Part shown: positions 1 through 64,000 of the stretch, piece by piece | Position numbering within the stretch: the first letter of the stretch is position 1 | Layout: the number at the start of each line of letters is the position of its first letter | Origin: Candidatus Daviesbacteria bacterium | GTDB lineage: Bacteria; Patescibacteriota; Microgenomatia; Daviesbacterales; UBA10151 | Length of the DNA: 64,000 bases | Reading direction: 5' to 3' | Assembly: GCA_016195715.1 (NCBI GenBank) | Contig: JACPZA010000026.1 | Span: 20,222-84,221, forward strand | Position numbers and translations under genes: made by a program | Notes under the pieces: model-generated | Told to the model about the DNA's origin: nothing | What the model saw: only the letters and a program-made list of their open reading frames with translations | Database searches by the model: none

Positions 1-49
1 GGTAGGGCTAGCAATCTTAGCTTTAAGCGACGGGGGATTTAAACTCTAA

Positions 50-1060
50 ATGATCTCCCTATCTCTATCAGCTAAAAATCTAGCTGTAATTACCATAGTT
101 ATATTAGTTGCAGCAGTTGTTTTTCTAACTTCAAAATCAACTAATCATCCCAAAAACTTTTTTTCTTACGGCGTTAGTTTTTCTCCAAGTTATGCAACTC
201 ACTTAGGGCTAGACTGGAAACAAACTTATCTAAGCATGCTAACTGATCTAAAAGTGAATTACTTGCGTTTACCAAGTTATTTTTCAGAGATTGAACCCTT
301 CCAAAACCAAACAAATTTTGAGGATTTAGATTTTATGTTAGATCAAGCCAAAGTTCACAACTTAAAAGTTTTATTAGTAGTAGGCTCAAAACAACCCCGC
401 TGGCCAGAGTGTCACCTGCCTGATTGGGTTAAAAATCAACCTCAAAGTGTGCGTCAAGAGCTAATTTTAGAATTCATTCAAAAAGTAGTTTTAAAGTACA
501 AACAAAATCCAACTATTTGGGGCTGGCAAGTTGAAAATGAGCCACTGTTTGATTTTGGCAGTAGCTGTGATAAACCAGATTTTAATTTTTTAAAAAAAGA
601 AGTGGCTTTAGTTAGAAAACTTGACCCTAAAAGAAAAGTAGTGGTAACAGAAACAGGTGAGTGGAGATTATGGAATGAAGCCATGAGTGTATCAGATATC
701 TTAGGAATTAGTTTATATCACAAGTCTTATAACCCAATTTTAGGTTATATTAATTATCCTTTTCCATCCTCAATATATATTCTGAAATCTGATTTAACCA
801 GAAAAATATTTGCTCTTCAAAACCAAAAAACTATTATTACTGAACTTCAGGCTGAACCTTGGTTAAAAGATTCAGTCACCCAGACTAGCTTGGAATTTCA
901 AATTCAAGCCTTTACACCTCTAGATTTTAAAAATAATCTGGAATTTGCTCAAAAAACTGGTTTTGATGAAATCTATTTATGGGGAGTAGAATGGTGGTAT
1001 TTTATGGCTAAATTTAATCATCCAGAATATCTAAAACTAGCTCAAAATTTATTAAATTAA
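50..1060 (+). CDS. Membrane-anchored clan GH-A (TIM-barrel) glycoside hydrolase-like protein, GH5/GH42/GH113-like
   Basis: N-terminal TM helix; WQVENEP motif typical of the catalytic acid/base NEP strand of clan GH-A glycosidases; length fits a TIM barrel. Confidence 0.5.
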   Translation: MISLSLSAKNLAVITIVILVAAVVFLTSKSTNHPKNFFSYGVSFSPSYATHLGLDWKQTYLSMLTDLKVNYLRLPSYFSEIEPFQNQTNFEDLDFMLDQAKVHNLKVLLVVGSKQPRWPECHLPDWVKNQPQSVRQELILEFIQKVVLKYKQNPTIWGWQVENEPLFDFGSSCDKPDFNFLKKEVALVRKLDPKRKVVVTETGEWRLWNEAMSVSDILGISLYHKSYNPILGYINYPFPSSIYILKSDLTRKIFALQNQKTIITELQAEPWLKDSVTQTSLEFQIQAFTPLDFKNNLEFAQKTGFDEIYLWGVEWWYFMAKFNHPEYLKLAQNLLN

Positions 1061-1268
1061 AAAATCCCATAGTTAGCTAATTTCTTACATTTCTAGGTTG
1101 ATATTATTAGCCTATATTTGATATAATTTGCAATACTTTCTTTTAAGCAAAAACTTATCTTAGAATGGATCTATACCCCATTTTGACAATTAAATAAATA
1201 ATTGGCCGATAGGAAAATTGCGCTAAAGAGAAAGTAGAAAGAACTGATCTTTAAATTAAAAGACGGAT

Positions 1269-3485
1269 ATGAGCAAAAAACCAATTGTTTTGGCGCTTTT
1301 AGTTTTGGTGTGGTTACTAACTAGACTTGGTCAACTTCCTATTAAATTAGTTTACTATCTTGCCCTGTTTTTATATACAACTTACCTAAAAATTATCTCT
1401 TTACCAAAGTTTTTTATCCCCAAAAAATCAAGCTTTAATTACCCAAAAAAACCAGCTAAATTAAATACTATTTATTTTAATCAACCAATATCCAAAGAAG
1501 AATTAAAACCTAAAACTCATCATCCCAGCTTAGGATGGAGACTAACTTTAGGCTTAATCCGAAAGAAAAAAAGGGGTCGTCCACGCACTCAACCATACAT
1601 AAGTTATGCTGGAAAAAAAGTCAAACGCTATTCTAATAGATTTTTACCTTCACCACTTCGAGTTGGTCTAGCTTTAATTTTTATCACCGGAGTTTTATTT
1701 GCTTATTCATATTTTTTAATAAACATTGCTCATAATTTACCATCTCCGGAGAGATTAAATGATTTAGCGGAACCGCTAACTTCTAATTTTTACGATCGAC
1801 ATGGCAACCTAATTTATCGACTTTATGAAGGGAGAAATAGAAGTTTAGTTAAATTAAATGACCTCCCAGATTCTTTGAAAAAAGCGACTATCGCTATTGA
1901 AGATAAGCATTTTTATGAACATCCAGGCGTTGATTTTTTTGCTATTATGCGTGCAGTCATTTCAGATGCTCAACAAAGAGAGGTTCAAGGTGGTTCAACT
2001 ATTACCCAACAGTTAATTAAAAATACGCTGCTTACTCCAGAGAGGACTTTTGATCGAAAAATTAAAGAAGTTCTCCTTGCTTATTGGACAGAACGACTTT
2101 TTAACAAAGACCAGATCTTGCAAATGTATTTTAATGAAGCCCCATATGGAGGAACTGCTTGGGGAATTGAAGCGGCTTCAGAAACTTATTTTAATAAAAA
2201 AGCTCATGATTTGGATTTAGCAGAATCTGCATTTTTAGCAGGATTACCTGCTTCTCCAACTGAATACTCACCTTTTGGTGCTCATCCAGAACTAGCCAAA
2301 CAGCGTCAAAGACAAGTTTTGGATCGAATGACAGAGGATAACTATATTTCTAAATCTCAAGCTGATCTGGCTTTCAGCGAAGATCTAAATTTCAACTCCC
2401 CAAATACATTTATTAAAGCACCTCATTTTGTAATGTATATCCGCTCAATTTTAGCTCAAAAATACGGCGAAAAAGTTGTTTCTCAAGGAGGATTACAAGT
2501 TTATACCACAATTGATTTAGATGCCCAAGCTATGGCTGAAAAAGTGGTATCAGAAGAGGTAGAAAAACTTGCACCACTTCGAGTCAGCAATGGTGCAGCT
2601 ATGATCACTGATAGCAAATCTGGGGAGATTTTAGCCATGGTAGGTTCAAAAGATTACTTTGATAAAGACGTCGGAAATTTTAATGTCACACTCGCCCCTC
2701 GCCAACCTGGATCTTCTATTAAACCGATCACTTATGCAACTGGCTTTAAACAAGGCTATTCTCCTGGCACAATTTTGCTAGACACCCCAACTGTTTTTAA
2801 AAATGAATGGGAAACTTATGCTCCAGTTAACTATGATGGCAAATTCCATGGCCCAGTCACTATCAGAACTGCCCTTGGTTCATCTTTTAATGTTCCAGCA
2901 GTTAAAATGTTAGCTTTAGTTGGTGTTCCAAATATGATTGCAACAGCTAAAGATTTAGGGATTACTACTTTTACAGATCCTAATAGATATGGACTATCAC
3001 TAACTTTGGGTGGAGGTGAGGTTAGATTAATCGATATGATGAGCGCTTATGGAACTTTTTCTCAAATGGGTATGAAACACACTGCTCAGGGAGTTTTAAA
3101 GGTGGTGGATTCAGCGGGTCAAGTATTAGAAGATAATCAAAACGATCCAGGCGAGCGAGTCTTATCACCAGGGGTTGCTTATTTAATAACCAATATTCTA
3201 ACTGATAATGCTGCTAGAAGCTTAGCTTTTGGACCAAACTCACTACTTTTAATTCCTGGGCATACTGTAGCTGTTAAAACTGGCACAACTGATAATAAAA
3301 GGGATAACTGGACTTTTGGCTATACTCCAGAGTATGTAGTTGGGGTGTGGGTAGGAAATAATAACAATGAACCAATGGATCCACAACTCACATCTGGGAT
3401 AACTGGAGCTGCTCCAATTTGGAATAAAATTATGACTAATCTACTTCTTGATAAGCCAGATTTAGCGTTTGATTACTTTCACTGA
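1269..3485 (+). CDS. mrcA: Bifunctional penicillin-binding protein 1A (GT51 transglycosylase + transpeptidase)
   Basis: GT51 motifs EDKHFYEHPGVD and QGGSTITQQLIKN; transpeptidase motifs SSIKP (SxxK), SFN (SxN), KTGTT (KTG); N-terminal TM. Confidence 0.9.
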   Translation: MSKKPIVLALLVLVWLLTRLGQLPIKLVYYLALFLYTTYLKIISLPKFFIPKKSSFNYPKKPAKLNTIYFNQPISKEELKPKTHHPSLGWRLTLGLIRKKKRGRPRTQPYISYAGKKVKRYSNRFLPSPLRVGLALIFITGVLFAYSYFLINIAHNLPSPERLNDLAEPLTSNFYDRHGNLIYRLYEGRNRSLVKLNDLPDSLKKATIAIEDKHFYEHPGVDFFAIMRAVISDAQQREVQGGSTITQQLIKNTLLTPERTFDRKIKEVLLAYWTERLFNKDQILQMYFNEAPYGGTAWGIEAASETYFNKKAHDLDLAESAFLAGLPASPTEYSPFGAHPELAKQRQRQVLDRMTEDNYISKSQADLAFSEDLNFNSPNTFIKAPHFVMYIRSILAQKYGEKVVSQGGLQVYTTIDLDAQAMAEKVVSEEVEKLAPLRVSNGAAMITDSKSGEILAMVGSKDYFDKDVGNFNVTLAPRQPGSSIKPITYATGFKQGYSPGTILLDTPTVFKNEWETYAPVNYDGKFHGPVTIRTALGSSFNVPAVKMLALVGVPNMIATAKDLGITTFTDPNRYGLSLTLGGGEVRLIDMMSAYGTFSQMGMKHTAQGVLKVVDSAGQVLEDNQNDPGERVLSPGVAYLITNILTDNAARSLAFGPNSLLLIPGHTVAVKTGTTDNKRDNWTFGYTPEYVVGVWVGNNNNEPMDPQLTSGITGAAPIWNKIMTNLLLDKPDLAFDYFH

Positions 3486-3533
3486 TCCATTTACAACCTA
3501 TATTCCAGATTCAAACTCTGCTCCTAAGCAACC

Positions 3534-4061
3534 TTAACGTCTAGTAGGTTTATAAAGAAAAGATCTGGTAAATAAAGGTAATGTCTCAAAGGGTGGAATA
3601 GAACCGTGTTTGTCATGAGCGCCCCAAATCTTATTTAATCTCAATATAAACTCAGCCGGAATCATGCCATGTAAGGAAGGATCCTCTAAATCAGTGTAGT
3701 AGCTTGCTGGACAACAAGTCGCCCTAACTAGTACAGGTAAATTTTTAGAGTTAGGATGCGTGGTTAACATTTTTAGACGATCTATAACTTGGCCATTACC
3801 AGACCCAGTAATTACTTCAGGTGATTTTCCATTAGGGTTCCCATCACATAAAGCCTGTCGTTCAGCAAAAACTTCCTCTCTAGTGTAACCATTAGCAGGT
3901 CTACCTCTTCTGCTAACTCCACAAACTCTTTCGCCATCTTTTAATATAGCCCTACTGGGTAATTCACCAGTTGTCAAACAACCTCCTGTAATTGGATCAT
4001 ATTTAGGGCAAGAGCCAACAACTGCTAGCTTAGCTTCTAAATTTATCATAGTTGTTGGCAA
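3534..4061 (-). CDS. Hypothetical cysteine-rich protein (no recognisable family); GC looks higher than its neighbours
   Basis: 175-aa ORF with many Cys (CPKYDPITGGC, ATCCPASYY); visibly more G/C than flanking genes. Confidence 0.3.
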   Translation of the reverse strand: MPTTMINLEAKLAVVGSCPKYDPITGGCLTTGELPSRAILKDGERVCGVSRRGRPANGYTREEVFAERQALCDGNPNGKSPEVITGSGNGQVIDRLKMLTTHPNSKNLPVLVRATCCPASYYTDLEDPSLHGMIPAEFILRLNKIWGAHDKHGSIPPFETLPLFTRSFLYKPTRR

Positions 4062-4091
4062 GTTTAGATCAATTGATAAGAAAATTCAAGG

Positions 4092-4490
4092 CTAGCTATT
4101 TAATACCATCCAACCTCGCTGGTCACTCTTTTGAATTTTAACTGGCGGGGTGATAAATTTTTCCACTTGATCTATAAAAATTAAAGTTAAATATTTAATC
4201 TGCTCTTTATTTTTTAAATCTAATTTTTCATTGTAGATTGATTCAATTATTTTCCAATCCTCTTTTATTATTCCCTCAAAACTAATAATTTTTTTAATTT
4301 TAAATTGACCAATTATTTCTTTACCAGTTGGCTTTATATAAACTAAATCACCAATATTAACTACACTAAATGGGGGAATTCTTTTTTGTGAAGCTCTAAG
4401 TTCAATAACCTTTGTTCCATTTAAAACTTGTTCTGTGTGAGTTAAAGAAAAAATTGCCAAATGCTTTCTCATTGCACTGGGAATATACAC
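4092..4490 (-). CDS. ASCH (PUA-like) domain protein
   Basis: Small beta-barrel-like protein; VIELRASQKRIPPFSVVNIGDLVYIKPTG pattern resembles ASCH domains. Confidence 0.4.
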   Translation of the reverse strand: MYIPSAMRKHLAIFSLTHTEQVLNGTKVIELRASQKRIPPFSVVNIGDLVYIKPTGKEIIGQFKIKKIISFEGIIKEDWKIIESIYNEKLDLKNKEQIKYLTLIFIDQVEKFITPPVKIQKSDQRGWMVLNS

Positions 4491-4516
4491 CCTAGAGGCT
4501 GCAGCTACAATATGTT

Positions 4517-4720
4517 ATGATTGAGGCTAAGATTTTTATGAAGCCACTTGATTTTTTACGTACAGTTAAAGTAGAATTAGACAAAGTTGTTTGGCCGACA
4601 AGAGATCAAACAATTAAGCTTACGACTATTGTAATCTTAGTTACATTAATCGTAGGCTTTTTTATTGGCGGAATAGACTTGCTGCTCACTAAGTTGACTG
4701 AGCTATTGCTAAATAGATAG
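4517..4720 (+). CDS. secE: Preprotein translocase subunit SecE
   Basis: 67 aa with a single C-terminal TM; sits immediately upstream of nusG-rplK-rplA (conserved secE-nusG context); WPTRDQ motif. Confidence 0.7.
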   Translation: MIEAKIFMKPLDFLRTVKVELDKVVWPTRDQTIKLTTIVILVTLIVGFFIGGIDLLLTKLTELLLNR

Positions 4721-4810
4721 ATTCCGACAACAGGCTCTGCCTGATTGGCATAACAAGAGGCAGTTATTTATAGCTGACTCATTGGAGGAACAGGGAGGAA
4801 TAAAAATTTT

Positions 4811-5689
4811 ATGAATGATGATGACAAAAATCAAAATATGAAGAATCAACCAGTTACTGAGCAACCAAGCGCAGAAGCAACTGAACCAGAACAAAAAGCT
4901 ACTACAGAAGATGATGCAGAAAAAGTTGAGGTTCCAGAACCAACTATCTCTTATGATGAACTTCCTACTGAGGAATCCTACTCCGCCAAGGCTACGCAGG
5001 ACAAGGAAGCCAAAAACACCTCAATTGATAATTCACAGCCAGACATGGGCGAGTCAGCCACTCAAACTGATTTAAAACCAGATAACGAGAATCAGGCCGG
5101 GGTGGATGAATCTGCAGTTACTCCTCAATCAACAGACCAGGTTACGTCAGATTCATCCAATCCTAACGCTAAATGGTATGTAGTTCACACTTACTCAGGT
5201 CATGAAAATAAAGTCTCACAAGCGCTAAAACAGCGAATTGAATCAGAACATTTAGAACATAAAATTATTGATGTGTTAGTGCCAACTCAAGATAAAATAG
5301 AAATTAAAGCTGGTAAAAAAGAACAAGTTAAAGAAAAAATCTTTCCTGGATATATTTTAGTTAAAATGGTTTTAGATGATGCAAGTTGGCTTGCTGTTAG
5401 AACCACCCAAGGTGTAACTAGCTTTGTAGGGATTGGTAATAAACCCACCCCAATTCCAGATCATGAAGTTAAAACCATTGTTAAATTCATGAGTCAGGGT
5501 GCAACTTCCACCTTTAAAGATGTTTATGCAATTAATGATACAATTAAAATTATTGATGGACCATTCTCTGAATTTATTGGTAAAGTAGATACAGTTGATA
5601 AAGAAAAAGGTAAAGTCAGAGTTCTAGTTTCAATCTTTGGTAGGGAAACTCCAGTTGAACTAGACTTTTTACAAGTCCAAAAACTATAA
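4811..5689 (+). CDS. nusG: Transcription antitermination factor NusG with ~110-aa acidic low-complexity N-terminal extension
   Basis: NGN domain ([15 protein letters not shown]) and C-terminal KOW ([24 protein letters not shown]); GGAGG SD upstream. Confidence 0.9.
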
Positions 5690-5693
5690 ATCT

Positions 5694-6119
5694 ATGCCAG
5701 TAAAAAAGATTAAAACCTACATTAAATTAAATATTCCAGCAGGCTCTGCCACAGCTGCTCCACCAGTTGGGCCAGCTTTAGGTCAACATGGTTTGCCAAT
5801 CATGGACTTTGTCAAAGCTTTTAATGAGAGAACTAAAGAAAAATCAGGTAATATTTTACCAGTGGTAATTACTGTGTTTGATGATCGGACTTTTTCTTTT
5901 ATCACTAAAGAGCCACCAGTTGCTGAGATGATTAAAAAAGCTTTAAAGTTAGAAAAAGCTTCTGGCAAAGCAGGTAGAGAATTTGCTGGAACTTTAACTA
6001 AATCTCAAGTAGAAGAAATAGCCAAAGCGAAAATGCCAGATTTAAATGCTAATGACATTCCTGCTGCTATGAAAATAGTAGAAGGAACAGCCAGATCTAT
6101 GGGAGTAAAGGTCCAATAA
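5694..6119 (+). CDS. rplK: 50S ribosomal protein L11
   Basis: Canonical L11 N-terminus [33 protein letters not shown]. Confidence 0.95.
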
Positions 6120-6120
6120 A

Positions 6121-7050
6121 ATGGGTAAAACTAAAACAAAAATTATTGATGATTCAAAACCAGTTGAGGAGGTAAAAAAGCCTCAAGTTAAAGACGCAAA
6201 AAAACCCAAAGATGCATTAGCTGCCTCACTTTTGGAAGAGTTAAATAAAGAATTTGGTGAAGTTGAAAAAAAGCCTGAGAAAGAGAAAAGCCCTAAGGGT
6301 GAAGAGGAAAGTAAAAAGATTGAGAAAAAATCAGTCCAAGTTGAGGAAAAAAAGGCAGAAAAAGAGACTCCAAAACCAGGCAAAGTTAAACCCAGAAGTA
6401 AAAAATACAAAGAAATTGCCAGTTTGATTGATCCAAATCAAAAATATAAACTTCTTGAGGCAATTGAACTAGCTAAAAAAACTGCTTATTCCAAATTCCC
6501 TGGCACAATGGAAGCACACATTAATACTCATTTTAAAAATATCAGGGGTTTAGTGTCTTTGCCTTTTGCATCAGGAAAGAAATTAACTATCTTAGCTTTT
6601 CCCCCTTCGTCAAAGACTTCGGAGGGACAAGTGGAAGAGCTTGAGGAGATGGGAGTTATGGTAGGAACTGACGAAAAGATTGCGGAGTTGGAAAAAGGTA
6701 AGGGAATTAACTTTGATGTTTTAGTCACAACTCCAGAATGGATGAGCAAATTAGCTAAAGTTGCCAGAGTTTTAGGTCCAAAGGGGCTAATGCCAAATCC
6801 AAAAAATGGCACTATTTCTGACGACCTAAAAAAGACTGTTGCAGAGCTACAAGGTGGTAAAGTTGAGTATAAAACTGAAGCTAACAATCAAGTCATTCAT
6901 TTAGGTGTTGGCAAGGTTAATCAGCCAGCAGAAGAGATCGCAGCTAATATTAAGATCCTTTTTTCCATAATTGGCAAATCAAAAATTAAAAAAATTACTC
7001 TCTCTCCTACCATGGGTGCTGGTGTTAAAGTAGATTTAGCCTCAATTTAA
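6121..7050 (+). CDS. rplA: 50S ribosomal protein L1 with ~90-aa Lys/Glu-rich N-terminal extension
   Basis: L1 core (KKYKEIASLIDPNQKYKLLEAIELAKKTAYSKF, ...GPKGLMPNPKNGT); start overlaps rplK stop. Confidence 0.9.
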   Translation: MGKTKTKIIDDSKPVEEVKKPQVKDAKKPKDALAASLLEELNKEFGEVEKKPEKEKSPKGEEESKKIEKKSVQVEEKKAEKETPKPGKVKPRSKKYKEIASLIDPNQKYKLLEAIELAKKTAYSKFPGTMEAHINTHFKNIRGLVSLPFASGKKLTILAFPPSSKTSEGQVEELEEMGVMVGTDEKIAELEKGKGINFDVLVTTPEWMSKLAKVARVLGPKGLMPNPKNGTISDDLKKTVAELQGGKVEYKTEANNQVIHLGVGKVNQPAEEIAANIKILFSIIGKSKIKKITLSPTMGAGVKVDLASI

Positions 7051-8075
7051 GCTTTTCTAAAAACCTTCTTAAAGACTAAATTTAGATCAAATTTTAAAAA
7101 ATATAAGGAAGCTAGGCCAGATATTAGTATGGCTATTGTTGTTAATAAGTGATTTAAAACTGCCACGGCTGAGGCAAGATTTGGGTTTAATCCTAAAATT
7201 CCTCCAAAAACTGCTAAACCAGCTGCTTCAGCTGAGCCAATGTAACCAGGTGCGGAAGGAATTAAAAAAGTTAAAGCTGAGATTAAACTACCCAAAAGTG
7301 TTTTTGCTAAACCTAAATTGATATTTAAAGAGGCGAATATAAAAAACCAAATAAAAGCATCAGAAAAAAGTGCCAGTAAAGAAATCAAAATTAGCTGAAG
7401 TAGTTCTAAGGGGTGGCGATCTAAAATCTCAAAGCCTTCAATAACAGTTAAAGTAGTATTTAAAAAAGTCCTCTTTAGCTTGGGAAAAAATAAAAATGAA
7501 CTGAAAAACTCCAAGATTTTCTTGGATAGAAAAATACTTTTAATCATTAAAATAGTTAAAATTGTAAAAATAAGTAACACTAAAAATACAATTAATTGAA
7601 AATTGCTTGGTAATTTAATCGCTACAAATAAAATCAAAATTGAAATTAACATTAAATTACCCCAAAAATCCAAGAATCGATCAAGTAAAATCCAAATTAC
7701 TGATTTAGTTAAAGGGAGAGAATATTGAGTACTTAAGTAAACGCTTTTAGAAATTTCGCCGACTCTAAGTGGAATGATAAAAGAGAGTAATTGACTTAAA
7801 AAACTTAAAAAAATTAAATTTTTCAAAGGAATTGAGATTGAATTTAAAAGTATTTTTAATCTAATTGACCGCAAAACCGAAGATATAGCAAAAAAAGCTA
7901 ATACTCCAAAAATATATTTTAAATCAGTGGTTTTTAAAACTTTTAACAACTCAGATAAATTAACAAACTTAAGCCAAATTAAAACTAATACCACTCCAAC
8001 TAAGCTGTTAATTAAAATTCTCAAAAAAGCTTTGAAAGAAAGCATGGAATAATAGTATATTAAAGATATGCTCAA
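7047..8075 (-). CDS. Polytopic membrane protein, UPF0104/flippase-like (LPG-synthase TM-region family)
   Basis: About 8 TM helices; FFAISSVLRSIRLKILL segment typical of UPF0104-type proteins. Confidence 0.45.
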   Translation of the reverse strand: MSISLIYYYSMLSFKAFLRILINSLVGVVLVLIWLKFVNLSELLKVLKTTDLKYIFGVLAFFAISSVLRSIRLKILLNSISIPLKNLIFLSFLSQLLSFIIPLRVGEISKSVYLSTQYSLPLTKSVIWILLDRFLDFWGNLMLISILILFVAIKLPSNFQLIVFLVLLIFTILTILMIKSIFLSKKILEFFSSFLFFPKLKRTFLNTTLTVIEGFEILDRHPLELLQLILISLLALFSDAFIWFFIFASLNINLGLAKTLLGSLISALTFLIPSAPGYIGSAEAAGLAVFGGILGLNPNLASAVAVLNHLLTTIAILISGLASLYFLKFDLNLVFKKVFRKA

Positions 8076-8943
8076 AGTAAATCTGCCCGACTTTTTTAGT
8101 AGTCAAAAACTTTGGATAGTAATCTTTCTTATTATAATCATTGCTATACCTACTGGAGCTTTTTTAATCAAGCAGCGGCGTGACACTCAAAATAACACTT
8201 TACAACAAAACTACAATAAAACTGTTACTAAAGATTCAACCTCTAGTGCTAAAGAAGTGCCTAAAAACTTACCAATTGATGTAATTTTAAATGGTGGCTC
8301 TGACAGCTCAAACTCTGCTTCAGCTTCGCAAACTCCAGCTGCTCAAATTAACTTTGGACCAACGCTAAATTTTAAAGTTAACTTAGAAGGAAGACCGGCA
8401 AGCAACCAAGCTACGAGTAATATGTTTGTAGGTATAGCTGCAGGTTCTATCCCTACTACTAATCCCCAATATTTGCTTACTTTTACTGTACCTATTGGAG
8501 CAGATGGATCTTATTCTGGTCTATCACTAGCTGGTCTTACTATTGGTAATACCTATTTAGCTTATTTAAAAGGGCCAGCTCAAATTGCCAGTTCTAGCGC
8601 CTTTGTGGTTCAACCAGCCTCGGCTAATTTAAACTCAGGAACACCTCTAACTTTATTAACTGGAGATTTAAATGAAGACAATATTATCAATAGCCTAGAT
8701 TATGGACTGGCCAAAAATAACTTTGGAACAACATCTAGCTCTGCCAATTGGAACGCAAATATGGACTTTAATTTAGATGGGATTATTAATGTCATAGATT
8801 TAGGTTATATCAGAAAAAATTTAAATAAAGTTGGTGATGGCAATTTATATATCTCCAGAGTTTCCACCACCTCAGCTATTTTAAACCAACCCAGCCAGGG
8901 TGGAGTTGAGGGTGGCTATTGGATGTGGTTTCCTAAATTCTAA
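8068..8943 (+). CDS. Secreted/TM-anchored protein with C-terminal dockerin-like domain
   Basis: N-terminal TM; duplicated Ca-binding dockerin loops GDLNEDNIINSLDYGLAKNN and NLDGIINVIDLGYIRKNL. Confidence 0.55.
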   Translation: MLKVNLPDFFSSQKLWIVIFLIIIIAIPTGAFLIKQRRDTQNNTLQQNYNKTVTKDSTSSAKEVPKNLPIDVILNGGSDSSNSASASQTPAAQINFGPTLNFKVNLEGRPASNQATSNMFVGIAAGSIPTTNPQYLLTFTVPIGADGSYSGLSLAGLTIGNTYLAYLKGPAQIASSSAFVVQPASANLNSGTPLTLLTGDLNEDNIINSLDYGLAKNNFGTTSSSANWNANMDFNLDGIINVIDLGYIRKNLNKVGDGNLYISRVSTTSAILNQPSQGGVEGGYWMWFPKF

Positions 8944-8982
8944 TTGCTTGCTTTTTAAAAATGTTATGTTAGAATTCTGTCC

Positions 8983-9759
8983 ATGAGTTCAGTCTCATAT
9001 CCTGAATTAACAGGACCGATGGCAGGGCTTGAGAGTTGGCTTTCAAGTCAGTTGTCAGAGATTCCAGAGTTAGTTAGTAAGGCAAGACAAACACTTCAAT
9101 ATCCATTAGATAAATATGGTCATCCCGAAGGGTTGGGATCCAGAGTTTTAAGATTTCAGTGTCCTGGCAATACTTTGTCGCTTAAACTACCTATTACAAT
9201 ATTAGGTTTAGCCCAGGCTTTAGGCATGGTTGATTATCCACAAATTGCTTATAAAGGTAAAGCTGCAGAAAAATATCAAATCAGGGGGGTAATTTTAAAA
9301 ACATCACCCGAGCAGACGGATGTACAATCTAATCAACAAGGAGAAAATATACAAATTGATCCGCAAGGGACGAAACCAAATCAAACAGGTTTTAGTGGTC
9401 ATATAAAACCTGATTCATATTATGTTTATCTTAGAGGTGATACCCCTTGTAGGTGGGGAAGAATACAGATGTATGTTCCATCAAATAAGGGTAATGAAGT
9501 ATTACCAACTCTTGCTTTTACAGCATTCAAAGGAAATACTTTTGTAGATAGCTGCCCTTTAGTTGCTAGACTTAAAGATGAACTTCAATGTGAACCAATT
9601 ATTGAAGCCAGGTTCGCCTTACTTTTAGCAGAAGCTGTGACAAGAGAGGTTTTAATTGGACAAAATGGTTCTAATTTAATTGTCCCTAAGAACTGGAGTA
9701 GAGCTAACAATGTTAGGTTAACGGGCAGACCGGCACATCCTTGTTCTAATTTTCATTAA
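8983..9759 (+). CDS. Hypothetical protein; GC looks higher than its neighbours
   Basis: 258-aa ORF with no recognisable motifs; composition visibly richer in G/C than flanks. Confidence 0.3.
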   Translation: MSSVSYPELTGPMAGLESWLSSQLSEIPELVSKARQTLQYPLDKYGHPEGLGSRVLRFQCPGNTLSLKLPITILGLAQALGMVDYPQIAYKGKAAEKYQIRGVILKTSPEQTDVQSNQQGENIQIDPQGTKPNQTGFSGHIKPDSYYVYLRGDTPCRWGRIQMYVPSNKGNEVLPTLAFTAFKGNTFVDSCPLVARLKDELQCEPIIEARFALLLAEAVTREVLIGQNGSNLIVPKNWSRANNVRLTGRPAHPCSNFH

Positions 9760-9901
9760 CGCTTCTTTTAGCTACTTTCTAATCTTGTCAAGTCTTTGAT
9801 TAGCTTGCTATAACAGCCTAAACAATTATTAATAAATATATAAAATAATCAGGTGTATAATTCTGTGAATACTAACTTATAGTATTTAGAACTTAAAAAT
9901 T

Positions 9902-10960
9902 ATGGAACAAAGAATAGAAAAACCTTTATCAGTACCAACAGAACAAATATCCTCTCTTTATCGTTTTTCAAAGAGACTCGATGATGTGAACTGGTCGGCT
10001 AGATATAAACCTAACAGACCTTTTTTAGAAGGACTAGTTCCCCACATGCAAGATTTCTTAGATAGAAATATAAGGAAAATTACCTATGATAATAGTAGCC
10101 TTAGAGCTGTAGTAGGAATTTCAGGAGGATTAGATTCCTCAGTATCAGCAACCCTAGTCGCAGATACAATTACTCAAGCTCAAGATAAAGGCACAATCCA
10201 AAACTCCAGTTTGGTTTTAATCGCATTTCAGGGGATGAGCGAGGAGGATTTAGAATCGGCTCGAAAATTCGCTGAATTGATGGGCTCAAAATACACTAAT
10301 ATCCCGATTGACTATCAGGAAAGAGATTTATCTAAACTTTTGAGAGATCTGGATAGTTTTACTGAGGATTTAATTTTTTCTACCCGTAAACCTAAGGTCT
10401 ATTCAGGAGAGCTTACATCAAGAGTGATCACTCCAATTATTATGGAATATGCTGATAGAATAGGTCATTGTGCTATTGATTCAACCAATGGCACAGAGTA
10501 TATCTTAGGTGAAATAGTCATAGGCGCGGAGGCAGAATGTGCCCCGATTGCAGATTTCTATAAAAGCCAAGTTTATGATTTAGCTGATCTTATTAGCGTC
10601 CCCAAGTTTGTAGTTAATAGACCTCCAATAAATTCAACTTGGGGCCATGATAAGGTTGCTACATATTTTGCAGAAAAACCTGAAGGCTTAACTCCTAGAG
10701 AAGCCTACCAACTCCTTGATCCAGTTTTGTATTACCTCTTTGAAAGAAGGTATCAACCAAGCACTGTTGCAAAAAGATTAGGTCATTCCTTAGAGTTTGT
10801 CTCTAGCCTGGCAACTAGAATTAAAGATCAAGATCACCGAAGAGATATACCCTTTTTTGTAGTAAACGATCGCTTTAAAAAGTATCCTAGAGCCGTTAAA
10901 AGCAGAACCAATGAAGAGATGCAGGGTTTCATGAAGGATAGCTTAGCTATTGCTGGATAA
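9902..10960 (+). CDS. nadE: PP-loop ATP pyrophosphatase, NH3-dependent NAD+ synthetase-like
   Basis: P-loop VVGISGGLDSSVSATL; downstream PIADFYKSQVYDLADLISVP resembles NadE PIGDLYKTQVRELA; the usual YGDGG stretch is divergent (GAEAEC). Confidence 0.55.
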   Translation: MEQRIEKPLSVPTEQISSLYRFSKRLDDVNWSARYKPNRPFLEGLVPHMQDFLDRNIRKITYDNSSLRAVVGISGGLDSSVSATLVADTITQAQDKGTIQNSSLVLIAFQGMSEEDLESARKFAELMGSKYTNIPIDYQERDLSKLLRDLDSFTEDLIFSTRKPKVYSGELTSRVITPIIMEYADRIGHCAIDSTNGTEYILGEIVIGAEAECAPIADFYKSQVYDLADLISVPKFVVNRPPINSTWGHDKVATYFAEKPEGLTPREAYQLLDPVLYYLFERRYQPSTVAKRLGHSLEFVSSLATRIKDQDHRRDIPFFVVNDRFKKYPRAVKSRTNEEMQGFMKDSLAIAG

Positions 10961-10963
10961 ATA

Positions 10964-11506
10964 ATGCTTACAAACAAACTTGCTGTTAAAGAACAAACTA
11001 CAATCGAGACTTGCTTATCAATGTGTTTGATGGCTCTTTTGGACCAAAAGGGTATTAATGTTCCTGCTTGTGAAGAAATAAAAATTTTAATTGAAGGATT
11101 AAAGTTTACTAAATTTGACTATACTACTGGACATTTAGTGTATGTTTCATCTAAATACGATGTGGCCATAGAGCAATATATTGAATTCCCAATCTTTTAT
11201 AAATTTTTATCCAAGTACAAATATCCTTCAAAATTAAAGCTTATTTGTAAAAAGATTAACAAGAAATTAATGATTAAACTGCTTAAGACTTCACCTATAA
11301 TAATTTACGTTGATTCATATTATATATCTGGAAGCGTTCACATATCTCATCTGGTGATTCTTGAAAAATTAGACGATAACTTAGCAATTATTCTTGATCC
11401 ATGGGATGGGAAAAGGAAAAAGATAGAAACAAAGTTACTTGTTAGATCAATTCAAAGCTTAAGGAATAAACTCAAAATAAGCCCTAAAATAATAAGATTT
11501 CTTTGA
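10964..11506 (+). CDS. Possible papain-like (C39-like) cysteine peptidase-fold protein
   Basis: Ordered Q...C (QTTIETCLSMC) ... H (SVHISHLVIL) ... D (ILDPWDG) pattern; 4 bp after nadE-like stop. Confidence 0.3.
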   Translation: MLTNKLAVKEQTTIETCLSMCLMALLDQKGINVPACEEIKILIEGLKFTKFDYTTGHLVYVSSKYDVAIEQYIEFPIFYKFLSKYKYPSKLKLICKKINKKLMIKLLKTSPIIIYVDSYYISGSVHISHLVILEKLDDNLAIILDPWDGKRKKIETKLLVRSIQSLRNKLKISPKIIRFL

Positions 11507-11553
11507 GAAGTAAAGTTTATAAACACACTCGGTGTGTATGTTTAATTTAACAA

Positions 11554-11583
11554 TTGACTTCCTTGAGTATTAACCTTTATATT
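11554..11583 (+). promoter_or_regulatory. Sigma70-like promoter for purA (TTGACT-18-TATATT); transcript possibly leaderless
   Basis: TTGACT at 11554-11559 and TATATT at 11578-11583; the likely purA ATG (11590) lies ~7 nt downstream with no SD. Confidence 0.4.
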
Positions 11584-11589
11584 CTTTGC

Positions 11590-12885
11590 ATGGGGAAATC
11601 ACCTCAAGTTATTGCAGTTGTTGGCGGACAATGGGGGGATGAAGGTAAAGGTAAAATTGTAGATTATTTGGCTTCAGATTGCCAGGTGGTAGTTCGCGCC
11701 CAAGGCGGAGACAATGCCGGACATACTGTGATTAATTCTCAGGGCACATTTAAACTTCACCTAATTCCATCAGGGATATTTAATTCAAAAACTACAAATA
11801 TTATTGGTCCAGGAACTGTAGTTAATCCCAACTCATTAATTTCAGAAATTGACAGCTTAAATCAATCTAAAATCTCTACCAAAAAACTAATTTTGTCTGA
11901 AAAATCCCATCTAATTTTGGATTTTCATATTTATTTAGATTCCATGCAGGAGCGTTTAAGAGGACAAAATAAAATTGGCACCACTCAAAAAGGCATTGGA
12001 CCAGCATATACTAGCAAAGTTAAAAGAATGGGGCTGCGAGCATATCTACTAAAAAATCCAGATCGATTTTTAACTCTTTTAAAACAAATTCTTGCTCAAG
12101 AAGCTTTATATTTTAGCAAAAATAATATACCTAATGAGTTTAAAGTTGAATATTATGAAGAAAAAATCAAAAATTGGTCCAAAATTTTAAGCAATTTTAT
12201 CGGAGATAGTGACTTAGAAATTGGAGATCACCTTGATAAAGGCTCAAAAATATTAATAGAAGGCGCTCAAGGAGCATTACTTGATCTGGATCATGGCACT
12301 TATCCATATGCCACCTCATCAAATACGTCGGTTAATGGTTTATTAAACGGCTCAGGCATTCCAGCAGGCTATTTAACTAAAGTTGTCGGAGTTTTTAAAG
12401 CTTATCAAACCAGAGTTGGAGAAGGTGGCATGCCAACAGAGCTTAAAAATAAATTAGGGGAGCAAATAAGAGTCAAAGGCCAGGAATTTGGTACGACAAC
12501 TGGTAGACCAAGAAGAGTAGGGTACTTTGACTCTTTAGCAGCAAGCTATTCTCATTTAATAAATAAGTATACCGACATTGCTCTAACCCGTTTAGATATA
12601 CTTTCTGGAATAAAAGAGTTAAATATATGCTCCAAATATAGTGTTTCGGGTAAAGATCGTATTCACTTTCCTATTGATGATCAAATTTTATCTCAAGCAG
12701 AGCCTTTTTATATCCAAAAAGACACTTTTTCAGGCTGGGAAGAAGATTTATCCATGGTTAGAAGTTTTAAGGATCTACCTAAACAAGCTCAAGATTATTG
12801 CCAAGCTATTTCTAAAATCTTTAAAGGTGCTAAATTATCTCTAATTGGAGTAGGGCCTCAAAGAGATTCCTTGATTGTGGTATAA
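11590..12885 (+). CDS. purA: Adenylosuccinate synthetase
   Basis: MGKSPQVIAVVGGQWGDEGKGKIVD P-loop at the expected N-terminal position; the ORF-track start at 11554 (TTG) is probably too early. Confidence 0.95.
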   Translation: MGKSPQVIAVVGGQWGDEGKGKIVDYLASDCQVVVRAQGGDNAGHTVINSQGTFKLHLIPSGIFNSKTTNIIGPGTVVNPNSLISEIDSLNQSKISTKKLILSEKSHLILDFHIYLDSMQERLRGQNKIGTTQKGIGPAYTSKVKRMGLRAYLLKNPDRFLTLLKQILAQEALYFSKNNIPNEFKVEYYEEKIKNWSKILSNFIGDSDLEIGDHLDKGSKILIEGAQGALLDLDHGTYPYATSSNTSVNGLLNGSGIPAGYLTKVVGVFKAYQTRVGEGGMPTELKNKLGEQIRVKGQEFGTTTGRPRRVGYFDSLAASYSHLINKYTDIALTRLDILSGIKELNICSKYSVSGKDRIHFPIDDQILSQAEPFYIQKDTFSGWEEDLSMVRSFKDLPKQAQDYCQAISKIFKGAKLSLIGVGPQRDSLIVV

Positions 12886-12891
12886 TATTCT

Positions 12892-14454
12892 ATGGTTTAC
12901 ATAATCGATTTTGGCTCACAAACAGCTCATTTAATCTCCAGGCGTATTCGGGAACTTGGCGCAAGCACAAAAGTAATCAATCCAGATGAAGCTTTAACAG
13001 AAATTAAGCAATTAAAGCCAGATGGCATAATTTTCTCTGGTGGTCCGGCCTCAGTTTATGCTAAAAATGCTCCGACTATAGATCCCAGAGTTTTCACGCT
13101 TAATATACCTATTTTAGGCATTTGCTATGGTTTACAGCTAATTTCCAAAATTTTAGGCGGGGAAGTTATATCGGGCAAAAAAGAATATGGTCCTACTACC
13201 CTGTCAATATTACCTAAAACTTCCCTTTTGAGTAAAAATTTACCCCCCCGCTTTAAAGTCTGGATGAGCCATGGAGATGAGGTTACAAAGCTCCCTGCTG
13301 GATTTGAAGTTTTGGGTAGAAGTGAAACTTTGAAATTTGCTTTTGTTCAAAATTTAGCTAAAAGGCTTTATGGGGTTCAATTTCACCCAGAAGTTGAACA
13401 TACAGAAAATGGCATGCAAGTTTTAAAAAACTTTTTATCCATTTGTCATCCTGATCCATCAGTTGACGAAGAAGGATCTAAACTAGATTCTTCAGTAAAC
13501 TATCAAAACGCCATAAAAACTCAAGTCCAAAATATTAAAGATATTGTTAAAGAAGATTTTGTAATTGGAGCAGTTTCTGGTGGTGTTGATTCAACAGTTG
13601 CAGCAACATTGGTTGTAAAAGCCATTGGTAAAAAATTTATCCCAATTTATATTGACAATGGTTTGATGCGAGCTGGCACGACTAAATGGGTTGAGAAAAT
13701 TTTTAAACAAATTGGTAGTAAGCCTATTATTTTAAAAGTTGAAGAAGAGATGTTAAGACGACTTAAAGGCGTAACTGATTCAGAAAAAAAGCGCCAAATC
13801 ATTGGAAAGTTTTATATTGAGCTTTTTGAGGCTAAAATGCGCGAGGCCCAAAATGCCGGCAAAAACGTCACCTACTTATTGCAAGGCACTATTTACTCGG
13901 ATGTTATTGAAAGCCAGGGTACTAAACATTCTTCAAAAATAAAAAGTCATCACAATGTTGGCGGACTACCTAAAAAAATGAAATTAAAGTTACTTGAGCC
14001 TTTAAGAAATTTTTATAAAGATGAGGTAAGAGCAATTGGCTTACAATTAAATTTACCAAAAGAATTTATTTTTAAACAACCATTTCCAGGTCCAGGTTTT
14101 GCAGTGAGAATTCGTGGCGAAGTTACTAAAGACAGATTAGAAAAAGAAAAGTTAGCAGATAAAATAGTTTTAGATGAATTAGAAAAGAATAATTTACTAA
14201 AAGATGTTTTTATCTCTTTTCCAGTTATGACTGGAAGTTACTCAACGGCAGTTTTAGGTGATGAAAGATTTTTTGGTGAAGTGGTAGCACTTAGAATAGT
14301 TCAATCAAAAGATGTCATGACCGCTAACTTTGCTGAAATTCCATATCCAGTTTTACAAAAAATTTCTTCTAGAATAGTTAATGAAGTTCCAGGAATATCC
14401 CGGGTAGTTTATGACATCTCTACCAAACCTCCAGCCACCATGGAATGGGAATAA
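12892..14454 (+). CDS. guaA: GMP synthase (glutamine-hydrolysing)
   Basis: Class I GATase N-domain (ICYGLQL, HPEV); PP-loop SGGVDSTV; C-terminus KPPATMEWE. Confidence 0.95.
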   Translation: MVYIIDFGSQTAHLISRRIRELGASTKVINPDEALTEIKQLKPDGIIFSGGPASVYAKNAPTIDPRVFTLNIPILGICYGLQLISKILGGEVISGKKEYGPTTLSILPKTSLLSKNLPPRFKVWMSHGDEVTKLPAGFEVLGRSETLKFAFVQNLAKRLYGVQFHPEVEHTENGMQVLKNFLSICHPDPSVDEEGSKLDSSVNYQNAIKTQVQNIKDIVKEDFVIGAVSGGVDSTVAATLVVKAIGKKFIPIYIDNGLMRAGTTKWVEKIFKQIGSKPIILKVEEEMLRRLKGVTDSEKKRQIIGKFYIELFEAKMREAQNAGKNVTYLLQGTIYSDVIESQGTKHSSKIKSHHNVGGLPKKMKLKLLEPLRNFYKDEVRAIGLQLNLPKEFIFKQPFPGPGFAVRIRGEVTKDRLEKEKLADKIVLDELEKNNLLKDVFISFPVMTGSYSTAVLGDERFFGEVVALRIVQSKDVMTANFAEIPYPVLQKISSRIVNEVPGISRVVYDISTKPPATMEWE

Positions 14455-14523
14455 ATTATTGTTATCTTTATAGTAAAATCTATAGGTAAATTAATAAATT
14501 ATTTCTCTTAAAATTATAAAGGC

Positions 14524-14553
14524 TTGACAAAGTTTTTTAAAAGATTCAAAGTT
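14524..14553 (+). promoter_or_regulatory. Candidate sigma70-like promoter (TTGACA-N18-TATATT) upstream of the cohesin/dockerin gene
   Basis: ggcTTGACAaagttttttaaaagattcaaagtTATATTaaggag. Confidence 0.35.
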
Positions 14554-14594
14554 ATATTAAGGAGTAATTTTTGCTTTAAAACCTAAATTCTGTC

Positions 14595-17500
14595 ATGGCT
14601 AGCTCTCCCTTCCAAAAGCTCCTTTCAAAATACTATAAAAACCAAAAATTAATTTTAACTCTGTCAGCCATTGGATTAATTTTATTTATAGCTATCTCTG
14701 CTACTTTTTCTTTTAGAAATACTTTATTTAAAAGACTTTTTCCAAAACCTCCTTCTCATGCTGTAGCTCGTCCTCCTTCTAATCCAACTATTACCCAAAC
14801 TGCAACTGATTTGACAATTGCTAATAATTATTATTCTGTTACTTTTAGTAAAGATAACGGGTCAATCACTCAAATAAAGGATATTCTCAGTAACAGTGTA
14901 GTTTCGACAGGCAATTCCACCGCTTGTTTATGGATGGCTACTTTTCAAAGTAGCCCAGCCTTTGGAGGATGTGGATATAGTTCTACAAGCACAACAAATC
15001 CTTTTACAGCCAGCGCTGCAGTTACCAATGGAGATAACTCAATTACTCAAACTTTCACTTATGCTTATACAGCTGGGGCTCCATCAAATCAAAAAATAGG
15101 CGCAACAGTTACTATTAGCGCCTCAACTGATACTTATGTAGATTTTAAAATTGATCTGACTAACAACTCAGGCCATACTATGCTTTCCACTGATATTCCC
15201 TATGATTTAATAGGCTCAAGTTCAACAATTAAATATGGTTATGCTACTGACTTTTACCCTGGAGTACGACTGAAACCAAATTGGTTTTCCGCTAACTGGC
15301 TTAATGGAACAAATTGCCAGACTAGAACTGGAACCCCAATTTATTGTGATTTACTAGATAATTATCCCAGCGCTAAAAATTTTGCTGATTTCTTAGCTTA
15401 TGAGCTAAATGATGGCGGACAGTTTTCAGAATACAGTGTTTATCCAAGCACTGCTTCTTCTGATCCACCAATTCAGTCCGCTGAGCTTGGTTTTGTTCAT
15501 GGAATTGCCGCATCTAACACCTTTTTAACTCGCCATAGTTTTACTACTTATGTACCAAATGGCAGCACCTACTCATCAGTCACCATGCGAATTCGAGCTG
15601 TGGATAATGCAGAGCAAGCTATTACAAACTACCGCATTGATAATGGAATGGATGACCCAGCTATCTTCCCTACTTTGCAGATCCGGATGGGTGCAAATTT
15701 TAATAAGTTTGTCTCATCTTTAATGGTTAAAGGAGACCTAAGTGGACCCACCAGTACCTACAATAATTTAACAGCTAGATTAGATCAACTGCCTTTAAAT
15801 ACTTTATATCATTTAGTTAATTATGAACCATACGGATTTGAAACAGGCGAACCAGATGTGCTGCCCCCAATGACTAAATGCGCTACTGCTCCTCCCTGCA
15901 CAGCTGAATTAAATAATTTTATTAGCGCCATCCACAATAAAGGTATGTTAGTCATGCCTTATACTATTTCTGTTTGGTGGCAAATAGCCTCTTCTCCTTC
16001 ACCTTGCCCAACTCCTTCACCTATGCCAGATTCACCGACTGTCTTAAACTTACCACTGGCATCTCCACCCTTAACTACTAGTGACGTAGCTATCCAGCCA
16101 ATGAGTATTAGCACACACCATAACGATTGTAATGATATTGGTTTTTATGTTTCCCCTACTCATCCTTATGTAAAAAATATTATTGACCAAAAAATTAAAG
16201 AATGGAGTAGCACTGGATTAGTACCTGTTGATTATATATTCTCTGATACATTAGGTTATACAAGTTTTTATAATGCTTATGGAAATAAAGATCAAAATCC
16301 AAATGCTTCAGACCCAAATGGTGGAGATAAAGTCACTAGTGCATTTTATGATGGGTGGAGAGACTTTATTAAAAGAAATACCGCCCCGGGAATAACTCAA
16401 GGAATTGGTGTTGAAGGAGGATGGGATAGATTAGCTAGATATGCTGTTAGTTTCTATGATTCGATACTTTTTAGTTTGCAACCTACTTTCCCCTATTTTT
16501 ATGCTTTTGGTAGTAATATGAGCGATGGGCAAAGTAGCTCTAATTGGGATCCTTATCCTTTAGGAGGCTGGCTTTATCATGACAAAGTTTTAATCTCACA
16601 ACATGATCTGGCAAATTCAACCCAAAGCACCAGTAAAGATCTAATTAGGTTCAATACTGCTTTTGGGATTTCTAATGTTTATTTATGGAGTTCAATAGTT
16701 GGTAGCACCCCTGGAGCCGATCCTTTTTTAGACATGGTGGCCTACCTACAAAAAAATGTTTTAGGAAAATATTTAGGTCAACCAATGCTATCCCACCAAT
16801 ACCTTCCTGATCCTCTACATGCACCTGATTCACTAATTACCAAAACTACTTATGCAACAGCTGGGAGTGGCAATATTGATATCACTACAAATTGGGCAAC
16901 TCCCTCAGGCCAAACTTATGACACACCAGCAGGAACTTTAGTTCCTGGAGGGTTTTTAGCTCAAACTGTTGATGGTAAGCTAACAGCTGGAATTTTTTCT
17001 AAGTTCAACGGACAAAATTTATCAAATGGAGACCACTATATTTTTGTAGAAAATACTGCTCCTGGAACTTATAGAATAAAACATACTGCTGTTCCTTCAG
17101 TAAATAGTCAATTAAAGATAAACTTACCTCTTATTTCATCAGTGACCAGTTTTTCTGCTTATGATAGAACTGGCACTAAAATAACTGGAGGAGATTTAAT
17201 ATCAGGTACTGGAACTACCTCTGGAACTTATAATTTTACTAATAATCAACTCCTATTTATAGCCAATACAACCACAAACTCAACTACAATTGATTATTTC
17301 GAGGTAACTGGTCCAGCTGTTACTTCTGCCGCCTTCTTCACTCTCACCCCTTCTTCAGCGACTGTTAATGTAGGACAAAACGGATCAGTTAATGTGATGG
17401 CTAGAACTGATACTGATGCAGCTAATTTATTTGTAGCTAAATTAAAGTTTGATCCAAGTCAGGTAGCAGTGACTGGTATCTCCACCTCCTCTGGAACATT

Positions 17501-18494
17501 TATCACCCAGTTTACTGAAGGGTATTATTCCAATACTGGTGCTGATGCTGGAACCATCTCAATTATTGGTGGAGTGCCTAATCCGGGTTTTCAAACTTCA
17601 GGGACAAGCGCTCAGATGGCAACTATTAAATTTAGCGCCATTGCTCCGGGAACAAGCAGTATTAATTTTGACAGCACCTCAGCTATCTATAGAAACTCAG
17701 ATAATGTTAATATTTTATCCTTAGCTTCTTCTACTGGAACTAATTTGACTATTAATGCAGTAGCCACCCCAACTCCAACCCCTACACCAACTGGCACTCC
17801 TTCGTTTACCCCTACTCCAACACCCTCACCCATACCAACGTTCACCCCTACCTTTAGTCCAACCCCAACTCCAACTGCTAGTCCACTCGCTTGCAATATC
17901 AGTTCTGCTGCTTGGACTAATGTTCCAACTAATCCTGTTAATCAAAATACTGTGATTAATTTAGTAGCTAATGCAACTGGTGATTGTACTGGTAAAGTCG
18001 CATCATTTGCAGTTTGGGAAGATGATTCACCGCTTGATGCTGATGATCCTGTCATGACTAATCCTGTTAATGCTTCACTCGTTGATGCTGGAGGTGGTAA
18101 CTTTACCGCCACAACTTCTTGGTCTGCTGAATATCAACAAGATGGTTTGTTTGGTATAGATGATCCTCCAGAATATTACTTTAATGTTAATTTACTAGGT
18201 GATCTAACTACTATTAGATCGGCTAGTCCAGAAGTCCAAGTCCTTAGAGCTGGTGGTGGGACTTTCCCTCAAGCTGGAGATGCTAACTCAGATGGAACAG
18301 TCGATCTCGTTGATCTATCTGTGATGTTAACTTACTACAACTCTACCTCTGGCTTTCCAACTAACATAGATATTAACTTTGATTCTGCTACTAACAACTA
18401 CATACCAGATGGGACAATTAATGCCCTAGATTATGGTCAGATGCTAGATATTTTAGTTAATAGTGGCGTTATTCATAGAACCATTAGTCCATAA
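14595..18494 (+). CDS. Large cell-surface scaffoldin-like protein: N-terminal TM, cohesin-like domain, Pro/Thr linker, C-terminal dockerin
   Basis: Cohesin-like segment (VNVGQNGSVNVMARTDTDAANLFVAKLKFDPSQVAV ... QMATIKFSAIAPGTSSINF); PTPTPTPT linker; dockerin loops GDANSDGTVDLVDLSVMLTYYN and YIPDGTINALDYGQMLDIL. Confidence 0.6.
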   Translation: MASSPFQKLLSKYYKNQKLILTLSAIGLILFIAISATFSFRNTLFKRLFPKPPSHAVARPPSNPTITQTATDLTIANNYYSVTFSKDNGSITQIKDILSNSVVSTGNSTACLWMATFQSSPAFGGCGYSSTSTTNPFTASAAVTNGDNSITQTFTYAYTAGAPSNQKIGATVTISASTDTYVDFKIDLTNNSGHTMLSTDIPYDLIGSSSTIKYGYATDFYPGVRLKPNWFSANWLNGTNCQTRTGTPIYCDLLDNYPSAKNFADFLAYELNDGGQFSEYSVYPSTASSDPPIQSAELGFVHGIAASNTFLTRHSFTTYVPNGSTYSSVTMRIRAVDNAEQAITNYRIDNGMDDPAIFPTLQIRMGANFNKFVSSLMVKGDLSGPTSTYNNLTARLDQLPLNTLYHLVNYEPYGFETGEPDVLPPMTKCATAPPCTAELNNFISAIHNKGMLVMPYTISVWWQIASSPSPCPTPSPMPDSPTVLNLPLASPPLTTSDVAIQPMSISTHHNDCNDIGFYVSPTHPYVKNIIDQKIKEWSSTGLVPVDYIFSDTLGYTSFYNAYGNKDQNPNASDPNGGDKVTSAFYDGWRDFIKRNTAPGITQGIGVEGGWDRLARYAVSFYDSILFSLQPTFPYFYAFGSNMSDGQSSSNWDPYPLGGWLYHDKVLISQHDLANSTQSTSKDLIRFNTAFGISNVYLWSSIVGSTPGADPFLDMVAYLQKNVLGKYLGQPMLSHQYLPDPLHAPDSLITKTTYATAGSGNIDITTNWATPSGQTYDTPAGTLVPGGFLAQTVDGKLTAGIFSKFNGQNLSNGDHYIFVENTAPGTYRIKHTAVPSVNSQLKINLPLISSVTSFSAYDRTGTKITGGDLISGTGTTSGTYNFTNNQLLFIANTTTNSTTIDYFEVTGPAVTSAAFFTLTPSSATVNVGQNGSVNVMARTDTDAANLFVAKLKFDPSQVAVTGISTSSGTFITQFTEGYYSNTGADAGTISIIGGVPNPGFQTSGTSAQMATIKFSAIAPGTSSINFDSTSAIYRNSDNVNILSLASSTGTNLTINAVATPTPTPTPTGTPSFTPTPTPSPIPTFTPTFSPTPTPTASPLACNISSAAWTNVPTNPVNQNTVINLVANATGDCTGKVASFAVWEDDSPLDADDPVMTNPVNASLVDAGGGNFTATTSWSAEYQQDGLFGIDDPPEYYFNVNLLGDLTTIRSASPEVQVLRAGGGTFPQAGDANSDGTVDLVDLSVMLTYYNSTSGFPTNIDINFDSATNNYIPDGTINALDYGQMLDILVNSGVIHRTISP

Positions 18495-18553
18495 ACAAAA
18501 AGATTTGACTATCTATATGCTTATGTGTTTTGATAAAGTAAGAGCAGATATCA

Positions 18554-21500
18554 ATGCTAAAAGTTAAAATAGGTTCTAGTCAAAAAGGTGTTGCCCATCT
18601 GCTGCTATTAATTGCTGCTTTAGGTCTAATTTCATTCTTTTTTATCTCTAATACCTTTGACTTTAAAAATAGGTTGCTTGGTGCTCTGTTTCCCAAACCC
18701 TCATCTTATGCTCAAGCTAAAAACCCCTTAGCAGAAAAGATAAATAAAAAGATCCAAGATAAAATGGACCTAGAAGTTCTAACTAAAAAGGTAGAAGCAT
18801 TAAGCCAAAACTTAATAGCTCACCCAGAGCATAAGGAGAAAGGCTCAAAACAATTAGTAGATTTACTCAAACAAAGAAAAGCTGTTTTAATTGCTTTAAT
18901 CCAAGAAGATCCTGAAGCTGCTAAAGCTTTAATTTTGCAAGATCAATATCTTCAAGCTGATGCAGCTTACTCTACCTCTGATATAGAGACTAAAGTAACT
19001 CTAACTGGTAATTTAGGGATTATCCATCATGATGATTTTACTAATCCTGAAAACTCAACTACCTTTGATACTCTAACTGCTAATAACCAAACCTACACCC
19101 TTTATACTAATACCCCTTTCTTTGCTGCTAAGAATAAAGCTACTGAGATCACAGTAACTGGTTATAAAATAGATAACTCCATTCTGGTTAACTCAACCCA
19201 ATATAGTAAGGTTCTAGGTATCTCTGACTTTTTAGTTCCAAAAGCTTTGGCTGCTGGAAATAGTACAGTAAATGTAGCAGTTATAGCTACTACTTTTTCT
19301 GATTCTACCCAAACAGATCCATTTAATATGCCCCATATCCAATCACTTTATTCAGGTTCACCAGGACATGATGTTGTTAGTTATTTTAATGAAGTCTCTT
19401 ATGGTAAAACCACTATTGTTCCATCATTTTATGGTCCATATAAACTAGCAAATACCAAAGCAGCTTATTGTTTTGGTAATAACCAGCTGGGACCTGATAT
19501 TATTAAAGCGGCTGATCCAGATATTAATTTTACTAATGTTAATCAAGTCATTTATCTAGTTGATTGTGGCTCAAATTTTCAGTCTGTATCTGGCGGTCCT
19601 ACCTCAATTAATACTGCAGAAGGGACATTTTATATTGCTCCTGCTTTTATTGGTGGGGTTCAAGGACAAAACCTGAATACTTTTATCCATGAAACAGCTC
19701 ATGAGATAGCTGAGATTGGCCAAACTTCGGCTAACTATACTTATAACAACCATGCTAATTATTTTATGTGCCAACCTGATATTTTTGACCCAGTAACTAA
19801 CCTTGGACCAAACTGTACTACATCAGATTATGGGGATCAATTTGATGTATTAGGGGGGACTCAAGCATCTTCTTCAGATCAAACACTAGAAGAGGCAGGC
19901 CATATGAATGCTTACCATAAATCCCGTTCTGGTTGGTTTTCTGGTAATAACTACATTACTTTATCTACCCCTGGCACTTATTCTTATACTTTAGCACCAA
20001 TAGAAAACCCCACTACCTCTACCCAAGCTTTATATATCCCAAGAGGCACCTCTGGAACTGGATTTACCCTTGAATATAGACAACCTATTGGTTGGGATTC
20101 TTGGGAAGCTAGTGACCCATCTGCCTGTAAATATGGATGTACTGTTACCAAAGGTCCCTCAATTAGATTCATTTATACTTCTGGTACTGGAGATACTCAA
20201 GGTATAGACACAACTCCAAATAATGTTACCAACAGTCCATCTTACTGGCCAGATGAAGATTACTGGAATGGAGCAGCTTTAGAGCCAGGTAATACTTTTA
20301 CAGATCCAGAGTATGGTATAACTATCCAAACTATCTCAGCAGATACAAATGGTACTACAGTTTCTGTAACTATACCTACTATTACTTGTACTCATGCATC
20401 ACCTACACTTACTGTATCTCCGTCTACTCAAACTCTGACTCCAGGAATAGCAGGTATATATACTGCCACTATTACCAATAATGATTCATCTGGTTGTCCA
20501 GCTAATAAGTTCTGGTTTGCTGATGCAGGTGGCTCTGGTACATTAGTAGTTCCTGATAGTAGATGGGTTAGTATTGCCCCAGGTCAGTCAGCAAATGTTA
20601 ATATCTCAGTCACTCTTGCTTCAGCCTCAACTGATTTTGGTTATGCTCAAAATATTAATTTAAGAACCTTTTCAAACTCAGTCGGAGTAGCTGAAACAGA
20701 TAAATATATTACTTATCAGGTCGCTTCTGTAGCTGATACAACTCCACCTTCTGCTCCCACTAATCTAACTGTTACAACAGCTGGTGCTGGACAGGTTAAT
20801 TTAAGCTGGGGGGCTGCTACTGATAATGTTGGAATAGTGGGATATACAATTTGGAGAGACTCAGGTGGTATACGAACTGTTAGTGCGAACAATACTTCAA
20901 GTATTGATGCTAACCTCGCTCCAAACACTACCTATACCTACTATGTCCAAGCTTTTGATAGGAAAAATAATAAGACAAGTTCTAATACTGTCACAGTGAC
21001 TACTCCTGCTAAAACTGATACCACACGACCTTCTGTGCCCACTAATTTATCAGCTCAATTTATTAGTGCCAATGAAGTAATTTTAAGTTGGTCTCCTAGT
21101 ACTGATAATGTTGGTGTGACAGCATATACAATCACTGGTGGCTGGCCAAATAATGAAAGTGGTACTAGTTTTGTTGGTCCAACTATTAATTCAGTAGACA
21201 TTAAAGGTCTTCAGTATAGTGAATCATATTACTATAGTATTAATGCTTTTGATGGTGATGGTAATCAAGCTGGGGCTTGGCAAAATTTTAACATTGTCAC
21301 AGCAGCGCCAGGGACTTTGCCTCCCACCCAACCAACTAATTTCCAAGCTCAAATCATCTCCAGTGGGACCAATGTAACCTGGAATGCAAGCACAGGAGGA
21401 ACTGGTGCAATAAGTTATGTAGTGTACAGGAATGCTCTTATAGCTGCTACAGTTTGTGGAACATCCTACTTTGATAGTGGAGCAAGTTACAAGCAATACC

Positions 21501-22027
21501 ATGTCCAGGCAGTTGATAGTCTAGGAAATCTATCTATTCCTTCTGCAAATATATCTTCAAATCCTGCTCCTATCCCTGAACCATCCCCAGTTACTACTAC
21601 TCTTTGTGGTTCTCCTTCTCCCACACCTTCTTCTAGCCCATCCCCAACTCTTGTGCCTACCCCAACCCCAACTTTAGCTCCAACTCCAACACCCACTCCT
21701 ACACCCACCCCAACTACTGCTCCAGATACTACTAAACCTACTGTTTCTATTACCTCTCCTCTAAATAATAGTACTGTTACCAGAAGTACTACAGTAACAA
21801 TTCAAGCCTCTGCATCAGACCCAGTAGTTTTAGGACAAGTAGCTAGTGGTGTCTCTAAAATAGAGTTTTATGTGAATAGTAGTCTAACCTGTACAGATAC
21901 TACCTCACCATATTCTTGTTCCTGGAAAGTCCCTGCTGCTAAAGGTAAAACTTATACCCTCCAAGCTAAAGCCTATGACAATGCTAATAATACAAATACT
22001 AGTACTATCACTGTGACTGCTAATTAA
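18554..22027 (+). CDS. Large cell-surface zincin metalloprotease-like protein with three fibronectin type III domains, Pro/Thr linker and C-terminal Ig-like domain
   Basis: HETAHEIAEIG HExxH motif; three FN3 repeats (PSAPTNLTVT...VNLSWGAATDNVGIVGYTIWRD...YTYYVQAFD; PSVPTNLSAQ...; PTQPTNFQAQ...); PTPTPT linker; Ig-like TKPTVSITSP...YTLQAKAYDNANN. Confidence 0.6.
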   Translation: MLKVKIGSSQKGVAHLLLLIAALGLISFFFISNTFDFKNRLLGALFPKPSSYAQAKNPLAEKINKKIQDKMDLEVLTKKVEALSQNLIAHPEHKEKGSKQLVDLLKQRKAVLIALIQEDPEAAKALILQDQYLQADAAYSTSDIETKVTLTGNLGIIHHDDFTNPENSTTFDTLTANNQTYTLYTNTPFFAAKNKATEITVTGYKIDNSILVNSTQYSKVLGISDFLVPKALAAGNSTVNVAVIATTFSDSTQTDPFNMPHIQSLYSGSPGHDVVSYFNEVSYGKTTIVPSFYGPYKLANTKAAYCFGNNQLGPDIIKAADPDINFTNVNQVIYLVDCGSNFQSVSGGPTSINTAEGTFYIAPAFIGGVQGQNLNTFIHETAHEIAEIGQTSANYTYNNHANYFMCQPDIFDPVTNLGPNCTTSDYGDQFDVLGGTQASSSDQTLEEAGHMNAYHKSRSGWFSGNNYITLSTPGTYSYTLAPIENPTTSTQALYIPRGTSGTGFTLEYRQPIGWDSWEASDPSACKYGCTVTKGPSIRFIYTSGTGDTQGIDTTPNNVTNSPSYWPDEDYWNGAALEPGNTFTDPEYGITIQTISADTNGTTVSVTIPTITCTHASPTLTVSPSTQTLTPGIAGIYTATITNNDSSGCPANKFWFADAGGSGTLVVPDSRWVSIAPGQSANVNISVTLASASTDFGYAQNINLRTFSNSVGVAETDKYITYQVASVADTTPPSAPTNLTVTTAGAGQVNLSWGAATDNVGIVGYTIWRDSGGIRTVSANNTSSIDANLAPNTTYTYYVQAFDRKNNKTSSNTVTVTTPAKTDTTRPSVPTNLSAQFISANEVILSWSPSTDNVGVTAYTITGGWPNNESGTSFVGPTINSVDIKGLQYSESYYYSINAFDGDGNQAGAWQNFNIVTAAPGTLPPTQPTNFQAQIISSGTNVTWNASTGGTGAISYVVYRNALIAATVCGTSYFDSGASYKQYHVQAVDSLGNLSIPSANISSNPAPIPEPSPVTTTLCGSPSPTPSSSPSPTLVPTPTPTLAPTPTPTPTPTPTTAPDTTKPTVSITSPLNNSTVTRSTTVTIQASASDPVVLGQVASGVSKIEFYVNSSLTCTDTTSPYSCSWKVPAAKGKTYTLQAKAYDNANNTNTSTITVTAN

Positions 22028-22160
22028 AATTTCTAATTTGACAAAGTTCACAAAACTAAACTATAATAGCCAAAGCTTGAGACAGTAAGTCTTCATCAGT
22101 TGATGATATAAATCTTACCGAGGCGACTATTATTTTAGCGCCTCAATAGGCGCTAATTTT

Positions 22161-22688
22161 ATGCCAAAAACAAGAATTCAGAAAGAAGATACAGTTGTCA
22201 ACTTAACAGATAAGCTTTCTAAAGCAAAATCTGTGGTTTTTGCTGATTATCGCGGTATGACTATGAAGCAACTGTCTGATCTTAGATCAAAATTAAGAGA
22301 GCAAAATAGCCAGTTTTCCATAACTAAAAATAATTTACTAAATTTAGCTTTAAAAAATGCTAAGCTAGACCTAGATCAAGATGGTTTAACTGGTCCAACT
22401 GCTACTTTATTTAATTTTGAAGATGAAATTTCCCCAATCAAACTATTAACTAAAGCTTTAAAGGACAATCAAATTGGATCAATTAAGTCAGGAATTTTAA
22501 ATGGTGAAATTTTAAGCAATATTCAAATTCTCAAGTTAGCTTCTCTACCTTCTAAAGAAGAGCTCAGAGCTAAAGTTGTAGGTGGAATTTCTGGACCACT
22601 TTATGGAATAGTTGGAGTTTTGCAAGCTAATTTAAGAAACTTAAGTTATGTGCTAGATCAAATTAAAATTCAAAAAGGAGGTGTTTAA
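22161..22688 (+). CDS. rplJ: 50S ribosomal protein L10
   Basis: L10 N-terminus ([40 protein letters not shown]). Confidence 0.9.
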
Positions 22689-23283
22689 ATTGGCAGACGA
22701 TACAAAAGCCCAAGTAGAACCAGTCCAAGCTAATGAAGAAACTATTGAAACAGTAGCCCCAGCAGAACCTGCTAAAGAGGCAGCTGAGGTTTTAGAGAAG
22801 GCTGAAAATAGCGAGAATAAACAAGGAATGGATGATTCTGCTGAAAAAACAAAATCAGCAGATAAAGGTAAGTCAGAATCATCCAAACAAAAAGCAGTTT
22901 CTAAAGATTTAGAGCAAATTATAGAAAAAATTGAGAAGCTCTCGGTTTTAGAATTAGCTGATTTGGTCCATGCTCTTGAGGATAAATTTGGAGTTTCAGC
23001 AGCAGCACCCATGGCAGTAGCTGGAGCAGCTCAAGCCGGAAATGGAGATCAACCAGCAGCTGAAGAACAAACTACTTTTAATGTAATTTTAAGTAGTGGT
23101 GGAGCAAATAAAATTGCTGTTATTAAAGCAGTTAGAGAATTAGTTCCAACTTTAGGCTTAAAAGAAGCTAAAGATTTAGTTGAAGGTGCTCCTAAACCAG
23201 TTTTGGAAGGTGTTAACAAAGAGACAGCTAACCAAGCTAAGACTAAATTAACTGGCGCAGGTGGAACAGTAGAATTACAATAA
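22681..23283 (+). CDS. rplL: 50S ribosomal protein L7/L12 with ~70-aa acidic N-terminal extension (the start may be the TTG at 22690, which follows the AGGAGG SD)
   Basis: Dimerisation helix [34 protein letters not shown], hinge and C-terminal domain ([28 protein letters not shown]). Confidence 0.9.
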
Positions 23284-23287
23284 AACC

Positions 23288-23340
23288 ATTAGAGAGGGTG
23301 ATATTCAGAATTGCAATTAATGATTATCTCCCTCTTTTTT
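23288..23340 (+). terminator. Candidate rho-independent terminator after rplL
   Basis: agagagggtgata...tatctccctct imperfect stem followed by a T6 run. Confidence 0.4.
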
Positions 23341-23363
23341 GAGGTTATAGTGTTTTATATATC

Positions 23364-23393
23364 TTGACAAGTTTTGAACTCCTGTGATATATA
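23364..23393 (+). promoter_or_regulatory. Sigma70-like promoter TTGACA-18-TATATA upstream of the small HTH gene
   Basis: TTGACA at 23364-23369 and TATATA at 23388-23393. Confidence 0.5.
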
Positions 23394-23403
23394 TTGAATT
23401 ACA

Positions 23404-23637
23404 ATGGCAGAGAAAATTTCTTTAGAAAAACTCCCTGATTTATTAACTGTTCGAGAAGTCGCAGAAATACTTAGAGTTTCCCCTTTGACTATTAAACGTT
23501 GGGGTAAAAGAGGTAAGCTTCCAGCTATCAGAATTAACTCAAGAGGAGATCGTCGTTATAAAAAAGAGGCTGTATTGTGGCTTCTTGGTATTACCCAGAA
23601 ATCTTCAGAATCCAGTTCAAATAGCGGTTCTTATTAA
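23404..23637 (+). CDS. Stand-alone MerR/excisionase-type helix-turn-helix DNA-binding protein (same HTH subfamily as the N-termini of the giant proteins at 31854 and 57477)
   Basis: LLTVREVAEILRVSPLTIKRWGKRGKLPAIRINSRGDRRY, a MerR-type HTH signature. Confidence 0.6.
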   Translation: MAEKISLEKLPDLLTVREVAEILRVSPLTIKRWGKRGKLPAIRINSRGDRRYKKEAVLWLLGITQKSSESSSNSGSY

Positions 23638-23700
23638 TATACCCAAGGCATTTTTTAGTTATTGATTTGATAATTAGCAATCAAGCTACAAAAGTGATAA

Positions 23701-24516
23701 CTAGTCTATATTAGGTTTTTGTAATAGTAAAAACATGAATTCTAATAAAGAAATAAATCTTTTAATTCTCCATGGTTGAATGATTAATCTAAATAGCCAC
23801 TCAAAGTTTAGCTCGCGAATTAACTTGGGAGCTCTTGGGATATTTTCTGAGATATAGTCAAATGCCCCGCCTACTCCAATAAACACTTTTGCTGGAACTT
23901 TGTCAATATTTTTTATTATCCACTTCTCTTGTTTAATATGACCCAAACCAACAAATAAAATATCTACTTTTTGCGTCTTTAAATCCTCGAGATAATCTTT
24001 TTCCATCTGACCGTTTTTATCAACTTTTCCTCCATCAAGACTATAATTAATTGATATATTTTGATATCTTTGTTGTAAGCACTCAGACGCTCTCTTCGCT
24101 ACCGTTTTTCTACCTCCAATTAAACCTATTCCGAGGGGCCAAACATTTGATTTTTCAGCAATGGCTAGCATTAAATCAGTACCTGTTACTAGTGGAAAAT
24201 TGTCAGATATGACCAACTTTGGATAGAAAAAAAATAACCAAAAAAATAGTTTTTTGAATAAATTTTTTTCCTCTAAAACTTTTTTTGCCCAACCAATTCT
24301 AGAACTATCCGGGATTGATAAATCTGAGTTGTTTAAAATATTCCTAAAATTTCTATCTTTTTGCGCTGCCATGATAAATTCAATATTGGTTGTGACTATA
24401 TAGCGTTTTTTATCCCCTTTCACCCATTCAGAAATTTTTTCCAAAGTTTCATTCATGCTAATTTCATCTACTTTAACTGAAAAGATTGAAATTGATTTAG
24501 GTTTTAAATTATTCAT
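23701..24516 (-). CDS. WecB/TagA/CpsF family (GT26) glycosyltransferase
   Basis: C-terminal signature IGVGGAFDYISENIPRAPKLIRELNFEWLFRLIIQPWRIKR. Confidence 0.8.
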   Translation of the reverse strand: MNNLKPKSISIFSVKVDEISMNETLEKISEWVKGDKKRYIVTTNIEFIMAAQKDRNFRNILNNSDLSIPDSSRIGWAKKVLEEKNLFKKLFFWLFFFYPKLVISDNFPLVTGTDLMLAIAEKSNVWPLGIGLIGGRKTVAKRASECLQQRYQNISINYSLDGGKVDKNGQMEKDYLEDLKTQKVDILFVGLGHIKQEKWIIKNIDKVPAKVFIGVGGAFDYISENIPRAPKLIRELNFEWLFRLIIQPWRIKRFISLLEFMFLLLQKPNID

Positions 24517-25622
24517 AAGATACTTTTTTCAAAAACTGCTCGTGTTTGTTTGGCTGTTTTTTCCCAACTAAACTCACTTAGTCTTTTTGATCCTAATCGA
24601 ATCAGTCTTTGCCTTTGGCTTTCTTTTATAATTTGCTTCATAGCATTAAGTATATCCTCTTTTTTATTTAGATTAACAACTAGCCCCGCATTTTCAGTAA
24701 TTTCAGGCAAAGATGAGTTGCTTGATACTAAAACAGGACAACTGCAAGCAAATGCTTCTAAAATTGGCAATCCAAATCCTTCAAAAAGCGAGATAAAAGT
24801 TAAAGCTGCGCCACCGTTATATAAACCAACTAACTCTTCATCACTAACTCTACCTAAAAACTTAACTTTGTCTTCAATCCCTAAACTGTTTGGAAGTTTA
24901 TAAATTTCATCAGCCATCCAACCCTTACTTCCTGCTATAACTAACTTAAAATCAGGAAAATCTTTAATAAATTCACTAAAACTTAAAATTAATTGGTCTA
25001 AATTTTTTCTGGGTTGGATGGTACCAACAAATAAAAAATACTTCTGAAATTCTATATCAAAAGACTTCAATATATTAACTAGTACATCTTTTTTCAAGAT
25101 CTTAAAAATATTTCTATCGACTCCTTCATAAACTACATCAATTTTTCTTTCATCTAGGCGAACTTTATTAATTAGATCGTTTTTAGTTGAGTTTGAAACT
25201 GCAATGATTCTAGTGGCAGATTTTAGCTGCTGATGTGTCATCCATTTTAAATAAAGCTTTTGTTTTAGTTGGTGAAATTGGGGTAAATATTCTGCGCCCA
25301 AATCATGAACCGTAATAACTGTTTTTAAAGAAGGTTTTCTAAAAATGGGCAGGGTGTGAGCTGGAATAAATAACAGATTTAGTGGATCGATAAAAGTTTG
25401 TCTTGATAATCCAAGCTGAGTCCAAAGTCTTTGATAATTTATGACTTTAAACTTAAAATTTTTAGGCCAATTTTCTTTAATCTCAAAACCAGGTCTAATA
25501 TATACTAAATACTGATTTTCTGTATCAATTTTGGCTAAATTTAGCAGTAGTTGATAAGAATAATTTTCAGTGCCAGTTCGATCTTTAATAAAAGCTCTGG
25601 ATCCATCAAAACCAATCAGCAT
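24513..25622 (-). CDS. Glycosyltransferase family 4 (GT-B)
   Basis: GT4 motifs LFVGTIQPRKN and EGFGLPILEAFACSCPVLVS; 4-bp overlap with the downstream GT26 gene. Confidence 0.8.
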   Translation of the reverse strand: MLIGFDGSRAFIKDRTGTENYSYQLLLNLAKIDTENQYLVYIRPGFEIKENWPKNFKFKVINYQRLWTQLGLSRQTFIDPLNLLFIPAHTLPIFRKPSLKTVITVHDLGAEYLPQFHQLKQKLYLKWMTHQQLKSATRIIAVSNSTKNDLINKVRLDERKIDVVYEGVDRNIFKILKKDVLVNILKSFDIEFQKYFLFVGTIQPRKNLDQLILSFSEFIKDFPDFKLVIAGSKGWMADEIYKLPNSLGIEDKVKFLGRVSDEELVGLYNGGAALTFISLFEGFGLPILEAFACSCPVLVSSNSSLPEITENAGLVVNLNKKEDILNAMKQIIKESQRQRLIRLGSKRLSEFSWEKTAKQTRAVFEKSIL

Positions 25623-25685
25623 ATAAAACTAGTATATCAGTGATTAAACTTGACTTCACACTATTCTCCTAGCTAATCTTAAAGT

Positions 25686-26501
25686 ATGAAGAAATTTACA
25701 ATTTTTCTTTTACTGTTTGCTTTGTACATTTTAAATTTTAAATTATACATTCCTCTAGTTTTTGCTCAAACTCAATCAATTGATGTGGCCTCAACTCAAA
25801 CTATTGTAGATCAACAAGCAGTTGATGGAGATATTTTAACTTATACAGACAAAGGCTTAGAAAGAACCAATTTACCCTACTCTAATAAAATTTTTGGAGT
25901 ACTACAAGATAAGTCATTAATTGTTTATAGAAGTATTGATCCAAACGCTAAACCAATTGCTAGAGCTGGCTTAGTTTTAGTTAATGTGACAAATTTTGAT
26001 GGCTCAATTAAAGTTGGAGATTATATTACTAGTTCAACAATCCCAGGCAAAGGCCAAAAAGCTTCCCAATCTGGTTATACAATTGGGGTTGCTTTAGCTG
26101 CTTTAGATGAAAATGCAGCACAAAATATTACTTTTCAAAATAAAACTTATAAATCTGGTCAAATTCAAGTGGCACTCAGAATAGAATATTCAGAACTGTC
26201 TGCTCCTAGATCATTAAATAGTTTTTTTAATCTTTTTGGCACAGCTTTATTTACAAATTTGCAAAATCCTCAGCAATTTACTCAAGTAGTTAGATATATT
26301 GCTGCAGGTTTAGCCATTTTAATTAGTTTTTCTTTAGGATTTTTTACTTTTGCAAGGGCTATTCCAAAAGGTATTGAAGCAATTGGTCGAAATCCACTAG
26401 CTAAAAACGCTATTCAGTTTACTATTATTTTAAATATTATTTTTACTATTCTAACTGCTTTAGCTGGAGTGTTAGCTTCAGTTCTAATTCTTAGGCTTTA
26501 A
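25686..26501 (+). CDS. Fusion protein: signal peptide + ~190-aa extracytoplasmic domain + C-terminal F-ATPase c-subunit-like hairpin that lacks the ion-binding carboxylate
   Basis: C-terminal two-helix hairpin with loop GIEAIGRNPLAK (compare c-subunit IEGIARQPE); helix 2 (AIQFTIILNIIFTILTALAGVLASVLIL) has no E/D; helix 1 lacks the GxGxGxG motif; first gene of the atp-like operon. Confidence 0.55.
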   Translation: MKKFTIFLLLFALYILNFKLYIPLVFAQTQSIDVASTQTIVDQQAVDGDILTYTDKGLERTNLPYSNKIFGVLQDKSLIVYRSIDPNAKPIARAGLVLVNVTNFDGSIKVGDYITSSTIPGKGQKASQSGYTIGVALAALDENAAQNITFQNKTYKSGQIQVALRIEYSELSAPRSLNSFFNLFGTALFTNLQNPQQFTQVVRYIAAGLAILISFSLGFFTFARAIPKGIEAIGRNPLAKNAIQFTIILNIIFTILTALAGVLASVLILRL

Positions 26502-26548
26502 ATTTAAGCTAAAGTTTTATATGATCAAAGTTAGAAAGGAAGTTTTTC

Positions 26549-27244
26549 ATGCCCGAAATTATCCTTGGAGCGCTAATTTTAATTATTGCCATACTTTTTT
26601 TTAGAGAATATTACTTAAGACAAAAATTATTAAAGCATTTTGACCAAGAAGAAGCTGCTCGTCAAAAAAGTTTTGAACTAATACATCAAGCAATAGAGCG
26701 CTCCCAAGCTATTTTAGCTGATGCTGAACTTGATAGTATCAAAATTGCTGCTCAAAATAGCCTGCAAACTAAAAAATATGAACAAGACTTAGAACAGAAA
26801 TTAGCTAGCTCAATTCAAGAAACTTCAGGAGTTTTATCCAAAGAGGAATCTGGGTTTAGGGATAAGTTACAGGGATCTTTGCAAGAATTTGCTAAATATT
26901 TAACTGATCTAAAATCTAAAGCTGATTTGGCACAACAAAGCAATCAAGATTTAATTAAATCCCAAATTAATCAAATCTTTGAAAAGTTTGAACAAAATTT
27001 AGCTGATTTTTTAGCTCAAACTGAACAACACTCTGTTTCCACTATTGATACAGAAATTCGAGCTACCCGTCAGCTAATTAATACCTATAAAGAAGAGCAG
27101 CTAAGGTTAATTGATGAAAATATTATCGCTATTTTAGAGCGGACTTTAAGTTTGGTCTTAGCCAAAAAATTAACTTTAAAAGATCAAGTGGATTTGGTTT
27201 ACGAAGCGCTGGAAAAAGCCAAAATTGAAAAATTTATCAGTTGA
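26549..27244 (+). CDS. atpF: F-type ATPase subunit b-like (peripheral stalk)
   Basis: Single N-terminal TM followed by a long charged coiled coil; operon position before delta. Confidence 0.5.
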   Translation: MPEIILGALILIIAILFFREYYLRQKLLKHFDQEEAARQKSFELIHQAIERSQAILADAELDSIKIAAQNSLQTKKYEQDLEQKLASSIQETSGVLSKEESGFRDKLQGSLQEFAKYLTDLKSKADLAQQSNQDLIKSQINQIFEKFEQNLADFLAQTEQHSVSTIDTEIRATRQLINTYKEEQLRLIDENIIAILERTLSLVLAKKLTLKDQVDLVYEALEKAKIEKFIS

Positions 27245-27723
27245 TGGAAGATCAAATTTTAAACACAATTTTAAAAGATACTTATACTCAAACTCAACTT
27301 AACCGAAGATTAAGACTGCTTAAAGAGAGTTTAAATAACCAGTTTTTTGGTGTAAAAAATAACCTATTTATAGAACTAGAAGATCAAAATTGGCTTGACT
27401 CACTAGACAAAACCATTTTTAGTCAGTTTAGTCAAGAAAATTTTAATGCTCAGTTTCAGAAACTAGAAGAGCTAGGCAAACAGATTCCAGTCTTGAGTTT
27501 ATATTTAAGTTTTGATCCCCCACTTGAGGAAATTGCTAAATTGTCAAATTATTTTAGAACTAATTTTTCTCCAAACTTTTTATTCGAGATCAAACTTGAT
27601 CCAAATTTAGTAGCTGGGTCAGCTTTGGTTTGGAAAGGTGTTTATAAAGATTATTCTTTGAGAAAATACATTGATGATCAAAAAGAGAGATTAATAAGTG
27701 AGTTTAAACAATTTATTAAATGA
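27241..27723 (+). CDS. atpH: F-type ATPase subunit delta (OSCP)-like
   Basis: C-terminal IKLDPNLVAGSALVWKGVYKDYSLRKYI resembles the delta VDPSLIGG..I..GD.VIDGSVR motif; position before alpha. Confidence 0.55.
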   Translation: MMEDQILNTILKDTYTQTQLNRRLRLLKESLNNQFFGVKNNLFIELEDQNWLDSLDKTIFSQFSQENFNAQFQKLEELGKQIPVLSLYLSFDPPLEEIAKLSNYFRTNFSPNFLFEIKLDPNLVAGSALVWKGVYKDYSLRKYIDDQKERLISEFKQFIK

Positions 27724-29180
27724 ATGCAGTTAATTCCCAAGAAGTTGGTTTTGTTTCCACAGTCAATGATTTTTTGATCTATTTAGATGGGTTACCAACA
27801 ATTAGAGTTAATGACATTGTGGAAAATGAAGCTGGAGTTCGGGCTTGGATTAGTTCGATTTCAGAAAATCGAGTTCAAGCATTGTTACTTGATGAAGGAG
27901 ATGTTAAACCAGGCCAACTTTTTAAAAGACGAACTGATCCACTAAGCATAAATATTGGTGATTATTTATTATCTAGAGCCATTAATCCTTTAGGTATAGC
28001 AATTGATGGTAAAGGACTTTTTAATAGTTCTTCAAAAAACAAAGTCTATGATTTAGATAAACAAGCTCCAGGAATTAAATCACGTCAATTTATCTCCAAC
28101 CAATTTGAAACCGGAATTACTATTTTGGATATGTTAATTCCGATTGGTAAAGGCCAGCGCCAGCTTATAGTGGGTGATGCTAGATCAGGCAAAGGTAGCT
28201 TTATTATTGATATGATTGTTAATCAAAAAAATACTAACGTTGTTTGTATTTACGGCGCGATTGGCCGACCCATAAGTCATATCAGAAATGTGATTGATGT
28301 ACTAAATACTAATAAAGCTCTAGATTTTACAATTATCGTAGCTGCAGCTTCCTCTGATCCTCCCCCATTAATCTATTTAGTCCCCCAAACTGCATTCACT
28401 ATTGCAGAATATTTTCAAAAAAAAGGCAAAGATGTCTTATTGATTTTAGATGATATGGGAAATCACGCTAAAATTTATCGAGAGATCGCTTTAATTGGTA
28501 ATAAATCTCCGGGCAGAGAATCTTATCCAGGTGATATTTTTTATCAACATGCTCATCTTTTAGAAAGAGCTGGTAATTTCAAACAGTCTCAGGGTGGAGG
28601 TTCAATTACTGCACTACCTGTGATAGAGATCAATCTAAACGACTTTACAGGCTTTATACCAACTAATTTAATGGCCATGACCGATGGGCATCTATTATTT
28701 AGATCCTCACTTTATAACCAAGGTCAAAGGCCAGCTATAGACATGGGTTTATCTGTTTCTAGAGTTGGCTTGCAAACTCAAAGTGTACTGCAAAAAAGAC
28801 TGGCATCCAGAATTAAAGCAGTTTTAACTCAGGCAAATCAGCTTAGAATATTAAGCAGATTCAGTACAGAACTATCTCCTGAGTCTCAACAAATTCAAAA
28901 ACAAGGTCAGCTGATTGAAGAGTTAATTAAACAAGAAGCGCTAACTTATGTGCCCAAAGAAGTTCAAATGATTATGCTTTCTTTAGTTTTCACAGATTAT
29001 TTTAAAAATAAAGAGATAACTCTTTTTGAAGAATACAAAAGAAGATTAATCCAAGCTTTTAAAACAGATACTGATCTTAAAAAACTGACTAGTCAAGCCT
29101 ATTTAAGCAAATCATTGGAAGAATTTGATCAAGTTTTAAAATTAGTTATTCCTAAATTGGAGCTTTTATGGCAACACTAA
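27720..29180 (+). CDS. atpA: F-type ATPase alpha subunit (Walker A variant GDARSGKGS)
   Basis: [73 protein letters not shown] all match alpha-subunit signatures. Confidence 0.9.
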   Translation: [486 protein letters not shown]

Positions 29181-30001
29181 AACAGATAAATCAGGAAGTT
29201 AAAGAAGCTGAGTCGTTGCAGCTAATCACTCAAGCCTTTTCAGATATTGCCTCACTAAAGCTTAAAAAAATTAGAGCTGCGGTTGAACAAAATCGCAAAT
29301 TTTTTAATGAAGTTGCCCGAGTTTATAGGATGGTTCAGCTGGTTGCAACTCAGCAGCATAAATTCTTGAAGAAAAACAACAAAACAATCTTAATTATGCT
29401 TACTTCCAACTACCATTTTTATGGAAATTTAAATAGAGATTTAATTAATTATTTTGTCAACCAAACTAAGGTCAGCAACTACGATAAAATTGTGGTTGGT
29501 AAAACCGGCAATGATTTTTTAAAAGGTATTAATTATAACAAAAGCTATCAAAGTATAATTTTTAAACAAGATCTACCAAATGATTTAGAACTTAAAGATT
29601 TAGTTCTAAGAATCAAAGATTACCAGCGAATTCTAGTCCTATATTCTCAAGTTAAGACATTGCTTTCTCAAATCCCATCAATTCAAGATATAACTGAAAC
29701 CCCATTGCCACAAAATTTACCTAAAGAGCCATTAAGTTTTATTTTTGAGCCAGAAATTGAGAAAGTCCTGCAATTTTTTGATGGTCAAATTACCAGTTTA
29801 ATCTTAGAACAGTTATTTTTTGAGTCAGAACTATCCAGAATTGCGGCTAGACTCATCTCAATGTCCGAGGCAGAGTCAAATGCGGAAGGTATTTTGAAAT
29901 CAAAAAAACGTTTATTATCTGTTGCCAAAAAGAATTTAGACAATACTAGATATCAACAGAATCTAAAGAAAAATGAAGAGCTGATTAATCTGTTAAATTA
30001 G
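29168..30001 (+). CDS. atpG: F-type ATPase gamma subunit
   Basis: N-terminal MATLKQINQEVKEAESLQLITQAFSDIASLKLKKI and C-terminal helix resemble gamma; sits between alpha and beta. Confidence 0.7.
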   Translation: MATLKQINQEVKEAESLQLITQAFSDIASLKLKKIRAAVEQNRKFFNEVARVYRMVQLVATQQHKFLKKNNKTILIMLTSNYHFYGNLNRDLINYFVNQTKVSNYDKIVVGKTGNDFLKGINYNKSYQSIIFKQDLPNDLELKDLVLRIKDYQRILVLYSQVKTLLSQIPSIQDITETPLPQNLPKEPLSFIFEPEIEKVLQFFDGQITSLILEQLFFESELSRIAARLISMSEAESNAEGILKSKKRLLSVAKKNLDNTRYQQNLKKNEELINLLN

Positions 30002-30004
30002 TAA

Positions 30005-31384
<1,380 letters not shown>

Positions 31385-31391
31385 AAATAAT

Positions 31392-31679
31392 ATGACTACA
31401 AATCTATCTAATTCACTTTATGTGCGCATACTTTCTCCAAAACAAGTTTTTTTTACAGGTCAAGCTGATTCAGTTAGTTCAACTAATTCATCAGGTAAAT
31501 TTGATTTTTTGCCAGCTCACTCTAACTTTATCAGTTTTATAGAAAACTCCCCAATTATTGTCAGAGCTAAAGATAAACCTGAGCAAAGTTTTAACTTTCC
31601 ATTTGCCATAATTTATACTGTCAATAACATTGTTAATGTCTATACTGACATCCAATTGACTCTAACTCCTAAAAAATAA
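31392..31679 (+). CDS. atpC: F-type ATPase epsilon subunit-like (N-terminal beta-sandwich only)
   Basis: YVRILSPKQVFFTGQADSVSSTNSSGKFDFLPAHSNFIS matches the epsilon pattern; the start is more likely the ATG at 31392 than the ORF-track start at 31323. Confidence 0.6.
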   Translation: MTTNLSNSLYVRILSPKQVFFTGQADSVSSTNSSGKFDFLPAHSNFISFIENSPIIVRAKDKPEQSFNFPFAIIYTVNNIVNVYTDIQLTLTPKK

Positions 31680-31699
31680 TCATTTCTATTTTGTTGAAA

Positions 31700-31850
31700 A
31701 ATCTATGCAGATACTTGTTTAGACTATTCTAATAGTCTAATTAACCGAGTAATATTGTTATTCTTTTACTCTTAAAAAACCTTGACAAATCTATGCAAAT
31801 CTAGATATGCTAGATATAAGCTTCTATATAATATTAAGCTGCATAGATTT
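31700..31850 (+). promoter_or_regulatory. Promoter/operator-like region upstream of the giant HTH gene, with repeated ATCTATGCA motifs and tandem CTAGATAT
   Basis: ATCTATGCA at ~31704 and ~31790 (direct) and TGCATAGAT at ~31841 (inverted); TTGACA at 31782-31787; tctagatatgctagatat tandem repeat containing a palindromic TCTAGA. Confidence 0.4.
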
Positions 31851-31853
31851 TAA

Positions 31854-34800
31854 ATGAATACTACACTGCCTAATAATACTTCAAAAAAATTCATAAAGAT
31901 CGGTGAAGCTTCAAAGCTCCTAGGAGTCCACATTGATACTTTGCGAAGATGGGAAGCAAAAGGAAAAATTAAATCGATCAGAACCCCAGGTAGAACTAGA
32001 CTTTACTCTTTTGACCAGATCAAACAGGTCAATCAAGAATCTTTGGCTGAAACAAATCCCCTAACTTTAAACACAGAGCAGTTACTTGATAGAGCTGAAA
32101 GTCAGCCTGAGGTTACAAAAGACTATGATCGAGAAATCCCAGCTGATTTAGATAAATCTAATCAATTGGATCAAATATCACAAAATATATCAAATAACAG
32201 CATCAAACCCACTTTAATCTCAGAAGTGCTGTTTGCTTGTCTAATTTTATTAAGCTTAAGTTCCTACTTTGTGCTTAAGGAGGTAAATGGCCAAAGATCT
32301 TTGATTTTAGGCTTAAAGCAAACTCAAGAAAAGATTGCTAATTTAATTTTTCCCTCTCATTCCTCTAGTCCCATTTCTAAAGATGCAGGGCTAATTGGTT
32401 TAAACCCTAATCTGGTAGCAAGTAAAAATGATCTTAATAAAGGTGCTGTTTTAGCAGCATCAGCTAGCGCTAATTTTTTAGAGTTAAACTCAGACAGCGT
32501 GATTAATGGCAGTTTAGCTGTCAGTTCTGATGCCACTTTTTCTGGTAAAATTACTGCTCCGAATGTTATTTATGGCTTAACTCCAGGTAGTAATATTACT
32601 ATCACACAAGGTCAAAACCCCACAATCTCTGTCAGCTCAATTGTCAGCTCGCTTCAAGGAAGCACCGGAGCAATTAGCTTAGTTGCAGGTACTGATATCT
32701 CAATTTCTGGTTTAACCATCTCTAACTCTTCTACTTTAAGTTCCACTAGAGGTAGAGGTGGCTGTGATAGCTGTATTAAAGACAGCGATGTTGATAACGG
32801 CTTAACTATTTCTTCTTCTGGCTCAGTTGATGCTGGAGCTTTAACTGGAACAATTGCTTCAGGCAGAATCTCTGGATCGTACACTGGAATCACTGGGGTT
32901 GGGACAATTGCAACTGGAGTTTGGAATGGAACAGTCATTGGTCCAACATTTGGCGGGACTGGACTTACTTCTTTTACCACAGGTGATACTTTATATGCAT
33001 CAGCAACTAATACTTTATCAAAATTGGGAATTGGCACGAGTGGTCAAGTTTTAACAGTTTCTTCAGGAATTCCAGCTTGGACAACAATTGGAGCAAGTTC
33101 TTGTCCGACATGTGTACTTACCAATCCCTCATCCTCTCAAACAATTACTAATGCTAGTTCAACTGGCTTTACTATAACTCAAGCATCTACAGCTGGCTCA
33201 GCTGATATTTTTGATGTCACCAATAATGCCGGTACAACAAAGTATCTGCAGATTGATAGCTCTGGAAATGCCAGTTTTGCAGGGACTGTCACCTCTAGCT
33301 CTACACTAACTGCTTCGAATGGTTTAACCCAAACTACTGGAGCATTAACTTTAACCGCAACGTCTGGAACTCTAACTTTATCTGGGTTATCTGCTTCATC
33401 AATAAGTTTTGGATCGAATAATGTTACTTTCACTTCAGGTAATTTTAACACCACCTCAACTGGCATTAACTCAACTGCAGTTGGTGCAACAACTGCCTCA
33501 ACTGGTGCTTTTACTACCCTTTCTGCAACGCCTGGATCAGATACCACTGGATTAACTGTAACTGGAACAAATGTCACTTCAGCAAACTTAGTTTTATTAT
33601 CTGCTAAAAATACCTCAGGCAATATTTTGGCAATCTCTTATCCCTCAGCCGCCACTTTAGCTACATCTGGAACATTTAATGCCCTGGATTTTGATATTAG
33701 AACAAATGTTACAGCTACAAATGCTAATATTTCAGGTGTTACTGTCAAACTTCCAAGTGTTACAGTGAGTTCAGCTTCAACTAAGAATATTCTTGGGTGG
33801 AATTCTAATAACACAACCCAAACCCTGACAACTAGTAACGCTAGCGCTGTTGGAAGCTATATTGGCTATTATGCCAGTAACCCTGCCATTGTCGGTACAT
33901 CTGGTAGCGCCTCAAGCTATGGCTTTAATGCTCTTACTGGTACAATTACTACCACTGGAACTCAAGCAGGATTTTTTGCTGATTTAACAAGTTCAACAGT
34001 CACAACAGCTGGGACTGTTTATGGGTTACTGGTTAACCCACCAACTACCACCTCAGCTGGTGGAACTTATTATGGTGCTAGTATTGGCAATATAACCACT
34101 TCTAATGGAACAGATACAGCTATTAGTATTGGAACAGGTTGGGATGCTGATTTAGCTTTTGTCAGTACTGCACCCAAAATTACCATTGGTAATACTGGTA
34201 CCCTATCTTTTACAGATGGGACTAATACACTGTGTAGCATTGCTGATGCTGGAACCACTGGTAATTTAACTTGTTCTGGAAATATTACTGGTGCAAGTAC
34301 TGGTACTGTTGGTTATTGGTCTAGGTCTGGTACTACTCTGTCTCCTGCTACTTCTGGTGATGCTGTTACTACTTCTGGTAATATCTCCACCTCAGGATCT
34401 GGAACTATTACCTCTGCTTCAACTTTAACTGCTTCTAATGGTTTAACTCTCACTACTGGAGCATTATCTTTAACTGCCACTTCTGGTTCTATTGCTCTAA
34501 CAGGATTTGGTACTACATCAATTACCTCTACCACCACAACAGGTAATATCAATACCTTAGCTGATTCTTCCTTTGCAGTAGCTGCTGCAGCCACAGGTAA
34601 TTTAGTTAATTTAACATTTACTAATGGTTCTACCTCTACCTCTGGCACAGCAACCACCACTGGTTTAAACATTGCAGCCACAAACAATGCTGCTGGTGCT
34701 TCTGGAACTCATGAAACTTATGGCATCAGGTTACAAAATATTGCTGGAACTGCTGGAGCTGGCACACAAAATAACTATGGAGTGAGAATTGGTAATTATG

Positions 34801-37800
34801 GGCAATCAAGTGCAGAGACCTCTTATGGATTATATGTTGATGCCCAATCAGGTTCTGGCACAGCTAATTATGCAGCTATCTTTGCTGGAGGGAATGTTGG
34901 GATAGGTACTACAGCACCTGGTGCCCAGTTAGATATCTTAGCTGCTGCTTCAACTAAAGGCATAAGAGCCCAGAGTAGTGCTGCTTCTGCTAGTTCTGGA
35001 AATGGAGCTGCTGCTCAGAATATTTTAGATGTTTTGGGAGCAACTGGCCAGGAAACAACTGGGACAACAGGTCAAACAGCTGGGGCTGGTGGATCAATCT
35101 TCCTAACTGGAGGACTAGGAGGACAAGCTTCTGGAGCATCAGGATCAAATACTGGAGGACTAGGAGGACAAGTAAGTATAGATGGTGGAGCTGGAGGAGC
35201 TGCTACTAGTGGCACAAGTGGAGCTGGAGGAGGTGTAACAATTGGTGGTGGTAATTCTGATAGTAGTGGTGGGGCTGGAGGAGCTATTAGCATTTCTGGA
35301 GGTTTAGGGCATGGAGCTCAAAATGGTGGGGGTGTTAATATTGTCTCAGGGGATGCCAATGACACAGGTAATGGAGGGTCAATTACTATTACTTCTGGTC
35401 TTGGTGGAGGAACTTCTGGGAATTCTGGCACACTAACTTTAGATACAGGGACTGTTACCTCTGGGACTGTTGGGTCAGTGGTTATTAATACTGGGGGGGT
35501 TCAAGCAGCAGCTTTTAACTCCTCTCAGAACTTAACTTTAAATGGCACAACTATCACAGCCTCTTCCTTAACTACATTAACCACTTCTTCCTCCTTAGCT
35601 TTAAATGGAGCTTCAACTATTACTACCAACCAAGCTTCTTTAACCTTATTTAATGCTACTGCTACTACAGTTAGTGCCTTTGGTGCTGCTACTACTTTAT
35701 CTATGGCTACCTCAAATACAGCTAGTACACTTAATTTAGTGACTGGGACTGGTGGTAATACTATTAATATAGGTTCTGGAACCATTGCTACAGGCAATAC
35801 CCAAACTATTCACTTAGGAGATGCTGCTACAGGTACTGGAAAAGATGTTATCACTATTGGTAATACAAATGGAGCTTCCTCTCTAGCTTTAAATGCAGGT
35901 TCTGGGGGAATAACCCTAACTAATGCTACCACCACTGCTACTACCTTTGCCTCTACTACTACTAATGCTGATAAAATTGCTATTGCTCCCTCAACTGGTG
36001 GGTCAAATTCCTTTACTGCTACTATCTCTTCAGCAGATTTAACAGTAGGAAATCAAACTTTTAACTTCCCAGATCTAGCAGCTGCTACCTCTGCTACTAT
36101 CTGTGTCTCTGGTCAAACCTGTGCATCCTCTGGAACTTTGGGTTATTGGTCTAGGTCTGGTACTACTCTGTCTCCTGCTACAGCAAATGATATAGTTTCC
36201 ATTGCTAACACCACAACCTCAGGAGCAGATTTAGCAGTAACTAACACTGGAATATACACAGGTACTGGACTTGTTAATATCACAGCTAACTCTGCAACAA
36301 CTGGTGATATACTGGCACTCTCTGCTACTGCTTTAACTTCTGGTTCTGAATTGGTTATTACAGGTCCATCTGGTGGGACTGCTGGGGTCACAGATGCTGC
36401 TATTAAACTAACCTCAGATGTTGGTAATATTGGAACATCTAATGGGCTAATATCATCTGCTGCTACTATTGATTCCACTGCAGCTTCTGCTAATGGGATT
36501 AATTTATATTTAACAACCACTAACTCTAATGGGACTAATGCTAACACAGCTTATGGGATATATAACAGCCTGTCTGATGCTATAGCTTTAGGTAATACTA
36601 ATTATGGAATATATAACAATTTATCCAATACTGGGGTAACTTCTTCTAATAAAACAATCTATGGAAATTACTCAACAGTAGCCAATACAGGAGCTACGGG
36701 CGGAACACAAACTACTTATGGTGGTTATTTCTTATCAGATGGAGATAAAGGAGGAACCTCAACAGTTTACGGAGTATACGCACGAGCTGGTAAATATAAT
36801 GGCGCAGGTGGAGGAGATAATAACTATGGAGGCTATTTTGAAGGTTATAATGACTCTGGTACTGGAACTAGTTTATATGGTACATATTCATATGGTCTTG
36901 TTGGTTCAGGTAATGTTCCGAATATATATGGAGCTTATAATTTTGGCAGTTTTGTAGGTTCGGGTGGTAGTGGATCCTCCATGTATGGTGCTTATAATAA
37001 GACTACAAATGATTCAGCTAATTCATTTGGCACAGCATATGGCTCATACAACACCGTAACTGATGGTGGAGCATCAAATATTACAACTGCTTATGCCTCA
37101 TATAACTTAATTGATAATCAAGTTAGTAGTACATACACTACTGCTTACGGCAGTTATATCGGTGTAACATCTAGTGGCACTATTACTACTGGTTATGGAT
37201 TGTATATTAATACAATAGCAGGTTCGACCAATTATGGCCTTTATCAGGCTAGTTCTACTAATAACAATTATTTTGCAGGTAATGTTGGGATTGGAACTGA
37301 CACTACTCCAACTGAAGGGACTTTAACTTTAGCTAGCACTTCTAATACGGTACCAGTGGTTTCTTTAACCAACAACACTGTCACCACATTGGGTGCTGGT
37401 GTTAATACTACTGGTGTATTAGATCTACAATCTACTACTCTAACAACTGGGAACTTTTTGAATATAGAGACAAATGCTTTAACTACTGGTAAAACTGTTA
37501 ATACTACCTCTACTTCTAATGCCTATACTTCAGGTAATTTACTTTATACTGACTTAACTCAATCAGCTGCTACAGGCACTTCTGTCTCTGGCAATATTGG
37601 TTCTATTAGCTTTAATCCAACCTATTCTACTGCTATCACCACTCCTGCTATCTCAGGTAATGTCTTAAATATTGCTAGATCTTCTACTACCAATTCCAGT
37701 TTTGCTTCCACTTTAACAGTTTCTGGAGCAGTTGCTTCAATCTCTGATACCTCTACCCAAACTACTGGCACTTTAACCAATACAGCTAATGTTCTAGCTT

Positions 37801-40800
37801 TAACCCAAAACTACTCCTCTGCTACTGGTAATGTCTTAAGCATTGCTGATTCTGCTACTCATGCTAGTGGAGGTAGTTCTTTGCTTGTTACTGCTAATGC
37901 TTTAACTACAGGTACTGGGGTATCTATTACTTCATCTTCCCTAACCTCTGGTAAGTTAGTCAGTATAACTCCTACCTTTGCTGGATCAGCTGTCACAGGG
38001 TATGGATTATACAATGCTGGAACTGATTCTACAGCTAATGCTAATATAGATTATGGTTATTATGGATCTTTAGCTCTAACAGGTAATGCTGGGAAAACTG
38101 GTTATGGAATCTATTCTACTATTACTAATACCTCAACTACTGCTGCCACTCAATATGCTGGATACTTTAATCTCTCTAATACAGGAGTAGTCACAGCTAC
38201 AGGTGATAATAACTATGGAATATATTCCAGTGCTACCAGAACTGGTTCTACTACAGCAGGGACTACTAATACCTATGGAGGTTACTTTACTACTACTGCA
38301 GATGCTGGTGGAGCATCTACTACTAATGCTTATGGTATCTATGCTACAGCTACTGGTGGGGATAATAATTATGCTGGATATTTTGATGTTGCTAATACTG
38401 GACAGGTATATATAAACTCCACTCTGTCTGGTGGAGCCAGGTCTGTTCCCCAGATGACTATCACTCAAGCCAACGCAGGTAATAGTTCTTCTTCTAATCT
38501 ATTAGAGCTAATTAATTTAGATCAAGATACTGCTCCTGCTCCTTTAGATATAGACAATAGAGCAACATTGCCAACATTTATTAATTTACATAGTAATGCA
38601 GCAGTAGCACTGAGTGGTAGTAGTGCAACCGGCATTAATGTAGATTTAAAAAGTAATTATAGTATAAGCAACGCTACAACTGGCGTTGTGGCATATCAAG
38701 GCACATTACCAAGCAATACTAGTACTTGTTCTGGGTGTACTTTTACTTACCAAGGATTGGAGGTTAGCCAAACTACTCTCTCTCAATCAACTAACGCCTC
38801 AACTCATAACTCTAATTTAGTAGATCTAACCTTACCTAATATTACTCAAACTACAGGTACTATTACTGCTAATGGAGTGCTGGCTACAAATGGTACAATC
38901 ACCACTGCTGGAACTGAGAATTCATTTAAAGGAGTCTTGGGAACTATTACCACTGCTGGTACTCAAAATGGAGTAAATATTGATTTTTCAGGATCCACTA
39001 TAACCACAGCTGGAACTGTTAATGGAGTACTGCTTACCCCACCCACCACCACTTCAACTGGTGGAACTTATAATGGGATAAATATTGGTAATATAACCAC
39101 TTCTAATGGAACAGATACTGCTATTAGTATTGGAACCGGTTGGGATACAGGAATATTAGGAGCAGGTGCACTAACTATTAAGTCAACCTCAGGTGACTTA
39201 GGATTATCAACTGTTACTTCTGGTAATATTACCCTAGCTCCTGCTTCAACAGGTTCTGTTCAGTTAACCTCTGGGGTAACAACTGGAACCACTACATCAT
39301 CAGCTCTTTCCATAGTAGCTAACTCTTTAAGTTCAGGTACTGGTTTCAATATCTCATCTTCTGCTAACAGCCTTACTGGCTCATTAACTAATATTTCTTC
39401 AACTGGTACAACCGCTGGAATCAATGCCAACTCTGCTGGTGGTTCTACTGGAACAGCTCAAGCTATTAGTGTTAGCAATCTAGCTGCTGATGCCAGTAAC
39501 TTCTCTGCTGCTACCTCTATTACTTTTACCAACGTTTCATCTAATACCACTGGTACCAGTGCTGTTAGTGGTTATACCATCATAGGAACCATTAATGCCA
39601 CAGGCGCAAGTGGAGCAAAGACCGCATCAGGAACTTCTGTTGTAGCCCCAACCCTTACTGGTTGTGGATCTGGGACTTCAACCTGTACCTGGAATGGTGT
39701 TGGTTCAAGCTTAACAAATTTGGGAGGAGGCTTTGGTGGATTTACTGAAAATGCCTTTAATGTCAACTCAGCTACTGCTACTTCAGGAACTATTCGAGGT
39801 ATTAATCTTGTTGGCATAGGCTCACCAGGTGCTGGTACTGAAATTGCAATTAACGCTAGTGCTGGCTGGGATACTATTTTAAATGTTGCTGGTGCCTTTA
39901 CCCAAGCTGCCTCTAGTACTGACACTGGAGTCAGCCTGGATTTTTCTAGCATGACTGCTGCTGTGGGTAGTGCTACCAACTTAACTGGAACTACTTTCTT
40001 AACTCCAGCTATCACTGAAACTGGTAACTTTGCTCATACCTATCTTGGCTATGATATTCCAACTACTGGAAATATTATCAATCAAGGAACTTCTACTTTT
40101 GCTTTTACAGGATATGATTTATCGGGTTCTGGAACTGTGACTCAAAACACCGCAGCTGGAACCATTAATTGGCGAGGGGTAAATATTAATCTCCCCGCTA
40201 TTACTCAAACAACAGGAACCATCACAGCGGATGGAGTTAGAGTGTTAATACCAGCTACAGGTTCTATAACTACAGGTGGTACGATGAATGGTATAAATGT
40301 GGTTGCCCCAACCACAAATTCAAATGCTGCTGGAACCCTAAATGGAGTTAATATTGCCAACTTAACTGTAGGAACTGGTGGAACTGGTAATAATGCTTTA
40401 ACTATTGGCTCTGGTTGGGGTAAACAGATTAATGGAAATCAGTTTAGTGTTGATGGCTCTGGAATTTTAACACTAGATTTAGCAACCACTAGCTCAAATG
40501 GAGTTTGTCACACCAACTCAGGAACTGGCACAGCTGAGGTCTTGCTTGATTGTACTGGTACTATTACAGACTATGCTGAGGTTTATGCTACAACTGGCAA
40601 CAGTGAGCCTGGAGATATACTAGCAACCACTGATCAGCCTCTAGTTTTAGACAAATCTAACTCTTCTTACCAACAAAATATAATTGGGGCAATCTCTACT
40701 AATCCAAATGATCCAATTGGACAAACTTTTGCTACTAACCAAAACCCACAACCTATTGGCCTGTCTGGACGTATTCCTATTAAAGTCAGTTTAGAAAATG

Positions 40801-42032
40801 GTCCAATTAAAAAAGGCGATTTATTAACAACCTCTTCAACTTTGGGAGTTGCTATGAAAGCTACTCATGCAGGGATGGTTATAGGCACAGCTTTGGAAGA
40901 TTTTGATGGATCAGTAAAAGTCTCAGCAGATACTCTATCCCAAGAAAATCACAGATTAACAGATCATCCAGATTACCCTGTTTATCACTCTGATCCTGCA
41001 AAATGGCCAGAGGGAGTTGGAAAAATCTCAGTTTTAGCAAGAGTTAGCTTTGCAGATCCAGCAAACTTACTGGCTAGTTTAGCTATCAGTTCAGATGGAA
41101 CTTTAATTACTCATGATTTAACTGTTGATAAAATTACTATAAATTCTAAGCTAGAATTAAATGGTACTTTAGTGGTTAACGGCACAAATGTTGATCCTCA
41201 AGCTTTAATAACTGCTGGAAATTTAGCATCTTCGGTAGATGATTTAAACTCTACCATTGCTACCCAATCTGGTCAGTTAGCAAACTTAAGTTCACAAGTT
41301 GCAGGAGTTGCCACTCAATCTGCAAATCTAGCTCAAAATTTAGCTTCAGAGTCAGCCTCACTTGCTAATTTAAACTCTCAAGTCTCTCAAGTATCCAGTT
41401 CATCTGCGTCTTTAACAACTCAAGTTGCATCAAATTCTGCTCAAATTGCCGCAGTTCAATCAGATTTAGATTTGATTAAATTAAAACTTAACTCAACAGA
41501 CTCTTCTAGCTCTGGTCAGCTAATTAGCTTAAATGTCCAAGAAGCAACAGTCTCTGGGATATTTAGATCACTTGGAGATACCTTCCTAGCTAAAACCAAT
41601 GTAGCTGGGGATATCACCCAAGATGGCACACTGTCAATTGAAGGTGGCAAATCAATTAACGCTTTGCCAACGCTATATTTCCAAAACTCATTAATAGCCG
41701 AAACTGTTGATTTCTTTAATGGTTTAATTACTTTTGATAAAACTGGTAAAGTCACTTTGCAAAAACTAGTCATCCCAGATACCAAATTAGCGACCCTTAA
41801 CTCTGATCCAACTATTGGTTCTGGAAAGATTATTTCTGGACAAACTTCAGTTATCATTAATAATAATCAGGTTAGTTCAACTGCTAAAATCTTTGTCACA
41901 GCCAGAAGTAAGATTGGTTCCCAAGCTTTGGTAGTTGAGTCAGTTAACCCAGGGAATAGCTTTATTGTTAGCTTAGATCATGCACTAGGAAATGATTTAA
42001 TCTTTGATTGGTGGATTGTTGAGACTAAGTAA
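31854..42032 (+). CDS. Giant (3392 aa) membrane protein: cytoplasmic N-terminal MerR-type HTH, single TM, very large Thr/Gly/Ser-rich repetitive extracellular region, coiled coil, conserved C-terminal domain
   Basis: HTH IKIGEASKLLGVHIDTLRRWEAKGKIKSIRTPGRTRLY; TM ISEVLFACLILLSLSSYFVL (aa ~118-140); long internal repeats; Gly-rich block; periodic Y-G repeats; heptad-like repeats near 41200-41500; C-terminus paralogous to the 57477 ORF. Confidence 0.8.
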   Translation: MNTTLPNNTSKKFIKIGEASKLLGVHIDTLRRWEAKGKIKSIRTPGRTRLYSFDQIKQVNQESLAETNPLTLNTEQLLDRAESQPEVTKDYDREIPADLDKSNQLDQISQNISNNSIKPTLISEVLFACLILLSLSSYFVLKEVNGQRSLILGLKQTQEKIANLIFPSHSSSPISKDAGLIGLNPNLVASKNDLNKGAVLAASASANFLELNSDSVINGSLAVSSDATFSGKITAPNVIYGLTPGSNITITQGQNPTISVSSIVSSLQGSTGAISLVAGTDISISGLTISNSSTLSSTRGRGGCDSCIKDSDVDNGLTISSSGSVDAGALTGTIASGRISGSYTGITGVGTIATGVWNGTVIGPTFGGTGLTSFTTGDTLYASATNTLSKLGIGTSGQVLTVSSGIPAWTTIGASSCPTCVLTNPSSSQTITNASSTGFTITQASTAGSADIFDVTNNAGTTKYLQIDSSGNASFAGTVTSSSTLTASNGLTQTTGALTLTATSGTLTLSGLSASSISFGSNNVTFTSGNFNTTSTGINSTAVGATTASTGAFTTLSATPGSDTTGLTVTGTNVTSANLVLLSAKNTSGNILAISYPSAATLATSGTFNALDFDIRTNVTATNANISGVTVKLPSVTVSSASTKNILGWNSNNTTQTLTTSNASAVGSYIGYYASNPAIVGTSGSASSYGFNALTGTITTTGTQAGFFADLTSSTVTTAGTVYGLLVNPPTTTSAGGTYYGASIGNITTSNGTDTAISIGTGWDADLAFVSTAPKITIGNTGTLSFTDGTNTLCSIADAGTTGNLTCSGNITGASTGTVGYWSRSGTTLSPATSGDAVTTSGNISTSGSGTITSASTLTASNGLTLTTGALSLTATSGSIALTGFGTTSITSTTTTGNINTLADSSFAVAAAATGNLVNLTFTNGSTSTSGTATTTGLNIAATNNAAGASGTHETYGIRLQNIAGTAGAGTQNNYGVRIGNYGQSSAETSYGLYVDAQSGSGTANYAAIFAGGNVGIGTTAPGAQLDILAAASTKGIRAQSSAASASSGNGAAAQNILDVLGATGQETTGTTGQTAGAGGSIFLTGGLGGQASGASGSNTGGLGGQVSIDGGAGGAATSGTSGAGGGVTIGGGNSDSSGGAGGAISISGGLGHGAQNGGGVNIVSGDANDTGNGGSITITSGLGGGTSGNSGTLTLDTGTVTSGTVGSVVINTGGVQAAAFNSSQNLTLNGTTITASSLTTLTTSSSLALNGASTITTNQASLTLFNATATTVSAFGAATTLSMATSNTASTLNLVTGTGGNTINIGSGTIATGNTQTIHLGDAATGTGKDVITIGNTNGASSLALNAGSGGITLTNATTTATTFASTTTNADKIAIAPSTGGSNSFTATISSADLTVGNQTFNFPDLAAATSATICVSGQTCASSGTLGYWSRSGTTLSPATANDIVSIANTTTSGADLAVTNTGIYTGTGLVNITANSATTGDILALSATALTSGSELVITGPSGGTAGVTDAAIKLTSDVGNIGTSNGLISSAATIDSTAASANGINLYLTTTNSNGTNANTAYGIYNSLSDAIALGNTNYGIYNNLSNTGVTSSNKTIYGNYSTVANTGATGGTQTTYGGYFLSDGDKGGTSTVYGVYARAGKYNGAGGGDNNYGGYFEGYNDSGTGTSLYGTYSYGLVGSGNVPNIYGAYNFGSFVGSGGSGSSMYGAYNKTTNDSANSFGTAYGSYNTVTDGGASNITTAYASYNLIDNQVSSTYTTAYGSYIGVTSSGTITTGYGLYINTIAGSTNYGLYQASSTNNNYFAGNVGIGTDTTPTEGTLTLASTSNTVPVVSLTNNTVTTLGAGVNTTGVLDLQSTTLTTGNFLNIETNALTTGKTVNTTSTSNAYTSGNLLYTDLTQSAATGTSVSGNIGSISFNPTYSTAITTPAISGNVLNIARSSTTNSSFASTLTVSGAVASISDTSTQTTGTLTNTANVLALTQNYSSATGNVLSIADSATHASGGSSLLVTANALTTGTGVSITSSSLTSGKLVSITPTFAGSAVTGYGLYNAGTDSTANANIDYGYYGSLALTGNAGKTGYGIYSTITNTSTTAATQYAGYFNLSNTGVVTATGDNNYGIYSSATRTGSTTAGTTNTYGGYFTTTADAGGASTTNAYGIYATATGGDNNYAGYFDVANTGQVYINSTLSGGARSVPQMTITQANAGNSSSSNLLELINLDQDTAPAPLDIDNRATLPTFINLHSNAAVALSGSSATGINVDLKSNYSISNATTGVVAYQGTLPSNTSTCSGCTFTYQGLEVSQTTLSQSTNASTHNSNLVDLTLPNITQTTGTITANGVLATNGTITTAGTENSFKGVLGTITTAGTQNGVNIDFSGSTITTAGTVNGVLLTPPTTTSTGGTYNGINIGNITTSNGTDTAISIGTGWDTGILGAGALTIKSTSGDLGLSTVTSGNITLAPASTGSVQLTSGVTTGTTTSSALSIVANSLSSGTGFNISSSANSLTGSLTNISSTGTTAGINANSAGGSTGTAQAISVSNLAADASNFSAATSITFTNVSSNTTGTSAVSGYTIIGTINATGASGAKTASGTSVVAPTLTGCGSGTSTCTWNGVGSSLTNLGGGFGGFTENAFNVNSATATSGTIRGINLVGIGSPGAGTEIAINASAGWDTILNVAGAFTQAASSTDTGVSLDFSSMTAAVGSATNLTGTTFLTPAITETGNFAHTYLGYDIPTTGNIINQGTSTFAFTGYDLSGSGTVTQNTAAGTINWRGVNINLPAITQTTGTITADGVRVLIPATGSITTGGTMNGINVVAPTTNSNAAGTLNGVNIANLTVGTGGTGNNALTIGSGWGKQINGNQFSVDGSGILTLDLATTSSNGVCHTNSGTGTAEVLLDCTGTITDYAEVYATTGNSEPGDILATTDQPLVLDKSNSSYQQNIIGAISTNPNDPIGQTFATNQNPQPIGLSGRIPIKVSLENGPIKKGDLLTTSSTLGVAMKATHAGMVIGTALEDFDGSVKVSADTLSQENHRLTDHPDYPVYHSDPAKWPEGVGKISVLARVSFADPANLLASLAISSDGTLITHDLTVDKITINSKLELNGTLVVNGTNVDPQALITAGNLASSVDDLNSTIATQSGQLANLSSQVAGVATQSANLAQNLASESASLANLNSQVSQVSSSSASLTTQVASNSAQIAAVQSDLDLIKLKLNSTDSSSSGQLISLNVQEATVSGIFRSLGDTFLAKTNVAGDITQDGTLSIEGGKSINALPTLYFQNSLIAETVDFFNGLITFDKTGKVTLQKLVIPDTKLATLNSDPTIGSGKIISGQTSVIINNNQVSSTAKIFVTARSKIGSQALVVESVNPGNSFIVSLDHALGNDLIFDWWIVETK
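34085..34148 (+). repeat. ~64-bp near-identical intragenic repeat, copy 1 (copy 2 at 39087-39150); part of a ~75-aa protein-level repeat (...NITTSNGTDTAISIGTGWD...)
   Basis: aatataaccacttctaatggaacagatac[a/t]gctattagtattggaac[a/c]ggttgggat seen at both sites. Confidence 0.75.
34311..34351 (+). repeat. 41-bp exact direct repeat, copy 1 (copy 2 at 36141-36181), inside the giant gene; encodes GYWSRSGTTLSPAT
   Basis: ggttattggtctaggtctggtactactctgtctcctgctac is identical at both positions. Confidence 0.85.
36141..36181 (+). repeat. 41-bp exact direct repeat, copy 2 (copy 1 at 34311-34351)
   Basis: Identical to 34311-34351. Confidence 0.85.
39087..39150 (+). repeat. ~64-bp near-identical intragenic repeat, copy 2
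   Basis: See copy 1 at 34085-34148. Confidence 0.75.
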
Positions 42033-42081
42033 GATCTTTATAAACTAAGTTTTCAAGCTCTGCTTATCAGCAAGCTGTAAG

Positions 42082-42999
42082 CTACGACAAGCTCTGCTTA
42101 TAGTAATCAATTGTTTTTTTGAGTCCTGCATCTAAATCCACTTTAGTTTGCCAACCAGTTTTTTGTTTTAAAAGCTGGCTTGATGCATAATTTGCTGCTA
42201 CATCACCAGCCCGCTCACCAAGCTGATCAATTTCAAGCTTATATCCTAATATATCAGATACTTTATTTAATATATCAATTACTTTAATACCTTTGTCTCC
42301 TCCAACATTAAAAATATTTAAACCAGTTAAGTTAATTGTGGCTGTATGGGCCTCTGCTAAATCTTCAATATATATAAAATCTCTAATTTGTTCACCTTGC
42401 CAAAAAACTGGAATTGGTTTTTTATTTAACGCGGCCTTAATAATACTGGGGATAGCATGAGTTTCCGGACTGTGCATCTCACCTGGTCCATAGGGGTTAA
42501 AATAGCGCAAAATTGTTACATCAAAGTCATAGAGAAAGTGGTATGTTGTAATAAAACTTTCTGAGGCAATTTTACTGGCTCCATAAGGATTATTGGCCAA
42601 AATTGGAGAGCTTTCTGTTAAAGGTAATTTAGTTGGTGGCCCATAAACAGTTGCACTGGATGAGAAAATTATTTTTTTCACCTTGGCAGTTTTCATAGAT
42701 TCTAGTAGATGAATTGTGCCTAAAATATTATTTTCAGCAAAGAGCAGGGGGTTTTTCACTGACTCTGAAACCTCAATTAATGAAGCAAAATGCATTACTA
42801 AATCAACTCCTGATAAGCATTCTGTGAGCTTAGTTTGATCTTTTAAATCACCTTCAATAAACTCAGCCCTTGGATCAATAAATTCTATTTTTGATTTGGA
42901 TAAATTGTCAAAAATTATAACCTCATGATTTTGATCCAAAAGTAATTTGGCAACATGAGATCCAATAAAACCAGCTCCACCAGTGATCAAAATCTTCAT
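42082..42999 (-). CDS. galE: UDP-glucose 4-epimerase / NAD-dependent sugar epimerase
   Basis: MKILITGGAGFIGSH Rossmann motif; YGASK catalytic motif. Confidence 0.8.
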   Translation of the reverse strand: MKILITGGAGFIGSHVAKLLLDQNHEVIIFDNLSKSKIEFIDPRAEFIEGDLKDQTKLTECLSGVDLVMHFASLIEVSESVKNPLLFAENNILGTIHLLESMKTAKVKKIIFSSSATVYGPPTKLPLTESSPILANNPYGASKIASESFITTYHFLYDFDVTILRYFNPYGPGEMHSPETHAIPSIIKAALNKKPIPVFWQGEQIRDFIYIEDLAEAHTATINLTGLNIFNVGGDKGIKVIDILNKVSDILGYKLEIDQLGERAGDVAANYASSQLLKQKTGWQTKVDLDAGLKKTIDYYKQSLS

Positions 43000-44012
43000 C
43001 GCTTAGAGACACTCCTTTTATATAAATCTAAATTTTCTAAAGCCATACCAGTACCTAGTACTACTGAGAGTAACGGATTTTCAGCTGTATGACAAGGTAC
43101 ACCAGTCTCATCTGTCAGTAATTTATCTAAGTTATTTAAAAGTGATGTTCCACCAGACATAACTATCCCTTTATCTATAATATCAGATGCTAGCTCTGGT
43201 GGTGTTTGTTCTAAAACTCCTTTAACTGCCCCAACTATTTTTTTTAATGGATCAGACATAGCCTCTGTAATCTCATCTGAGTTTAAAACTACAGTCCTAG
43301 GTAACCCAGTTGGAGCATCTCTGCCTCTAACCTCCATCTGAGGAGGGGTACCAGACTTTGAATAAACAGCATTTCCGATTCTAATTTTAATCTCTTCAGA
43401 TTGGCGCTCACCAATAATTAAATTATATTTTTTTCTAATATAACTTTGGATTGCCTCATCAAGCTTATTTCCACCAACTCTGACACTATTATGTACCACT
43501 ACCCCACCCAAGCAAATCACTGCGGCTTCAACTGTTCCTCCACCAATATCCACAATCATGTTCCCAGATGGATTAGCAATTGGAATATTTGAACCAATTG
43601 CAGCAGCTAATGGTTCATCAATTAAAAAAGCAGTTTTTGCACCGGCTGATAAAGTGGCATCCAAAACTGCTCTTCTTTCAACAGAGGTTACCCCGGCTGG
43701 AACACAAACCATCACCTCGGGCTTAAAAAACCTAGTTCCTCCACAAACTCGATCAATAAAATAACTGAGCATAGCTTCTGTGATTACATAGTCTGCAATA
43801 ACTCCATCTTTCATCGGACGAGAAGCGCTAATATTACCAGGAGTTCGACCTAACATCTCTTTAGCTTCATTTCCAACTGCTAAAACTCGGTTATCATCAG
43901 TTGAAATTGCTACTACGGTTGGTTCATTCAAAACAATTCCCACTCCAGCTACATAAACTAGTGAGTTTGCAGTACCAAGGTCAATACCGATTCTTTTACT
44001 AAAGTTGAACAT
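42996..44012 (-). CDS. mreB: Rod shape-determining protein MreB
   Basis: IGIDLGTANSLVYV, DIGGGTVEAAVI, actin-fold phosphate motifs; 338 aa. Confidence 0.9.
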   Translation of the reverse strand: MFNFSKRIGIDLGTANSLVYVAGVGIVLNEPTVVAISTDDNRVLAVGNEAKEMLGRTPGNISASRPMKDGVIADYVITEAMLSYFIDRVCGGTRFFKPEVMVCVPAGVTSVERRAVLDATLSAGAKTAFLIDEPLAAAIGSNIPIANPSGNMIVDIGGGTVEAAVICLGGVVVHNSVRVGGNKLDEAIQSYIRKKYNLIIGERQSEEIKIRIGNAVYSKSGTPPQMEVRGRDAPTGLPRTVVLNSDEITEAMSDPLKKIVGAVKGVLEQTPPELASDIIDKGIVMSGGTSLLNNLDKLLTDETGVPCHTAENPLLSVVLGTGMALENLDLYKRSVSKR

Positions 44013-44105
44013 TGTGAGATGTAATCAGAAGTTTACCTTACCAAAAACCTAGTCACAAGATATACAAAGTAGGTCAAATTAGAGCAGAGTTATTTGAACT
44101 CTAAC

Positions 44106-45326
44106 TTATTTTAGGTTGATTCCATATAAATTAGGTTGTTCTGCAGTGGGAGTTGGAAGTGAAGAGATAATCATTAGTCTTGAGCCATCTGGCCAAGGAT
44201 AAGCGACTTTAGGATTAAAATTGCCAGCAAAAATTACTGATTGATTACTTCCGTCAAATTCTACTACTGAAATTTTATCTTTATTAACCAAAACTAAATG
44301 TCTAGAATCTGGTAACCAAGCCACAAATTGAGTCTTCGGTAAGTTATAAGTTTTTCGATCAGTCAAATCAGCAATTTTAAAATTAAAAGTTTGACCAAAG
44401 TTTTTATCTGCTGAGACTTCAGATAAATTGGCACTACTGCTTGAACTTAAATCATCATAATTTTCTAAAAGTGAAGTTTTTTGATCAGAATACAAAAATT
44501 TAGTTTCATCTGGTGACCAAATTAAAGTGGCTGAATTTGAAGCTATATTTCTTAAATTAAGATCTTTAATTGCTAAAATTGCAGCTGAATCTTTAACTTT
44601 AGCTTCATCTTTCCAACCATTTAAAGTCGGATTCAAAATTGGAGTAATATCTCTGGGGTTGTCATTTAGTTGGTTTGGATCAAGTAATAAATTTCGATCA
44701 GGCAAAGAAAAAAGTAGTTGGCTAGAATCTGGAGAAAAATGAAAACTCCCTTTAGAAAAATCTAGCCCTGGAAGACTTTGCATAATTTGGTGAGGCTCAT
44801 TACCTCTAGCAAAAGCAAGCTGTTTTTCTGACATTGTCCAAACCCAAATCCCAGATTTTTTAGCTTGATTTAATGTTTGATCTGAACTTACTGGAACCAC
44901 AAAGACAAGTTTTTGCCCATCTGGTGATAAAACTGGATTTAGTACGCCATTATAAGTTAGCGGATAAACTGTGGGGATAGCTGGAAAAAGTGTAGCTTTA
45001 ATATCTGTCACTAACCCAACTTTCACCTCAACTTGTTTCTCCCAAGCAATGAAACCATCTTTTTGAATTTTAACCTTATAGGTTTTAGGGACTAAAGAGT
45101 TAATGTTAGCATTTGTGGCTGTAATTAAGTGATCATCCAAAAAAACTGAGGCTTGATCTGGAACTGAGGTGATAGAGATAATTCCTGTTCCAGAAAAACT
45201 CACTTTTTCTGGGGAAAATCTATAACCCTTAGCCAAAAATATAGCCACAGATGCAATCACTGCAATTACTAAACCAATTAAAAGAGTAAATAAAAAGTTC
45301 CGACTGACTTTTAAATTTTTCACCAT
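44106..45326 (-). CDS. Membrane-anchored PEGA-domain + TolB-like beta-propeller protein
   Basis: N-terminal TM; PEGA-like ISITSVPDQASVFLDDHLITATNANINSLVPKTYKVKIQKDGF; repeated SPDGxxLVF / SPDxxxLLF / WPDGSRL blades. Confidence 0.5.
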   Translation of the reverse strand: MVKNLKVSRNFLFTLLIGLVIAVIASVAIFLAKGYRFSPEKVSFSGTGIISITSVPDQASVFLDDHLITATNANINSLVPKTYKVKIQKDGFIAWEKQVEVKVGLVTDIKATLFPAIPTVYPLTYNGVLNPVLSPDGQKLVFVVPVSSDQTLNQAKKSGIWVWTMSEKQLAFARGNEPHQIMQSLPGLDFSKGSFHFSPDSSQLLFSLPDRNLLLDPNQLNDNPRDITPILNPTLNGWKDEAKVKDSAAILAIKDLNLRNIASNSATLIWSPDETKFLYSDQKTSLLENYDDLSSSSSANLSEVSADKNFGQTFNFKIADLTDRKTYNLPKTQFVAWLPDSRHLVLVNKDKISVVEFDGSNQSVIFAGNFNPKVAYPWPDGSRLMIISSLPTPTAEQPNLYGINLK

Positions 45327-45357
45327 AAATTTAAACTTTTAATATTATATCAAGTTG

Positions 45358-45430
45358 CGCTCCTGGAGGGAATCGAACCCCCGACCAACCGATTAGGACT
45401 CGGCCGTTCTATCCACTGAACTACAGGAGC
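45358..45430 (-). tRNA. tRNA-Arg (anticodon CCU)
   Basis: Hand-folded cloverleaf: acceptor GCUCCUG/CAGGAGC, D-arm GUUC/GAAC, anticodon stem GCCGA/UCGGU with loop GUCCUAA, T-arm GGGGG-UUCGAUU-CCCUC, discriminator G. Confidence 0.8.
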
Positions 45431-45432
45431 AT

Positions 45433-46059
45433 TTAATTTAAATTCTCAAAAACTGCTTTATTTATACCCTTAATCTTTTTTAAAATATCTCCTCCCTTAG
45501 ATATTCTCACTCTACACATTCCATATTCCAATTTACCTTTCTTTTTTCCTTGTAAGACATTGAATCCCTTGATGTTTTCCTTGGGTATTCTAACTACTTT
45601 TGACCAAAAATCCAAACATTTTTCTTTATCCAAATCTTCATAAATCCTTATATTTACAAAAAATTTATTATCTTCTAAATTAAAAACCTCACGTAGACTC
45701 TGAATGAAAACACTAATAAGATTAGGGTCAGTATTGGACAAACTAAAGTCCCTTTTATTTCCCTCAGCCCAATAGAGAGCCGACAAAATTAGTAATTTTT
45801 CTTTTTTAGATAAGTTGTTAACTAATTTTTTTCCTTCTTCGAATGCCTGAGATTCTTTTAATAATCTCTTCTTTCTGCTTCCTCCTCTTTTTCCAGCCCA
45901 CTGCGCTAGATAATCTGGTAAAATCTCTACTCCCTGCACATATCTTAAAACGCTAGTCTTAGAGACTGCAACTTGGTTACTTATTTCTGGAACACTGTGG
46001 CCTTGGCTCCTTAAAAACCTAATTTCTTTTATTACATCTTTCCTTATCTTTTGAGGCAT
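45433..46059 (-). CDS. HTH (resolvase/terminase-small-like) + LAGLIDADG-like domain protein; possible homing endonuclease or regulator
   Basis: N-terminal IRFLRSQGHSVPEISNQVAVSKTSVLRYV HTH; LLILSALYWAEGNKRD resembles a LAGLIDADG core; sits between two tRNA genes. Confidence 0.35.
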   Translation of the reverse strand: MPQKIRKDVIKEIRFLRSQGHSVPEISNQVAVSKTSVLRYVQGVEILPDYLAQWAGKRGGSRKKRLLKESQAFEEGKKLVNNLSKKEKLLILSALYWAEGNKRDFSLSNTDPNLISVFIQSLREVFNLEDNKFFVNIRIYEDLDKEKCLDFWSKVVRIPKENIKGFNVLQGKKKGKLEYGMCRVRISKGGDILKKIKGINKAVFENLN

Positions 46060-46169
46060 AAATTAAATATATTGGACAATACAAAACTAATCAAGTACTA
46101 AGTTGATTTATCCATAAAATTTACAAAACATATTTTATTTGATATTAATTGAGTATAATTTGGAAATCA

Positions 46170-46244
46170 CGGGGATTAGCGCAGTGGTAGCGCGCACGAT
46201 TCGGGATCGTGAGGTCGACAGTTCAAATCTGTCATCCCCGACCA
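46170..46244 (+). tRNA. tRNA-Pro (anticodon CGG), CCA encoded
   Basis: Acceptor CGGGGAU/AUCCCCG, D-arm GCGC-AGUGGUA-GCGC, anticodon stem CACGA/UCGUG loop UUCGGGA, T-arm GACAG-UUCAAAU-CUGUC, discriminator A, CCA. Confidence 0.85.
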
Positions 46245-46246
46245 AT

Positions 46247-46759
46247 TTAGCTAGGAAACCAAAGTTTAATTTCACGCTCAGCCTCATCAAGTTCTCCAGA
46301 GGCATGAATTAAATTATAGACAGCTCTATCTTCTTGATTAGATTTTTCAAAAGAATCCTCACCTAAATCTCCTCTAATTGTGCCTTTTGGAGAAGTTGAG
46401 GGATCGGTTTTACCAGTTATCTCTCTAACTAAAACAACTGCATTTTCGCCTTCTAAAAGTATTTTAACAATTGGTCCAGAGATTAAAAATTTTTGTAAAT
46501 CTTCAACTATTTTATAGCTTTTTTGATATTTTTCCTCAATTTGTTCATTACTCCAACCAGTTGTATCAACATGTCCTAAATGAATAATATAATCTCTATT
46601 ATTGAGTTGATAATGCTCGCTAACAGTTGCCTGATCTGCAGTTAGCATCTCTAAAGCTTTGACTTTTAAACCTCTGTCTTCAAAGCGTTTGATAATCTCG
46701 CCAATTAAATTGCGCTTAACTCCATCTGGCTTTATCAGTACTAATGTTTTTTCAATCAT
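46247..46759 (-). CDS. ndk: Nucleoside diphosphate kinase
   Basis: MIEKTLVLIKPDGVKRNLIGEIIKRFEDRGLKV; NLIHASGELDEAEREIKLWF matches the NDK C-terminal motif. Confidence 0.85.
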   Translation of the reverse strand: MIEKTLVLIKPDGVKRNLIGEIIKRFEDRGLKVKALEMLTADQATVSEHYQLNNRDYIIHLGHVDTTGWSNEQIEEKYQKSYKIVEDLQKFLISGPIVKILLEGENAVVLVREITGKTDPSTSPKGTIRGDLGEDSFEKSNQEDRAVYNLIHASGELDEAEREIKLWFPS

Positions 46760-47607
46760 TTGATCTCAGTATCTTGGATATTGTAGCTACCATCTTCAAA
46801 AACGTCAACAATCGCAAATCTAGGCGCTTGAGCATTTCTTGAGGATGTAATTGCCCCAACTGTAGTCATTTTCAGATTAGTTTTGGGCTCAGAGTAACTA
46901 GTATAGAAATGAGTGTCTCCGGCAATAACTTCGCTAACATTACTTTCTTTAAACAAATTAATTAGTCTTTCAGCTTGGGCTCTAAGCTTTGGATCAAGCT
47001 TACCCATAATATGATCGGATGATGGGTGAAAAAATGGTGAGCTGGTTAAAACAAAAATTAACTTAGGCTTATCAGTTTGGGTTCTATTTAGCTCATCTTT
47101 AATCCAACTTTCTTCTAACTCATCAATCCCTAAATAGTTATCACTATCACCTAATCCAATAATAAACTTTACTCCAGCATCTTTAGCTTGGTTTAGGGCT
47201 TTAGCTAAATCTTGGTTATCGTTGTGTGAATCAGTTACCACAGCAAATTTAAAAGCTACCGGCGAACTAGACACAGGTTTACTCGTTTTTCCTAAAATAG
47301 TTGCATTTGAATCATTATTTGCAGTTAAATCTTTTTTAATTAATTTTTTTGCTTGATCTAATGATTGATTTGGACTGAGTGTAAAAATTCCAGTAATTAA
47401 TTTATATGCCTCATCTGAAGAAAGTATATTAGCAAAAATAGCTTTGGGATCAGCTTTAAGTGGATCAATACCAGAGAAACTTTTGTAAGCTTGATAAATC
47501 CCAAGTAATAAAACAGCCATAATTACAAAGCTCAAGATTAACCTAAACAGGCTAAAAAGTGGTTTTAGCGGCGAAGATGATCTTCTACCTTCATATGATC
47601 TAAACAT
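46756..47607 (-). CDS. Membrane-anchored calcineurin-like metallophosphoesterase
   Basis: N-terminal TM; motifs IIGLGDSDN and VIAGDTHFY (GD...D / GDxH). Confidence 0.5.
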   Translation of the reverse strand: MFRSYEGRRSSSPLKPLFSLFRLILSFVIMAVLLLGIYQAYKSFSGIDPLKADPKAIFANILSSDEAYKLITGIFTLSPNQSLDQAKKLIKKDLTANNDSNATILGKTSKPVSSSPVAFKFAVVTDSHNDNQDLAKALNQAKDAGVKFIIGLGDSDNYLGIDELEESWIKDELNRTQTDKPKLIFVLTSSPFFHPSSDHIMGKLDPKLRAQAERLINLFKESNVSEVIAGDTHFYTSYSEPKTNLKMTTVGAITSSRNAQAPRFAIVDVFEDGSYNIQDTEIK

Positions 47608-49308
47608 CTACATCCTTTCTGGTGCTTCAATTCCCAGTAAATTTAATCCTAGTTTAATTTTCTCACCAACTGCTTTGGTTAAAACAAGTCTTAAATCAGC
47701 TTGTTTTGATTTAATAACTGGGTGCATTTGATAAAACAAATTAAAAGCTTTAGCCAATTCAATTAAATAGCCACAAATTAAATTGGGTTGATAATTAGTA
47801 GCGGATTGCTCAATTATTAGATCAAAATATTCAAGTTGCCTCAAAACTTTTCTCTCCTCTTGATTTAAACTATCATATTTTTTAAGTTGGTTCTGGGTAA
47901 CATGGCCTAAGAAAGATGCATTTTTTAAAATTGATTGAGTCCTGGCAAAAGTGTACTGAAGATATGGACCACTATCACCGCTTAAGGAAATTGACTGATC
48001 AACATCAAAAACCATATTAGTTTTGGGAGAGAATTTTAGATAAGAAAATTTAATCGCTCCTAAGGCAATTTTATTTATTAACTTACTATCCTGGGCTAAC
48101 TTGCTTGAGTTGATATTAGCTTTAAGTTGTTTAGATATAAGCTCTACGAGCTGATCAATTGTTACTACTTGACCAGTTCGAGATGACATTTTGCCTTCTT
48201 TTAAATCCACTAAGCCATAAGATAAATGATGCTTTTTACCTTTCAGATTAGGAAAAATTAACTCAATAGCTTTAATAACTACCTCAAAATAGCCAGCTTG
48301 TTCAGATGCCACAATATGAATCGATTGATCATATCTAAATGTATCAAACTCTAACTTAGCCAGTCCAATCTCTTTTCCCTCATAGGTTGGGTGGCCAACA
48401 GATGTTACAAAAACTCTAGTGTGTAAATTATAATTTTCACCAGGAAAGATAATTGCACCTTGATCTTCTTTAAAAACCTTACCTACATGCTCTCGTACTA
48501 AATGTTTTCCTTCCTCAGCTACCTCACTTTCAAAAAAACAACGATCGTATTTTATACCTAAAAGTTTATAAATAGGCTCAAAATATTCAACACTCCATTT
48601 TTTTGCCAAATCATAAAGCTGTTTTAGCTCAAGGTCTTGGTTTTCATATAACAATTTATTAATTTTATCTATTTCCAGTTTAACTTTTGGATCTTGCTCA
48701 TAATATTTATTACCCTTAGCATAAGCTTGTCCTAAAAATTTAGCTTTTTTTTCTAAATTTAAATTTTTTTGGGGGATTCCAATTTTTTTAATTCCCCAAA
48801 TTGCTTTGGCAACATGTAACCCAACATCACCTTGATAGTTAGCCCGAAAAACTTTTGCTCCCAAATGTTCTAAAATCCGCGACATACTTTCACCAATAGT
48901 AAAAGTTCGCAAATGTCCAATGTGAACTTCTTTTAAAATATTGACATGTCCATATTCAATTAGAAATTTTTTATCTTTAAAGTTACCTCCACCTTCAACC
49001 TTAATACTTTCCCCTAAATTCTTAATTAATAATTCATCCTTAATAAAAAAGTTTAAAAAGCCAGGTCCTGCAACTTCTATTCTTTCTAAGTAGTGAGGAT
49101 GTCCAAATTTTTCTAAAATTTTACTAGCAATGTCTACAGATGACTGCTCACCATTTGCTAGGTTTTGTTTGGATAGCTGCAAAGCCACATTTGTTGTATA
49201 ATCTCCAAAATCAATATTTTCTGGAATAGATAAAACTATATCACTACTTTCATAACCTAATTTAGAGATTGTCTTTTTTAGGTCTTCTTCTATTTGTTTT
49301 TTGACCAT
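47608..49308 (-). CDS. argS: Arginine--tRNA ligase
   Basis: Class I HIGH variant HIGHLR; ArgRS-type N-terminal add domain and C-terminal DALR-like region; 566 aa. Confidence 0.9.
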   Translation of the reverse strand: MVKKQIEEDLKKTISKLGYESSDIVLSIPENIDFGDYTTNVALQLSKQNLANGEQSSVDIASKILEKFGHPHYLERIEVAGPGFLNFFIKDELLIKNLGESIKVEGGGNFKDKKFLIEYGHVNILKEVHIGHLRTFTIGESMSRILEHLGAKVFRANYQGDVGLHVAKAIWGIKKIGIPQKNLNLEKKAKFLGQAYAKGNKYYEQDPKVKLEIDKINKLLYENQDLELKQLYDLAKKWSVEYFEPIYKLLGIKYDRCFFESEVAEEGKHLVREHVGKVFKEDQGAIIFPGENYNLHTRVFVTSVGHPTYEGKEIGLAKLEFDTFRYDQSIHIVASEQAGYFEVVIKAIELIFPNLKGKKHHLSYGLVDLKEGKMSSRTGQVVTIDQLVELISKQLKANINSSKLAQDSKLINKIALGAIKFSYLKFSPKTNMVFDVDQSISLSGDSGPYLQYTFARTQSILKNASFLGHVTQNQLKKYDSLNQEERKVLRQLEYFDLIIEQSATNYQPNLICGYLIELAKAFNLFYQMHPVIKSKQADLRLVLTKAVGEKIKLGLNLLGIEAPERM

Positions 49309-49369
49309 ATATTTATTGTAACACTATTGTTTAAATATCTTTAGATAATTTAATAAACTTTGTGATTAT

Positions 49370-50296
49370 TTAGCTTGTTAAAAGATAAGCAATTAATGCT
49401 TTTGCTGTATATAACCTATTTTTTGCTTGCTGAATTATTACAGATTGGGGTCCCTCAACTATTTCAGACGTTACTTCCTGCTCTTTATGAACAGGCATAC
49501 AATGCATAAAAATTGCCTCTGGCTTAGCCAAAGATATCAGGTTGGAATTAACTTGATAGGGCTTAAATACAGCTAAACGTATCTTTTCTTCTACCTCTTG
49601 TCCCATGCTAACCCAAGTGTCAGTATAAACCACATCAGCTTCTTTAACAGCTTCTTCCGGATGTTCTGTTTCGGTTACTGTTGCAGCGGTATCTTTAGAT
49701 AAATCCTTGGACACCTCCCTTACCTCTTCTTTCATCCAATATCCTCTTGGTGAAGCCACTTTAAAATTCATCCCAAGTAACGCACAGCCTAAAGCAAGAG
49801 AATGAGGGACATTATTATTTCCATCTCCAATAAAGCCTAGAGTTAAACCTGCAATTTCTCCTTTTATTTCCCAGATAGTCAAAAGATCAGCCAAAGCCTG
49901 GCAAGGATGCTCAAGATCAGAAAGAGCATTTATCACTGGAATTTGAGAGTATTGGCTATATTCTTGTAAAACTTTATGACTAAAAACTCTTGCTACTACC
50001 AAATCAGCCATGCTAGAGATTACTTGAGCAACATCAGATACTGCTTCCCTTTTATCTAAGCCAACTTCTTGTGCTCCAAAGTAAACTGAGTGTCCTCCAA
50101 GTTGGTTCATAGCTATGTCAAAACTTAATTTTGTTCTTAAACTAGGTTTTTCAAATAACATTACCATTTGTTTTCCATCTAGATTAGGCTGAGTTTGAGG
50201 GTTTGTTTTCATATTTTTAGCCAAGGTTAAAACTTGCCAAATTTCTTTAGCCGAGAGATCAGTTATTGATAAAAAATGTTTAATACCTTCATTCAT
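49370..50296 (-). CDS. argF: Ornithine carbamoyltransferase
   Basis: SLRTK (STRTR-like carbamoyl-phosphate site), HCMP (HCLP) motif, 308 aa. Confidence 0.85.
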   Translation of the reverse strand: MNEGIKHFLSITDLSAKEIWQVLTLAKNMKTNPQTQPNLDGKQMVMLFEKPSLRTKLSFDIAMNQLGGHSVYFGAQEVGLDKREAVSDVAQVISSMADLVVARVFSHKVLQEYSQYSQIPVINALSDLEHPCQALADLLTIWEIKGEIAGLTLGFIGDGNNNVPHSLALGCALLGMNFKVASPRGYWMKEEVREVSKDLSKDTAATVTETEHPEEAVKEADVVYTDTWVSMGQEVEEKIRLAVFKPYQVNSNLISLAKPEAIFMHCMPVHKEQEVTSEIVEGPQSVIIQQAKNRLYTAKALIAYLLTS

Positions 50297-51057
50297 ATTT
50301 TTACTTCTGTTCCTAAAAAATTACCTCCAAAAGCTGATGCTAAGTTAGTATGATGACAGATTAGTGTTCTTCCACCTGCAGATGAGACATTGAAAGCCGC
50401 TTCAAGCTTTGGGATCATTCCTGAGCTTACAGCTCCTTGCTTATACATCTGGTTAAAGGCAGATCCCGTTAAATCTCTTATAAGTTCTCCATTTTTATCC
50501 AAGACTCCAGGAACATTAGTGAGGAAAATTACGTTCGCACCCAGCGCTATCGCCACTGCTGATGATGCCAAATCACCATTAATATTTAAAAGTGAATGAG
50601 GATGTTGTATTGCCTGAGCAATTGGGGAAATGATCGGGATTTCTCCTTGTTGCAATCTCTGGTTTATTAAGTCTGCTTTTACAGCTGTTACTCTTCCAAC
50701 ATATCCTAAACTAGGATTTGGAATCTCCCCTTCTAACAGGCTTGAGAATGGCCCGCTTTCACAGACTTTTACTCCATAGCTTGTTAATTTTGAAGTCAAT
50801 CTTTTATTAATTAGGTCTAGTCTTTTCACTACAACAATCAGAGTTTCTGGATCGGTTACCCTTTGTCCGTTTACTTTTATTGGCTTAATTCCCAGTTCCT
50901 CTAAATCTTTGTCAATCTCTGGCCCTCCACCATGAACTACAACCAATGGATGAGCTTGCTGATATAATTTAGCCAAAGATTTTAGTGTTACATCCTCTTC
51001 TTCAAGAGTACTTCCACCTATTTTTATTACTGTTGGTTGTTCTAAATAGTTTTTCAT
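50293..51057 (-). CDS. argB: Acetylglutamate kinase (amino-acid kinase family)
   Basis: VIKIGGS ... VVVHGGGPEI motifs; 254 aa; 4-bp overlap with argF. Confidence 0.8.
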   Translation of the reverse strand: MKNYLEQPTVIKIGGSTLEEEDVTLKSLAKLYQQAHPLVVVHGGGPEIDKDLEELGIKPIKVNGQRVTDPETLIVVVKRLDLINKRLTSKLTSYGVKVCESGPFSSLLEGEIPNPSLGYVGRVTAVKADLINQRLQQGEIPIISPIAQAIQHPHSLLNINGDLASSAVAIALGANVIFLTNVPGVLDKNGELIRDLTGSAFNQMYKQGAVSSGMIPKLEAAFNVSSAGGRTLICHHTNLASAFGGNFLGTEVKI

Positions 51058-51563
51058 GTAACTTCTTTCTCCATAATAAGTTCGTCAAAATATTTTCCTT
51101 CAAAAAAGATTTCATTTTTCTTTTTTCCTATTAATTTAAACCCACAACTTTTGTATAGATCTATTGCCGGTATCTGTGTTTCTGCTACCCATATTTTGAC
51201 TTTTATGATTTCTTCGTGTTTTTTTAAATCTTTGAGAATTTTATTCATAAGCAATTTTCCTACACCTATTCCTCTATATTTTGGCTCAACATAAACACCA
51301 ACAATTGTTGCTATGCTACTTTCTTTGCCAGCGTTTTTGGTGTGTGCGCCTATAATTCCTATAAATTTTTCACTATATTTGGCAAACAACCAAATGTCTC
51401 CTGACTTGGTTAGTTTTTGTTTCCATTCTTCATCTGAATAAGCCACGGCTTGTTCATGCGTGGCTGCGAACGCAATAGGATCAGTTAGTAAGGATTTTAA
51501 TTTTATCTTTTTATAAATCTCCCATTGTTCAGGTTTTAGATTAGTTAGTTTTATTTTTTTCAT
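51054..51563 (-). CDS. GNAT family N-acetyltransferase (possibly a short ArgA-like N-acetylglutamate synthase, given context)
   Basis: GNAT motif A YRGIGVGKLLMNKIL; likely start is MKKIKL at 51563 rather than the ORF-track start at 51638, which would run into the leader terminator. Confidence 0.6.
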   Translation of the reverse strand: MKKIKLTNLKPEQWEIYKKIKLKSLLTDPIAFAATHEQAVAYSDEEWKQKLTKSGDIWLFAKYSEKFIGIIGAHTKNAGKESSIATIVGVYVEPKYRGIGVGKLLMNKILKDLKKHEEIIKVKIWVAETQIPAIDLYKSCGFKLIGKKKNEIFFEGKYFDELIMEKEVT

Positions 51564-51582
51564 ATTTTCCTTTTTTAGCTTT

Positions 51583-51648
51583 AAAAAAGCCCTTGTCTGC
51601 TGATAAACACTTCGATTTAACTCAGTGCTTATTAGCAAACAAGGGCTC
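51583..51648 (-). terminator. Leader terminator of the T-box riboswitch (alternative to the antiterminator)
   Basis: On the minus strand AGCCCUUGUUUGCU...(~36 nt)...AGCAGACAAGGGCU followed by UUUUUU; its 5' arm CCUUGUUU can instead pair with AAACAAGG just upstream of the T-box core. Confidence 0.6.
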
Positions 51649-51929
51649 TCTTATTTGAGGGCGGTGCCACCTTGTTTACCCTACGTAGCCTTGGCGAAGT
51701 AGGGCTTCTCATAAAAAATCCTCCATGTCTGGAGGAGCTTGTTACAAGAATTTCTCTTTAACGCTCCTGTTTCTCTCTTCTGCTAACAGCTTCAAAGAGT
51801 AAACCGACACGCTTGTTGATTTTACAGTTCAACTTCTGTCGTAGTATTTTCTTCGACTTATGCTCAGAACTTACCTACGCGGCTTATCTATTGCGATAGA
51901 TTCAAACGCCTTTAAAAAATATTTAGTTG
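51583..51929 (-). ncRNA. T-box riboswitch leader RNA (tRNA-sensing), upstream of GNAT-argB-argF(-argS); likely Arg-specific
   Basis: Conserved T-box core AAACAAGGUGGCACCGCCCUC (revcomp of 51657-51677; consensus AAUUAGGGUGGNACCGCG); UGGC bulge would pair with a tRNA 3' GCCA (the tRNA-Arg in this window has discriminator G); competing antiterminator/terminator; ~390-bp ORF-free, GC-enriched gap. Confidence 0.6.
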
Positions 51930-51936
51930 TAAAATG

Positions 51937-51964
51937 ATTATATCACAAGCAATTTTTTTGTCAA
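51937..51964 (-). promoter_or_regulatory. Consensus sigma70 promoter (TTGACA-16-TATAAT) driving the T-box leader
   Basis: Minus strand reads gcttatagTTGACAaaaaaattgcttgtgaTATAATcatt; the -35 overlaps the comEC stop codon. Confidence 0.6.
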
Positions 51965-52974
51965 CTATAAGCTTTTTTACTTTCTTGTTTCAAAGCTAAA
52001 AATAAAGCTAAAACAATTAAATAATAACCTATCCAAACTAGGATTGAGGTTTTTGGAAAATAGATGTTGGCAAAACTTAAACTGCCAAAAAAGTTCACTA
52101 TATAAATAAAATAAGTTAGTAGTACTCCAGAAAAAAGTCCAAATATTTTTCCCAAAGTTAAACTAATCAACCCAAAACTTAAAGCTACAATTCCTCCCAT
52201 CATGATAAATGACACAGTCCATAAAACTAAAACATTAACTAACAATCCAATTAAGCTAAATTGATGAAAATTGGCAGCAATAATTGGCCAAGTTAAAGCT
52301 TGAGCACAAAATGAGACAATAAGATCCTGTTTTATAATGTCTGGCAAGAAATTTATTCTATTTTCCAGTTCTGGAGCCACTATTACTACTCCCACAGTTG
52401 CCAAAATTGAGAGCTGAAAGGAGATGGAAAGTAACCAATTTGGGTTATAAATAAGCATTAAAAGTCCAGTTAGAATTAAGATCCATGGACTTTCTTTTTC
52501 TCTACCAAAAAATTGAGCGATCGATGAAAAACCAACCATTAGAGCTGCTCTAATAACTGGAACTTGCAACCCAGTCAGTACTGCATAAAACAAACTAGCT
52601 AGCAAAGATAAAGCTAAAGTTTTTCTTCTGCCTAAAATTGAAGCTAAGCTCATGATAAACCCAGAAACTAAAGTTAAATTCTGACCAGAAACCACCACAA
52701 TATGAATGGTTGAAGTTTTTCTTAAATTATTATTAAAATAGCCCGGTAAGTCGCTTTTTTCTCCAAGCAAAATTCCAGAAAGTAGTGGCGCTTGAGGCTG
52801 GGGCAAAATTTCTGAGATGGTATTTGCTAGTTTGAGCCTAAAAGGCAATAGATATTTGGCAATACTTTCAGTTTCTGGATCTTGATATTTTTTGTCCAAC
52901 CCACCAATTTGAGTAACTCTAAAGATAAAAATTAAAGTAAATAAAATCAAAACCAAGCCAAAAGTCTTTCTCAA
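51961..52974 (-). CDS. comEC: ComEC/Rec2-like DNA internalisation channel, membrane competence domain only (no C-terminal metallo-beta-lactamase domain)
   Basis: Multi-TM; TSTIHIVVVSGQNLTLVSGF matches the ComEC signature (SHLLAISGLHV-like). Confidence 0.6.
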   Translation of the reverse strand: MRKTFGLVLILFTLIFIFRVTQIGGLDKKYQDPETESIAKYLLPFRLKLANTISEILPQPQAPLLSGILLGEKSDLPGYFNNNLRKTSTIHIVVVSGQNLTLVSGFIMSLASILGRRKTLALSLLASLFYAVLTGLQVPVIRAALMVGFSSIAQFFGREKESPWILILTGLLMLIYNPNWLLSISFQLSILATVGVVIVAPELENRINFLPDIIKQDLIVSFCAQALTWPIIAANFHQFSLIGLLVNVLVLWTVSFIMMGGIVALSFGLISLTLGKIFGLFSGVLLTYFIYIVNFFGSLSFANIYFPKTSILVWIGYYLIVLALFLALKQESKKAYS

Positions 52975-52975
52975 T

Positions 52976-53569
52976 TTATCTTAGATCAATTAAATTTTTG
53001 ATTTTTTCAAAAATGCCTTTGGAAACAGCTTTTTTAGCCACCAAATCATTTAAATCAGAATAAGGACGACTACTGATAATTTTTGAAGCTGTAGCAGGCC
53101 CTATCCCTGGTAAATTCTCTAAATCATTTTCACTGCCAGAATTTATCCCAACTAATTGTCCAGAAACTCCAGCTACGCTAGTTATTGTTTGTCCAGAAAA
53201 AGCGGTTTGATCGGATTTATTTGGGATATAAATTTTTTGGCCATCAACTAACTTTTGAGATAAATTTAGACTTTTTTCAACATAATCTTGATTTACATCT
53301 AAACTCAACCCCCCAGCTTTGGAAATAGCATCTTCAATTCTAGAATTTGAAGCTAAACTGACTACTCCCGGATTATTCACGGCTCCAGAAATATCTACTT
53401 TTATTTCACTACTCCCTGAGGTATTAGCTATAGTAGTTTTTGAATATTTAACAGCTTTTGCAGAAAGTAAATTTGAACTAAAAATCCCACCAACTATTAA
53501 AACTACCCCAACTAAACTTAAAATAATTGGTAATTTATACTGGCTAAAGAGCGAATTAAATTTTTCCAC
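52976..53569 (-). CDS. comEA: Competence protein ComEA (SLBB + helix-hairpin-helix DNA-binding)
   Basis: N-terminal TM; C-terminal HhH DLENLPGIGPATASKIISSRPYSDLNDL. Confidence 0.8.
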   Translation of the reverse strand: MEKFNSLFSQYKLPIILSLVGVVLIVGGIFSSNLLSAKAVKYSKTTIANTSGSSEIKVDISGAVNNPGVVSLASNSRIEDAISKAGGLSLDVNQDYVEKSLNLSQKLVDGQKIYIPNKSDQTAFSGQTITSVAGVSGQLVGINSGSENDLENLPGIGPATASKIISSRPYSDLNDLVAKKAVSKGIFEKIKNLIDLR

Positions 53570-53598
53570 TGCTCTTTAAATTTAGTAAGAATTTAAAT

Positions 53599-54084
53599 TT
53601 AATGCAAGCTTTTGCGATATTCTTTAAGCCAAACCTGATAAGCTTTATTTAAATGTCCTAAGCCTCTGGCACTTAACTCTTTTTTTATCACTCCACCATG
53701 ATGCGGATATTTGTGCAATCTAGGCTTGGGAGAGGAAAATCCGTGTGTATAATGACAAAGCTCATGAGCTATGGTGTGATCTACAACCTGGATTGGAATT
53801 AAAGGATCTTTAAACATTCCAGTAATAGTAATATATGAGTGTTTTGCCAATTTATCAAACCTAATTGAACCTAAACGATACCGAGAAAACCTTCCAAACT
53901 TAATAAAAACTGGGTTAACTTGCCTAACATTATTAAAATAATTGCTCCACAGATAGTCTAGGCGTGCTAATAACCAATTATCACCACGCAAAGATTTAGA
54001 GATTCGAACGCTGGTTAGAGAAAAGTAAGGTTTGAGTTGGGGCATCGTTAGAATATAGTAAGACGCTTTAGCAAAATATGTCAA
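53599..54084 (-). CDS. SprT-like / DUF45-like zinc metallopeptidase-fold protein
   Basis: HTIAHELCHYTHG (HExxH-containing) near the C-terminal third. Confidence 0.4.
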   Translation of the reverse strand: MTYFAKASYYILTMPQLKPYFSLTSVRISKSLRGDNWLLARLDYLWSNYFNNVRQVNPVFIKFGRFSRYRLGSIRFDKLAKHSYITITGMFKDPLIPIQVVDHTIAHELCHYTHGFSSPKPRLHKYPHHGGVIKKELSARGLGHLNKAYQVWLKEYRKSLH

Positions 54085-54095
54085 GCAAGCTAAAA

Positions 54096-56507
54096 TTAAA
54101 CTACCAGGCTTAAAACTTTACCTTTAGCATAAATAGTCTTTTTAATCTCTTTACCTTGCAAAAACTTTTGGACTTTAGTACTTTCTAAAGCTTTTTTTAA
54201 TATATCAGACTGATTATTTAATATATCAATAGATAAATTAATAGTATCCCTAACTTTACCATTAACTTGAATCACAATACTTACCTGCTCTGTTTGCAAA
54301 TACTTTTCATCAACTTTTGGCCAAGATTGTAAATGAATTGACTCCTTTTCCCCAAGCCTCTGCCATAACTCCTCAGTAATATGAGGAGCAAATGGAGCCA
54401 GTACCAAAATTAAATTCTTATATTCATTTTTACTGACTTTATCTTTTCTGCTTAGATGATTTAGCCAACTCATAATTGCAGCAACAGCTGTATTAAATTT
54501 AACCTCATTTATTTCTTGAGTGACTTTTTTTATTGTTTGGTTCATAACAGTTAGATCTTCCTTTGAAAGTTCTACTTTTGTCATTTTGTCATATAACTGC
54601 CAGATTCTAGTTAAAAATCTATAAATTCCAGATATTGCACCTGGTGACCAAGGAGCTGTCGCATCATAAGGCATCATAAAACTTAAATATAGCCTCACTG
54701 TATCTGTTCCATATTCTTTAACTACATCATCTGGGTTAATAACATTTCCTCTGGATTTGCTCATCCTATTTCCATCTGGGCCGAGTACTACTCCATGCTG
54801 AACTCTGACTTTGGCAAACTCATCGTACTCAACCATTTTTAAGTCTTTAAAAAATTTAGTAAAAAATCTAGCATATAAAGTGTGTCCTAGGGTATGTTCT
54901 GATCCTCCAAAATAGATATCTAGCGGCATTAATATTTTGGCTAATTCAGGATCAAAAGGACCATTATCAAAGTGGGGATCTAAATATCTTAGAAAATACC
55001 AAGATGAATCAAAAAATGTATCCAAAGTTTCTGCATCTCTTTTAGCTTCTCCTTGGCATTTAGGGCATTTAACTTTTAACCACTCTTTATTACTAGCTAA
55101 AGGGGGTTCTCCAGTAGGAGTAAAATCCACTTCATATGGCAGTTCAACTGGTAGATCTTTGTCTGGGACAGGAATCATGCCACAATTTGGACAATGAATA
55201 ATAGGCACAGGTGTTCCCCAATATCTCTGCCTCGAAATTGACCAATCATGGATATGATATTCAACTTCTCTTTTTCCATAGCCTTTTTCTTCCATATAAT
55301 CCATGATTTTTTTAGTAGCAGGGTGAATATCTAAACCATTTAAGAAATCAGAATTAACTATCTTTCCCTCTTGTTCTTGTACTTGTTTGATATCCTTTAT
55401 TTCACCTTCATCACCATCTTTTCCAACCACAACTCTTTTTATCTCTAAGCCAAATTTTTGAGCAAACTCAAAGTCTGTCTTATCATGACCAGGCACCCCT
55501 ACTAATGCACCAGTTCCAAAATTAATTAGTACAAAATCAGCTATCCAAATTGGCATCTTAAAATTAGTTAAGGGATTAATTGCATAAGATCCTGTAAAGA
55601 TGCCTGTTTTTTCTTTGTTTTCTTTTCTTTCTAGCTCGGTTTTTTTCTTGCTTTTTTCTAGATAAGCCTTTACAGAAGCTTTGTTATCTTTAGTTGTAAT
55701 AGCTAAGGCTTTGGGATGCTCTGGTGCTAGAGCGATAAAAGTGGCTCCAAAATTAGTGTCTGGACGTGTGGTAAATACTTCAACAGTCTCATCAGAACCT
55801 TCTATGTTATAAGTAATATTAATTCCTGTCTTTTTTCCAATCCAATTATTTTGACCATCCCTGACTGAGGCTGGCCAGTCAGCTTGAGGTGGTTCTTTCC
55901 AAATTAATTGATCAGCGTAAGCTGTTATTTTTAAAAACCACTGCTCTACTTCTTTTTGAATGACTTCTGTTCCACACCTCCAGCACTTTCCACTCTCAAC
56001 ATGCTCATTGGCTAATACAGTTTTATCTTTAGGGCACCAATTTGATAGTGTTTTACCTCTATAAGCAATTCCTTTTTCAAACATTCTATTAAAGATCCAT
56101 TGATTCCACTTGTAATATTCAGGCAAACAAGTTATAGCTTGGTGATCCCAATCTATCATCGTGCCCATAGTTTGGAATTGTTTAGTCATAGTCTCTATAT
56201 TGGACATTGTCCAATCTTTTGGGTGGATCCCTCTTTTGATGGCCGCGTTCTCTGCAGGCAAGCCAAAAGCATCAAATCCATTAGGGAAAAAGACATTTAG
56301 TCCTTGCATTCTTTTAAACCTAGCCATGACATCTGGCGGGACAAAGGCAAACCAGTGTCCAATATGTAAATCTCCTGATGGGTAAGGAAGCTCAACTAAA
56401 TTGTAAAATTTCTCCTTAGATGAATCTAAGCTAAATTTATTAACTCCTTGTTCTCTCCAAGTCCTCTGCCACTTATTTTCAACCTCTACTGGTAAATACT
56501 TTTTCAT
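54096..56507 (-). CDS. leuS: Leucine--tRNA ligase
   Basis: PYPSGDLHIGHWFAF (HIGH), KMSKSRGN (KMSKS), CP1 editing domain; 803 aa. Confidence 0.95.
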   Translation of the reverse strand: MKKYLPVEVENKWQRTWREQGVNKFSLDSSKEKFYNLVELPYPSGDLHIGHWFAFVPPDVMARFKRMQGLNVFFPNGFDAFGLPAENAAIKRGIHPKDWTMSNIETMTKQFQTMGTMIDWDHQAITCLPEYYKWNQWIFNRMFEKGIAYRGKTLSNWCPKDKTVLANEHVESGKCWRCGTEVIQKEVEQWFLKITAYADQLIWKEPPQADWPASVRDGQNNWIGKKTGINITYNIEGSDETVEVFTTRPDTNFGATFIALAPEHPKALAITTKDNKASVKAYLEKSKKKTELERKENKEKTGIFTGSYAINPLTNFKMPIWIADFVLINFGTGALVGVPGHDKTDFEFAQKFGLEIKRVVVGKDGDEGEIKDIKQVQEQEGKIVNSDFLNGLDIHPATKKIMDYMEEKGYGKREVEYHIHDWSISRQRYWGTPVPIIHCPNCGMIPVPDKDLPVELPYEVDFTPTGEPPLASNKEWLKVKCPKCQGEAKRDAETLDTFFDSSWYFLRYLDPHFDNGPFDPELAKILMPLDIYFGGSEHTLGHTLYARFFTKFFKDLKMVEYDEFAKVRVQHGVVLGPDGNRMSKSRGNVINPDDVVKEYGTDTVRLYLSFMMPYDATAPWSPGAISGIYRFLTRIWQLYDKMTKVELSKEDLTVMNQTIKKVTQEINEVKFNTAVAAIMSWLNHLSRKDKVSKNEYKNLILVLAPFAPHITEELWQRLGEKESIHLQSWPKVDEKYLQTEQVSIVIQVNGKVRDTINLSIDILNNQSDILKKALESTKVQKFLQGKEIKKTIYAKGKVLSLVV

Positions 56508-57476
56508 AAGTTTTTGAAGCTAAACTTCATCTAATTCTATTCTAGCACTTTCAAGTTCAATTTCAAATATAACTTATAACATTTTTTTATTTCATAATTA
56601 TAAAACCCTATAATTTAATAGATATTAGTAAATTTTTCTACTTATTCACTTTTCCACAATACCTATCCAAATAGATCAATAAGTACTTATTTAATTACCG
56701 CATGAATCTATTACTTTTTCTCTTTTTATTCAAGTTCTTAATAAATTAATACTAAATATATTTATCTATATCAAATAATATTATATTTTGTTTCACAGCT
56801 TATATGAAAATATTTGTGAAAAACATAATCCTATAAAACATTTAGCGTTGTTTTTAAACTTACAAGCATAGCTATAAATCTTATAATATATTTATTTGAG
56901 ATATTTCTTATTTATTATAGTATTTTTAAACTTTTTTATTTTTTTTAAAAATTATCCTAAATATTTTCAAATAAAATACTAGTTAGGTTACTCTTTTTTG
57001 ATTATTTTGGAGCATTTTTGGGGACATTTGACTATTTTTTGACCATTTTCAGGCTTTTTTCCTATAGTTTACTAAAATTAGCGATGAATTAGTTTAAATG
57101 CTAAGTGATTTTTTTAACAATTTAGCCTTTTATAACAATCTATTCTTAGATTAATTTATTGAATTTTTTAGTGTTTTTATAAGGACAATCTAGATTTATA
57201 AATAAAGTTATTTAACTTAAGTTATTTAATCAATTAATAGCCATATTTTAATAAAAATAAACTAAATCAAGATCTATCTAAATTAGCTTTTGCTTTAAAA
57301 AATTGAAGCTAAATTCTTGTGATTGGAGAAGATTAATTAAACCTGCTTTATGGTAATGTCTATTAAAAATTTTCCTAAGATTCGGTATTTAAAACTTTAA
57401 GTTGATCTATTGACAAGCTGTTCAATTTTTGCAACATTAGATATACTAATTATTTCCTAACTTTTTCCTAATTTTT
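56508..57476. other. ~970-bp extremely AT-rich ORF-free intergenic region between divergent leuS and the second giant HTH gene
   Basis: No ORF in any frame; long A/T runs; near-DnaA-box-like TTTTCCACA and TATCCAAAT around 56650-56670, neither a strong match. Confidence 0.5.
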
Positions 57477-60176
57477 ATGGCTAATTCTGAAAATATAATA
57501 AATCCAAAATCTAGATCCTTACTTTCAATTTCAAAGGCAGCTAAAATCTTATCTCTTTCACCAGATACTCTAAGGAACTGGGAGAAAGAAGGCAAACTAA
57601 TCCCTCTTAGAACTAAAGGTAAAGCTCGAAGATATAGCTTGTTTGAGCTCAAGCAACTGAAAAAAGATCTAAACTTAAAAGCGAAGCCCAAAAAGGGACT
57701 TATTTCTATTTCCAAAGCAGCAAGAGTACTAAACATATCTAGTGACACTTTAAGAAACTGGGATGAACAAGGTTTAATTACTATTCAAAGAAGCAAAGGT
57801 GGTGCTCGTAGATTTACCAAAGCAGAGATAAATAGAATCAAGAGTGAGTTTGATTTTGGTTTGAAAAAGCGAACCCCACCAAACCTTATTCCAGAACAAA
57901 AGCAAGTTATCTTAACTCCAGTTAACCCATATTTAAAAATCCTAAGATTTACCCCAGTTTTTATATTACTAATTTTTTCGTTATTAATTTATTCATTAAC
58001 TTTATCTTCAATAAACAACATTATTCCTACATCCCCTCAACCCTCAACTAATAAAACCACCAATCAAAAAATTAATACTCAACCATTGGATGAAATTAAA
58101 AAACAACTATTTAACTTTACTTCATCTTTAGAGGGTTTACAAAAAAATGTCTATGATCTTCAAGCTAGCTCACCAACTAACCCTGCTAATAATTCTCAAA
58201 TTTATTCATCCCGTTTAAATTCTAAAGATAGTTTTATTGGCCAAACTATTATTGATTCAAATGGAGTTGTTTATCCCAGCGCCAGAACTACTGATAATCA
58301 TCAGGTAACTATCCCTTCACTTGGAACTTGGGATCACCGATTTGCCGGAGTTTATTTGAATAGATTCGATGTTACATCCGGAGGTGATTTAACTGTTCAT
58401 GGCAAATCCAATCTTGGAGAGACCTCTTTTGATACAGTTAATATTATAGGCAATTTGGGAACAGATATTATCCCAGCTTCAAAAAGCCAGCTCTCTTTAG
58501 GAAGTGGCAGCTACTTTTTTAAACAAGCTTTTATCTCAACAATTAATGGTGGGGTATTTAATGCTACGAACCTTAATTCGACTAGTTTAACTTTAGGAAC
58601 TTCTGATTTAGGATCATCTTCTGGGCCAGTAATTGCTCTAGCCAACCTAACTACTACTCCAAATGCTATATCAAACCAGGGCTTTTTATATCTATCTGCT
58701 GGTGCTTTAAAATATCAAGGATCTTCAACTTTAACTACTATCGCTGCTGCAGATTATTCAGAAGATATGCCCTATTTGGGTAATTTGGAAGCTGGGGACA
58801 TAGTTAGTATCTCTTCTACTCCAAATTATACCTCAACCAATGAATATGATAAGTTTTATGTTGAAAAATCTCCTAAAAGTTACGATCCAAAAATTTTAGG
58901 CATAGTTTCATCGTTTTATGATCCTAAAACTCAAAACCAGCAAACATTACCTATCGCTCTAGTGGGTAGAGTGCCAGTAAAAGTTAGTAATGAGAATGGA
59001 TCGATACAACAAGGCGATCTATTAACTTCTTCTTCTATCCCCGGAGTAGCAATGAAAGCTAAGAGTCCTGGACAAGTCCTTGGAAAAGCTTTGGAAAGCT
59101 TTAGCGGTGAATCTGGTAAAATTTTAGTTTTTGTAAATGTGGGTTTTGGTGATCCAGAAAATTTATTATCAAACTTAAGCTTAACCCCAGATGGTTCCCT
59201 ACTTATTCCTAAGATTACCTCAACTCAAATTCAAATCTCACCTCAAATTCAATTTGCTAATCAATTAGAAAACTCTGACTCAACTTTGGACAGCTCAAAT
59301 CTAGTAGCTGCAGGTAGTTTAGCAACTAATTCAGAAAATACTCAAACTAATTATATTGAGGTTGCATCTAAATTAGAGCAGATTGATAACTCATTGAATA
59401 GTTATTCTCAAAGCTTAACAACTATTAATAATAAGTTAGCAGATCAATCTAATCAAATATCTCAAAATAATGAAAAAATTAACTTAATAGATCAAAATGT
59501 AGCGTCAAATTCTGCTCAGTTAGATTTACAGAATGACTTAATTTCTTCAAATTCTAGCCAAATTGCCCAAATCAACCAAGATGTATCCAACTTAAAGCTT
59601 ACTCCCCCAGAAATATTGCTGGCAACAAGCTCTGCTAATTTAGCTGAATTGTCAGTTGGAAACACAACATCAACCCTTAACTTAAGTGCATCAGATGCTA
59701 CAATTGCTGCTAATTTACATTCATTAGGAAATACATTTTTAGCTAAAACTAACTTGGCTGGAGACTTAACTCAAGATGGAACTCTATCTTTAACTGATGG
59801 AAAATCGATAAATGGCTTACCTACATTATATATACAAAACTCAAGTTTAGCTGAAAGTTTAGATCTGTTTAACGGCGCTGTTATTGTTGATAAATCAGGC
59901 CAAATTAAAGCTCAAACTATTTTAGTAGCTGAGTATAAAGTTATTGCTAATAGAACTAGTGGACAAGGAACTCTTGCTGCTAATAAAAAATCAGTTGATA
60001 TTGAAAATAAATTAGTTAATAAAACCTCTCGCATTCTAATTACCCCAACGACTCAGACAAATAAAGTTCTAGCTGTGACTGATAAAGTTGAGGGAGAAAA
60101 ATTTACAGTTTCCGCCTCCTCTACTAGTGATTCAGATATTAACTTTGATTGGTGGTTTGTCAATGAAATACCTTAA
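57477..60176 (+). CDS. Paralog of the giant protein (899 aa): two tandem MerR-type HTH domains, single TM, extracellular region with shared ~70-aa module, coiled coil and conserved C-terminal domain
   Basis: HTH1 LSISKAAKILSLSPDTLRNWEKEGKLIPLRTKGKARRY; HTH2 ISISKAARVLNISSDTLRNWDEQGLITIQRSKGGARRF; TM FTPVFILLIFSLLIYSL; C-terminal GNTFLAKTNLAGDLTQDGTLSLTDGKSINGLPTLY ... FDWWFV aligns with the C-terminus of 31854. Confidence 0.75.
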   Translation: MANSENIINPKSRSLLSISKAAKILSLSPDTLRNWEKEGKLIPLRTKGKARRYSLFELKQLKKDLNLKAKPKKGLISISKAARVLNISSDTLRNWDEQGLITIQRSKGGARRFTKAEINRIKSEFDFGLKKRTPPNLIPEQKQVILTPVNPYLKILRFTPVFILLIFSLLIYSLTLSSINNIIPTSPQPSTNKTTNQKINTQPLDEIKKQLFNFTSSLEGLQKNVYDLQASSPTNPANNSQIYSSRLNSKDSFIGQTIIDSNGVVYPSARTTDNHQVTIPSLGTWDHRFAGVYLNRFDVTSGGDLTVHGKSNLGETSFDTVNIIGNLGTDIIPASKSQLSLGSGSYFFKQAFISTINGGVFNATNLNSTSLTLGTSDLGSSSGPVIALANLTTTPNAISNQGFLYLSAGALKYQGSSTLTTIAAADYSEDMPYLGNLEAGDIVSISSTPNYTSTNEYDKFYVEKSPKSYDPKILGIVSSFYDPKTQNQQTLPIALVGRVPVKVSNENGSIQQGDLLTSSSIPGVAMKAKSPGQVLGKALESFSGESGKILVFVNVGFGDPENLLSNLSLTPDGSLLIPKITSTQIQISPQIQFANQLENSDSTLDSSNLVAAGSLATNSENTQTNYIEVASKLEQIDNSLNSYSQSLTTINNKLADQSNQISQNNEKINLIDQNVASNSAQLDLQNDLISSNSSQIAQINQDVSNLKLTPPEILLATSSANLAELSVGNTTSTLNLSASDATIAANLHSLGNTFLAKTNLAGDLTQDGTLSLTDGKSINGLPTLYIQNSSLAESLDLFNGAVIVDKSGQIKAQTILVAEYKVIANRTSGQGTLAANKKSVDIENKLVNKTSRILITPTTQTNKVLAVTDKVEGEKFTVSASSTSDSDINFDWWFVNEIP

Positions 60177-60229
60177 CTTAGTACTTGACTTATGCAAGCA
60201 AAAGATTATATCTTTCTTAAGTATAAATC

Positions 60230-62491
60230 ATGCGTAGAAATTTAACTGCCCCAATTGATTATTTGATATTTGCCTTAATTTCTGGGCTAACATTCTTAAT
60301 CCCCATTTTTTTTGTTAATTTGACTACAGAGTTTTATGAAATGCCCAAATTAATTTTATTAGTTATTTTTGTGGCTATTTTACTTTTACTTTGGAGCCTA
60401 AAATGGGTTATTGCTGGTAAAGTCGCTTTTACTAAAACCCCCCTAGATTTACCTTTAATTTTGCTGGCCATAGTTTTTATAGTTTCAACTTTATTTAGTA
60501 CTTCCCAACCAGTTTCTATCTTTGGAGCCTTTCCCAGAGTCAGCAACTCTACAGTTGCCTGGCTAAGTTATATTTGTTTATATTTTGTTATAGTTTCTAA
60601 TTTAAAAACTAAGCTCCAAATCATAACAATTTACTCTATCTTGAATGTTTCAGCTCTATTTATATCTTTTTTAACAATTCTTTCCTACTTAGGAATTTTT
60701 CTACCAGTTGATGCTCTAAATTTTATTAAATTTGTTAATTTCTCACCCACTGGCTCTTCTTTTGCTACCTCTGGACTACTAATTTTATTACTTCCACTTC
60801 CTTTAATCTCTTTAGTCCAAAAAAATAAAAATATGAGCCAGATTTTAGCTTTAGCTTTAGCTACTTTATATCTGATTACCATTATATTAATAGGTAGTTA
60901 TCAAATTTATGCTTTAGCAGTAATTTTAGCGGCTTTAGTTGCTTTCATTTATAGACAGGACTTTAAAAATAAATCTAGCTTATTATTTTTAATACCTATA
61001 TTAATAGCCGTAATATTATATGGACTAAGTTTTATTAATTTAAATTCAACTTCTAATTTTTTATATCAACAAAAGCAAAATTTTCCTCAAGAAATTCAGC
61101 TTTCACTTGCCAATACCTGGACAATTGCTGCTTCGAGCTTTAGGGATAAACCATTTTTGGGTAGTGGTCCGGCTACTTTTATTAATGATTTTAGTCTGTA
61201 TAAACCAATAGATTTTAATTTAAGTCAGGTTTGGAATTTAAGATTTGACAGTGGCTTTAATGAATATTTAGTAGCTCTTTCAACTTTGGGTGGATTGGGA
61301 CTGATAGCTTTAATCTTTCTAACAGTTAATATTTTAATATTTAGTAAAAAAGGTCTTAAAATAAAAGATGATAAATTCACCACCAGCTTGGCAATCTCTT
61401 CTGTAGTTATAATTGGATTGCTTTTGATTCACTCAATCACCTTGGTGACAATATTTGCGAGTTTATTAATTCTAGGTTTTTTAATGGCAAATAATAAGTC
61501 AATTAGTAGCCAAATTGAGGAATTGACATTAGGTATCAAAGCCTCCAAATTGACTGATTCAGATTTAGTTACTAATTTAATTATTGGGGATATTTTACCC
61601 ATGATTTTACTAATTCCGATTTTAATTCTAGTAATTTTTGTGGTTTGGCATACCAAGAATGCCACAATGGCAGAGTATCATCATCGCCAGGCTTTAAATC
61701 TAGCATCTAAAAATAGTTTGTTAACTTATGAAAACTTAAGACAATCAGAAAATTTAAATCCCTATATAGATACATATAGAACTGATCTTGCTCAAACTAA
61801 TCTAAGCATTGCTAATGCCATAGCCTTCCAAAAAGGTCCAACTCAAGCCTCTCCTTCTGGATCTTTAACTGATAATGATAAACAAACTATTCAACAACTT
61901 TTATCTCAAGCTATTGATGAAGCTAGGTTTGCGACCAGTTTAAATCCTCAAAGTTCAATTAATTGGGAGATTTTAGCCTCAATTTATCGCCAAATTTCTG
62001 GAGTTGCTCAAAATGCCCTAGCTTTTTCTCTGGATGCTTATGGCCGAGCAATTCAGCATGATCCGCTAAATCCTTTGCTTCGGTTAAACGTTGGTGGGGT
62101 CTATTATTCTGTCAGAAATTATGATTTAGCTATTAGATTTTTTAATGATTCCGTTAATTTAAAACCCGACTTTGCTAATGGTTATTATAATTTATCAGTT
62201 GCTTTGCGTGATAAAGGTAGCTTGGAAGAAGCAAAATTAGCAGCTGAAAAAGTTGTTTCTTTGCTTGATCCCAAAAGCCCTGATTATAAAGTGGCATCAG
62301 CTTATTTAGCTGATTTAAAGCAAAAAATTGCTACCGCCAGCTCTAACCAAACAACTGAGGTCAACCAAGTCACTCCACCTGCAGCTGCTGAAAACGGACC
62401 TTTGCAGAAAAAAACTCTACCTAAAGTCTTAGATAATCAGCTCAAAAATGCTCCGGAAAATATTGCCACTCCAGAAGCAATTAGAAAATAG
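60230..62491 (+). CDS. Polytopic membrane protein, O-antigen ligase/Wzy_C-like, with C-terminal TPR repeats
   Basis: About 12 TM helices with a large periplasmic loop; C-terminal TPR-like repeats (AYGRAIQHDPLNPLLRLNVGGVYYSVRNYDLAIRFFNDSVNLKPDFANGYYNLSVAL). Confidence 0.45.
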   Translation: MRRNLTAPIDYLIFALISGLTFLIPIFFVNLTTEFYEMPKLILLVIFVAILLLLWSLKWVIAGKVAFTKTPLDLPLILLAIVFIVSTLFSTSQPVSIFGAFPRVSNSTVAWLSYICLYFVIVSNLKTKLQIITIYSILNVSALFISFLTILSYLGIFLPVDALNFIKFVNFSPTGSSFATSGLLILLLPLPLISLVQKNKNMSQILALALATLYLITIILIGSYQIYALAVILAALVAFIYRQDFKNKSSLLFLIPILIAVILYGLSFINLNSTSNFLYQQKQNFPQEIQLSLANTWTIAASSFRDKPFLGSGPATFINDFSLYKPIDFNLSQVWNLRFDSGFNEYLVALSTLGGLGLIALIFLTVNILIFSKKGLKIKDDKFTTSLAISSVVIIGLLLIHSITLVTIFASLLILGFLMANNKSISSQIEELTLGIKASKLTDSDLVTNLIIGDILPMILLIPILILVIFVVWHTKNATMAEYHHRQALNLASKNSLLTYENLRQSENLNPYIDTYRTDLAQTNLSIANAIAFQKGPTQASPSGSLTDNDKQTIQQLLSQAIDEARFATSLNPQSSINWEILASIYRQISGVAQNALAFSLDAYGRAIQHDPLNPLLRLNVGGVYYSVRNYDLAIRFFNDSVNLKPDFANGYYNLSVALRDKGSLEEAKLAAEKVVSLLDPKSPDYKVASAYLADLKQKIATASSNQTTEVNQVTPPAAAENGPLQKKTLPKVLDNQLKNAPENIATPEAIRK

Positions 62492-63352
62492 TTAAATTAC
62501 TAAAAGAATTGTTCCTAAAAACATGACTGCTCCGCCAAGTAATCTTTCTTTGATATTTGTTTCTTTAAGAAATACTCCAGCAATAATTATTGAAAATAAT
62601 GTTGATAATTTAAAAATTGCAGATGCATAACCTATATAAACTAGCGAAAAAGCAGTATATGCAGCAAAAGTTCCTAAACTTCCTATACTACCCAGTATTA
62701 AAAACTTAGGAATTTCTTCTTTAAAATCTTTAAAATTTTGTTTAATTTTTCTTAAAATAAATGGAGTTAAAAATAATAGCACTAATATATTTTCACTCAC
62801 CGATGCCATCATTGGTGAACTCGCTTTTATAGCTTGTTTTTGGAAAACAGGTGTAATCCCCCAAATCAAATTGGCTATCAAAAAAGCCTGAATTGATCTA
62901 TTAGAGAATAGTCTTTTAAATGGTTTTAGCAGTCCCCCTTTAACTTCAGAGATGTTTAACAAATATGCTCCTAAAACTATAATGATAACCCCAATCCATT
63001 TAATTAAACTTGGGGTTTCTTTTAAGAAAATCATGGCAAAAATAGTCACAAATACTGGGTTAAAAGAAGCAATTGGTGAGATTAGTGAAATCTCTTCATT
63101 TTTAATCGACCAAAAAGAAAAATTAAATGCTATTAAATCTAATATAGCTGCAATTGTGATAATTAAATAAAAATTTGCTGATAGGATGATATTTTGTCCT
63201 AGAACCAATAGTAAAAGAAGCTGAAAAGGGATCAAAAAAGCAAATTGTCCAAAAAAAACAAGTCTTGGATTTAAATTTTTACTGATTTTTTTAATAATCA
63301 GCAGCCCAGTTGAAGTCCAAAACGCAAAAAATAAACTATATATAAACCACAT
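62492..63352 (-). CDS. EamA/DMT-family transporter (10 TM)
   Basis: Two-fold repeated 5-TM architecture; the start is more likely MWFIYSL (63352) than the ORF-track start, which would overlap tRNA-Ala. Confidence 0.5.
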   Translation of the reverse strand: MWFIYSLFFAFWTSTGLLIIKKISKNLNPRLVFFGQFAFLIPFQLLLLLVLGQNIILSANFYLIITIAAILDLIAFNFSFWSIKNEEISLISPIASFNPVFVTIFAMIFLKETPSLIKWIGVIIIVLGAYLLNISEVKGGLLKPFKRLFSNRSIQAFLIANLIWGITPVFQKQAIKASSPMMASVSENILVLLFLTPFILRKIKQNFKDFKEEIPKFLILGSIGSLGTFAAYTAFSLVYIGYASAIFKLSTLFSIIIAGVFLKETNIKERLLGGAVMFLGTILLVI

Positions 63353-63356
63353 AGGG

Positions 63357-63427
63357 TGGACCCGGAGGGAATCGGACCCTCGCCTATGCAATGCGAATGC
63401 ATCGTTTTGCCACTTAACTACGGGCCC
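63357..63427 (-). tRNA. tRNA-Ala (anticodon CGC), 71 nt, G3:U70 identity pair
   Basis: Hand-folded: acceptor GGGCCCG/CGGGUCC with G3-U70, anticodon stem AUGCA/UGCAU loop UUCGCAU, T-arm GAGGG-UCCGAUU-CCCUC, discriminator A. Confidence 0.7.
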
Positions 63428-63434
63428 TAAAAAG

Positions 63435-63507
63435 TGGACCGGAAGAGATTCGAACTCTCAACCCCCTCCATGCCATGGAGGTGCGCTAACCGTTACGCTA
63501 CCGGCCC
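63435..63507 (-). tRNA. tRNA-Ala (anticodon GGC), G3:U70 identity pair
   Basis: Acceptor GGGCCGG/CCGGUCC with G3-U70, D-arm GCGU-AACGGUUA-GCGC, anticodon stem CCUCC/GGAGG loop AUGGCAU, T-arm GAGAG-UUCGAAU-CUCUU, discriminator A. Confidence 0.8.
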
Positions 63508-63552
63508 TTCATATCTTTTGGTATTTTAGCAAAAAATTTTATTCTTTCCTAG

Positions 63553-64000
63553 CTAATGAAGTATTGATAAAGGATTTATAGCAATGCCTTTGAAGCGGAT
63601 TTCAAAGTGCAGATGAGTTCCTGTTGAGCGTCCTGTTGAGCCCATTTGACCAATGGTTTGTCCCCTAGAAACTGTTTGACCCGAGGAAACATAAATATTT
63701 GATAGATGAGCATATAGTGAAATATAACCATTGCCATGATCAATCATCACTCTATTTCCATAACCAAAATTATCTGGCCAACCAGCCACTGTGACTACCC
63801 CACCATCTGAGGCTACAACTGCTGGAGCATTGCGATTTGGTAAATCAATTCCAGGATGATACCAAGCAAAATATTGAGAAAGACCACTAGTAACAGTTGG
63901 CCAAATAAAGTTTCCACCACCTGGAGCTGAAAAGGTTGGTGAAGATGGACCCTGAGCCAGATATTGAGGTTGAATTCTTCGGATGACTGGAAATTTAATT
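63553..64000 (-). CDS. Peptidase M23 (LytM-type) family protein; N-terminus lies beyond the window edge
   Basis: HPGIDL (HxxxD) in the part that continues upstream of the ORF-track M; ...GNGYISLYAHL...GSTGRSTGTHLHFEI (HxH); the reading frame stays open to position 64000. Confidence 0.8.
   Translation of the reverse strand, partial: IKFPVIRRIQPQYLAQGPSSPTFSAPGGGNFIWPTVTSGLSQYFAWYHPGIDLPNRNAPAVVASDGGVVTVAGWPDNFGYGNRVMIDHGNGYISLYAHLSNIYVSSGQTVSRGQTIGQMGSTGRSTGTHLHFEIRFKGIAINPLSILH

What the first reader, a model, noticed from the sequence alone, without database searches (positions are those of the whole stretch)
14595..18494. Cohesin-like plus dockerin protein (and a separate dockerin protein at 8068-8943): cellulosome-style assembly parts in a CPR-like genome
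Seen in sequence:
- The 1299-aa ORF has an N-terminal TM.
- It has a segment matching the cohesin fold pattern (VNVGQNGSVNVMARTDTDAANLFVAKLKFDPSQVAVTGIS ... SAQMATIKFSAIAPGTSSINFD; compare C. thermocellum CipA cohesins AKPGDTVRIPVRF...DFVYSYDPNVLEI...FATIVAKVKSGAPNGLSVIKF).
- A PTPTPT linker follows.
- The C-terminus is a dockerin with two Ca-binding loops (GDANSDGTVDLVDLSVM..., YIPDGTINALDYGQM...).
- The 291-aa ORF at 8068 also ends in a duplicated dockerin (GDLNEDNIINSLDYGL..., NLDGIINVIDLGYI...).

Established knowledge: cohesin-dockerin pairs assemble cellulosomes and other surface complexes, mostly in Firmicutes and some archaea.

Inference: these are surface scaffoldin-like assemblies in a small-genome, probably episymbiotic bacterium. 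Together with the adjacent zincin-FN3 protein they may be used for attachment or for degrading host or polymer surfaces.
Basis: partly seen in the sequence, partly recalled or inferred. Interest (0 to 1): 0.6.

Follow-up and report, generated by a model that had tools for sequence, protein, structure and literature searches.

The report
Cohesin-dockerin enzyme in a Daviesbacteria genome
A large surface protein of an ultra-small (CPR) bacterium carries a real but very divergent cohesin module and a dockerin behind a sugar-cleaving-enzyme-like domain. It belongs to a big, mostly unannotated family of such "snap-together" proteins in these bacteria, not to a classical cellulosome.

Summary
ORF 14595-18494 is identical to hypothetical protein HY025_04110 of Candidatus Daviesbacteria.

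Its layout is:
- N-terminal TM segment.
- An ~850-aa DUF6259-related, GH129/GH101-like domain (weak evidence).
- A cohesin-fold module, aa 912-1055.
- A Pro/Thr linker.
- A ~130-aa module with no Pfam or PDB sequence match ("X"), abutting the dockerin.
- A C-terminal dockerin.

Pfam Cohesin does not hit this protein. Three other results support the assignment:
- An AlphaFold model (pLDDT 85.8) matches only cohesins among the top 50 PDB hits.
- A family profile hits solved cohesins (E 8.6e-6).
- 31 of 116 relatives hit PF00963.

The dockerin passes Pfam's cut-off when scanned alone. Its second Ca loop carries an insertion. ORF 8068-8943 has a canonical dockerin.

About 80% of the closest 153 relatives combine an N-terminal TM, one or more cohesins and a C-terminal dockerin in one polypeptide. 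All named relatives are Patescibacteria.

The window holds one cohesin and two dockerins, with no multi-cohesin scaffoldin, CBM3 or SLH. "Cellulosome-style" therefore overstates it. The best reading is a non-cellulosomal cohesin-dockerin system that assembles surface enzymes; binding itself is untested.

Cohesin/dockerin genes in Microgenomates have been reported in passing. This is a new member of a known kind.

The parts
14595..18494 (+). Whole gene: 1299-aa modular protein (HY025_04110, Candidatus Daviesbacteria)
   Evidence: ORF list, translation, and a 100% identical database protein.
14649..14714 (+). N-terminal hydrophobic segment, aa 19-40 (membrane anchor or long signal peptide)
   Evidence: Read directly from the translation. 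127 of 153 relatives have such a segment.
14706..14768 (+). Leader motif after the TM: FSFRNTLFKRLFPKPPSHAVA. It is shared with the next gene and with many family members.
   Evidence: Within the window the motif occurs only in ORF 14595 and ORF 18554. It is present in 77 of 154 proteins of the set (20 LFPKxxSxA type, 57 IFxPKA type).
14772..17309 (+). aa ~60-905: DUF6259-related domain. Candidate GH129/GH101/GH31-like glycoside hydrolase (beta-sandwich, then an alpha/beta region, then a beta-sandwich).
   Evidence: - Homologues P0155, P0156 and P0002 pass Pfam DUF6259.
- The 5-sequence profile hits GH129 NagBb 5wzn at E 9e-4 through the motif GFxxxxPDxLPP...H..G.L. A second collinear motif, PL..L.HDKV, also lines up.
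- The AF2 model is poor (pLDDT 42.9).
- The top Foldseek hits of that model are GH129, GH101 and GH31, at TM ~0.2.
17328..17759 (+). aa 912-1055: divergent cohesin module
   Evidence: - AF2 model: pLDDT 85.8, pTM 0.82.
- The top 50 PDB Foldseek hits are all cohesins, E 6e-8 to 2e-5, TM 0.62-0.76.
- The family profile hits cohesin chains 4uyp_A (E 8.6e-6) and 4ums (E 1.2e-4).
- 31 of 116 relatives hit PF00963.
- There is no direct Pfam hit.
17763..17879 (+). aa 1057-1095: Pro/Thr-rich linker
   Evidence: Read directly from the translation.
17880..18269 (+). aa 1096-1225: conserved module with no Pfam or PDB sequence match, immediately upstream of the dockerin ('X'-like). It has two invariant Cys and the motif W.AEYQ.DG.FG..DPPEYYF.
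   Evidence: - Found between the cohesin and the dockerin in 20 relatives; the dockerin follows within a few residues in 19 of them.
- No Pfam or PDB sequence match.
18273..18476 (+). aa 1227-1294: dockerin. The first Ca loop is canonical (DANSDGTVDLVD). The second carries a ~9-aa insertion (DIN[FDSATNNYI]PDGTINALD).
   Evidence: - Pfam Dockerin_1: 30.5 bits when scanned alone, 19.1 bits in the whole protein.
- Family dockerin HMM: 63.1 bits, E 3e-19, covering both repeats.
- Comparison of the loop with relatives.
8068..8943 (+). Separate 291-aa protein: N-terminal TM (aa 15-34), an unassigned middle region, and a dockerin
8662..8826 (+). Dockerin of the 291-aa protein (aa 199-253), with two canonical loops (DLNEDNIINSLD, DFNLDGIINVID)
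   Evidence: - Pfam Dockerin_1: 31.4 bits, E 2.2e-7, above the cut-off.
- Regex match on both loops.
- It scores only 27.3 bits, in split hits, against the HMM built from the Coh-Doc family's dockerins. This suggests a different subtype.
18554..22027 (+). Adjacent 1157-aa protein with the same leader motif. It has an M6-like zinc metalloprotease domain (aa 246-516, HETAH), FN3 repeats, a PT linker and Big_7. It has no cohesin or dockerin.

Best explanation
Proposal. The gene encodes a secreted or membrane-tethered modular enzyme of a Patescibacteria-wide, non-cellulosomal cohesin-dockerin system.

Shown:
- The domain order is TM/leader, an ~850-aa DUF6259-type domain, cohesin, PT linker, X module, dockerin.
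- The cohesin has the cohesin fold and is a remote sequence homologue of solved cohesins.
- The dockerin is a two-repeat Ca-loop module.
- In the closest 153 relatives, the cohesin(s) and a C-terminal dockerin sit in the same polypeptide in about 80% of cases. Many different cargo domains lie upstream of them.

Inferred:
- The N-terminal segment holds the protein at, or exports it across, the cytoplasmic membrane.
- The cohesin binds, with Ca2+, a dockerin of another protein. The 291-aa dockerin protein at 8068-8943 is one candidate partner.
- The protein's own X-dockerin plugs into a cohesin of a further family member.
- In this way glycosidase-like, protease-like and binding modules would be chained or clustered on the cell surface.
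- The catalytic part most likely cleaves a glycan by a GH129/GH101-like retaining mechanism. The substrate is unknown.
For: Fold and homology of the cohesin:
-.
- 31 of 116 relatives hit PF00963.

Dockerins:
-.

Family architecture:
- 96 of 116 relatives hit Dockerin_1.
- 122 of 153 have a dockerin loop, and in all 122 every cohesin lies upstream of it. In 118 the dockerin is C-terminal. 127 of 153 have an N-terminal hydrophobic segment.

Family size:
- 6075 cluster representatives at E<=1e-3 and 1778 at E<=1e-10.

Cargo diversity in relatives:
- DUF4185, CBM96, GH5, Glyco_hydro_cc, Trypsin_2 and NHL.

Several members per genome:
- P0009, P0161 and P0017 carry neighbouring accession numbers, MCL57839xx-57844xx.
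- In locus L003, two TM-Coh-Doc genes lie in tandem.

Taxonomy:
- Every named relative is Daviesbacteria or 'Patescibacteria group'.

N-terminal domain:
-.
Against: - No binding was tested or modelled. Partner specificity is unknown.
- Pfam Cohesin does not recognise this module directly.
- The second Ca loop of the dockerin carries an insertion that may impair or alter binding.
- Only one cohesin and two dockerins lie in the 64-kb window. A genome-wide census was not possible.
- The glycosidase assignment rests on one 44-residue motif match (E 9e-4), a short second motif, and a fold search on a low-confidence model. Catalytic residues could not be aligned.
- Whether the N-terminal segment is cleaved is unknown.
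Confidence: 0.6

Rival explanations
1. It is part of a true cellulosome. A plant-cell-wall-degrading complex would be built on a multi-cohesin scaffoldin, as has been suggested for another Microgenomates lineage.
For: - Cohesin and dockerin modules and PT linkers are the hallmark parts.
- A few relatives carry GH5, Glyco_hydro_cc or CBM96.
- Bell et al. 2022 (PMC9123182) read expressed cohesin/dockerin genes of Cand. Shapirobacterales as a cellulosome.
Against: - The window has a single cohesin and no scaffoldin, CBM3, SLH, GH9 or GH48.
- Family members typically have 1-2 cohesins plus their own dockerin behind a TM segment. This is not the scaffoldin-plus-enzyme division of labour.
- The cargo here is DUF6259-like, and the neighbouring gene is a protease.
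Confidence: 0.08
2. The two modules do not form cohesin-dockerin pairs at all. The cohesin-fold module would act as a spacer or as a glycan- or host-binding beta-sandwich. The dockerin-like Ca module would stabilise the protein or bind another target, such as the host envelope or the organism's own wall.
For: - The cohesin is too divergent for Pfam.
- The second Ca loop is atypical.
- Beta-sandwich modules are versatile binders.
- A dockerin-domain protein is essential in a cultured Saccharibacterium and was proposed to target host glycans (PMC10633639).
Against: - About 80% of the closest relatives hold the cohesin and the dockerin in one polypeptide in a fixed order. This argues for a functional link between the two module types.
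- The homology to bona fide dockerin-binding cohesins is significant.
Confidence: 0.2
3. The cohesin and the X-dockerin of the same chain bind each other in cis. This would form an intramolecular clasp that regulates or stabilises the enzyme, rather than linking different proteins.
For: - Both modules are in one polypeptide, joined by a flexible ~40-aa PT linker long enough to fold back.
- The same arrangement recurs in the family.
Against: - Dockerin-only proteins exist beside them (ORF 8068).
- Some relatives have 2-8 cohesins and a single dockerin. Both facts fit binding in trans better.
- No structural test was possible.
Confidence: 0.1

Closest known systems
Non-cellulosomal cohesin/dockerin-bearing glycoside hydrolases of Clostridium perfringens (e.g. 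GH84C NagJ cohesin, GH33 sialidase cohesin; PDB 2jh2, 2vo8, 2w1n)
   Same: - Large secreted glycosidases carry a single cohesin and/or a dockerin-type module that links enzymes into complexes unrelated to cellulose.
- These cohesins are among the best structural matches: ranks 9, 11 and 31, TM 0.64-0.74.
   Different: - Sequence identity is only 8-16%.
- Here the cohesin and the dockerin are in the same chain, with a module of unknown family before the dockerin.
- Here there is an N-terminal TM segment and leader motif.
- The catalytic family differs.
- The organism is a Patescibacterium.
Adaptor / enzyme-bearing scaffoldins with X-dockerin (e.g. Acetivibrio cellulolyticus ScaA; type II cohesin PDB 3ghp, 3fnk, 3l8q)
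   Same: - One polypeptide combines cohesin(s) with an X-module-plus-dockerin dyad at the C-terminus, so it both receives and is received.
- PT-rich linkers are present.
- The structures are matched by the model.
   Different: - There is one cohesin instead of many, and no CBM3.
- The X module shows no detectable sequence similarity to any solved chain or Pfam family.
- Nothing in the context points to plant-cell-wall degradation.
[quoted passage not shown] 2009 (reference seen; paper not held)
   Same: - Cohesin and dockerin modules occur in organisms that do not degrade cellulose.
- 2xdh is matched at E 8e-6, TM 0.62.
   Different: - The lineage differs.
- The family here is very large. It typically has the TM-Coh-Doc order and a wide range of cargo domains.
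GH129 alpha-N-acetylgalactosaminidase NagBb (PDB 5wzn) and GH101 EngBF
   Same: - The profile of the N-terminal domain shares the motif G(F/Y)D...PD(V/Y)LP...(D/S)A.H..G.L, and a second collinear motif PL..L.HD(K/C)V.
- These enzymes are also the top fold-search hits.
   Different: - The match is weak: E 9e-4 and TM ~0.2 on a model with pLDDT 42.9.
- Catalytic residues were not aligned.
- The Pfam family of the relatives is DUF6259, a family with no assigned function.

Membership tests
Cohesin module (Pfam PF00963) | Direct match to the Pfam Cohesin model at or above the gathering score | tested here: not met
   No Cohesin hit at E<=1 for the whole protein, or at E<=10 for aa 906-1056 alone.
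Cohesin module (Pfam PF00963) | Nine-stranded beta-sandwich (jelly-roll) fold of ~140-150 aa | tested here: met
   - AF2 model of aa 911-1056: pLDDT 85.8, pTM 0.82.
- The top 50 Foldseek PDB hits are all cohesins, E 5.8e-8 to 2.1e-5, probability 1.00, TM 0.62-0.76.
Cohesin module (Pfam PF00963) | Sequence homology to established cohesins | tested here: met
   - The 24-sequence family profile hits solved cohesins 4uyp_A (E 8.6e-6), 4ums_A (1.2e-4) and 6kgc_A (2e-3).
- 31 of 116 relatives hit PF00963, best E 1.1e-13.
Cohesin module (Pfam PF00963) | Ca-dependent binding of a dockerin | not testable with these tools
   No complex prediction or experiment was available.
Dockerin (Pfam PF00404), ORF 14595-18494 | Match to Dockerin_1 at or above the gathering score (22.9 bits) | tested here: met
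   - 30.5 bits, E 4.1e-7, for the C-terminal 78 aa alone.
- Only 19.1 bits when the whole protein is scanned.
- Family-specific dockerin HMM: 63.1 bits, E 3e-19.
Dockerin (Pfam PF00404), ORF 14595-18494 | Two tandem repeats, each with a 12-residue EF-hand-like loop (DxNxDGxIxxxD) followed by a helix | tested here: inconclusive
   - Loop 1, DANSDGTVDLVD, is canonical.
- Loop 2 reads DIN[FDSATNNYI]PDGTINALD, a ~9-aa insertion relative to the relatives' DINDDGVVNAFD.
- Two relatives also carry extra residues in the second loop.
Dockerin (Pfam PF00404), ORF 8068-8943 | Pfam match above the cut-off, and two canonical Ca loops | tested here: met
   - 31.4 bits, E 2.2e-7, covering model positions 2-57 of 57.
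- Loops DLNEDNIINSLD and DFNLDGIINVID.
Cellulosome (system) | Scaffoldin with multiple cohesins | tested here: not met
   One cohesin-like domain in the whole 64-kb window by family HMM. The rest of the genome was not available.
Cellulosome (system) | Cellulose-binding CBM3 and cell-surface anchoring through SLH or sortase | tested here: not met
   No such Pfam domains in ORFs 14595, 8068 or 18554. The proteins have an N-terminal TM segment instead.
Cellulosome (system) | Set of dockerin-bearing plant-cell-wall hydrolases (GH5/9/48 and others) | tested here: not met
   Only two dockerin proteins lie in the window. One has a DUF6259-like cargo and the other has no recognisable catalytic domain.
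DUF6259 (PF19773) / GH129-GH101-like glycosidases | Match to the family model | tested here: inconclusive
   - No direct Pfam hit for aa 56-902.
- Homologues P0155 (E 8e-67 to the query), P0156 and P0002 pass DUF6259 at 40.5, 43.3 and 30.6 bits against a cut-off of 28.7.
DUF6259 (PF19773) / GH129-GH101-like glycosidases | (beta/alpha)8 barrel with a catalytic Asp/Glu pair | tested here: inconclusive
   - The AF2 model has pLDDT 42.9.
- Its secondary structure runs beta, then alpha/beta, then beta.
- Invariant Asp residues lie in VDYIFSD and GGWD; the Glu before GGWD is conserved in 4 of 5 sequences. They could not be aligned to the GH129 catalytic residues.
X-dockerin dyad (type II/III dockerins) | A structured module immediately N-terminal to the dockerin, homologous to known X modules | tested here: inconclusive
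   - Position: met. The module abuts the dockerin here and in 19 of 20 relatives.
- Homology to known X modules: not found in Pfam or in PDB sequences.

The most novel reading that the evidence does not exclude
Patescibacteria may use a lineage-specific set of self-complementary TM-cohesin-(X)-dockerin cassettes. These would polymerise membrane-tethered glycosidases, proteases and lectin-like modules head-to-tail into a surface lattice or fibre. That structure would be an attack-and-attachment apparatus aimed at the envelope of a host cell, not at plant biomass. This protein and the neighbouring M6-like protease would be two of its working parts.
Probability: 0.2. Interest if true: 0.65.

Novelty: new member of a known kind. 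Interest (0 to 1): 0.35.

Why it matters
How CPR/Patescibacteria bacteria build their cell surface and engage hosts is largely unknown.

- A dockerin-domain protein is essential in the one genetically tractable Saccharibacterium (PMC10633639).
- This locus shows that at least some of these 'dockerin proteins' also carry a cohesin that standard annotation misses.
- The family that combines both modules is large: thousands of 50%-identity clusters.

Together these give a concrete, testable hypothesis for surface protein assembly in these organisms. They also give a profile with which the hidden cohesins can be found. The result does not overturn anything: non-cellulosomal cohesin-dockerin systems are long known.

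Tried and rejected
- Pfam scan of the whole protein and of the isolated cohesin-like segment: no Cohesin hit.
- Single-sequence phmmer of the segment against PDB sequences: only chance hits.
- NCBIfam scan of ORFs 14595, 8983 and 10964: nothing.
- Word-indexed homologue searches gave very few hits: 2, 3 and 3 proteins. The exhaustive profile search was needed.
- AF2 model of the 850-aa N-terminal domain with a 5-sequence alignment: pLDDT 42.9, not trustworthy. The fold search on it is treated as a weak hint only.
- Sub-profile of the putative catalytic core against PDB, to align catalytic residues: only the first motif matched.
- X module against PDB sequences and Pfam: nothing.
- The protease region of the neighbour against PDB sequences: nothing.
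With the 4-sequence alignment it returned only 2 loci, so it gave no taxonomic census.
- Literature searches for DUF6259 and PF19773 returned nothing. So did 'cohesin domain' combined with Parcubacteria.
- Peer et al. 2009 is not held.
- The reading 'classical cellulosome' was considered and rejected for lack of its defining parts.

Full report
**What is there.** ORF 14595-18494 (+) encodes 1299 aa. It is 100% identical to the hypothetical protein HY025_04110 of a Candidatus Daviesbacteria MAG, on a contig of 85,469 bp. The window is AT-rich, with GC 0.31-0.41. ORF 8068-8943 encodes 291 aa with an N-terminal hydrophobic segment and two dockerin loops.

**Dockerins.**
- Pfam Dockerin_1 hits the 291-aa protein at 31.4 bits, E 2.2e-7, with a cut-off of 22.9 bits and model positions 2-57 of 57 covered.
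- In the 1299-aa protein it scores 19.1 bits when the whole protein is scanned. It scores 30.5 bits, E 4.1e-7, when the last 78 aa are scanned alone.
- An HMM I built from the dockerins of 79 relatives (query excluded) scores the 1299-aa C-terminus at 63.1 bits, E 3e-19, across both repeats. The 291-aa protein's dockerin scores only 27.3 bits in split hits. The two dockerins are therefore probably of different subtypes.
- The first Ca loop of the large protein is canonical. The second reads DIN[FDSATNNYI]PDGTINALD, where relatives have DINDDGVVNAFD, so it carries a ~9-aa insertion. Two relatives also have extra residues in the second loop.

**Cohesin.**
Pfam Cohesin does not hit the whole protein or the isolated segment, even at E<=10. 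Single-sequence phmmer against PDB sequences gives only chance matches.
- Three homologues were found by word search: P0003-P0005, at 36-43% identity. Two of them are TM-domain-dockerin proteins.
- These gave a 4-sequence alignment. With it, AlphaFold2 produced a confident model of aa 911-1056: pLDDT 85.8, pTM 0.82, all-beta.
- In Foldseek against the PDB, the top 50 hits are all cohesin modules of types I and II, from C. perfringens and from A. fulgidus. E-values run from 5.8e-8 to 2.1e-5, probability is 1.00, and TM is 0.62-0.76.
- An exhaustive HMMER search with the same alignment found 6075 50%-identity cluster representatives at E<=1e-3, 1778 at E<=1e-10 and 165 at E<=1e-30.
- A 24-sequence domain profile from these hits matches solved cohesins by sequence alone: 4uyp_A at E 8.6e-6, 4ums_A at 1.2e-4, 6kgc_A at 2e-3.
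- Of 116 full-length relatives, 31 hit Pfam Cohesin (best E 1.1e-13) and 96 hit Dockerin_1.
- The module is therefore a genuine but divergent cohesin that Pfam misses in most family members.

**Family architecture.** The figures below cover the 153 closest proteins, including this one.
- 127 have an N-terminal hydrophobic segment.
- 122 have a dockerin loop. In all 122 every cohesin lies upstream of it, and in 118 the dockerin is C-terminal.
- 19 are minimal TM-Coh-Doc proteins of under 350 aa.
- 34 have two or more cohesins, and one has eight.
- Cargo domains in relatives include DUF4185, CBM96, GH5, Glyco_hydro_cc, Trypsin_2, NHL, Laminin_G_3 and F5/8-type C.
- Every relative that carries a source name is from Candidatus Daviesbacteria or the 'Patescibacteria group'. 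They are annotated as hypothetical, dockerin-domain or, in one case, PQQ-binding-like beta-propeller repeat proteins, never as cohesin.
- Several members occur per genome.
- In locus L003, two TM-Coh-Doc genes lie in tandem next to rplL-rplJ. This echoes the position of the present genes just upstream of rplJ.

**The rest of the protein.**
- Residues 1096-1225 form a conserved module with two invariant Cys and the motif W.AEYQ.DG.FG..DPPEYYF. It recurs in 20 relatives between the cohesin and the dockerin. In 19 of them it abuts the dockerin within a few residues, which is positionally an X-dockerin dyad. It matches nothing in Pfam or in PDB sequences.
- Residues ~60-905 have only three detectable homologues. 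All three pass Pfam DUF6259, although the query itself does not.
- A 5-sequence profile hits the GH129 alpha-N-acetylgalactosaminidase NagBb (5wzn) at E 9e-4, through the motif GFxxxxPDxLPP...H..G.L. A second collinear motif, PL..L.HDKV, also lines up.
- The AF2 model of this domain is poor, at pLDDT 42.9. Its secondary structure runs beta-sandwich, then alpha/beta, then beta-sandwich.
- The best Foldseek hits of that model are GH129, GH101 (EngBF) and GH31 enzymes, at TM ~0.2.
- I take this as weak-to-moderate support for a GH129/GH101-like glycosidase. The catalytic residues could not be aligned.

**Surroundings.**
- The genes lie in a ~15-kb stretch between nusG-rplK-rplA (4811-7050) and rplJ-rplL (22161-23283). 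The stretch also holds an LPG_synthase_TM protein, NAD synthase, purA and guaA.
- The next gene, 18554-22027, has the HETAH motif and an M6-family metalloprotease domain (E 9.9e-11, below NCBIfam's cut-off). It also has FN3 repeats, a PT linker and Big_7.
- That gene shares with ORF 14595 a leader of the form TM + F(R/K)NxL..LFPKPxSxA. No other ORF in the window has it, but half of the family has it or a related form.
- The window contains exactly one cohesin-like domain and two dockerins. It has no CBM3, SLH or classical cellulases.

**Interpretation.**
- Shown: the module identities, their order, and the strong co-occurrence of cohesin and dockerin in one polypeptide across a large Patescibacteria-centred family.
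- Inferred: the modules mediate Ca-dependent protein-protein assembly at the cell surface and cluster enzymes such as this glycosidase-like protein.
- It cannot be decided here whether assembly is head-to-tail among paralogues, hierarchical, or in cis.
- A classical cellulosome is not supported.

**Closest known analogues.**
- The non-cellulosomal cohesin/dockerin-bearing glycosidases of C. perfringens.
- Adaptor or enzyme-bearing scaffoldins with an X-dockerin.
- The non-cellulosomal modules surveyed by Peer et al. 2009. The reference was seen, but the paper is not held.

**Prior reports in CPR.**
- Expressed cohesin and dockerin genes in Cand. Shapirobacterales (Microgenomates) were read as a cellulosome (PMC9123182).
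- An essential dockerin-domain protein was reported in a Saccharibacterium (PMC10633639).
- I found no description of the Coh-X-Doc cassette or of the size of this family in the searchable literature. That library is incomplete.

**Verdict.** This is a new member of a known kind (non-cellulosomal cohesin-dockerin modular proteins) and is of moderate interest.

Noticed in passing
window 31854-42032 (+): A 3392-aa ORF whose only Pfam match is an N-terminal MerR-type HTH (aa 15-51, E 3.7e-12). The region has a higher GC (~0.40) than its surroundings (~0.33).
   Followed up: no
window 4811-23283: The conserved nusG-rplK-rplA / rplJ-rplL cluster is split by ~15 kb of unrelated genes: LPG_synthase_TM, the dockerin protein, NAD synthase, purA, guaA, the Coh-X-Doc protein and the M6-like protease. 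A perfect TTGACA-18-TATAAT lies at 22038-22067, before rplJ. In the related locus L003, two TM-Coh-Doc genes also sit next to rplL-rplJ.
   Followed up: partly
window 14706-14768 and 18665-18727; family members P0006, P0007, P0010, P0011, P0015, P0020, P0027, P0033 and others: A conserved leader follows the N-terminal TM. One form is F(R/K)(N/D)xL(F/L)xxLFPKPxSxA; a second form is ...YLVQxxTQIFKPKA. It is found in 77 of 154 proteins of the set, and within the window only in the two adjacent large surface proteins. It could be a lineage-specific export or processing signal.
   Followed up: partly
window 17880-18269 (aa 1096-1225 of ORF 14595): A ~125-aa module with two invariant Cys and the motif W.AEYQ.DG.FG..DPPEYYF. 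It directly abuts the dockerin in nearly all of the 20 relatives that have it, and has no match in Pfam or in PDB sequences. Its fold was not determined.
   Followed up: partly
L003 4427-5593 (388-aa protein); also P0026, P0040-P0042, P0044: In some family members the cohesin domain is split by an insertion. In the L003 protein the insert itself contains EF-hand/dockerin-like loops (DVNKNGKIDLED, FDTNGNKRIDISE).
   Followed up: no
relative P0115 (835 aa) and other family members: The cargo domains fused to the Coh-(X)-Doc cassette include DUF4185, CBM96, GH5, Trypsin_2 and NHL repeats. The cassette therefore appears to be a general carrier for extracellular enzymes in Patescibacteria.
   Followed up: partly
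L001 (CAZDEH010000003.1, labelled 'uncultured Gammaproteobacteria' MAG): A typical TM-Coh-PT-Doc protein (42% identical cohesin) lies on a contig with 37.6% GC that is labelled Gammaproteobacteria. The label may be a binning or taxonomy error, or the family may reach beyond Patescibacteria.
   Followed up: no
window 22681-23283 (+): The L7/L12 ORF as listed is 200 aa from a GTG, and the Pfam domains start only at aa 77. The true start is probably further downstream.
   Followed up: no

What the first reader, a model, noticed from the sequence alone, without database searches (positions are those of the whole stretch)
51564..51964. T-box riboswitch (likely tRNA-Arg-sensing) controlling GNAT-argB-argF, and possibly argS
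Seen in sequence:
- A ~400-bp ORF-free, GC-enriched gap.
- Read on the minus strand it contains a consensus promoter (TTGACA-16-TATAAT) and a T-box core AAACAAGGUGGCACCGCCCUC.
- Mutually exclusive antiterminator (AAACAAGG / CCUUGUUU flanking the UGGC-ACC bulge) and terminator (AGCCCUUGUUUGCU...AGCAGACAAGGGCU-U6) structures.
- The GNAT start codon lies ~20 nt after the U-run.

Established knowledge:
- T-box leaders sense uncharged tRNA via the specifier codon and the UGGN-NCCA pairing.
- They are frequent upstream of aa-tRNA synthetase and amino-acid biosynthesis operons, mainly in Firmicutes.
- Arg-specific T-boxes are uncommon.

Inference:
- The UGGC bulge fits a tRNA with discriminator G, and the tRNA-Arg(CCU) at 45358-45430 has G73.
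- Several AGA triplets lie in the predicted Stem I region (AGCAGAAGAGAGAAACAGGAGC), but I could not fix the specifier loop by eye.
- The regulated operon (GNAT-argB-argF, with argS 61 bp further on) makes arginine the obvious effector.
Basis: partly seen in the sequence, partly recalled or inferred. Interest (0 to 1): 0.6.

Follow-up and report, generated by a model that had tools for sequence, protein, structure and literature searches.

The report
Arginine T-box leader with ultrashort Stem I
The gap upstream of the arginine genes holds a real tRNA-sensing T-box transcription attenuator specific for arginine. It belongs to an unusual, apparently undescribed class from CPR bacteria that lacks the long tRNA-elbow-binding arm thought necessary for T-boxes that work by terminating transcription.

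Summary
On the minus strand, 51964-51583 holds a 12/12 consensus promoter and a canonical T-box discriminator. The discriminator comprises Stem III, helix A1, the UGGCACC bulge and helix A2, and it competes with a -41.8 kcal/mol terminator followed by U6. GNAT-argB-argF-argS lie downstream.

Rfam's T-box model does not reach its threshold (29.9 bits against 93), and its alignment of the 5' half is mis-registered.

About 25 sibling leaders from low-GC metagenome contigs (Candidatus Daviesbacteria/Patescibacteria) reveal the real anatomy:
- an ultrashort Stem I whose terminal loop carries the specifier
- a Stem II hairpin
- a IIA/B pseudoknot
- an extra helix (H4)
- often an internal GC hairpin followed by a U-run

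The loop codon tracks the downstream genes. CGC precedes arginine genes and UGG precedes tryptophan genes. The window has CGC at 51895-51893.

A covariance model of the 5' domain, built without the window, ranks this leader first in the window (E about 7e-4).

It was wrong about where the specifier lies (the AGA triplets) and about the tRNA: tRNA-Arg(CCU) cannot read CGC.

The arg cassette is inserted between comEC and argS relative to other Daviesbacteria.

Verdict: a new variant of a known kind.

The parts
51937..51964 (-). Sigma-70-type promoter: TTGACA, 16 nt, TG-extended TATAAT. The predicted transcription start is near 51930, about 20 nt before Stem I.
   Evidence: The promoter scan gives 12/12 matches. 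Sibling leaders show the same layout of promoter, then 20-30 nt, then Stem I.
51881..51910 (-). Ultrashort Stem I. It has a GGC/GCC base helix, a K-turn-like GUUUGAA internal loop, a 5-6 bp helix AUCUA(U)/(A)UAGAU, and a terminal loop carrying the specifier.
   Evidence: It folds as predicted. It has the same position, spacing and shape as in 20 sibling leaders, with different helix sequences.
51893..51895 (-). Specifier codon CGC (Arg), followed by A-A as in the siblings (codon, purine, A). An alternative CGC at 51881-51879 is also Arg.
   Evidence: Across siblings, CGC loops precede arg genes and UGG loops precede trp genes.
51840..51879 (-). Stem II: closing helix CGUAG/CUACG with an enlarged loop that ends in the purine string GAAGAAAAUA.
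   Evidence: It folds in isolation. In 11 of 12 leaders a local hairpin abuts the pseudoknot, mean z = -3.2, with differing helices.
51815..51839 (-). Stem IIA/B H-type pseudoknot, ACAG-A-A-GUUGA-A-CUGU-AAAA-UCAAC, containing the F-box-like ACUGUAAAA.
   Evidence: S1 covaries: A-U in 7 sequences, G-C in 5. S2 is GUUGA/UCAAC, UUUGG/CCAAA, UUUGGA/UCCAAA or GUUG/CAAC in the four closest leaders.
51760..51813 (-). Helix H4: AGCGUGUCGG ... CAGGAGCGUU, with a conserved UGU/GAG interior. A window-specific apical hairpin insertion lies at 51799-51775.
   Evidence: 99% of cells are paired and 3 pairs show changes on both sides. The apex is a GNRA tetraloop in L091, L095, L146 and L155. Fold.
51706..51750 (-). 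Internal module: the GC hairpin UCCUCCA-GACA-UGGAGGA (51736-51719), then U6 (51718-51713), embraced by the X/Z pairing UUCUUGUAA/UUAUGAGAA. It is terminator-like or pause-like.
   Evidence: The terminator scan reports it. The extended fold is -18.7 kcal/mol, z = -4.4. The same kind of module, with unrelated stems, occurs in 8 of 21 leaders against 0.01 expected.
51679..51709 (-). Purine string AGAAG (51709-51705) plus Stem III CCCUAC...GUAGGG (51704-51679), followed by UAA.
   Evidence: Fold -13.3 kcal/mol, z = -2.6. [quoted passage not shown]
51638..51676 (-). Antiterminator: A1 AACAAGG/CCUUGUU, T-box bulge UGGCACC (51669-51663), and A2 GCCCUC...GAGAGC.
   Evidence: Fold. The Rfam alignment of this 3' half is. 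The core is conserved in L083.
51583..51653 (-). Intrinsic terminator: a long hairpin that re-uses the A2 and A1 3' strands, followed by U6 at 51588-51583.
   Evidence: -41.8 kcal/mol, z = -10.9. L083 keeps it with changes in the upper stem.
47608..51563 (-). Regulated genes: GNAT (51563-51054), argB (51057-50293), argF (50296-49370) and, 61 bp further on, argS (49308-47608). Metallophosphoesterase and ndk follow without gaps.
   Evidence: Pfam and NCBIfam assignments. No terminator is predicted between argF and argS.

Best explanation
This is an arginine-specific T-box leader that controls transcription read-through into GNAT-argB-argF, and probably on into argS, metallophosphoesterase and ndk. 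The proposed sequence of events is as follows.

1. Transcription starts about 20 nt upstream of a very short Stem I. Its terminal loop presents the codon CGC to the anticodon of tRNA-Arg (ICG or GCG).
2. The usual long distal arm that clamps the tRNA elbow is absent. Anticodon binding is presumably buttressed instead by the Stem II purine string and the IIA/B pseudoknot, as in the actinobacterial ileS T-boxes.
3. A GC hairpin followed by U6 in the middle of the leader most likely pauses, or leakily terminates, RNA polymerase. That would give the tRNA time to bind before the discriminator is made.
4. If the bound tRNA is uncharged, its 3' G73-CCA end pairs with UGGC in the bulge. It stacks on Stem III and A1 and so stabilises the weak antiterminator. 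Polymerase then reads through.
5. If the tRNA is charged, the far more stable terminator forms and transcription stops at U6 (51588-51583).

Shown here: the sequence elements, their folds, covariation of Stem I, Stem II, the pseudoknot and H4 across siblings, and the codon/gene correlation.

Inferred: tRNA binding, the pause role of the internal hairpin, and the identity and discriminator base of the tRNA.
For: Discriminator and promoter:
- The promoter matches 12/12.
- The discriminator and terminator are mutually exclusive, at -10.4 against -41.8 kcal/mol.
- RF00230 aligns well to the 3' half.
- The RRRNG-Stem III-AA motif is present.

Sibling leaders:
- About 30 sibling leaders were retrieved through their discriminator only.
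- They share the 5' domain with the window.

Codon/gene correlation:
- CGC loops precede GNAT+ArgH (L095), GNAT+ArgH+ArgG (L124) and ArgF+CarA (L110).
- UGG loops precede TrpS, TrpE-TrpG and TrpB.

Covariation:
- S1 and H4 are 96.5% paired, with 18 cells changed on both sides against 6.6 +/- 2.4 in shuffles (0/500). Slid controls give 18-46% pairing.
- S2 has four different complementary sequences.
- Stem II is a local hairpin in 11 of 12 leaders.

Independent model: covariance model R1, built without the window, ranks 51911-51784 first, at 23.5 bits and E = 7e-4. It hits no control loci.

Genes and lineage:
- The downstream genes are ArgB and ArgF, both above their NCBIfam cut-offs.
- The lineage is Candidatus Daviesbacteria.

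Literature:
- Stem II and the pseudoknot compensate for a truncated Stem I (PMC7583486).
- The S-turn favours C at the third codon position, which fits CGC (PMC7583486).
- Pauses promote tRNA anchoring in the glyQS T-box (PMC13001445).
Against: - RF00230 scores 29.9 bits against a gathering score of 93, and it gives nothing in whole-window scans.
- Individual 5' elements are thermodynamically unremarkable on their own, with z between -0.6 and -2.
- The window's specifier loop is one nucleotide shorter than in the other Arg-type leaders, and RNAfold closes it to a 4-nt loop.
- No tRNA-Arg able to read CGC is available to check for G73.
- Only four other full-length Arg-type leaders exist in the data, and the one close orthologue (L083) is truncated.
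- Published work states that transcriptional T-boxes generally need the long Stem I (PMC7583486). Function of this class is therefore not guaranteed by precedent.
- There are no expression data.
Confidence: 0.88

Rival explanations
1. Ribosome-mediated (leader-peptide) attenuation. An AUG at 51711, six nt after GGAGGA, opens a 26-codon ORF, MRSPTSPRLRRVNKVAPPSNKRALVC. It has 5 Arg codons, runs through Stem III and the antiterminator, and stops in the 5' arm of the terminator. On this view, ribosome stalling at Arg codons sets the terminator/antiterminator choice.
For: - A Shine-Dalgarno-like GGAGGA, an AUG and an Arg-rich ORF can be read directly in the sequence.
- There is a weak Phe_leader-like Rfam hit, E = 2.2.
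Against: - The ORF is not conserved among siblings. The AUG after the U-run opens 2 codons in L091, 6 in L110 and 17 in L155 (with no Trp codon in a Trp leader). It is absent in L096, L124 and L102.
- The GGAGGA is the 3' arm of the internal hairpin, so it is sequestered.
- The logic is wrong for a biosynthetic operon. Stalling at R8-R11 would cover A1 and the bulge and so favour termination under starvation. Full translation would cover the terminator arm and favour read-through when Arg is plentiful (inference).
Confidence: 0.03
2. A two-checkpoint T-box. On this view the internal hairpin plus U6 (51736-51713) is a genuine first terminator rather than a pause. It would be overcome only when the decoding domain has captured a tRNA, through alternative pairings of H4, X and Z. 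Anticodon recognition and charge sensing would then gate two successive terminators.
For: - GC hairpins followed by at least five U's recur at this place in 8 of 21 leaders with unrelated stems, against 0.01 expected.
- They look like the final terminators of the same leaders.
- Alternative pairings exist: AGGAGC of the H4 3' strand with GCUCCU (51739-51734), and X with W or Z.
Against: - The proposed anti-terminator pairing for the internal hairpin is not conserved. It is absent in L135 and L155.
- The module is missing from otherwise similar leaders (L095, L114, L146, L111), so it is dispensable.
- In the extended fold the U-run is partly paired, as in a long Stem III.
Confidence: 0.2
3. A degenerate or non-tRNA element. 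On this view the discriminator-like sequence and hairpins are merely the comEC terminator region plus a constitutive promoter for the arg genes, and the T-box resemblance has no function.
For: - Rfam is below threshold.
- The comEC stop codon overlaps the -35 hexamer, and two terminator-like hairpins follow.
Against: - The promoter lies upstream of both hairpins, so they act on its transcripts.
- Other Daviesbacteria have comEC abutting argS with no such region.
- The 5' domain is conserved with covariation in other organisms, where it sits upstream of arg and trp genes.
Confidence: 0.03

Closest known systems
Class I transcriptional T-box leaders (Rfam RF00230; e.g. Bacillus subtilis tyrS, glyQS)
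   Same: - T-box bulge UGGNACC between helices A1 and A2
- RRRNG-Stem III-AA motif
- a competing intrinsic terminator with a U-run
- a specifier codon matching the regulated pathway
- a Stem II hairpin and a IIA/B pseudoknot with an F-box-like sequence
- a K-turn-like base of Stem I
   Different: - Stem I is only a 5-6 bp hairpin with the specifier in its terminal loop.
- There is no AG bulge or distal loop (the tRNA-elbow platform), which PMC7583486 describes as generally required in transcriptional T-boxes.
- There is an extra conserved helix H4 after the pseudoknot.
- There is an internal hairpin plus U-run.
- The score is 29.9 bits against the 93-bit gathering score, and the siblings are equally sub-threshold.
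Class II translational ileS T-boxes of Actinobacteria with ultrashort Stem I (Mycobacterium, Nocardia; Sherwood 2015, as cited in PMC7583486)
   Same: - a truncated Stem I with the specifier in the terminal loop and no elbow contact
- retention of Stem II and the IIA/B pseudoknot
- a codon ending in C
   Different: - Those sequester a Shine-Dalgarno sequence. This one has a -42 kcal/mol terminator plus U6 and leaves the GNAT ribosome-binding site free.
- The specificity differs: Arg and Trp here, not Ile.
- The phylum differs: CPR/Patescibacteria, not Actinobacteria.
Arg-specific T-boxes of Firmicutes (upstream of argS, and of arginine biosynthesis genes in Clostridioides difficile; recalled from Vitreschak et al. 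2008, not re-read here)
   Same: An Arg codon as specifier, and control of arginine biosynthesis and/or argS by uncharged tRNA-Arg.
   Different: - As I recall, those are canonical long-Stem-I leaders recognised by RF00230.
- Here the architecture and lineage differ.
- argS appears to have come under the leader secondarily, through insertion of the cassette upstream of it.
glyQS-type minimal T-boxes (lacking Stem II and IIA/B)
   Same: Some siblings (Trp leaders L120, L127, L159, L160, L093) are also reduced to Stem I plus the discriminator.
   Different: - glyQS keeps the long Stem I with the distal platform.
- The CPR minimal leaders have only the short hairpin.
- The window's leader keeps Stem II and IIA/B.

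Membership tests
T-box leader (RF00230, class I transcriptional) | Reaches Rfam's curated gathering score for RF00230 | tested here: not met
   29.9 bits against 93. The hit appears only when the 651-nt region is scanned alone. There is no hit at the gathering threshold or in the whole-window E-value mode.
T-box leader (RF00230, class I transcriptional) | T-box sequence forming an antiterminator: helix A1, a 7-nt bulge UGGNACC, and helix A2 | tested here: met
   AACAAGG / UGGCACC / GCCCUC..GAGAGC / CCUUGUU folds exactly this way.
T-box leader (RF00230, class I transcriptional) | A mutually exclusive intrinsic terminator with a U-run just before the regulated gene | tested here: met
   The terminator spans 51653-51589, with U6 at 51588-51583. 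It is -41.8 kcal/mol with z = -10.9 and shares the A1 and A2 3' strands.
T-box leader (RF00230, class I transcriptional) | A specifier codon in Stem I, followed by a purine, that matches the amino acid of the regulated genes | tested here: met
   CGC followed by A at 51895-51892. Across siblings CGC goes with arg genes and UGG with trp genes. The position is a terminal loop, not the usual internal loop.
T-box leader (RF00230, class I transcriptional) | A long Stem I with an AG bulge and distal loop (the interdigitated T-loop platform that binds the tRNA elbow) | tested here: not met
   Stem I is 30 nt (51910-51881) and starts about 20 nt after the predicted transcription start. All 21 leaders show the same short hairpin.
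T-box leader (RF00230, class I transcriptional) | A K-turn (GA motif) at the base of Stem I | tested here: inconclusive
   Siblings have GC-GUUGA...GGAGC, which fits a K-turn. The window has GGC-GUUUGAA...AUAA-GCC, with A-A where siblings have G-A. Geometry cannot be tested with these tools.
T-box leader (RF00230, class I transcriptional) | A Stem II with a purine-rich S-turn region, and a IIA/B pseudoknot carrying the F-box | tested here: met
   Stem II is a local hairpin in 11 of 12 leaders. Pseudoknot S1 and S2 covary. The F-box-like sequence is ACUGUAAAA / ACCGUAAAA, compared with CCGUUA / CCGUCA (PMC7583486).
T-box leader (RF00230, class I transcriptional) | 5'-RRRNG-Stem III-AA-3' immediately upstream of the T-box sequence | tested here: met
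   AGAAG-CCCUAC..GUAGGG-UAA-ACAAGG. The motif is as stated in PMC7778990.
T-box leader (RF00230, class I transcriptional) | A cognate tRNA whose discriminator base pairs with the fourth bulge position (G73 with UGGC) | not testable with these tools
   No tRNA-Arg(ACG or GCG) is present in the window or in any held locus. The non-cognate tRNA-Arg(CCU) has G73.
T-box leader (RF00230, class I transcriptional) | Read-through dependent on uncharged tRNA | not testable with these tools
   This needs in vitro transcription or in vivo reporters.
Class II translational T-box (actinobacterial ileS type) | An ultrashort Stem I with the specifier in the terminal loop, plus Stem II and the IIA/B pseudoknot | tested here: met
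Class II translational T-box (actinobacterial ileS type) | An expression platform that sequesters the Shine-Dalgarno sequence, with no intrinsic terminator | tested here: not met
   A strong terminator plus U6 is present. The GNAT ribosome-binding site AAGGAAAA lies 10-20 nt downstream of the U-run and is unpaired.
Leader-peptide transcription attenuator | A conserved short ORF enriched in codons of the regulating amino acid, positioned to control alternative hairpins | tested here: not met
   The window has a 26-codon ORF with 5 Arg codons, but the ORF is absent or 2-17 codons long in siblings, and it lacks Trp codons in a Trp leader.

The most novel reading that the evidence does not exclude
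CPR/Patescibacteria (Daviesbacteria and relatives) carry their own class of transcription-terminating T-boxes that dispense with the tRNA-elbow platform altogether. In these leaders the specifier sits in the terminal loop of a 5-6 bp Stem I. The smallest members, about 130 nt, also lack Stem II and Stem III. Many members compensate kinetically with a built-in hairpin/U-run pause, or first terminator, ahead of the discriminator. If this is right, the elbow contact is not a requirement for co-transcriptional tRNA sensing. The class is invisible to RF00230 and so is missing from current T-box censuses.
Probability: 0.4. Interest if true: 0.8.

Novelty: new variant of a known kind. Interest (0 to 1): 0.66.

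Why it matters
- **Mechanism.** T-box mechanism studies hold that transcriptional T-boxes need the long Stem I and its elbow clamp to capture tRNA quickly enough. Truncated Stem I has been tied to slower, translational control in Actinobacteria (PMC7583486). A family that pairs an ultrashort Stem I with strong intrinsic terminators challenges that rule. It also offers natural minimal scaffolds of roughly 130-330 nt for studying or engineering tRNA sensing.
- **Distribution.** The family places T-box regulation, and regulated arginine and tryptophan biosynthesis, in CPR bacteria. These are usually viewed as metabolically minimal. I found no paper linking T-boxes with CPR or Patescibacteria.
- **Annotation.** RF00230 at its gathering score misses this whole class, so a dedicated covariance model is needed.

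Tried and rejected
- **ArgB scan of the genome collection.** The 80 best loci were Dehalococcoidia at 37-45% identity. None had a T-box core near argB, so they were too distant to help.
- **GNAT and ArgB homologue searches and contig look-ups.** These gave only identical copies, one truncated orthologous leader (L083), and relatives with other gene orders and no leader.
- **Rfam's alignment of the window.** It was rejected for the 5' half. Its 'Stem I' is the IIA/B pseudoknot. Its 'Stem II' is the window-specific insertion in H4.
Rejected, because they lie in that non-conserved insertion.
- **tRNA-Arg(CCU) as effector.** Rejected, because the anticodon does not match.
- **Leader-peptide attenuation.** Rejected (see the rival explanations).
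- **MAFFT alignments (A2, A3).** They mis-register Stem I between the Arg and Trp types and shift S2 by one column. Formal pair counts were therefore restricted to S1 and H4. S2 and Stem II were tested with scripts.
- **A first, crude Stem II test.** It allowed partners anywhere within 75 nt and did not discriminate (74/500 shuffles). A local-hairpin test replaced it.
- **GGAGC/GCUCC pairing between H4 and the internal hairpin as a conserved anti-terminator.** Considered but not conserved; it is absent in L135 and L155.
- **Another leader upstream of leuS.** None was found.
- **Papers.** Sherwood 2015 and Vitreschak 2008 could not be read because they are not held. Statements about them come from reviews or from memory and are marked as such.
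Full report
**1. The observation**

- The promoter is TTGACA, 16 nt, TG-extended TATAAT. It matches 12/12.
- The T-box core AAACAAGGUGGCACCGCC is the only such core in the 64-kb window.
- The antiterminator folds into helix A1, the 7-nt bulge UGGCACC and helix A2, at -10.4 kcal/mol.
- The competing terminator is -41.8 kcal/mol (z = -10.9) and re-uses the A2 and A1 3' strands.
- The U-run is six U's (51588-51583), and the GNAT start codon follows 19 nt later.
- The whole leader folds far better than shuffles do (z = -9.4).

The downstream genes are:
- a GNAT acetyltransferase
- ArgB (TIGR00761, 178 bits against a cut-off of 151)
- ornithine carbamoyltransferase (NF001986, 387 bits against 306)
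- ArgS

**2. Rfam**

- RF00230 is absent at the gathering threshold and in a whole-window E-value scan.
- It appears at 29.9 bits (gathering score 93; E = 8.7e-5) only when the 651-nt region is scanned alone.
- The 3' half of that alignment (Stem III and the T-box) is convincing.
- The 5' half shows a 'Stem I' with 23 nt where the model has 70, plus a 40-nt insertion.

**3. Finding relatives**

Protein-anchored searches showed that this lineage is rarely sampled.
- The GNAT has three homologues in 5.8 billion proteins.
- The nearest ArgB relatives outside identical copies are 60% identical and sit on 1-2 kb contigs.
- One orthologous leader (L083, GNAT 71% identical) keeps the UGGCACC core and the terminator, with changes in the upper stem, but it is cut at its 5' end.

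I then scanned the metagenome collection with the discriminator pattern GGTGGCACCGCC-N6-30-GCCCTTGTT.
- About 30 of the 72 matches lie on low-GC contigs.
- Each of those carries a complete A1/bulge/A2 element, a terminator with a U-run, and a downstream start codon.
- The high-GC matches are chance matches within coding sequence.
- None of 20 unique loci reaches the RF00230 gathering score.
- In permissive mode only one of eight gives any hit, at 27 bits.

**4. Anatomy from the family**

All of these leaders begin 20-30 nt after a sigma-70-like promoter. From 5' to 3' they contain the following elements.
- **Stem I.** A short hairpin of 5-7 bp on a K-turn-like base (GC-GUUGA...GGAGC). Its terminal loop ends with a triplet, then a purine, then A.
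- **Stem II.** A hairpin whose loop ends in a purine string (AAAAGUA or AAAAUA). It directly abuts the next element.
- **IIA/B pseudoknot.** A compact H-type pseudoknot containing ACYGUAAAA, which is the F-box equivalent.
- **Helix H4.** A conserved helix, GCGUGUCGG-loop-CGGAGCGC. Its apex is a GNRA tetraloop in some members and a large insertion in others.
- **Internal module.** Many members have a small hairpin followed by a GC-rich hairpin with U5-7, embraced by a longer pairing (X/Z).
- **Discriminator.** The canonical A1/bulge/A2 element and terminator.

The window fits element by element (coordinates):

| Element | Window coordinates (minus strand) |
|---|---|
| Stem I | 51910-51881 |
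| Stem II | 51879-51840 |
| IIA/B pseudoknot | 51839-51815 |
| H4 (with a 34-nt apical insertion) | 51813-51760 |
| Internal hairpin + U6 | 51736-51713 |
| Purine string AGAAG + Stem III + UAA | 51709-51676 |
| Antiterminator | 51676-51638 |
| Terminator | 51653-51583 |

The purine string, Stem III and UAA match the published RRRNG-Stem III-AA signature (PMC7778990). Rfam's 'Stem I' is in fact the pseudoknot.

**5. The specifier**

The triplet in the Stem I loop tracks the downstream genes.

| Loop | Locus | Downstream genes |
|---|---|---|
| GU-CGC-GA | L095 | GNAT + argininosuccinate lyase |
| GU-CGC-GA | L124 | GNAT + ArgH + ArgG |
| GU-CGC-GA | L110 | small ORF + ArgF + OTCase-like protein + CarA |
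| ...UGG-A/G | L090, L120, L127 | TrpS |
| ...UGG-A/G | L096, L102, L103, L111, L130, L159, L160 | TrpE-TrpG |
| ...UGG-A/G | L155 | TrpB-like enzyme |

- The window has U-CGC-AA at 51896-51891, so the specifier is CGC (Arg).
- MAFFT pointed to a second CGC 12 nt downstream (51881-51879).
- The spacing from GCGUUUG and the GGC/GCC base helix favour the first. Either reading gives arginine.
- The C at the third codon position fits the reported preference of the Stem II S-turn (PMC7583486).
- tRNA-Arg(CCU) at 45358-45430 reads AGG and cannot be the effector.
- No ACG or GCG isoacceptor is present in any sequence I hold.

**6. Statistical support**

- **S1 and H4.** On the 12-sequence alignment they are 96.5% paired. 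There are 18 cells changed on both sides, against 6.6 +/- 2.4 in shuffles (0/500). Slid controls give 18-46% pairing.
- **S2.** It is GUUGA/UCAAC in the window, UUUGG/CCAAA in L091, UUUGGA/UCCAAA in L095 and GUUG/CAAC in L124. It is only 2-4 bp in the Trp-type group.
- **Stem II.** It forms a local hairpin within 0-1 nt of the pseudoknot in 11 of 12 leaders, mean z = -3.2, with different helices.
- **Independent model.** Covariance model R1 was built from the 5' domain of 11 leaders, excluding the window. That domain was not part of the retrieval pattern.
  - R1 ranks the window's leader first in both strands of 64 kb, at 23.5 bits and E about 7e-4. The match starts exactly at 51911.
  - This score is conservative, because the model mis-places the H4 3' strand inside the window's insertion.
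  - R1 finds one further leader (L103). It hits none of the high-GC loci or the leaderless Daviesbacteria argS loci.

**7. The internal hairpin plus U-run**

- By strict criteria this module occurs in 8 of 21 leaders, with unrelated stem sequences. Shuffles give 0.01.
- It is absent from otherwise similar leaders (L095, L111, L114, L146) and from the minimal Trp leaders.
- In the window it extends to a 19-bp helix through the X/Z pairing (-18.7 kcal/mol, z = -4.4).
- Programmed pauses in the glyQS T-box are reported to promote tRNA anchoring (PMC13001445). Transcriptional T-boxes are thought to need fast tRNA capture through the elbow platform (PMC7583486).
- I therefore favour a pause role that compensates for the missing platform.
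- A true first terminator (a two-checkpoint design) is not excluded. This point remains unexplained.

**8. Rival: leader peptide**

- The AUG at 51711 opens a 26-codon ORF with five Arg codons.
- Its Shine-Dalgarno sequence is the 3' arm of the internal hairpin.
- The ORF is not conserved in siblings. It is 2, 6 or 17 codons long, or absent, and it has no Trp codon in a Trp leader.
- The predicted logic would also be the wrong way round for a biosynthetic operon.

**9. Organism and context**

- The identical ArgS is deposited as Candidatus Daviesbacteria, and its 58-66% relatives are Daviesbacteria or Patescibacteria.
- The ArgF and CarA of L110 are Daviesbacteria, and the TrpE of L102 is 'Patescibacteria group'.
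- Other Daviesbacteria have the gene order leuS, 144-aa ORF, comEA, comEC, argS, metallophosphoesterase, ndk. In those genomes argS abuts comEC and there is no leader.
- The window has the same backbone, with [leader-GNAT-argB-argF] inserted between comEC and argS.
- argS therefore probably came under the T-box secondarily.
- No terminator or good promoter is predicted in the 61-bp argF-argS gap. Whether argS has its own promoter is open.

**10. Comparison and novelty**

- Functionally this is a T-box, and I file it there despite the failed Rfam score. The discriminator, specifier, Stem II, pseudoknot and Stem III features are all met.
- It lacks the defining long Stem I of class I.
- It lacks the Shine-Dalgarno-sequestering platform of the actinobacterial class II, whose ultrashort Stem I it shares.
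- Full-text searches found no paper linking T-boxes with the Candidate Phyla Radiation or Patescibacteria. TBDB searched its class II model only in Actinobacteria.
- I therefore rate it a new variant of a known kind. The caveat is that the held literature is incomplete.

Noticed in passing
window 49370-51964, compared with L163, L164, L166, L167: The leader-GNAT-argB-argF block is an insertion into an otherwise conserved Daviesbacteria gene order (leuS, 144-aa ORF, comEA, comEC, argS, metallophosphoesterase, ndk). ArgB's nearest relatives outside the lineage are Dehalococcoidia at about 45% identity, which hints at acquisition of the cassette.
   Followed up: partly
L082 (GCA_016178845.1, JACOSN010000515.1), compared with window 50265-52827: A contig of a MAG labelled 'Sphingobacteriales' is 99.9% identical to the window from comEC through argB. 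It then diverges about 30 nt into argF, into a convergent aminotransferase and prephenate dehydratase. This is either a structural variant or a chimeric or mis-binned contig. The label conflicts with the Daviesbacteria assignment of the identical ArgS.
   Followed up: partly
L120:7512-7937(-), L127:2088-2220(-), L159:309-700(-), L160:1121-1519(+), L093:6601-6998(+): These are minimal Trp T-boxes of about 130 nt. They have an ultrashort Stem I with UGG, a roughly 20-nt linker containing AGAGUAUAAU, and then the discriminator. They have no Stem II, pseudoknot, H4 or Stem III. They lie upstream of trpS or trpE in CPR-like contigs.
   Followed up: partly
L091:1095-1295(+), L110:5412-5642(-): Arg-type leaders in two loci are followed first by a small ORF of 67-77 aa (MVERIE...) that has no Pfam match. 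In L110 it comes just before argF.
   Followed up: no
L146, L114, L109: UGG (Trp) leaders of this class also precede a radical-SAM protein, an Asp/Glu racemase-family protein and a B3/4-domain protein. These may be unrecognised tryptophan-related functions.
   Followed up: no
window 51813-51760, and the same helix in L091-L155: Helix H4 has an invariant GUGUCGG / CGGAGC core with a conserved G-A and U-G interior. It has no counterpart in the textbook T-box. Its apex tolerates a GNRA tetraloop or insertions of 20-34 nt, which suggests that the helix body makes a tertiary or tRNA contact.
   Followed up: partly
window 56508-57476: There is a gap of about 970 nt without long ORFs upstream of leuS. 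It has no T-box core, no R1 hit and no Rfam hit at E <= 1.
   Followed up: partly
window 31854-42032: A single 3392-aa ORF on the plus strand. It was not examined.
   Followed up: no
window 45357-45430 and 46170-46244: tRNA-Arg(CCU) and tRNA-Pro(CGG) flank a 208-aa ORF that has no Pfam match. The same tRNA pair follows ndk in L163. The tRNA-Arg gene does not encode CCA; G73 is followed by CAA.
   Followed up: partly

What the first reader, a model, noticed from the sequence alone, without database searches (positions are those of the whole stretch)
57477..60176. Second, shorter paralog with two tandem MerR-type HTH domains before the TM helix
Seen in sequence:
- Two consecutive HTH units (LSISKAAKILSLSPDTLRNWEKEGKLIPLRTKGKARRYSLFEL and ISISKAARVLNISSDTLRNWDEQGLITIQRSKGGARRF).
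- A basic stretch and one TM helix follow, then a 730-aa ectodomain containing the shared module, a coiled coil and the conserved C-terminal domain.

MerR proteins bind DNA as dimers. A tandem duplication could give a built-in pseudo-dimer.

The gene lies downstream of a ~970-bp AT-rich ORF-free region. Having two paralogs argues that the HTH-TM-ectodomain architecture is real rather than a gene-calling artefact.
Basis: seen in the sequence. Interest (0 to 1): 0.6.

Follow-up and report, generated by a model that had tools for sequence, protein, structure and literature searches.

The report
Membrane-anchored fibre protein with built-in regulator
This gene from a tiny, host-dependent "Candidate Phyla Radiation" bacterium encodes a phage-tail-fibre-like surface protein; its inner end carries two DNA-binding domains, and matching repeated DNA sites sit in front of the gene, so the protein probably controls its own production.

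Summary
ORF 57477-60176 (899 aa) has two MerR-type winged-helix domains (Pfam E 8e-22), one transmembrane helix, and a ~720-aa ectodomain. It is 100% identical to a Candidatus Daviesbacteria protein that NCBI names a "MerR family regulator".

- **DNA-binding units.** They are BldC-like minimal domains. They lack the MerR dimerisation helix and effector domain.
- **Ectodomain.** It folds like the distal part of phage tail fibres: a phi29 gp12-like module, a long coiled coil and a tip domain.
- **Family.** The layout (one or two HTH, TM, fibre) recurs in at least 70 cluster representatives, up to 6,844 aa.
- **New result.** All 16 tandem-HTH genes of this subtype that I examined have a conserved TTGACA/extended -10 promoter. 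It is followed by 2-3 direct 11-nt repeats (TTCCTAA[C/G]TTT) just before the ATG; in the window these lie at 57454-57475. Six of the 16 were fetched after I formed the hypothesis.
- **Single-HTH relatives** with the same recognition helix carry the same half-site as an inverted repeat.

The best reading is a membrane-tethered, self-regulating surface fibre whose tandem pair binds direct repeats head-to-tail. No binding has been shown.

Its promoter call (TATACT, palindromes in the spacer) is wrong. I found no description in four literature searches.

The parts
57477..60176 (+). Gene for the 899-aa tandem-HTH / single-TM / fibre-like ectodomain protein
   Evidence: ORF. It is 100% identical to an NCBI Candidatus Daviesbacteria protein. 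Nine full-length homologs align end to end.
57519..57671 (+). HTH1 (aa 15-65), BldC-like MerR winged helix-turn-helix, cytoplasmic
   Evidence: Pfam MerR/MerR_1/HTH_17. PDB sequence hit to BldC 6AMA/6AMK, E 9e-5. Foldseek to BldC with target TM-score 0.78-0.84 and rmsd 1.2-1.5, and to RacA. pLDDT 79-92. Invariant residues: A21 K23 L25 D30 T31 L32 R33 N34 W35 R45 T46 G48 R51 R52.
57699..57851 (+). HTH2 (aa 75-125), second BldC-like winged HTH
   Evidence: Pfam second stretch. pLDDT 80-93. Invariant residues: S79 A81 A82 L85 D90 T91 R93 W95 R105 G108 R111 R112. HTH1 and HTH2 form position-specific groups across proteins: mean identity h1-h1 57%, h2-h2 50%, h1-h2 46%.
57930..58016 (+). Single transmembrane helix (aa ~152-180); predicted N-in / C-out
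   Evidence: Hydropathy and AlphaFold helix 152-180. Across 68 family members, 44 have more K+R before the TM than after and 8 have fewer. Mean net charge of the N-terminal part is +11.6.
58080..58166 (+). Juxtamembrane extracellular helix (aa 202-230), probable stalk/coiled coil
   Evidence: AlphaFold helix 202-230. The L-Q..V..IQ pattern is conserved in alignment A1.
58167..58748 (+). S/T/N-rich, poorly predicted variable spacer (aa ~231-424). This is the part that expands to thousands of residues in the giant relatives
   Evidence: pLDDT mostly below 50. Length is variable in alignment A1. Relatives with the same ends are 728-6844 aa long.
58749..59171 (+). Conserved beta module (aa ~425-565) shared with the giant paralog. 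Fold resembles the phi29 gp12 C-terminal autochaperone and phage capsid decoration proteins
   Evidence: pLDDT 82-97. Foldseek hits: 3SUC E 4e-4, 3GQH E 2.8e-3, and capsid proteins 8HDT_G, 8PKH, 6QYY. BFVD hit to 'Preneck appendage protein' E 2e-9. The module matches up to 60% identity in many giant proteins.
59361..59591 (+). Long alpha-helix (aa 629-705), probable coiled coil of the fibre
   Evidence: AlphaFold helix 629-705, pLDDT 81-87. Weak coiled-coil-type hits to XhlA and EibD.
59949..60173 (+). C-terminal beta-sandwich 'tip' domain (aa ~825-899)
   Evidence: pLDDT 94-98. Pfam K1-lyase_C, E 2.3e-4, below the curated cut-off. Foldseek hits to the Pam1 tailspike receptor-binding domain 7EEA, Klebsiella phage depolymerase 9K4A and R2 pyocin fibre 6CT8/6CL6. 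BFVD K1-lyase-C proteins. Invariant residues S851 I853 L854 T856 P857 V864 A866 V867 F876 V878 F890.
57410..57438 (+). Predicted promoter: TTGACA (57410-57415), 14 nt, TG (57430-57431), C, AACATT (57433-57438); extended -10 type with a 17-nt spacer
   Evidence: Read from sequence. TTGACA is invariant in the 9 aligned upstream regions, and a TG 14 nt after TTGACA, followed by N and a hexamer, is present in most orthologs. The transcription start has not been mapped.
57454..57475 (+). Two direct 11-nt repeats, TTCCTAACTTT and TTCCTAATTTT, ending 1 nt before the ATG; candidate auto-operator
   Evidence: The same 2-3 direct units are found upstream of all 16 tandem-HTH genes of this subtype. It is the only exact double site in the 64-kb window. 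In 1.03 Mb of held loci it occurs only at these genes, apart from 2 weak hits.
57372..57382 (+). Additional single half-site TTCCTAAGATT, ~30 nt upstream of the -35
   Evidence: Single half-sites occur at chance frequency window-wide (11 against 7.8 expected), so this site alone is weak evidence.
56508..57476 (.). 969-nt, 20.5% G+C non-coding region between divergent leuS and this gene. Only the promoter and repeats are conserved among orthologs
31854..42032 (+). Giant paralog (3392 aa): one MerR HTH (aa 15-51), TM ~116-144, G/T/S-rich repeats, same C-terminal module, coiled coil and tip
51961..56507 (-). Neighbouring block comEC (51961-52974), comEA (52976-53569), 161-aa HExxH ORF (53599-54084), leuS (54096-56507). 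It is linked to the tandem-HTH gene in most Daviesbacteria loci examined
   Evidence: Pfam. Synteny in L001, L004, L006-L009, L011, L012 and L185.

Best explanation
The gene encodes a type-II (N-in, C-out) membrane protein.

**Outside the cell** it is a phage-tail-fibre-like, probably trimeric, surface fibre. In order it has a short stalk helix, a variable S/T/N-rich spacer, a phi29-gp12-like beta module, a long coiled coil and a beta-sandwich tip domain. It is most likely an adhesin or contact fibre of this episymbiotic CPR bacterium.

**Inside the cell** the first 125 residues are two covalently linked BldC-like (MerR-superfamily) winged HTH domains. These have no MerR dimerisation helix and no effector domain.

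**Proposed mechanism.** The tandem pair binds, head-to-tail, the two direct 11-bp repeats TTCCTAACTTT-TTCCTAATTTT. These lie between the gene's own extended -10 promoter and its start codon, at about +9 to +30 of the predicted transcript. Binding while still tethered to the membrane would make the fibre's synthesis feed back on its own transcription. Given the operator position, repression by blocking RNA polymerase is most likely.

**Shown here:** the domain architecture, the folds, conservation of the DNA-contact positions, and conservation, specificity and arrangement of the repeats.

**Inferred:** that this HTH pair is what binds the repeats, the sign of regulation, trimerisation, adhesion, and any signal from the ectodomain.
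For: **1. DNA-binding fold**
- Pfam MerR twice.
- The closest solved sequence and fold is BldC, then RacA and GlnR.
- Family-invariant residues T31, W35, G48 and R51/R52 align with BldC T27, W31, G44 and R47/R48. These are BldC's phosphate, kink and wing contacts (alignment; invariants; residue roles from PMC5859096).

**2. Conserved cis element**
- Ten orthologous loci share only a TTGACA/TG-extended -10 promoter and 2-3 direct 11-nt units just upstream of the ATG, inside otherwise unalignable 440-1300-nt spacers.

**3. Prediction test**
- Six more tandem-HTH genes were fetched after the hypothesis was formed: L185-L188, plus the giants L191 (5310 aa) and L192 (3356 aa). All have the repeats, making 16 of 16.

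**4. Specificity**
- It is the only exact double site in the window.
- In 1.03 Mb of held CPR loci the double motif occurs at these genes only, plus 2 weak hits.

**5. Arrangement tracks architecture**
- I trained a weight matrix only on the direct repeats. It finds 5 inverted pairs in ~1 Mb, and all 5 lie just upstream of single-HTH + TM + giant-ectodomain genes that have the same SPDTLRNWE recognition helix.
- At lower stringency, or with a different spacing, all 8 of 8 such genes have an inverted pair.

**6. Motif co-varies with the recognition helix**
- The IDTLRRWE subfamily (window giant, L189, L190) instead has AATCTATG[C/T]AAATCTA inside its promoter spacer.
- The changed residue (N against R before the Trp) aligns with BldC's base-reading Arg30.

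**7. Domain substitution**
- Relatives with the same ectodomain carry other DNA-binding domains in the same cytoplasmic position. Examples are HTH_17 (P0108/P0122) and two integrase SAM-like domains (P0010/P0128). One has eight HTH as 4 x (A+B) pairs before the TM (P0090).

**8. Precedent**
- BldC protomers bind direct repeats one helical turn apart, head-to-tail.

**9. Topology**
- Positive-inside bias across the family.

**10. Fibre nature of the ectodomain**
-. P0009 and P0046 carry Peptidase_S74, a tail-fibre chaperone domain.
Against: - No binding, transcription-start or expression data exist; everything is comparative.
- The link between architecture and repeat arrangement is phylogenetically confounded. 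The tandem 'RNW' genes may be a single clade, and so may the single-HTH ones.
- In the RRW subfamily, single-HTH genes also show direct half-repeats. The rule 'one HTH = palindrome' is therefore not general.
- BldC Leu43, a key residue of its head-to-tail interface, is Lys in both HTHs here. The inter-domain geometry may therefore differ.
- A soluble small HTH paralog could be the real binder. One such gene in L017 has the same motif upstream.
- The repeats are transcribed under the predicted promoter, so an RNA-level role is not excluded.
- Trimerisation rests only on fold resemblance to trimeric phage proteins. The model is a monomer with pTM 0.33, and 300 residues have pLDDT below 50.
- No PHROG or PDB sequence match supports the phage relationship.
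Confidence: 0.55

Rival explanations
1. A ToxR/CadC-like or RsgI/MYRF-like signalling receptor. The ectodomain senses host contact, force or envelope state. It then changes HTH activity, either by clustering or by proteolytic release of the HTH pair, and so controls its own gene and other genes. This extends the autoregulation model and does not exclude it.
For: - The topology matches ToxR-type one-component regulators: cytoplasmic wHTH, one TM, external domain.
- The ectodomain contains a module that folds like the self-cleaving phi29 gp12 C-terminal domain. In P0009 and P0046 there is a Peptidase_S74 autoprocessing domain.
- There are precedents for autoproteolytic ectodomains that feed intramembrane proteolysis (SEAL/RsgI, PMC10556640) and for a membrane transcription factor (MYRF, PMC8099431). 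Both turned up in the literature searches. That MYRF uses a phage-type autoprocessing domain I give from memory.
Against: - No other target sites were seen within +/-10 kb of any family gene or elsewhere in the 64-kb window.
- A covalent tandem pair does not need signal-driven dimerisation to bind DNA.
- The phage-like module is outside the membrane, so its cleavage would not by itself free the HTH, unlike in MYRF.
- No cleavage motif or site-2 protease link was tested.
Confidence: 0.2
2. An architectural DNA tether, not a regulator. The HTH pair anchors chromosomal or incoming DNA to the membrane at the base of the fibre (RacA-like), possibly working with the adjacent ComEA/ComEC DNA-uptake genes.
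For: - The gene is next to or inside leuS - small HExxH ORF - comEA - comEC in most Daviesbacteria loci examined, in three different arrangements. In L004 it sits between comEA and comEC with overlapping ends.
- RacA, a MerR-like wHTH that anchors DNA to the cell pole, is among the best structural matches.
- One relative has eight tandem HTH units, which suggests extended DNA coating.
Against: - The linkage is confined to one lineage and could be inherited synteny. Single-HTH relatives and the window's own giant paralog are not near com genes.
- The conserved sites are two or three units placed precisely at the gene's own promoter. They are not dispersed genomic anchoring sites.
- From general knowledge, ComEC delivers single-stranded DNA, whereas wHTH domains read duplex DNA.
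Confidence: 0.1
3. The repeats are real cis elements, but something else reads them: a soluble small HTH paralog, another factor, or the RNA itself. The membrane-bound HTH pair would then have a different role.
For: - Small stand-alone HTH ORFs exist in the window (23404-23637) and in several loci. One in L017 has the same motif upstream.
- Under the predicted promoter the repeats lie in the 5' leader.
Against: - The same half-site is used in direct and in inverted orientation in different genes. That fits a DNA-binding protein and not a shared RNA structure.
- The motif changes when the fused HTH's recognition helix changes.
- The motif always accompanies a gene that itself encodes the HTH.
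- Most genes in the window lack a Shine-Dalgarno sequence, yet they do not carry this motif.
Confidence: 0.13
4. A gene-calling or assembly artefact that fuses a small regulator gene to a surface-protein gene, or a prophage tail-fibre gene.
For: The ectodomain resembles phage tail proteins. The source is a metagenome-assembled genome.
Against: - It is one uninterrupted ORF.
- The same architecture appears in independent assemblies from NCBI, ENA and Logan, and in at least 70 cluster representatives.
- The flanks are housekeeping genes with conserved order and no phage genes.
- There is no PHROG match.
Confidence: 0.01

Closest known systems
BldC (Streptomyces), the minimal MerR-like regulator (PDB 6AMA/6AMK; PMC5859096)
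   Same: - A winged-HTH-only unit without a coiled-coil dimerisation helix or effector domain.
- The best PDB sequence and fold match.
- BldC binds direct repeats one helical turn apart, head-to-tail. The candidate sites here are 11-nt direct repeats.
- Residues equivalent to BldC's DNA contacts are invariant in this family.
   Different: - BldC is a free 68-residue monomer that oligomerises on DNA. Here two units are covalently joined, sit at the N-terminus of a membrane protein, and are followed by a 720-aa (up to >6000-aa) ectodomain.
- The base-reading Arg30 is Asn here.
- Interface residue Leu43 is Lys here.
- BldC regulates many genes. Only the own gene's site is seen here.
Classical MerR-family activators (MerR, CueR, SoxR, BmrR)
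   Same: The N-terminal winged HTH is of the same superfamily. Pfam MerR and MerR_1 score above their cut-offs.
   Different: - No long antiparallel dimerisation helix and no effector-binding domain.
- The promoter has a 17-nt spacer, not 19-20 nt.
- The sites are direct repeats downstream of the -10, not a palindrome within the spacer.
ToxR / CadC / TcpP membrane-bound one-component regulators
   Same: N-terminal cytoplasmic winged HTH, single TM helix and an extracytoplasmic C-terminal domain. DNA would be bound while the protein stays in the membrane.
   Different: - From general knowledge, those proteins use an OmpR/PhoB-type wHTH, have small periplasmic sensor domains and need dimerisation or partners.
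- Here the wHTH is a MerR/BldC type present in tandem, and the outer part is a fibre of phage-tail-like modules.
Phage tail-fibre and tailspike distal regions (phi29 gp12 pre-neck appendage C-terminal domain; K1-lyase C-terminal domain; Peptidase_S74 chaperone domains)
   Same: Fold-level match of the module, coiled coil and tip. Weak Pfam K1-lyase_C hit. S74 domains occur in relatives.
   Different: - It is a chromosomal gene in a conserved housekeeping neighbourhood and is anchored in the cell membrane.
- There is no sequence-level PHROG or PDB hit.
- The gp12-like module is internal, not C-terminal.
MYRF (animal membrane-bound transcription factor) and RsgI/SEAL anti-sigma factors
   Same: Both combine a membrane anchor, a gene-regulatory cytoplasmic part and a self-processing domain (MYRF from PMC8099431, RsgI/SEAL from PMC10556640). 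I recall from memory that MYRF's processing domain is of phage tail-fibre origin. This is a conceptual precedent for contact- or assembly-triggered release.
   Different: - I recall that the MYRF processing domain lies between the DNA-binding domain and the TM helix, so cleavage frees the factor. Here the phage-like module is on the far side of the membrane.
- No processing has been shown here.
RacA (Bacillus subtilis)
   Same: A MerR-like minimal wHTH used to attach DNA to a membrane-associated site. It is a good fold match.
   Different: [quoted passage not shown] From memory, its sites are dispersed near the origin and it is tethered through a partner protein. It has no TM helix or ectodomain.

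Membership tests
MerR superfamily winged HTH (Pfam PF00376 / PF13411) | Sequence match to the MerR HTH profile above the curated cut-off | tested here: met
   PF00376 scores 77.2 bits against a cut-off of 28.2, in two stretches. PF13411 scores 65.6 against 21.6.
Classical MerR-family transcriptional activators | Long C-terminal antiparallel coiled-coil dimerisation helix and an effector-binding domain after the HTH | tested here: not met
   Each HTH is followed by only an ~11-residue helix (55-65, 115-125), then a linker or the TM. No effector-domain Pfam hit.
Classical MerR-family transcriptional activators | Palindromic operator inside an over-long (19-20 bp) -35/-10 spacer | tested here: not met
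   The conserved promoter has a 17-nt spacer with a TG extension. The conserved repeats are direct and lie downstream of the -10.
BldC family | wHTH-only MerR-like fold without a dimerisation helix | tested here: met
   phmmer to 6AMA, E 9.3e-5. Foldseek target TM-score 0.78-0.84, rmsd 1.2-1.5 A.
BldC family | Binds DNA direct repeats about one helical turn apart as head-to-tail multimers | tested here: inconclusive
   Direct 11-nt repeats are conserved at the gene's own promoter in 16 of 16 genes. Binding itself was not and cannot be tested here.
BldC family | Small, free, monomeric protein (~68 aa) | tested here: not met
   The two units are fused in tandem at the N-terminus of an 899-aa membrane protein.
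BldC family | Hydrophobic head-to-tail interface including Leu43, and the base-reading Arg30 | tested here: not met
   By the alignment, Leu43 corresponds to K47 (K107 in HTH2) and Arg30 to N34 (N94). W31, G44 and R47/R48 are conserved.
ToxR-like membrane-bound one-component regulators | N-terminal cytoplasmic DNA-binding domain, single TM, extracytoplasmic C-terminal domain | tested here: met
   Domain order. Positive-inside bias across 68 relatives. The topology is predicted, not measured.
ToxR-like membrane-bound one-component regulators | OmpR/PhoB-type winged HTH (Trans_reg_C) | tested here: not met
   No Trans_reg_C hit. The HTH is MerR-type.
Phage tail fibre / tailspike proteins | Distal fibre folds (autochaperone-like module, coiled coil, receptor-binding tip) | tested here: met
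   Foldseek against PDB (3SUC, 3GQH, 7EEA, 9K4A, 6CT8) and against BFVD (tail and pre-neck appendage proteins, E down to 2e-10).
Phage tail fibre / tailspike proteins | Encoded in a phage or prophage structural module | tested here: not met
   Neighbours are leuS, comEA, comEC, argS and a Wzy_C/TPR protein, with synteny conserved across genomes. No PHROG hit.
Phage tail fibre / tailspike proteins | Homotrimeric assembly, with autocleavage of the chaperone domain | not testable with these tools
   Only monomer prediction is available. This needs a multimer prediction or biochemistry.

The most novel reading that the evidence does not exclude
These proteins are a CPR-wide class of 'self-reporting' surface fibres in which an adhesin and its transcription factor are one polypeptide.

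- While the fibre is intact, the membrane-tethered HTH pair sits on the gene's own leader and shuts it off.
- Because the HTH is made first, on a nascent chain still attached to its own gene, it could act in cis.
- When the fibre is engaged by a host cell, pulled, shed or self-cleaved at its phage-derived module, the cytoplasmic end would be released or degraded and the gene would fire again.

This would be a bacterial, Notch/MYRF-like mechanism that couples host contact or fibre loss directly to transcription, without a two-component system. It would suit organisms that have very few regulators.
Probability: 0.12. Interest if true: 0.85.

Novelty: new variant of a known kind. Interest (0 to 1): 0.7.

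Why it matters
CPR/Patescibacteria are a large part of bacterial diversity. They live attached to host cells, and how they sense and regulate that attachment is largely unknown. Their genomes encode few classical regulators and many unexplained giant surface proteins.

This analysis shows that a sizeable family of those giants starts with one or two BldC-like DNA-binding domains on the cytoplasmic side. There are at least 70 cluster representatives, up to 6,844 aa. Each subfamily has its own conserved repeat at its own promoter.

If the link is confirmed:
- It gives a defined protein-operator pair that can be tested directly.
- It provides a natural example of a covalent head-to-tail BldC-type dimer.
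- It offers a simple mechanism for controlling very costly surface proteins.
- It opens a route to ask whether host contact is signalled through the fibre itself.

It also corrects a database label. "MerR family transcriptional regulator" hides that about 85% of the protein is an extracellular fibre.

Tried and rejected
TTGACA to TATACT gives a 26-nt spacer, and TATACT is not conserved in orthologs. Rejected in favour of the extended -10.
2. **A non-coding RNA or small ORF in the 969-nt gap.** No Rfam hit at gathering score or at E<=1, no tRNA, and only ORFs of 28 aa or less. A k-mer comparison of ten orthologous spacers shows nothing conserved except the promoter and repeats.
3. **Repeats as a Shine-Dalgarno substitute.** Most genes in the window lack an SD sequence yet do not have the motif.
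4. **Metagenome-wide scan for the double repeat**.
None had an HTH gene downstream.
   - Many hits are the reverse complement of ATGAAAAAGTTAGGA (MKKLG N-termini).
   - About 35 hits are long arrays of similar 11-nt units. The two loci I inspected (L142, L178) have no long ORFs, so these look like eukaryotic repeats.
   - I judged the scan uninformative for the CPR question.
5. **A composite 'unit + TTGAAGCT' at the leuS start codon** (56498-56524). It is not conserved in L011, L012 or L189, and the leuS N-terminal codons explain it.
6. **Sequence-level phage homology of the ectodomain.** No PHROG hit and no PDB sequence hit. The relationship is seen only at fold level.
7. **Literature.** Four full-text searches combining MerR, transmembrane, CPR/Patescibacteria, giant and tail fibre found no description of this architecture.
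8. **Single half-sites as extra operators.** Their window-wide frequency is at chance.

Full report
**What is there**

Pfam places two MerR / MerR_1 / HTH_17 domains at aa 17-53 and 77-122 (E 8e-22, well above the curated cut-off). It also gives a weak K1-lyase_C match at aa 826-886. A single hydrophobic helix lies at aa ~152-180.

The protein is 100% identical to an NCBI entry named [quoted passage not shown]. The window therefore comes from a CPR (Microgenomates) genome.

The first paralog is ORF 31854-42032 (3392 aa). It has one MerR HTH, one TM helix, a huge G/T/S-rich region and the same C-terminal parts. A fourth HTH copy is a 77-aa stand-alone ORF at 23404-23637.

The upstream gap is 969 nt and 20.5% G+C. 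It has no ORF above 28 aa and no Rfam or tRNA hit.

**Is the architecture real?**

Yes.
- Eight database proteins at 37-45% identity have the same tandem HTH, TM helix and ectodomain, and they align end to end.
- An exhaustive profile-free search of 1.84 billion cluster representatives gave 193 hits at E<=1e-30.
- Among the 156 proteins then held, my HTH model found 33 with two HTH plus a TM and 37 with one HTH plus a TM. The latter are mostly giants of 1.3-6.8 thousand residues. One has eight HTH before a TM.
- The most conserved columns of the family are in the two HTHs and the C-terminal domain.
- HTH1 and HTH2 form position-specific groups across proteins (h1-h1 57%, h2-h2 50%, h1-h2 46% mean identity). 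The duplication is therefore old and both copies are maintained.
- A positive-inside bias (44 of 68 against 8 of 68) and a mean N-terminal net charge of +11.6 support HTH-in, fibre-out.

**What kind of HTH?**

The nearest solved sequences are BldC (6AMA/6AMK, E 9e-5) and GlnR. In the AlphaFold model both HTHs are confident (pLDDT ~80-93). Each is followed by only a short helix. Foldseek superposes them on BldC (target TM-score 0.78-0.84, rmsd 1.2-1.5 A) and on RacA.

BldC is the MerR-like protein that lacks the dimerisation coiled coil. It binds direct repeats, one helical turn apart, as head-to-tail multimers (PMC5859096). Using the alignment:
- Family-invariant T31, W35, G48 and R51/R52 correspond to BldC T27, W31, G44 and R47/R48 (DNA backbone, kink and wing contacts).
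- BldC's base-reading Arg30 is Asn34 here.
- BldC's interface residue Leu43 is Lys here.

The protein therefore fails two defining tests of classical MerR regulators. It has no dimerisation helix or effector domain, and no 19-20-bp spacer operator. It resembles BldC in fold but not in being small and free.

**What is the ectodomain?**

The model has these parts:
- a juxtamembrane helix (aa 202-230);
- a low-confidence S/T/N-rich spacer (~231-424);
- a very confident beta module (~425-565);
- a 77-residue helix (629-705);
- a confident C-terminal beta-sandwich (~825-899).

Foldseek against the PDB matches the module to the phi29 gp12 pre-neck appendage C-terminal (autochaperone) region (3SUC, 3GQH) and to trimeric phage capsid decoration proteins. 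It matches the tip to tailspike, depolymerase and pyocin-fibre distal domains (7EEA, 9K4A, 6CT8/6CL6). Against predicted viral structures, the best hits (E 2e-10 to 1e-5) are phage tail, pre-neck appendage and K1-lyase-C proteins, aligned over up to ~400 columns. Two relatives (P0009, P0046) carry a Peptidase_S74 tail-fibre chaperone domain.

There is no sequence-level PHROG or PDB hit. The neighbourhood is housekeeping and not phage. I read this as a cellular surface fibre built from phage-fibre-like modules. Trimerisation and adhesion are inferences.

**The new evidence: a conserved site at the gene's own promoter**

I fetched orthologous loci and compared their upstream regions. The spacers are long (440-1300 nt) and otherwise unalignable. 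All of them share two features:
- TTGACA, then 14 nt, then TG-N-hexamer;
- then 2-3 direct repeats of an 11-nt unit, consensus TTCCTAACTTT, ending at or shortly before the ATG.

In the window the coordinates are:
- TTGACA at 57410-57415;
- TG at 57430-57431;
- AACATT at 57433-57438;
- repeats at 57454-57464 and 57465-57475;
- ATG at 57477.

The double repeat is the only exact one in the 64-kb window. In 1.03 Mb of held CPR loci it occurs only at these genes, apart from two weak hits. Most genes in the window have no Shine-Dalgarno sequence and no such motif, so the repeats are not a general translation signal.

**Testing the idea**

- *Prediction.* I then fetched six further tandem-HTH genes: L185-L188 from Logan assemblies, plus the giants L191 (5310 aa) and L192 (3356 aa). 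All carry 2-3 direct units in the same place, making 16 of 16.
- *Independent class.* A weight matrix trained only on these direct repeats finds five inverted pairs in ~1 Mb. All five lie just upstream of single-HTH + TM + giant-ectodomain genes whose recognition helix is the same (SPDTLRNWE). An example is L014, AAAGTTAGGAAATTTCCTAACTTT. At lower stringency, or with a different spacing, all eight such genes have an inverted arrangement.
- *Co-variation.* The subfamily with recognition helix IDTLRRWE includes the window's giant paralog, L189 and L190. It instead has AATCTATG[C/T]AAATCTA inside an 18-nt promoter spacer. All three ATCTATGCA copies in the window lie within 155 nt upstream of that gene's ATG. 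A tandem RRW-type gene (L193) has direct ATCTACCCAAA repeats.
- *Domain substitution.* Other proteins with the same ectodomain have HTH_17 or two integrase SAM-like domains in the cytoplasmic position.

Together these results argue that the cytoplasmic domains do bind DNA and that the target is the gene's own promoter-leader.

**Caveats**

- There are no binding or transcription-start data.
- The tandem and single-HTH groups may each be one clade, so the arrangement-architecture link may reflect very few evolutionary events.
- In the RRW subfamily, single-HTH genes also show direct half-repeats.
- Small soluble HTH paralogs exist and might use the same sites.
It was uninformative.

**Most likely mechanism**

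The protein is a type-II membrane protein. Its tandem BldC-like pair acts as a covalent head-to-tail dimer on two or three 11-bp direct repeats. These lie at about +9 to +30 of its own predicted transcript. The result would be autoregulation of a costly surface fibre, probably repression.

Whether the ectodomain modulates this is open. It could do so through ToxR-like sensing, or through RsgI- or MYRF-like processing. It remains the most interesting possibility.

**Gene neighbourhood**

In most of the Daviesbacteria loci I examined, the gene lies next to leuS and the block small HExxH ORF - comEA - comEC - argS. There are three arrangements:
- between leuS and the block;
- between comEA and comEC, with overlapping ends;
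- divergent from leuS, as in the window.

This could hint at a link to DNA uptake. However, it is confined to one lineage, and single-HTH relatives lack it. I give a DNA-tether or competence role low weight.

**Novelty**

Databases label these proteins as MerR regulators. Four literature searches found no description of the architecture or of the matched repeats. Membrane-tethered transcription factors and BldC-type direct-repeat binding are both known. What is new is their combination with a phage-fibre-like ectodomain, the covalent tandem pair, and the conserved own-promoter sites. I therefore class it as a new variant of a known kind.

Noticed in passing
window 31694-31853 (upstream of giant paralog 31854-42032); also L189 and L190: The single-HTH giant paralog has its own conserved motif. 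TTGACA-AATCTATGCAAATCTAGA-TATGCT places the motif inside an 18-nt promoter spacer. An earlier copy is at 31701-31709 and an inverted copy at 31840-31848, just before the ATG. These are all three ATCTATGCA sites in the 64-kb window. The same TTGACAAATCTATG[C/T]AAATCTA is present upstream of two related giants in other genomes.
   Followed up: partly
window 23404-23637 (+): A stand-alone 77-aa HTH_17/Xis/BldC-like protein (MAEKISLEKLPDLLTVREVAEILRVSPLTIKRWGKRGKL...). It is preceded by TTGACA at about 23366. This is the fourth HTH copy in the window and could be a soluble partner or competitor of the membrane-bound HTHs.
   Followed up: partly
window 51961-56507 (-); loci L001, L004, L006-L009, L011, L012, L185: The tandem-HTH gene stays linked to leuS - small HExxH ORF (161 aa in the window) - comEA - comEC - argS in most Daviesbacteria genomes examined, but in three different arrangements. 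In L004 it sits between comEA and comEC and overlaps the comEC start.
   Followed up: partly
loci L022-L060 (many CPR lineages), e.g. L023 9950-11692: Type I restriction-modification HsdM methyltransferases (~560-580 aa) across Patescibacteria carry an N-terminal MerR-type HTH with the same DTLRNW recognition helix. Two direct 10-nt repeats (ACCTATGAAA-ACCTATGAAC, i.e. TTCATAGGT on the other strand) lie at or near the 5' end of the reading frame. This looks like another case of a fused HTH with a repeat at its own gene.
   Followed up: partly
proteins P0090, P0108/P0122, P0010/P0128, P0136: Variants of the cytoplasmic end on the same kind of fibre. P0090 has eight MerR HTH as four A+B pairs before the TM. 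P0108/P0122 have an HTH_17 (excisionase-type) domain plus a coiled coil. P0010/P0128 have two phage-integrase SAM-like domains. P0136 has an unassigned N-terminal domain.
   Followed up: partly
window 56990-57060: Six consecutive ~10-nt units, each ending in a T-tract (GATTATTTTG GAGCATTTTT GGGGACATTT GACTATTTTT TGACCATTTT CAGGCTTTTT). They include a 30-nt direct repeat (56990-57019 and 57031-57060, 77% identical). Phased T-tracts suggest intrinsically bent DNA about 400 nt upstream of the gene. The element is not conserved in orthologs.
   Followed up: partly
whole window: Very few of the 42 ORFs of at least 150 aa have a recognisable Shine-Dalgarno sequence within 20 nt of the start. This lineage seems to use SD-independent initiation widely.
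   Followed up: partly
window 62492-63391 (-) and tRNA-Ala 63355-63427 (-): The listed TTG start of the EamA-family ORF overlaps a tRNA-Ala gene. The true start is probably further downstream, for example at the internal Met before WFIYSLFF.
   Followed up: no
loci L007-L009, L012, L013, L016, L017 and others: Several MAG records titled 'uncultured Gammaproteobacteria', 'Pseudomonadales' or 'Sulfurovum' carry Daviesbacteria-type or CPR-type loci, including leuS at 57-63% identity to the window. Their taxonomic labels look wrong.
   Followed up: no
metagenome loci L066, L077, L102, L124, L142, L178 and ~30 others: Arrays of 4-12 tandem 11-nt units (TTCCTAAGTTT / TTCGTAAGTTT / TTCATAAGTTT). The two loci I inspected (L142, L178) have no long ORFs, so these are probably a eukaryotic repeat family. 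They resemble the CPR half-site, apparently by coincidence.
   Followed up: partly
window 26549-31384 and 42082-44012: The giant paralog lies directly downstream of ATP synthase genes (alpha, gamma and beta subunits) and upstream of an NAD-dependent epimerase gene and mreB. In other Daviesbacteria the ATP synthase operon lies next to leuS and the tandem-HTH gene. The two paralogs therefore occupy rearranged parts of one ancestral neighbourhood.
   Followed up: no
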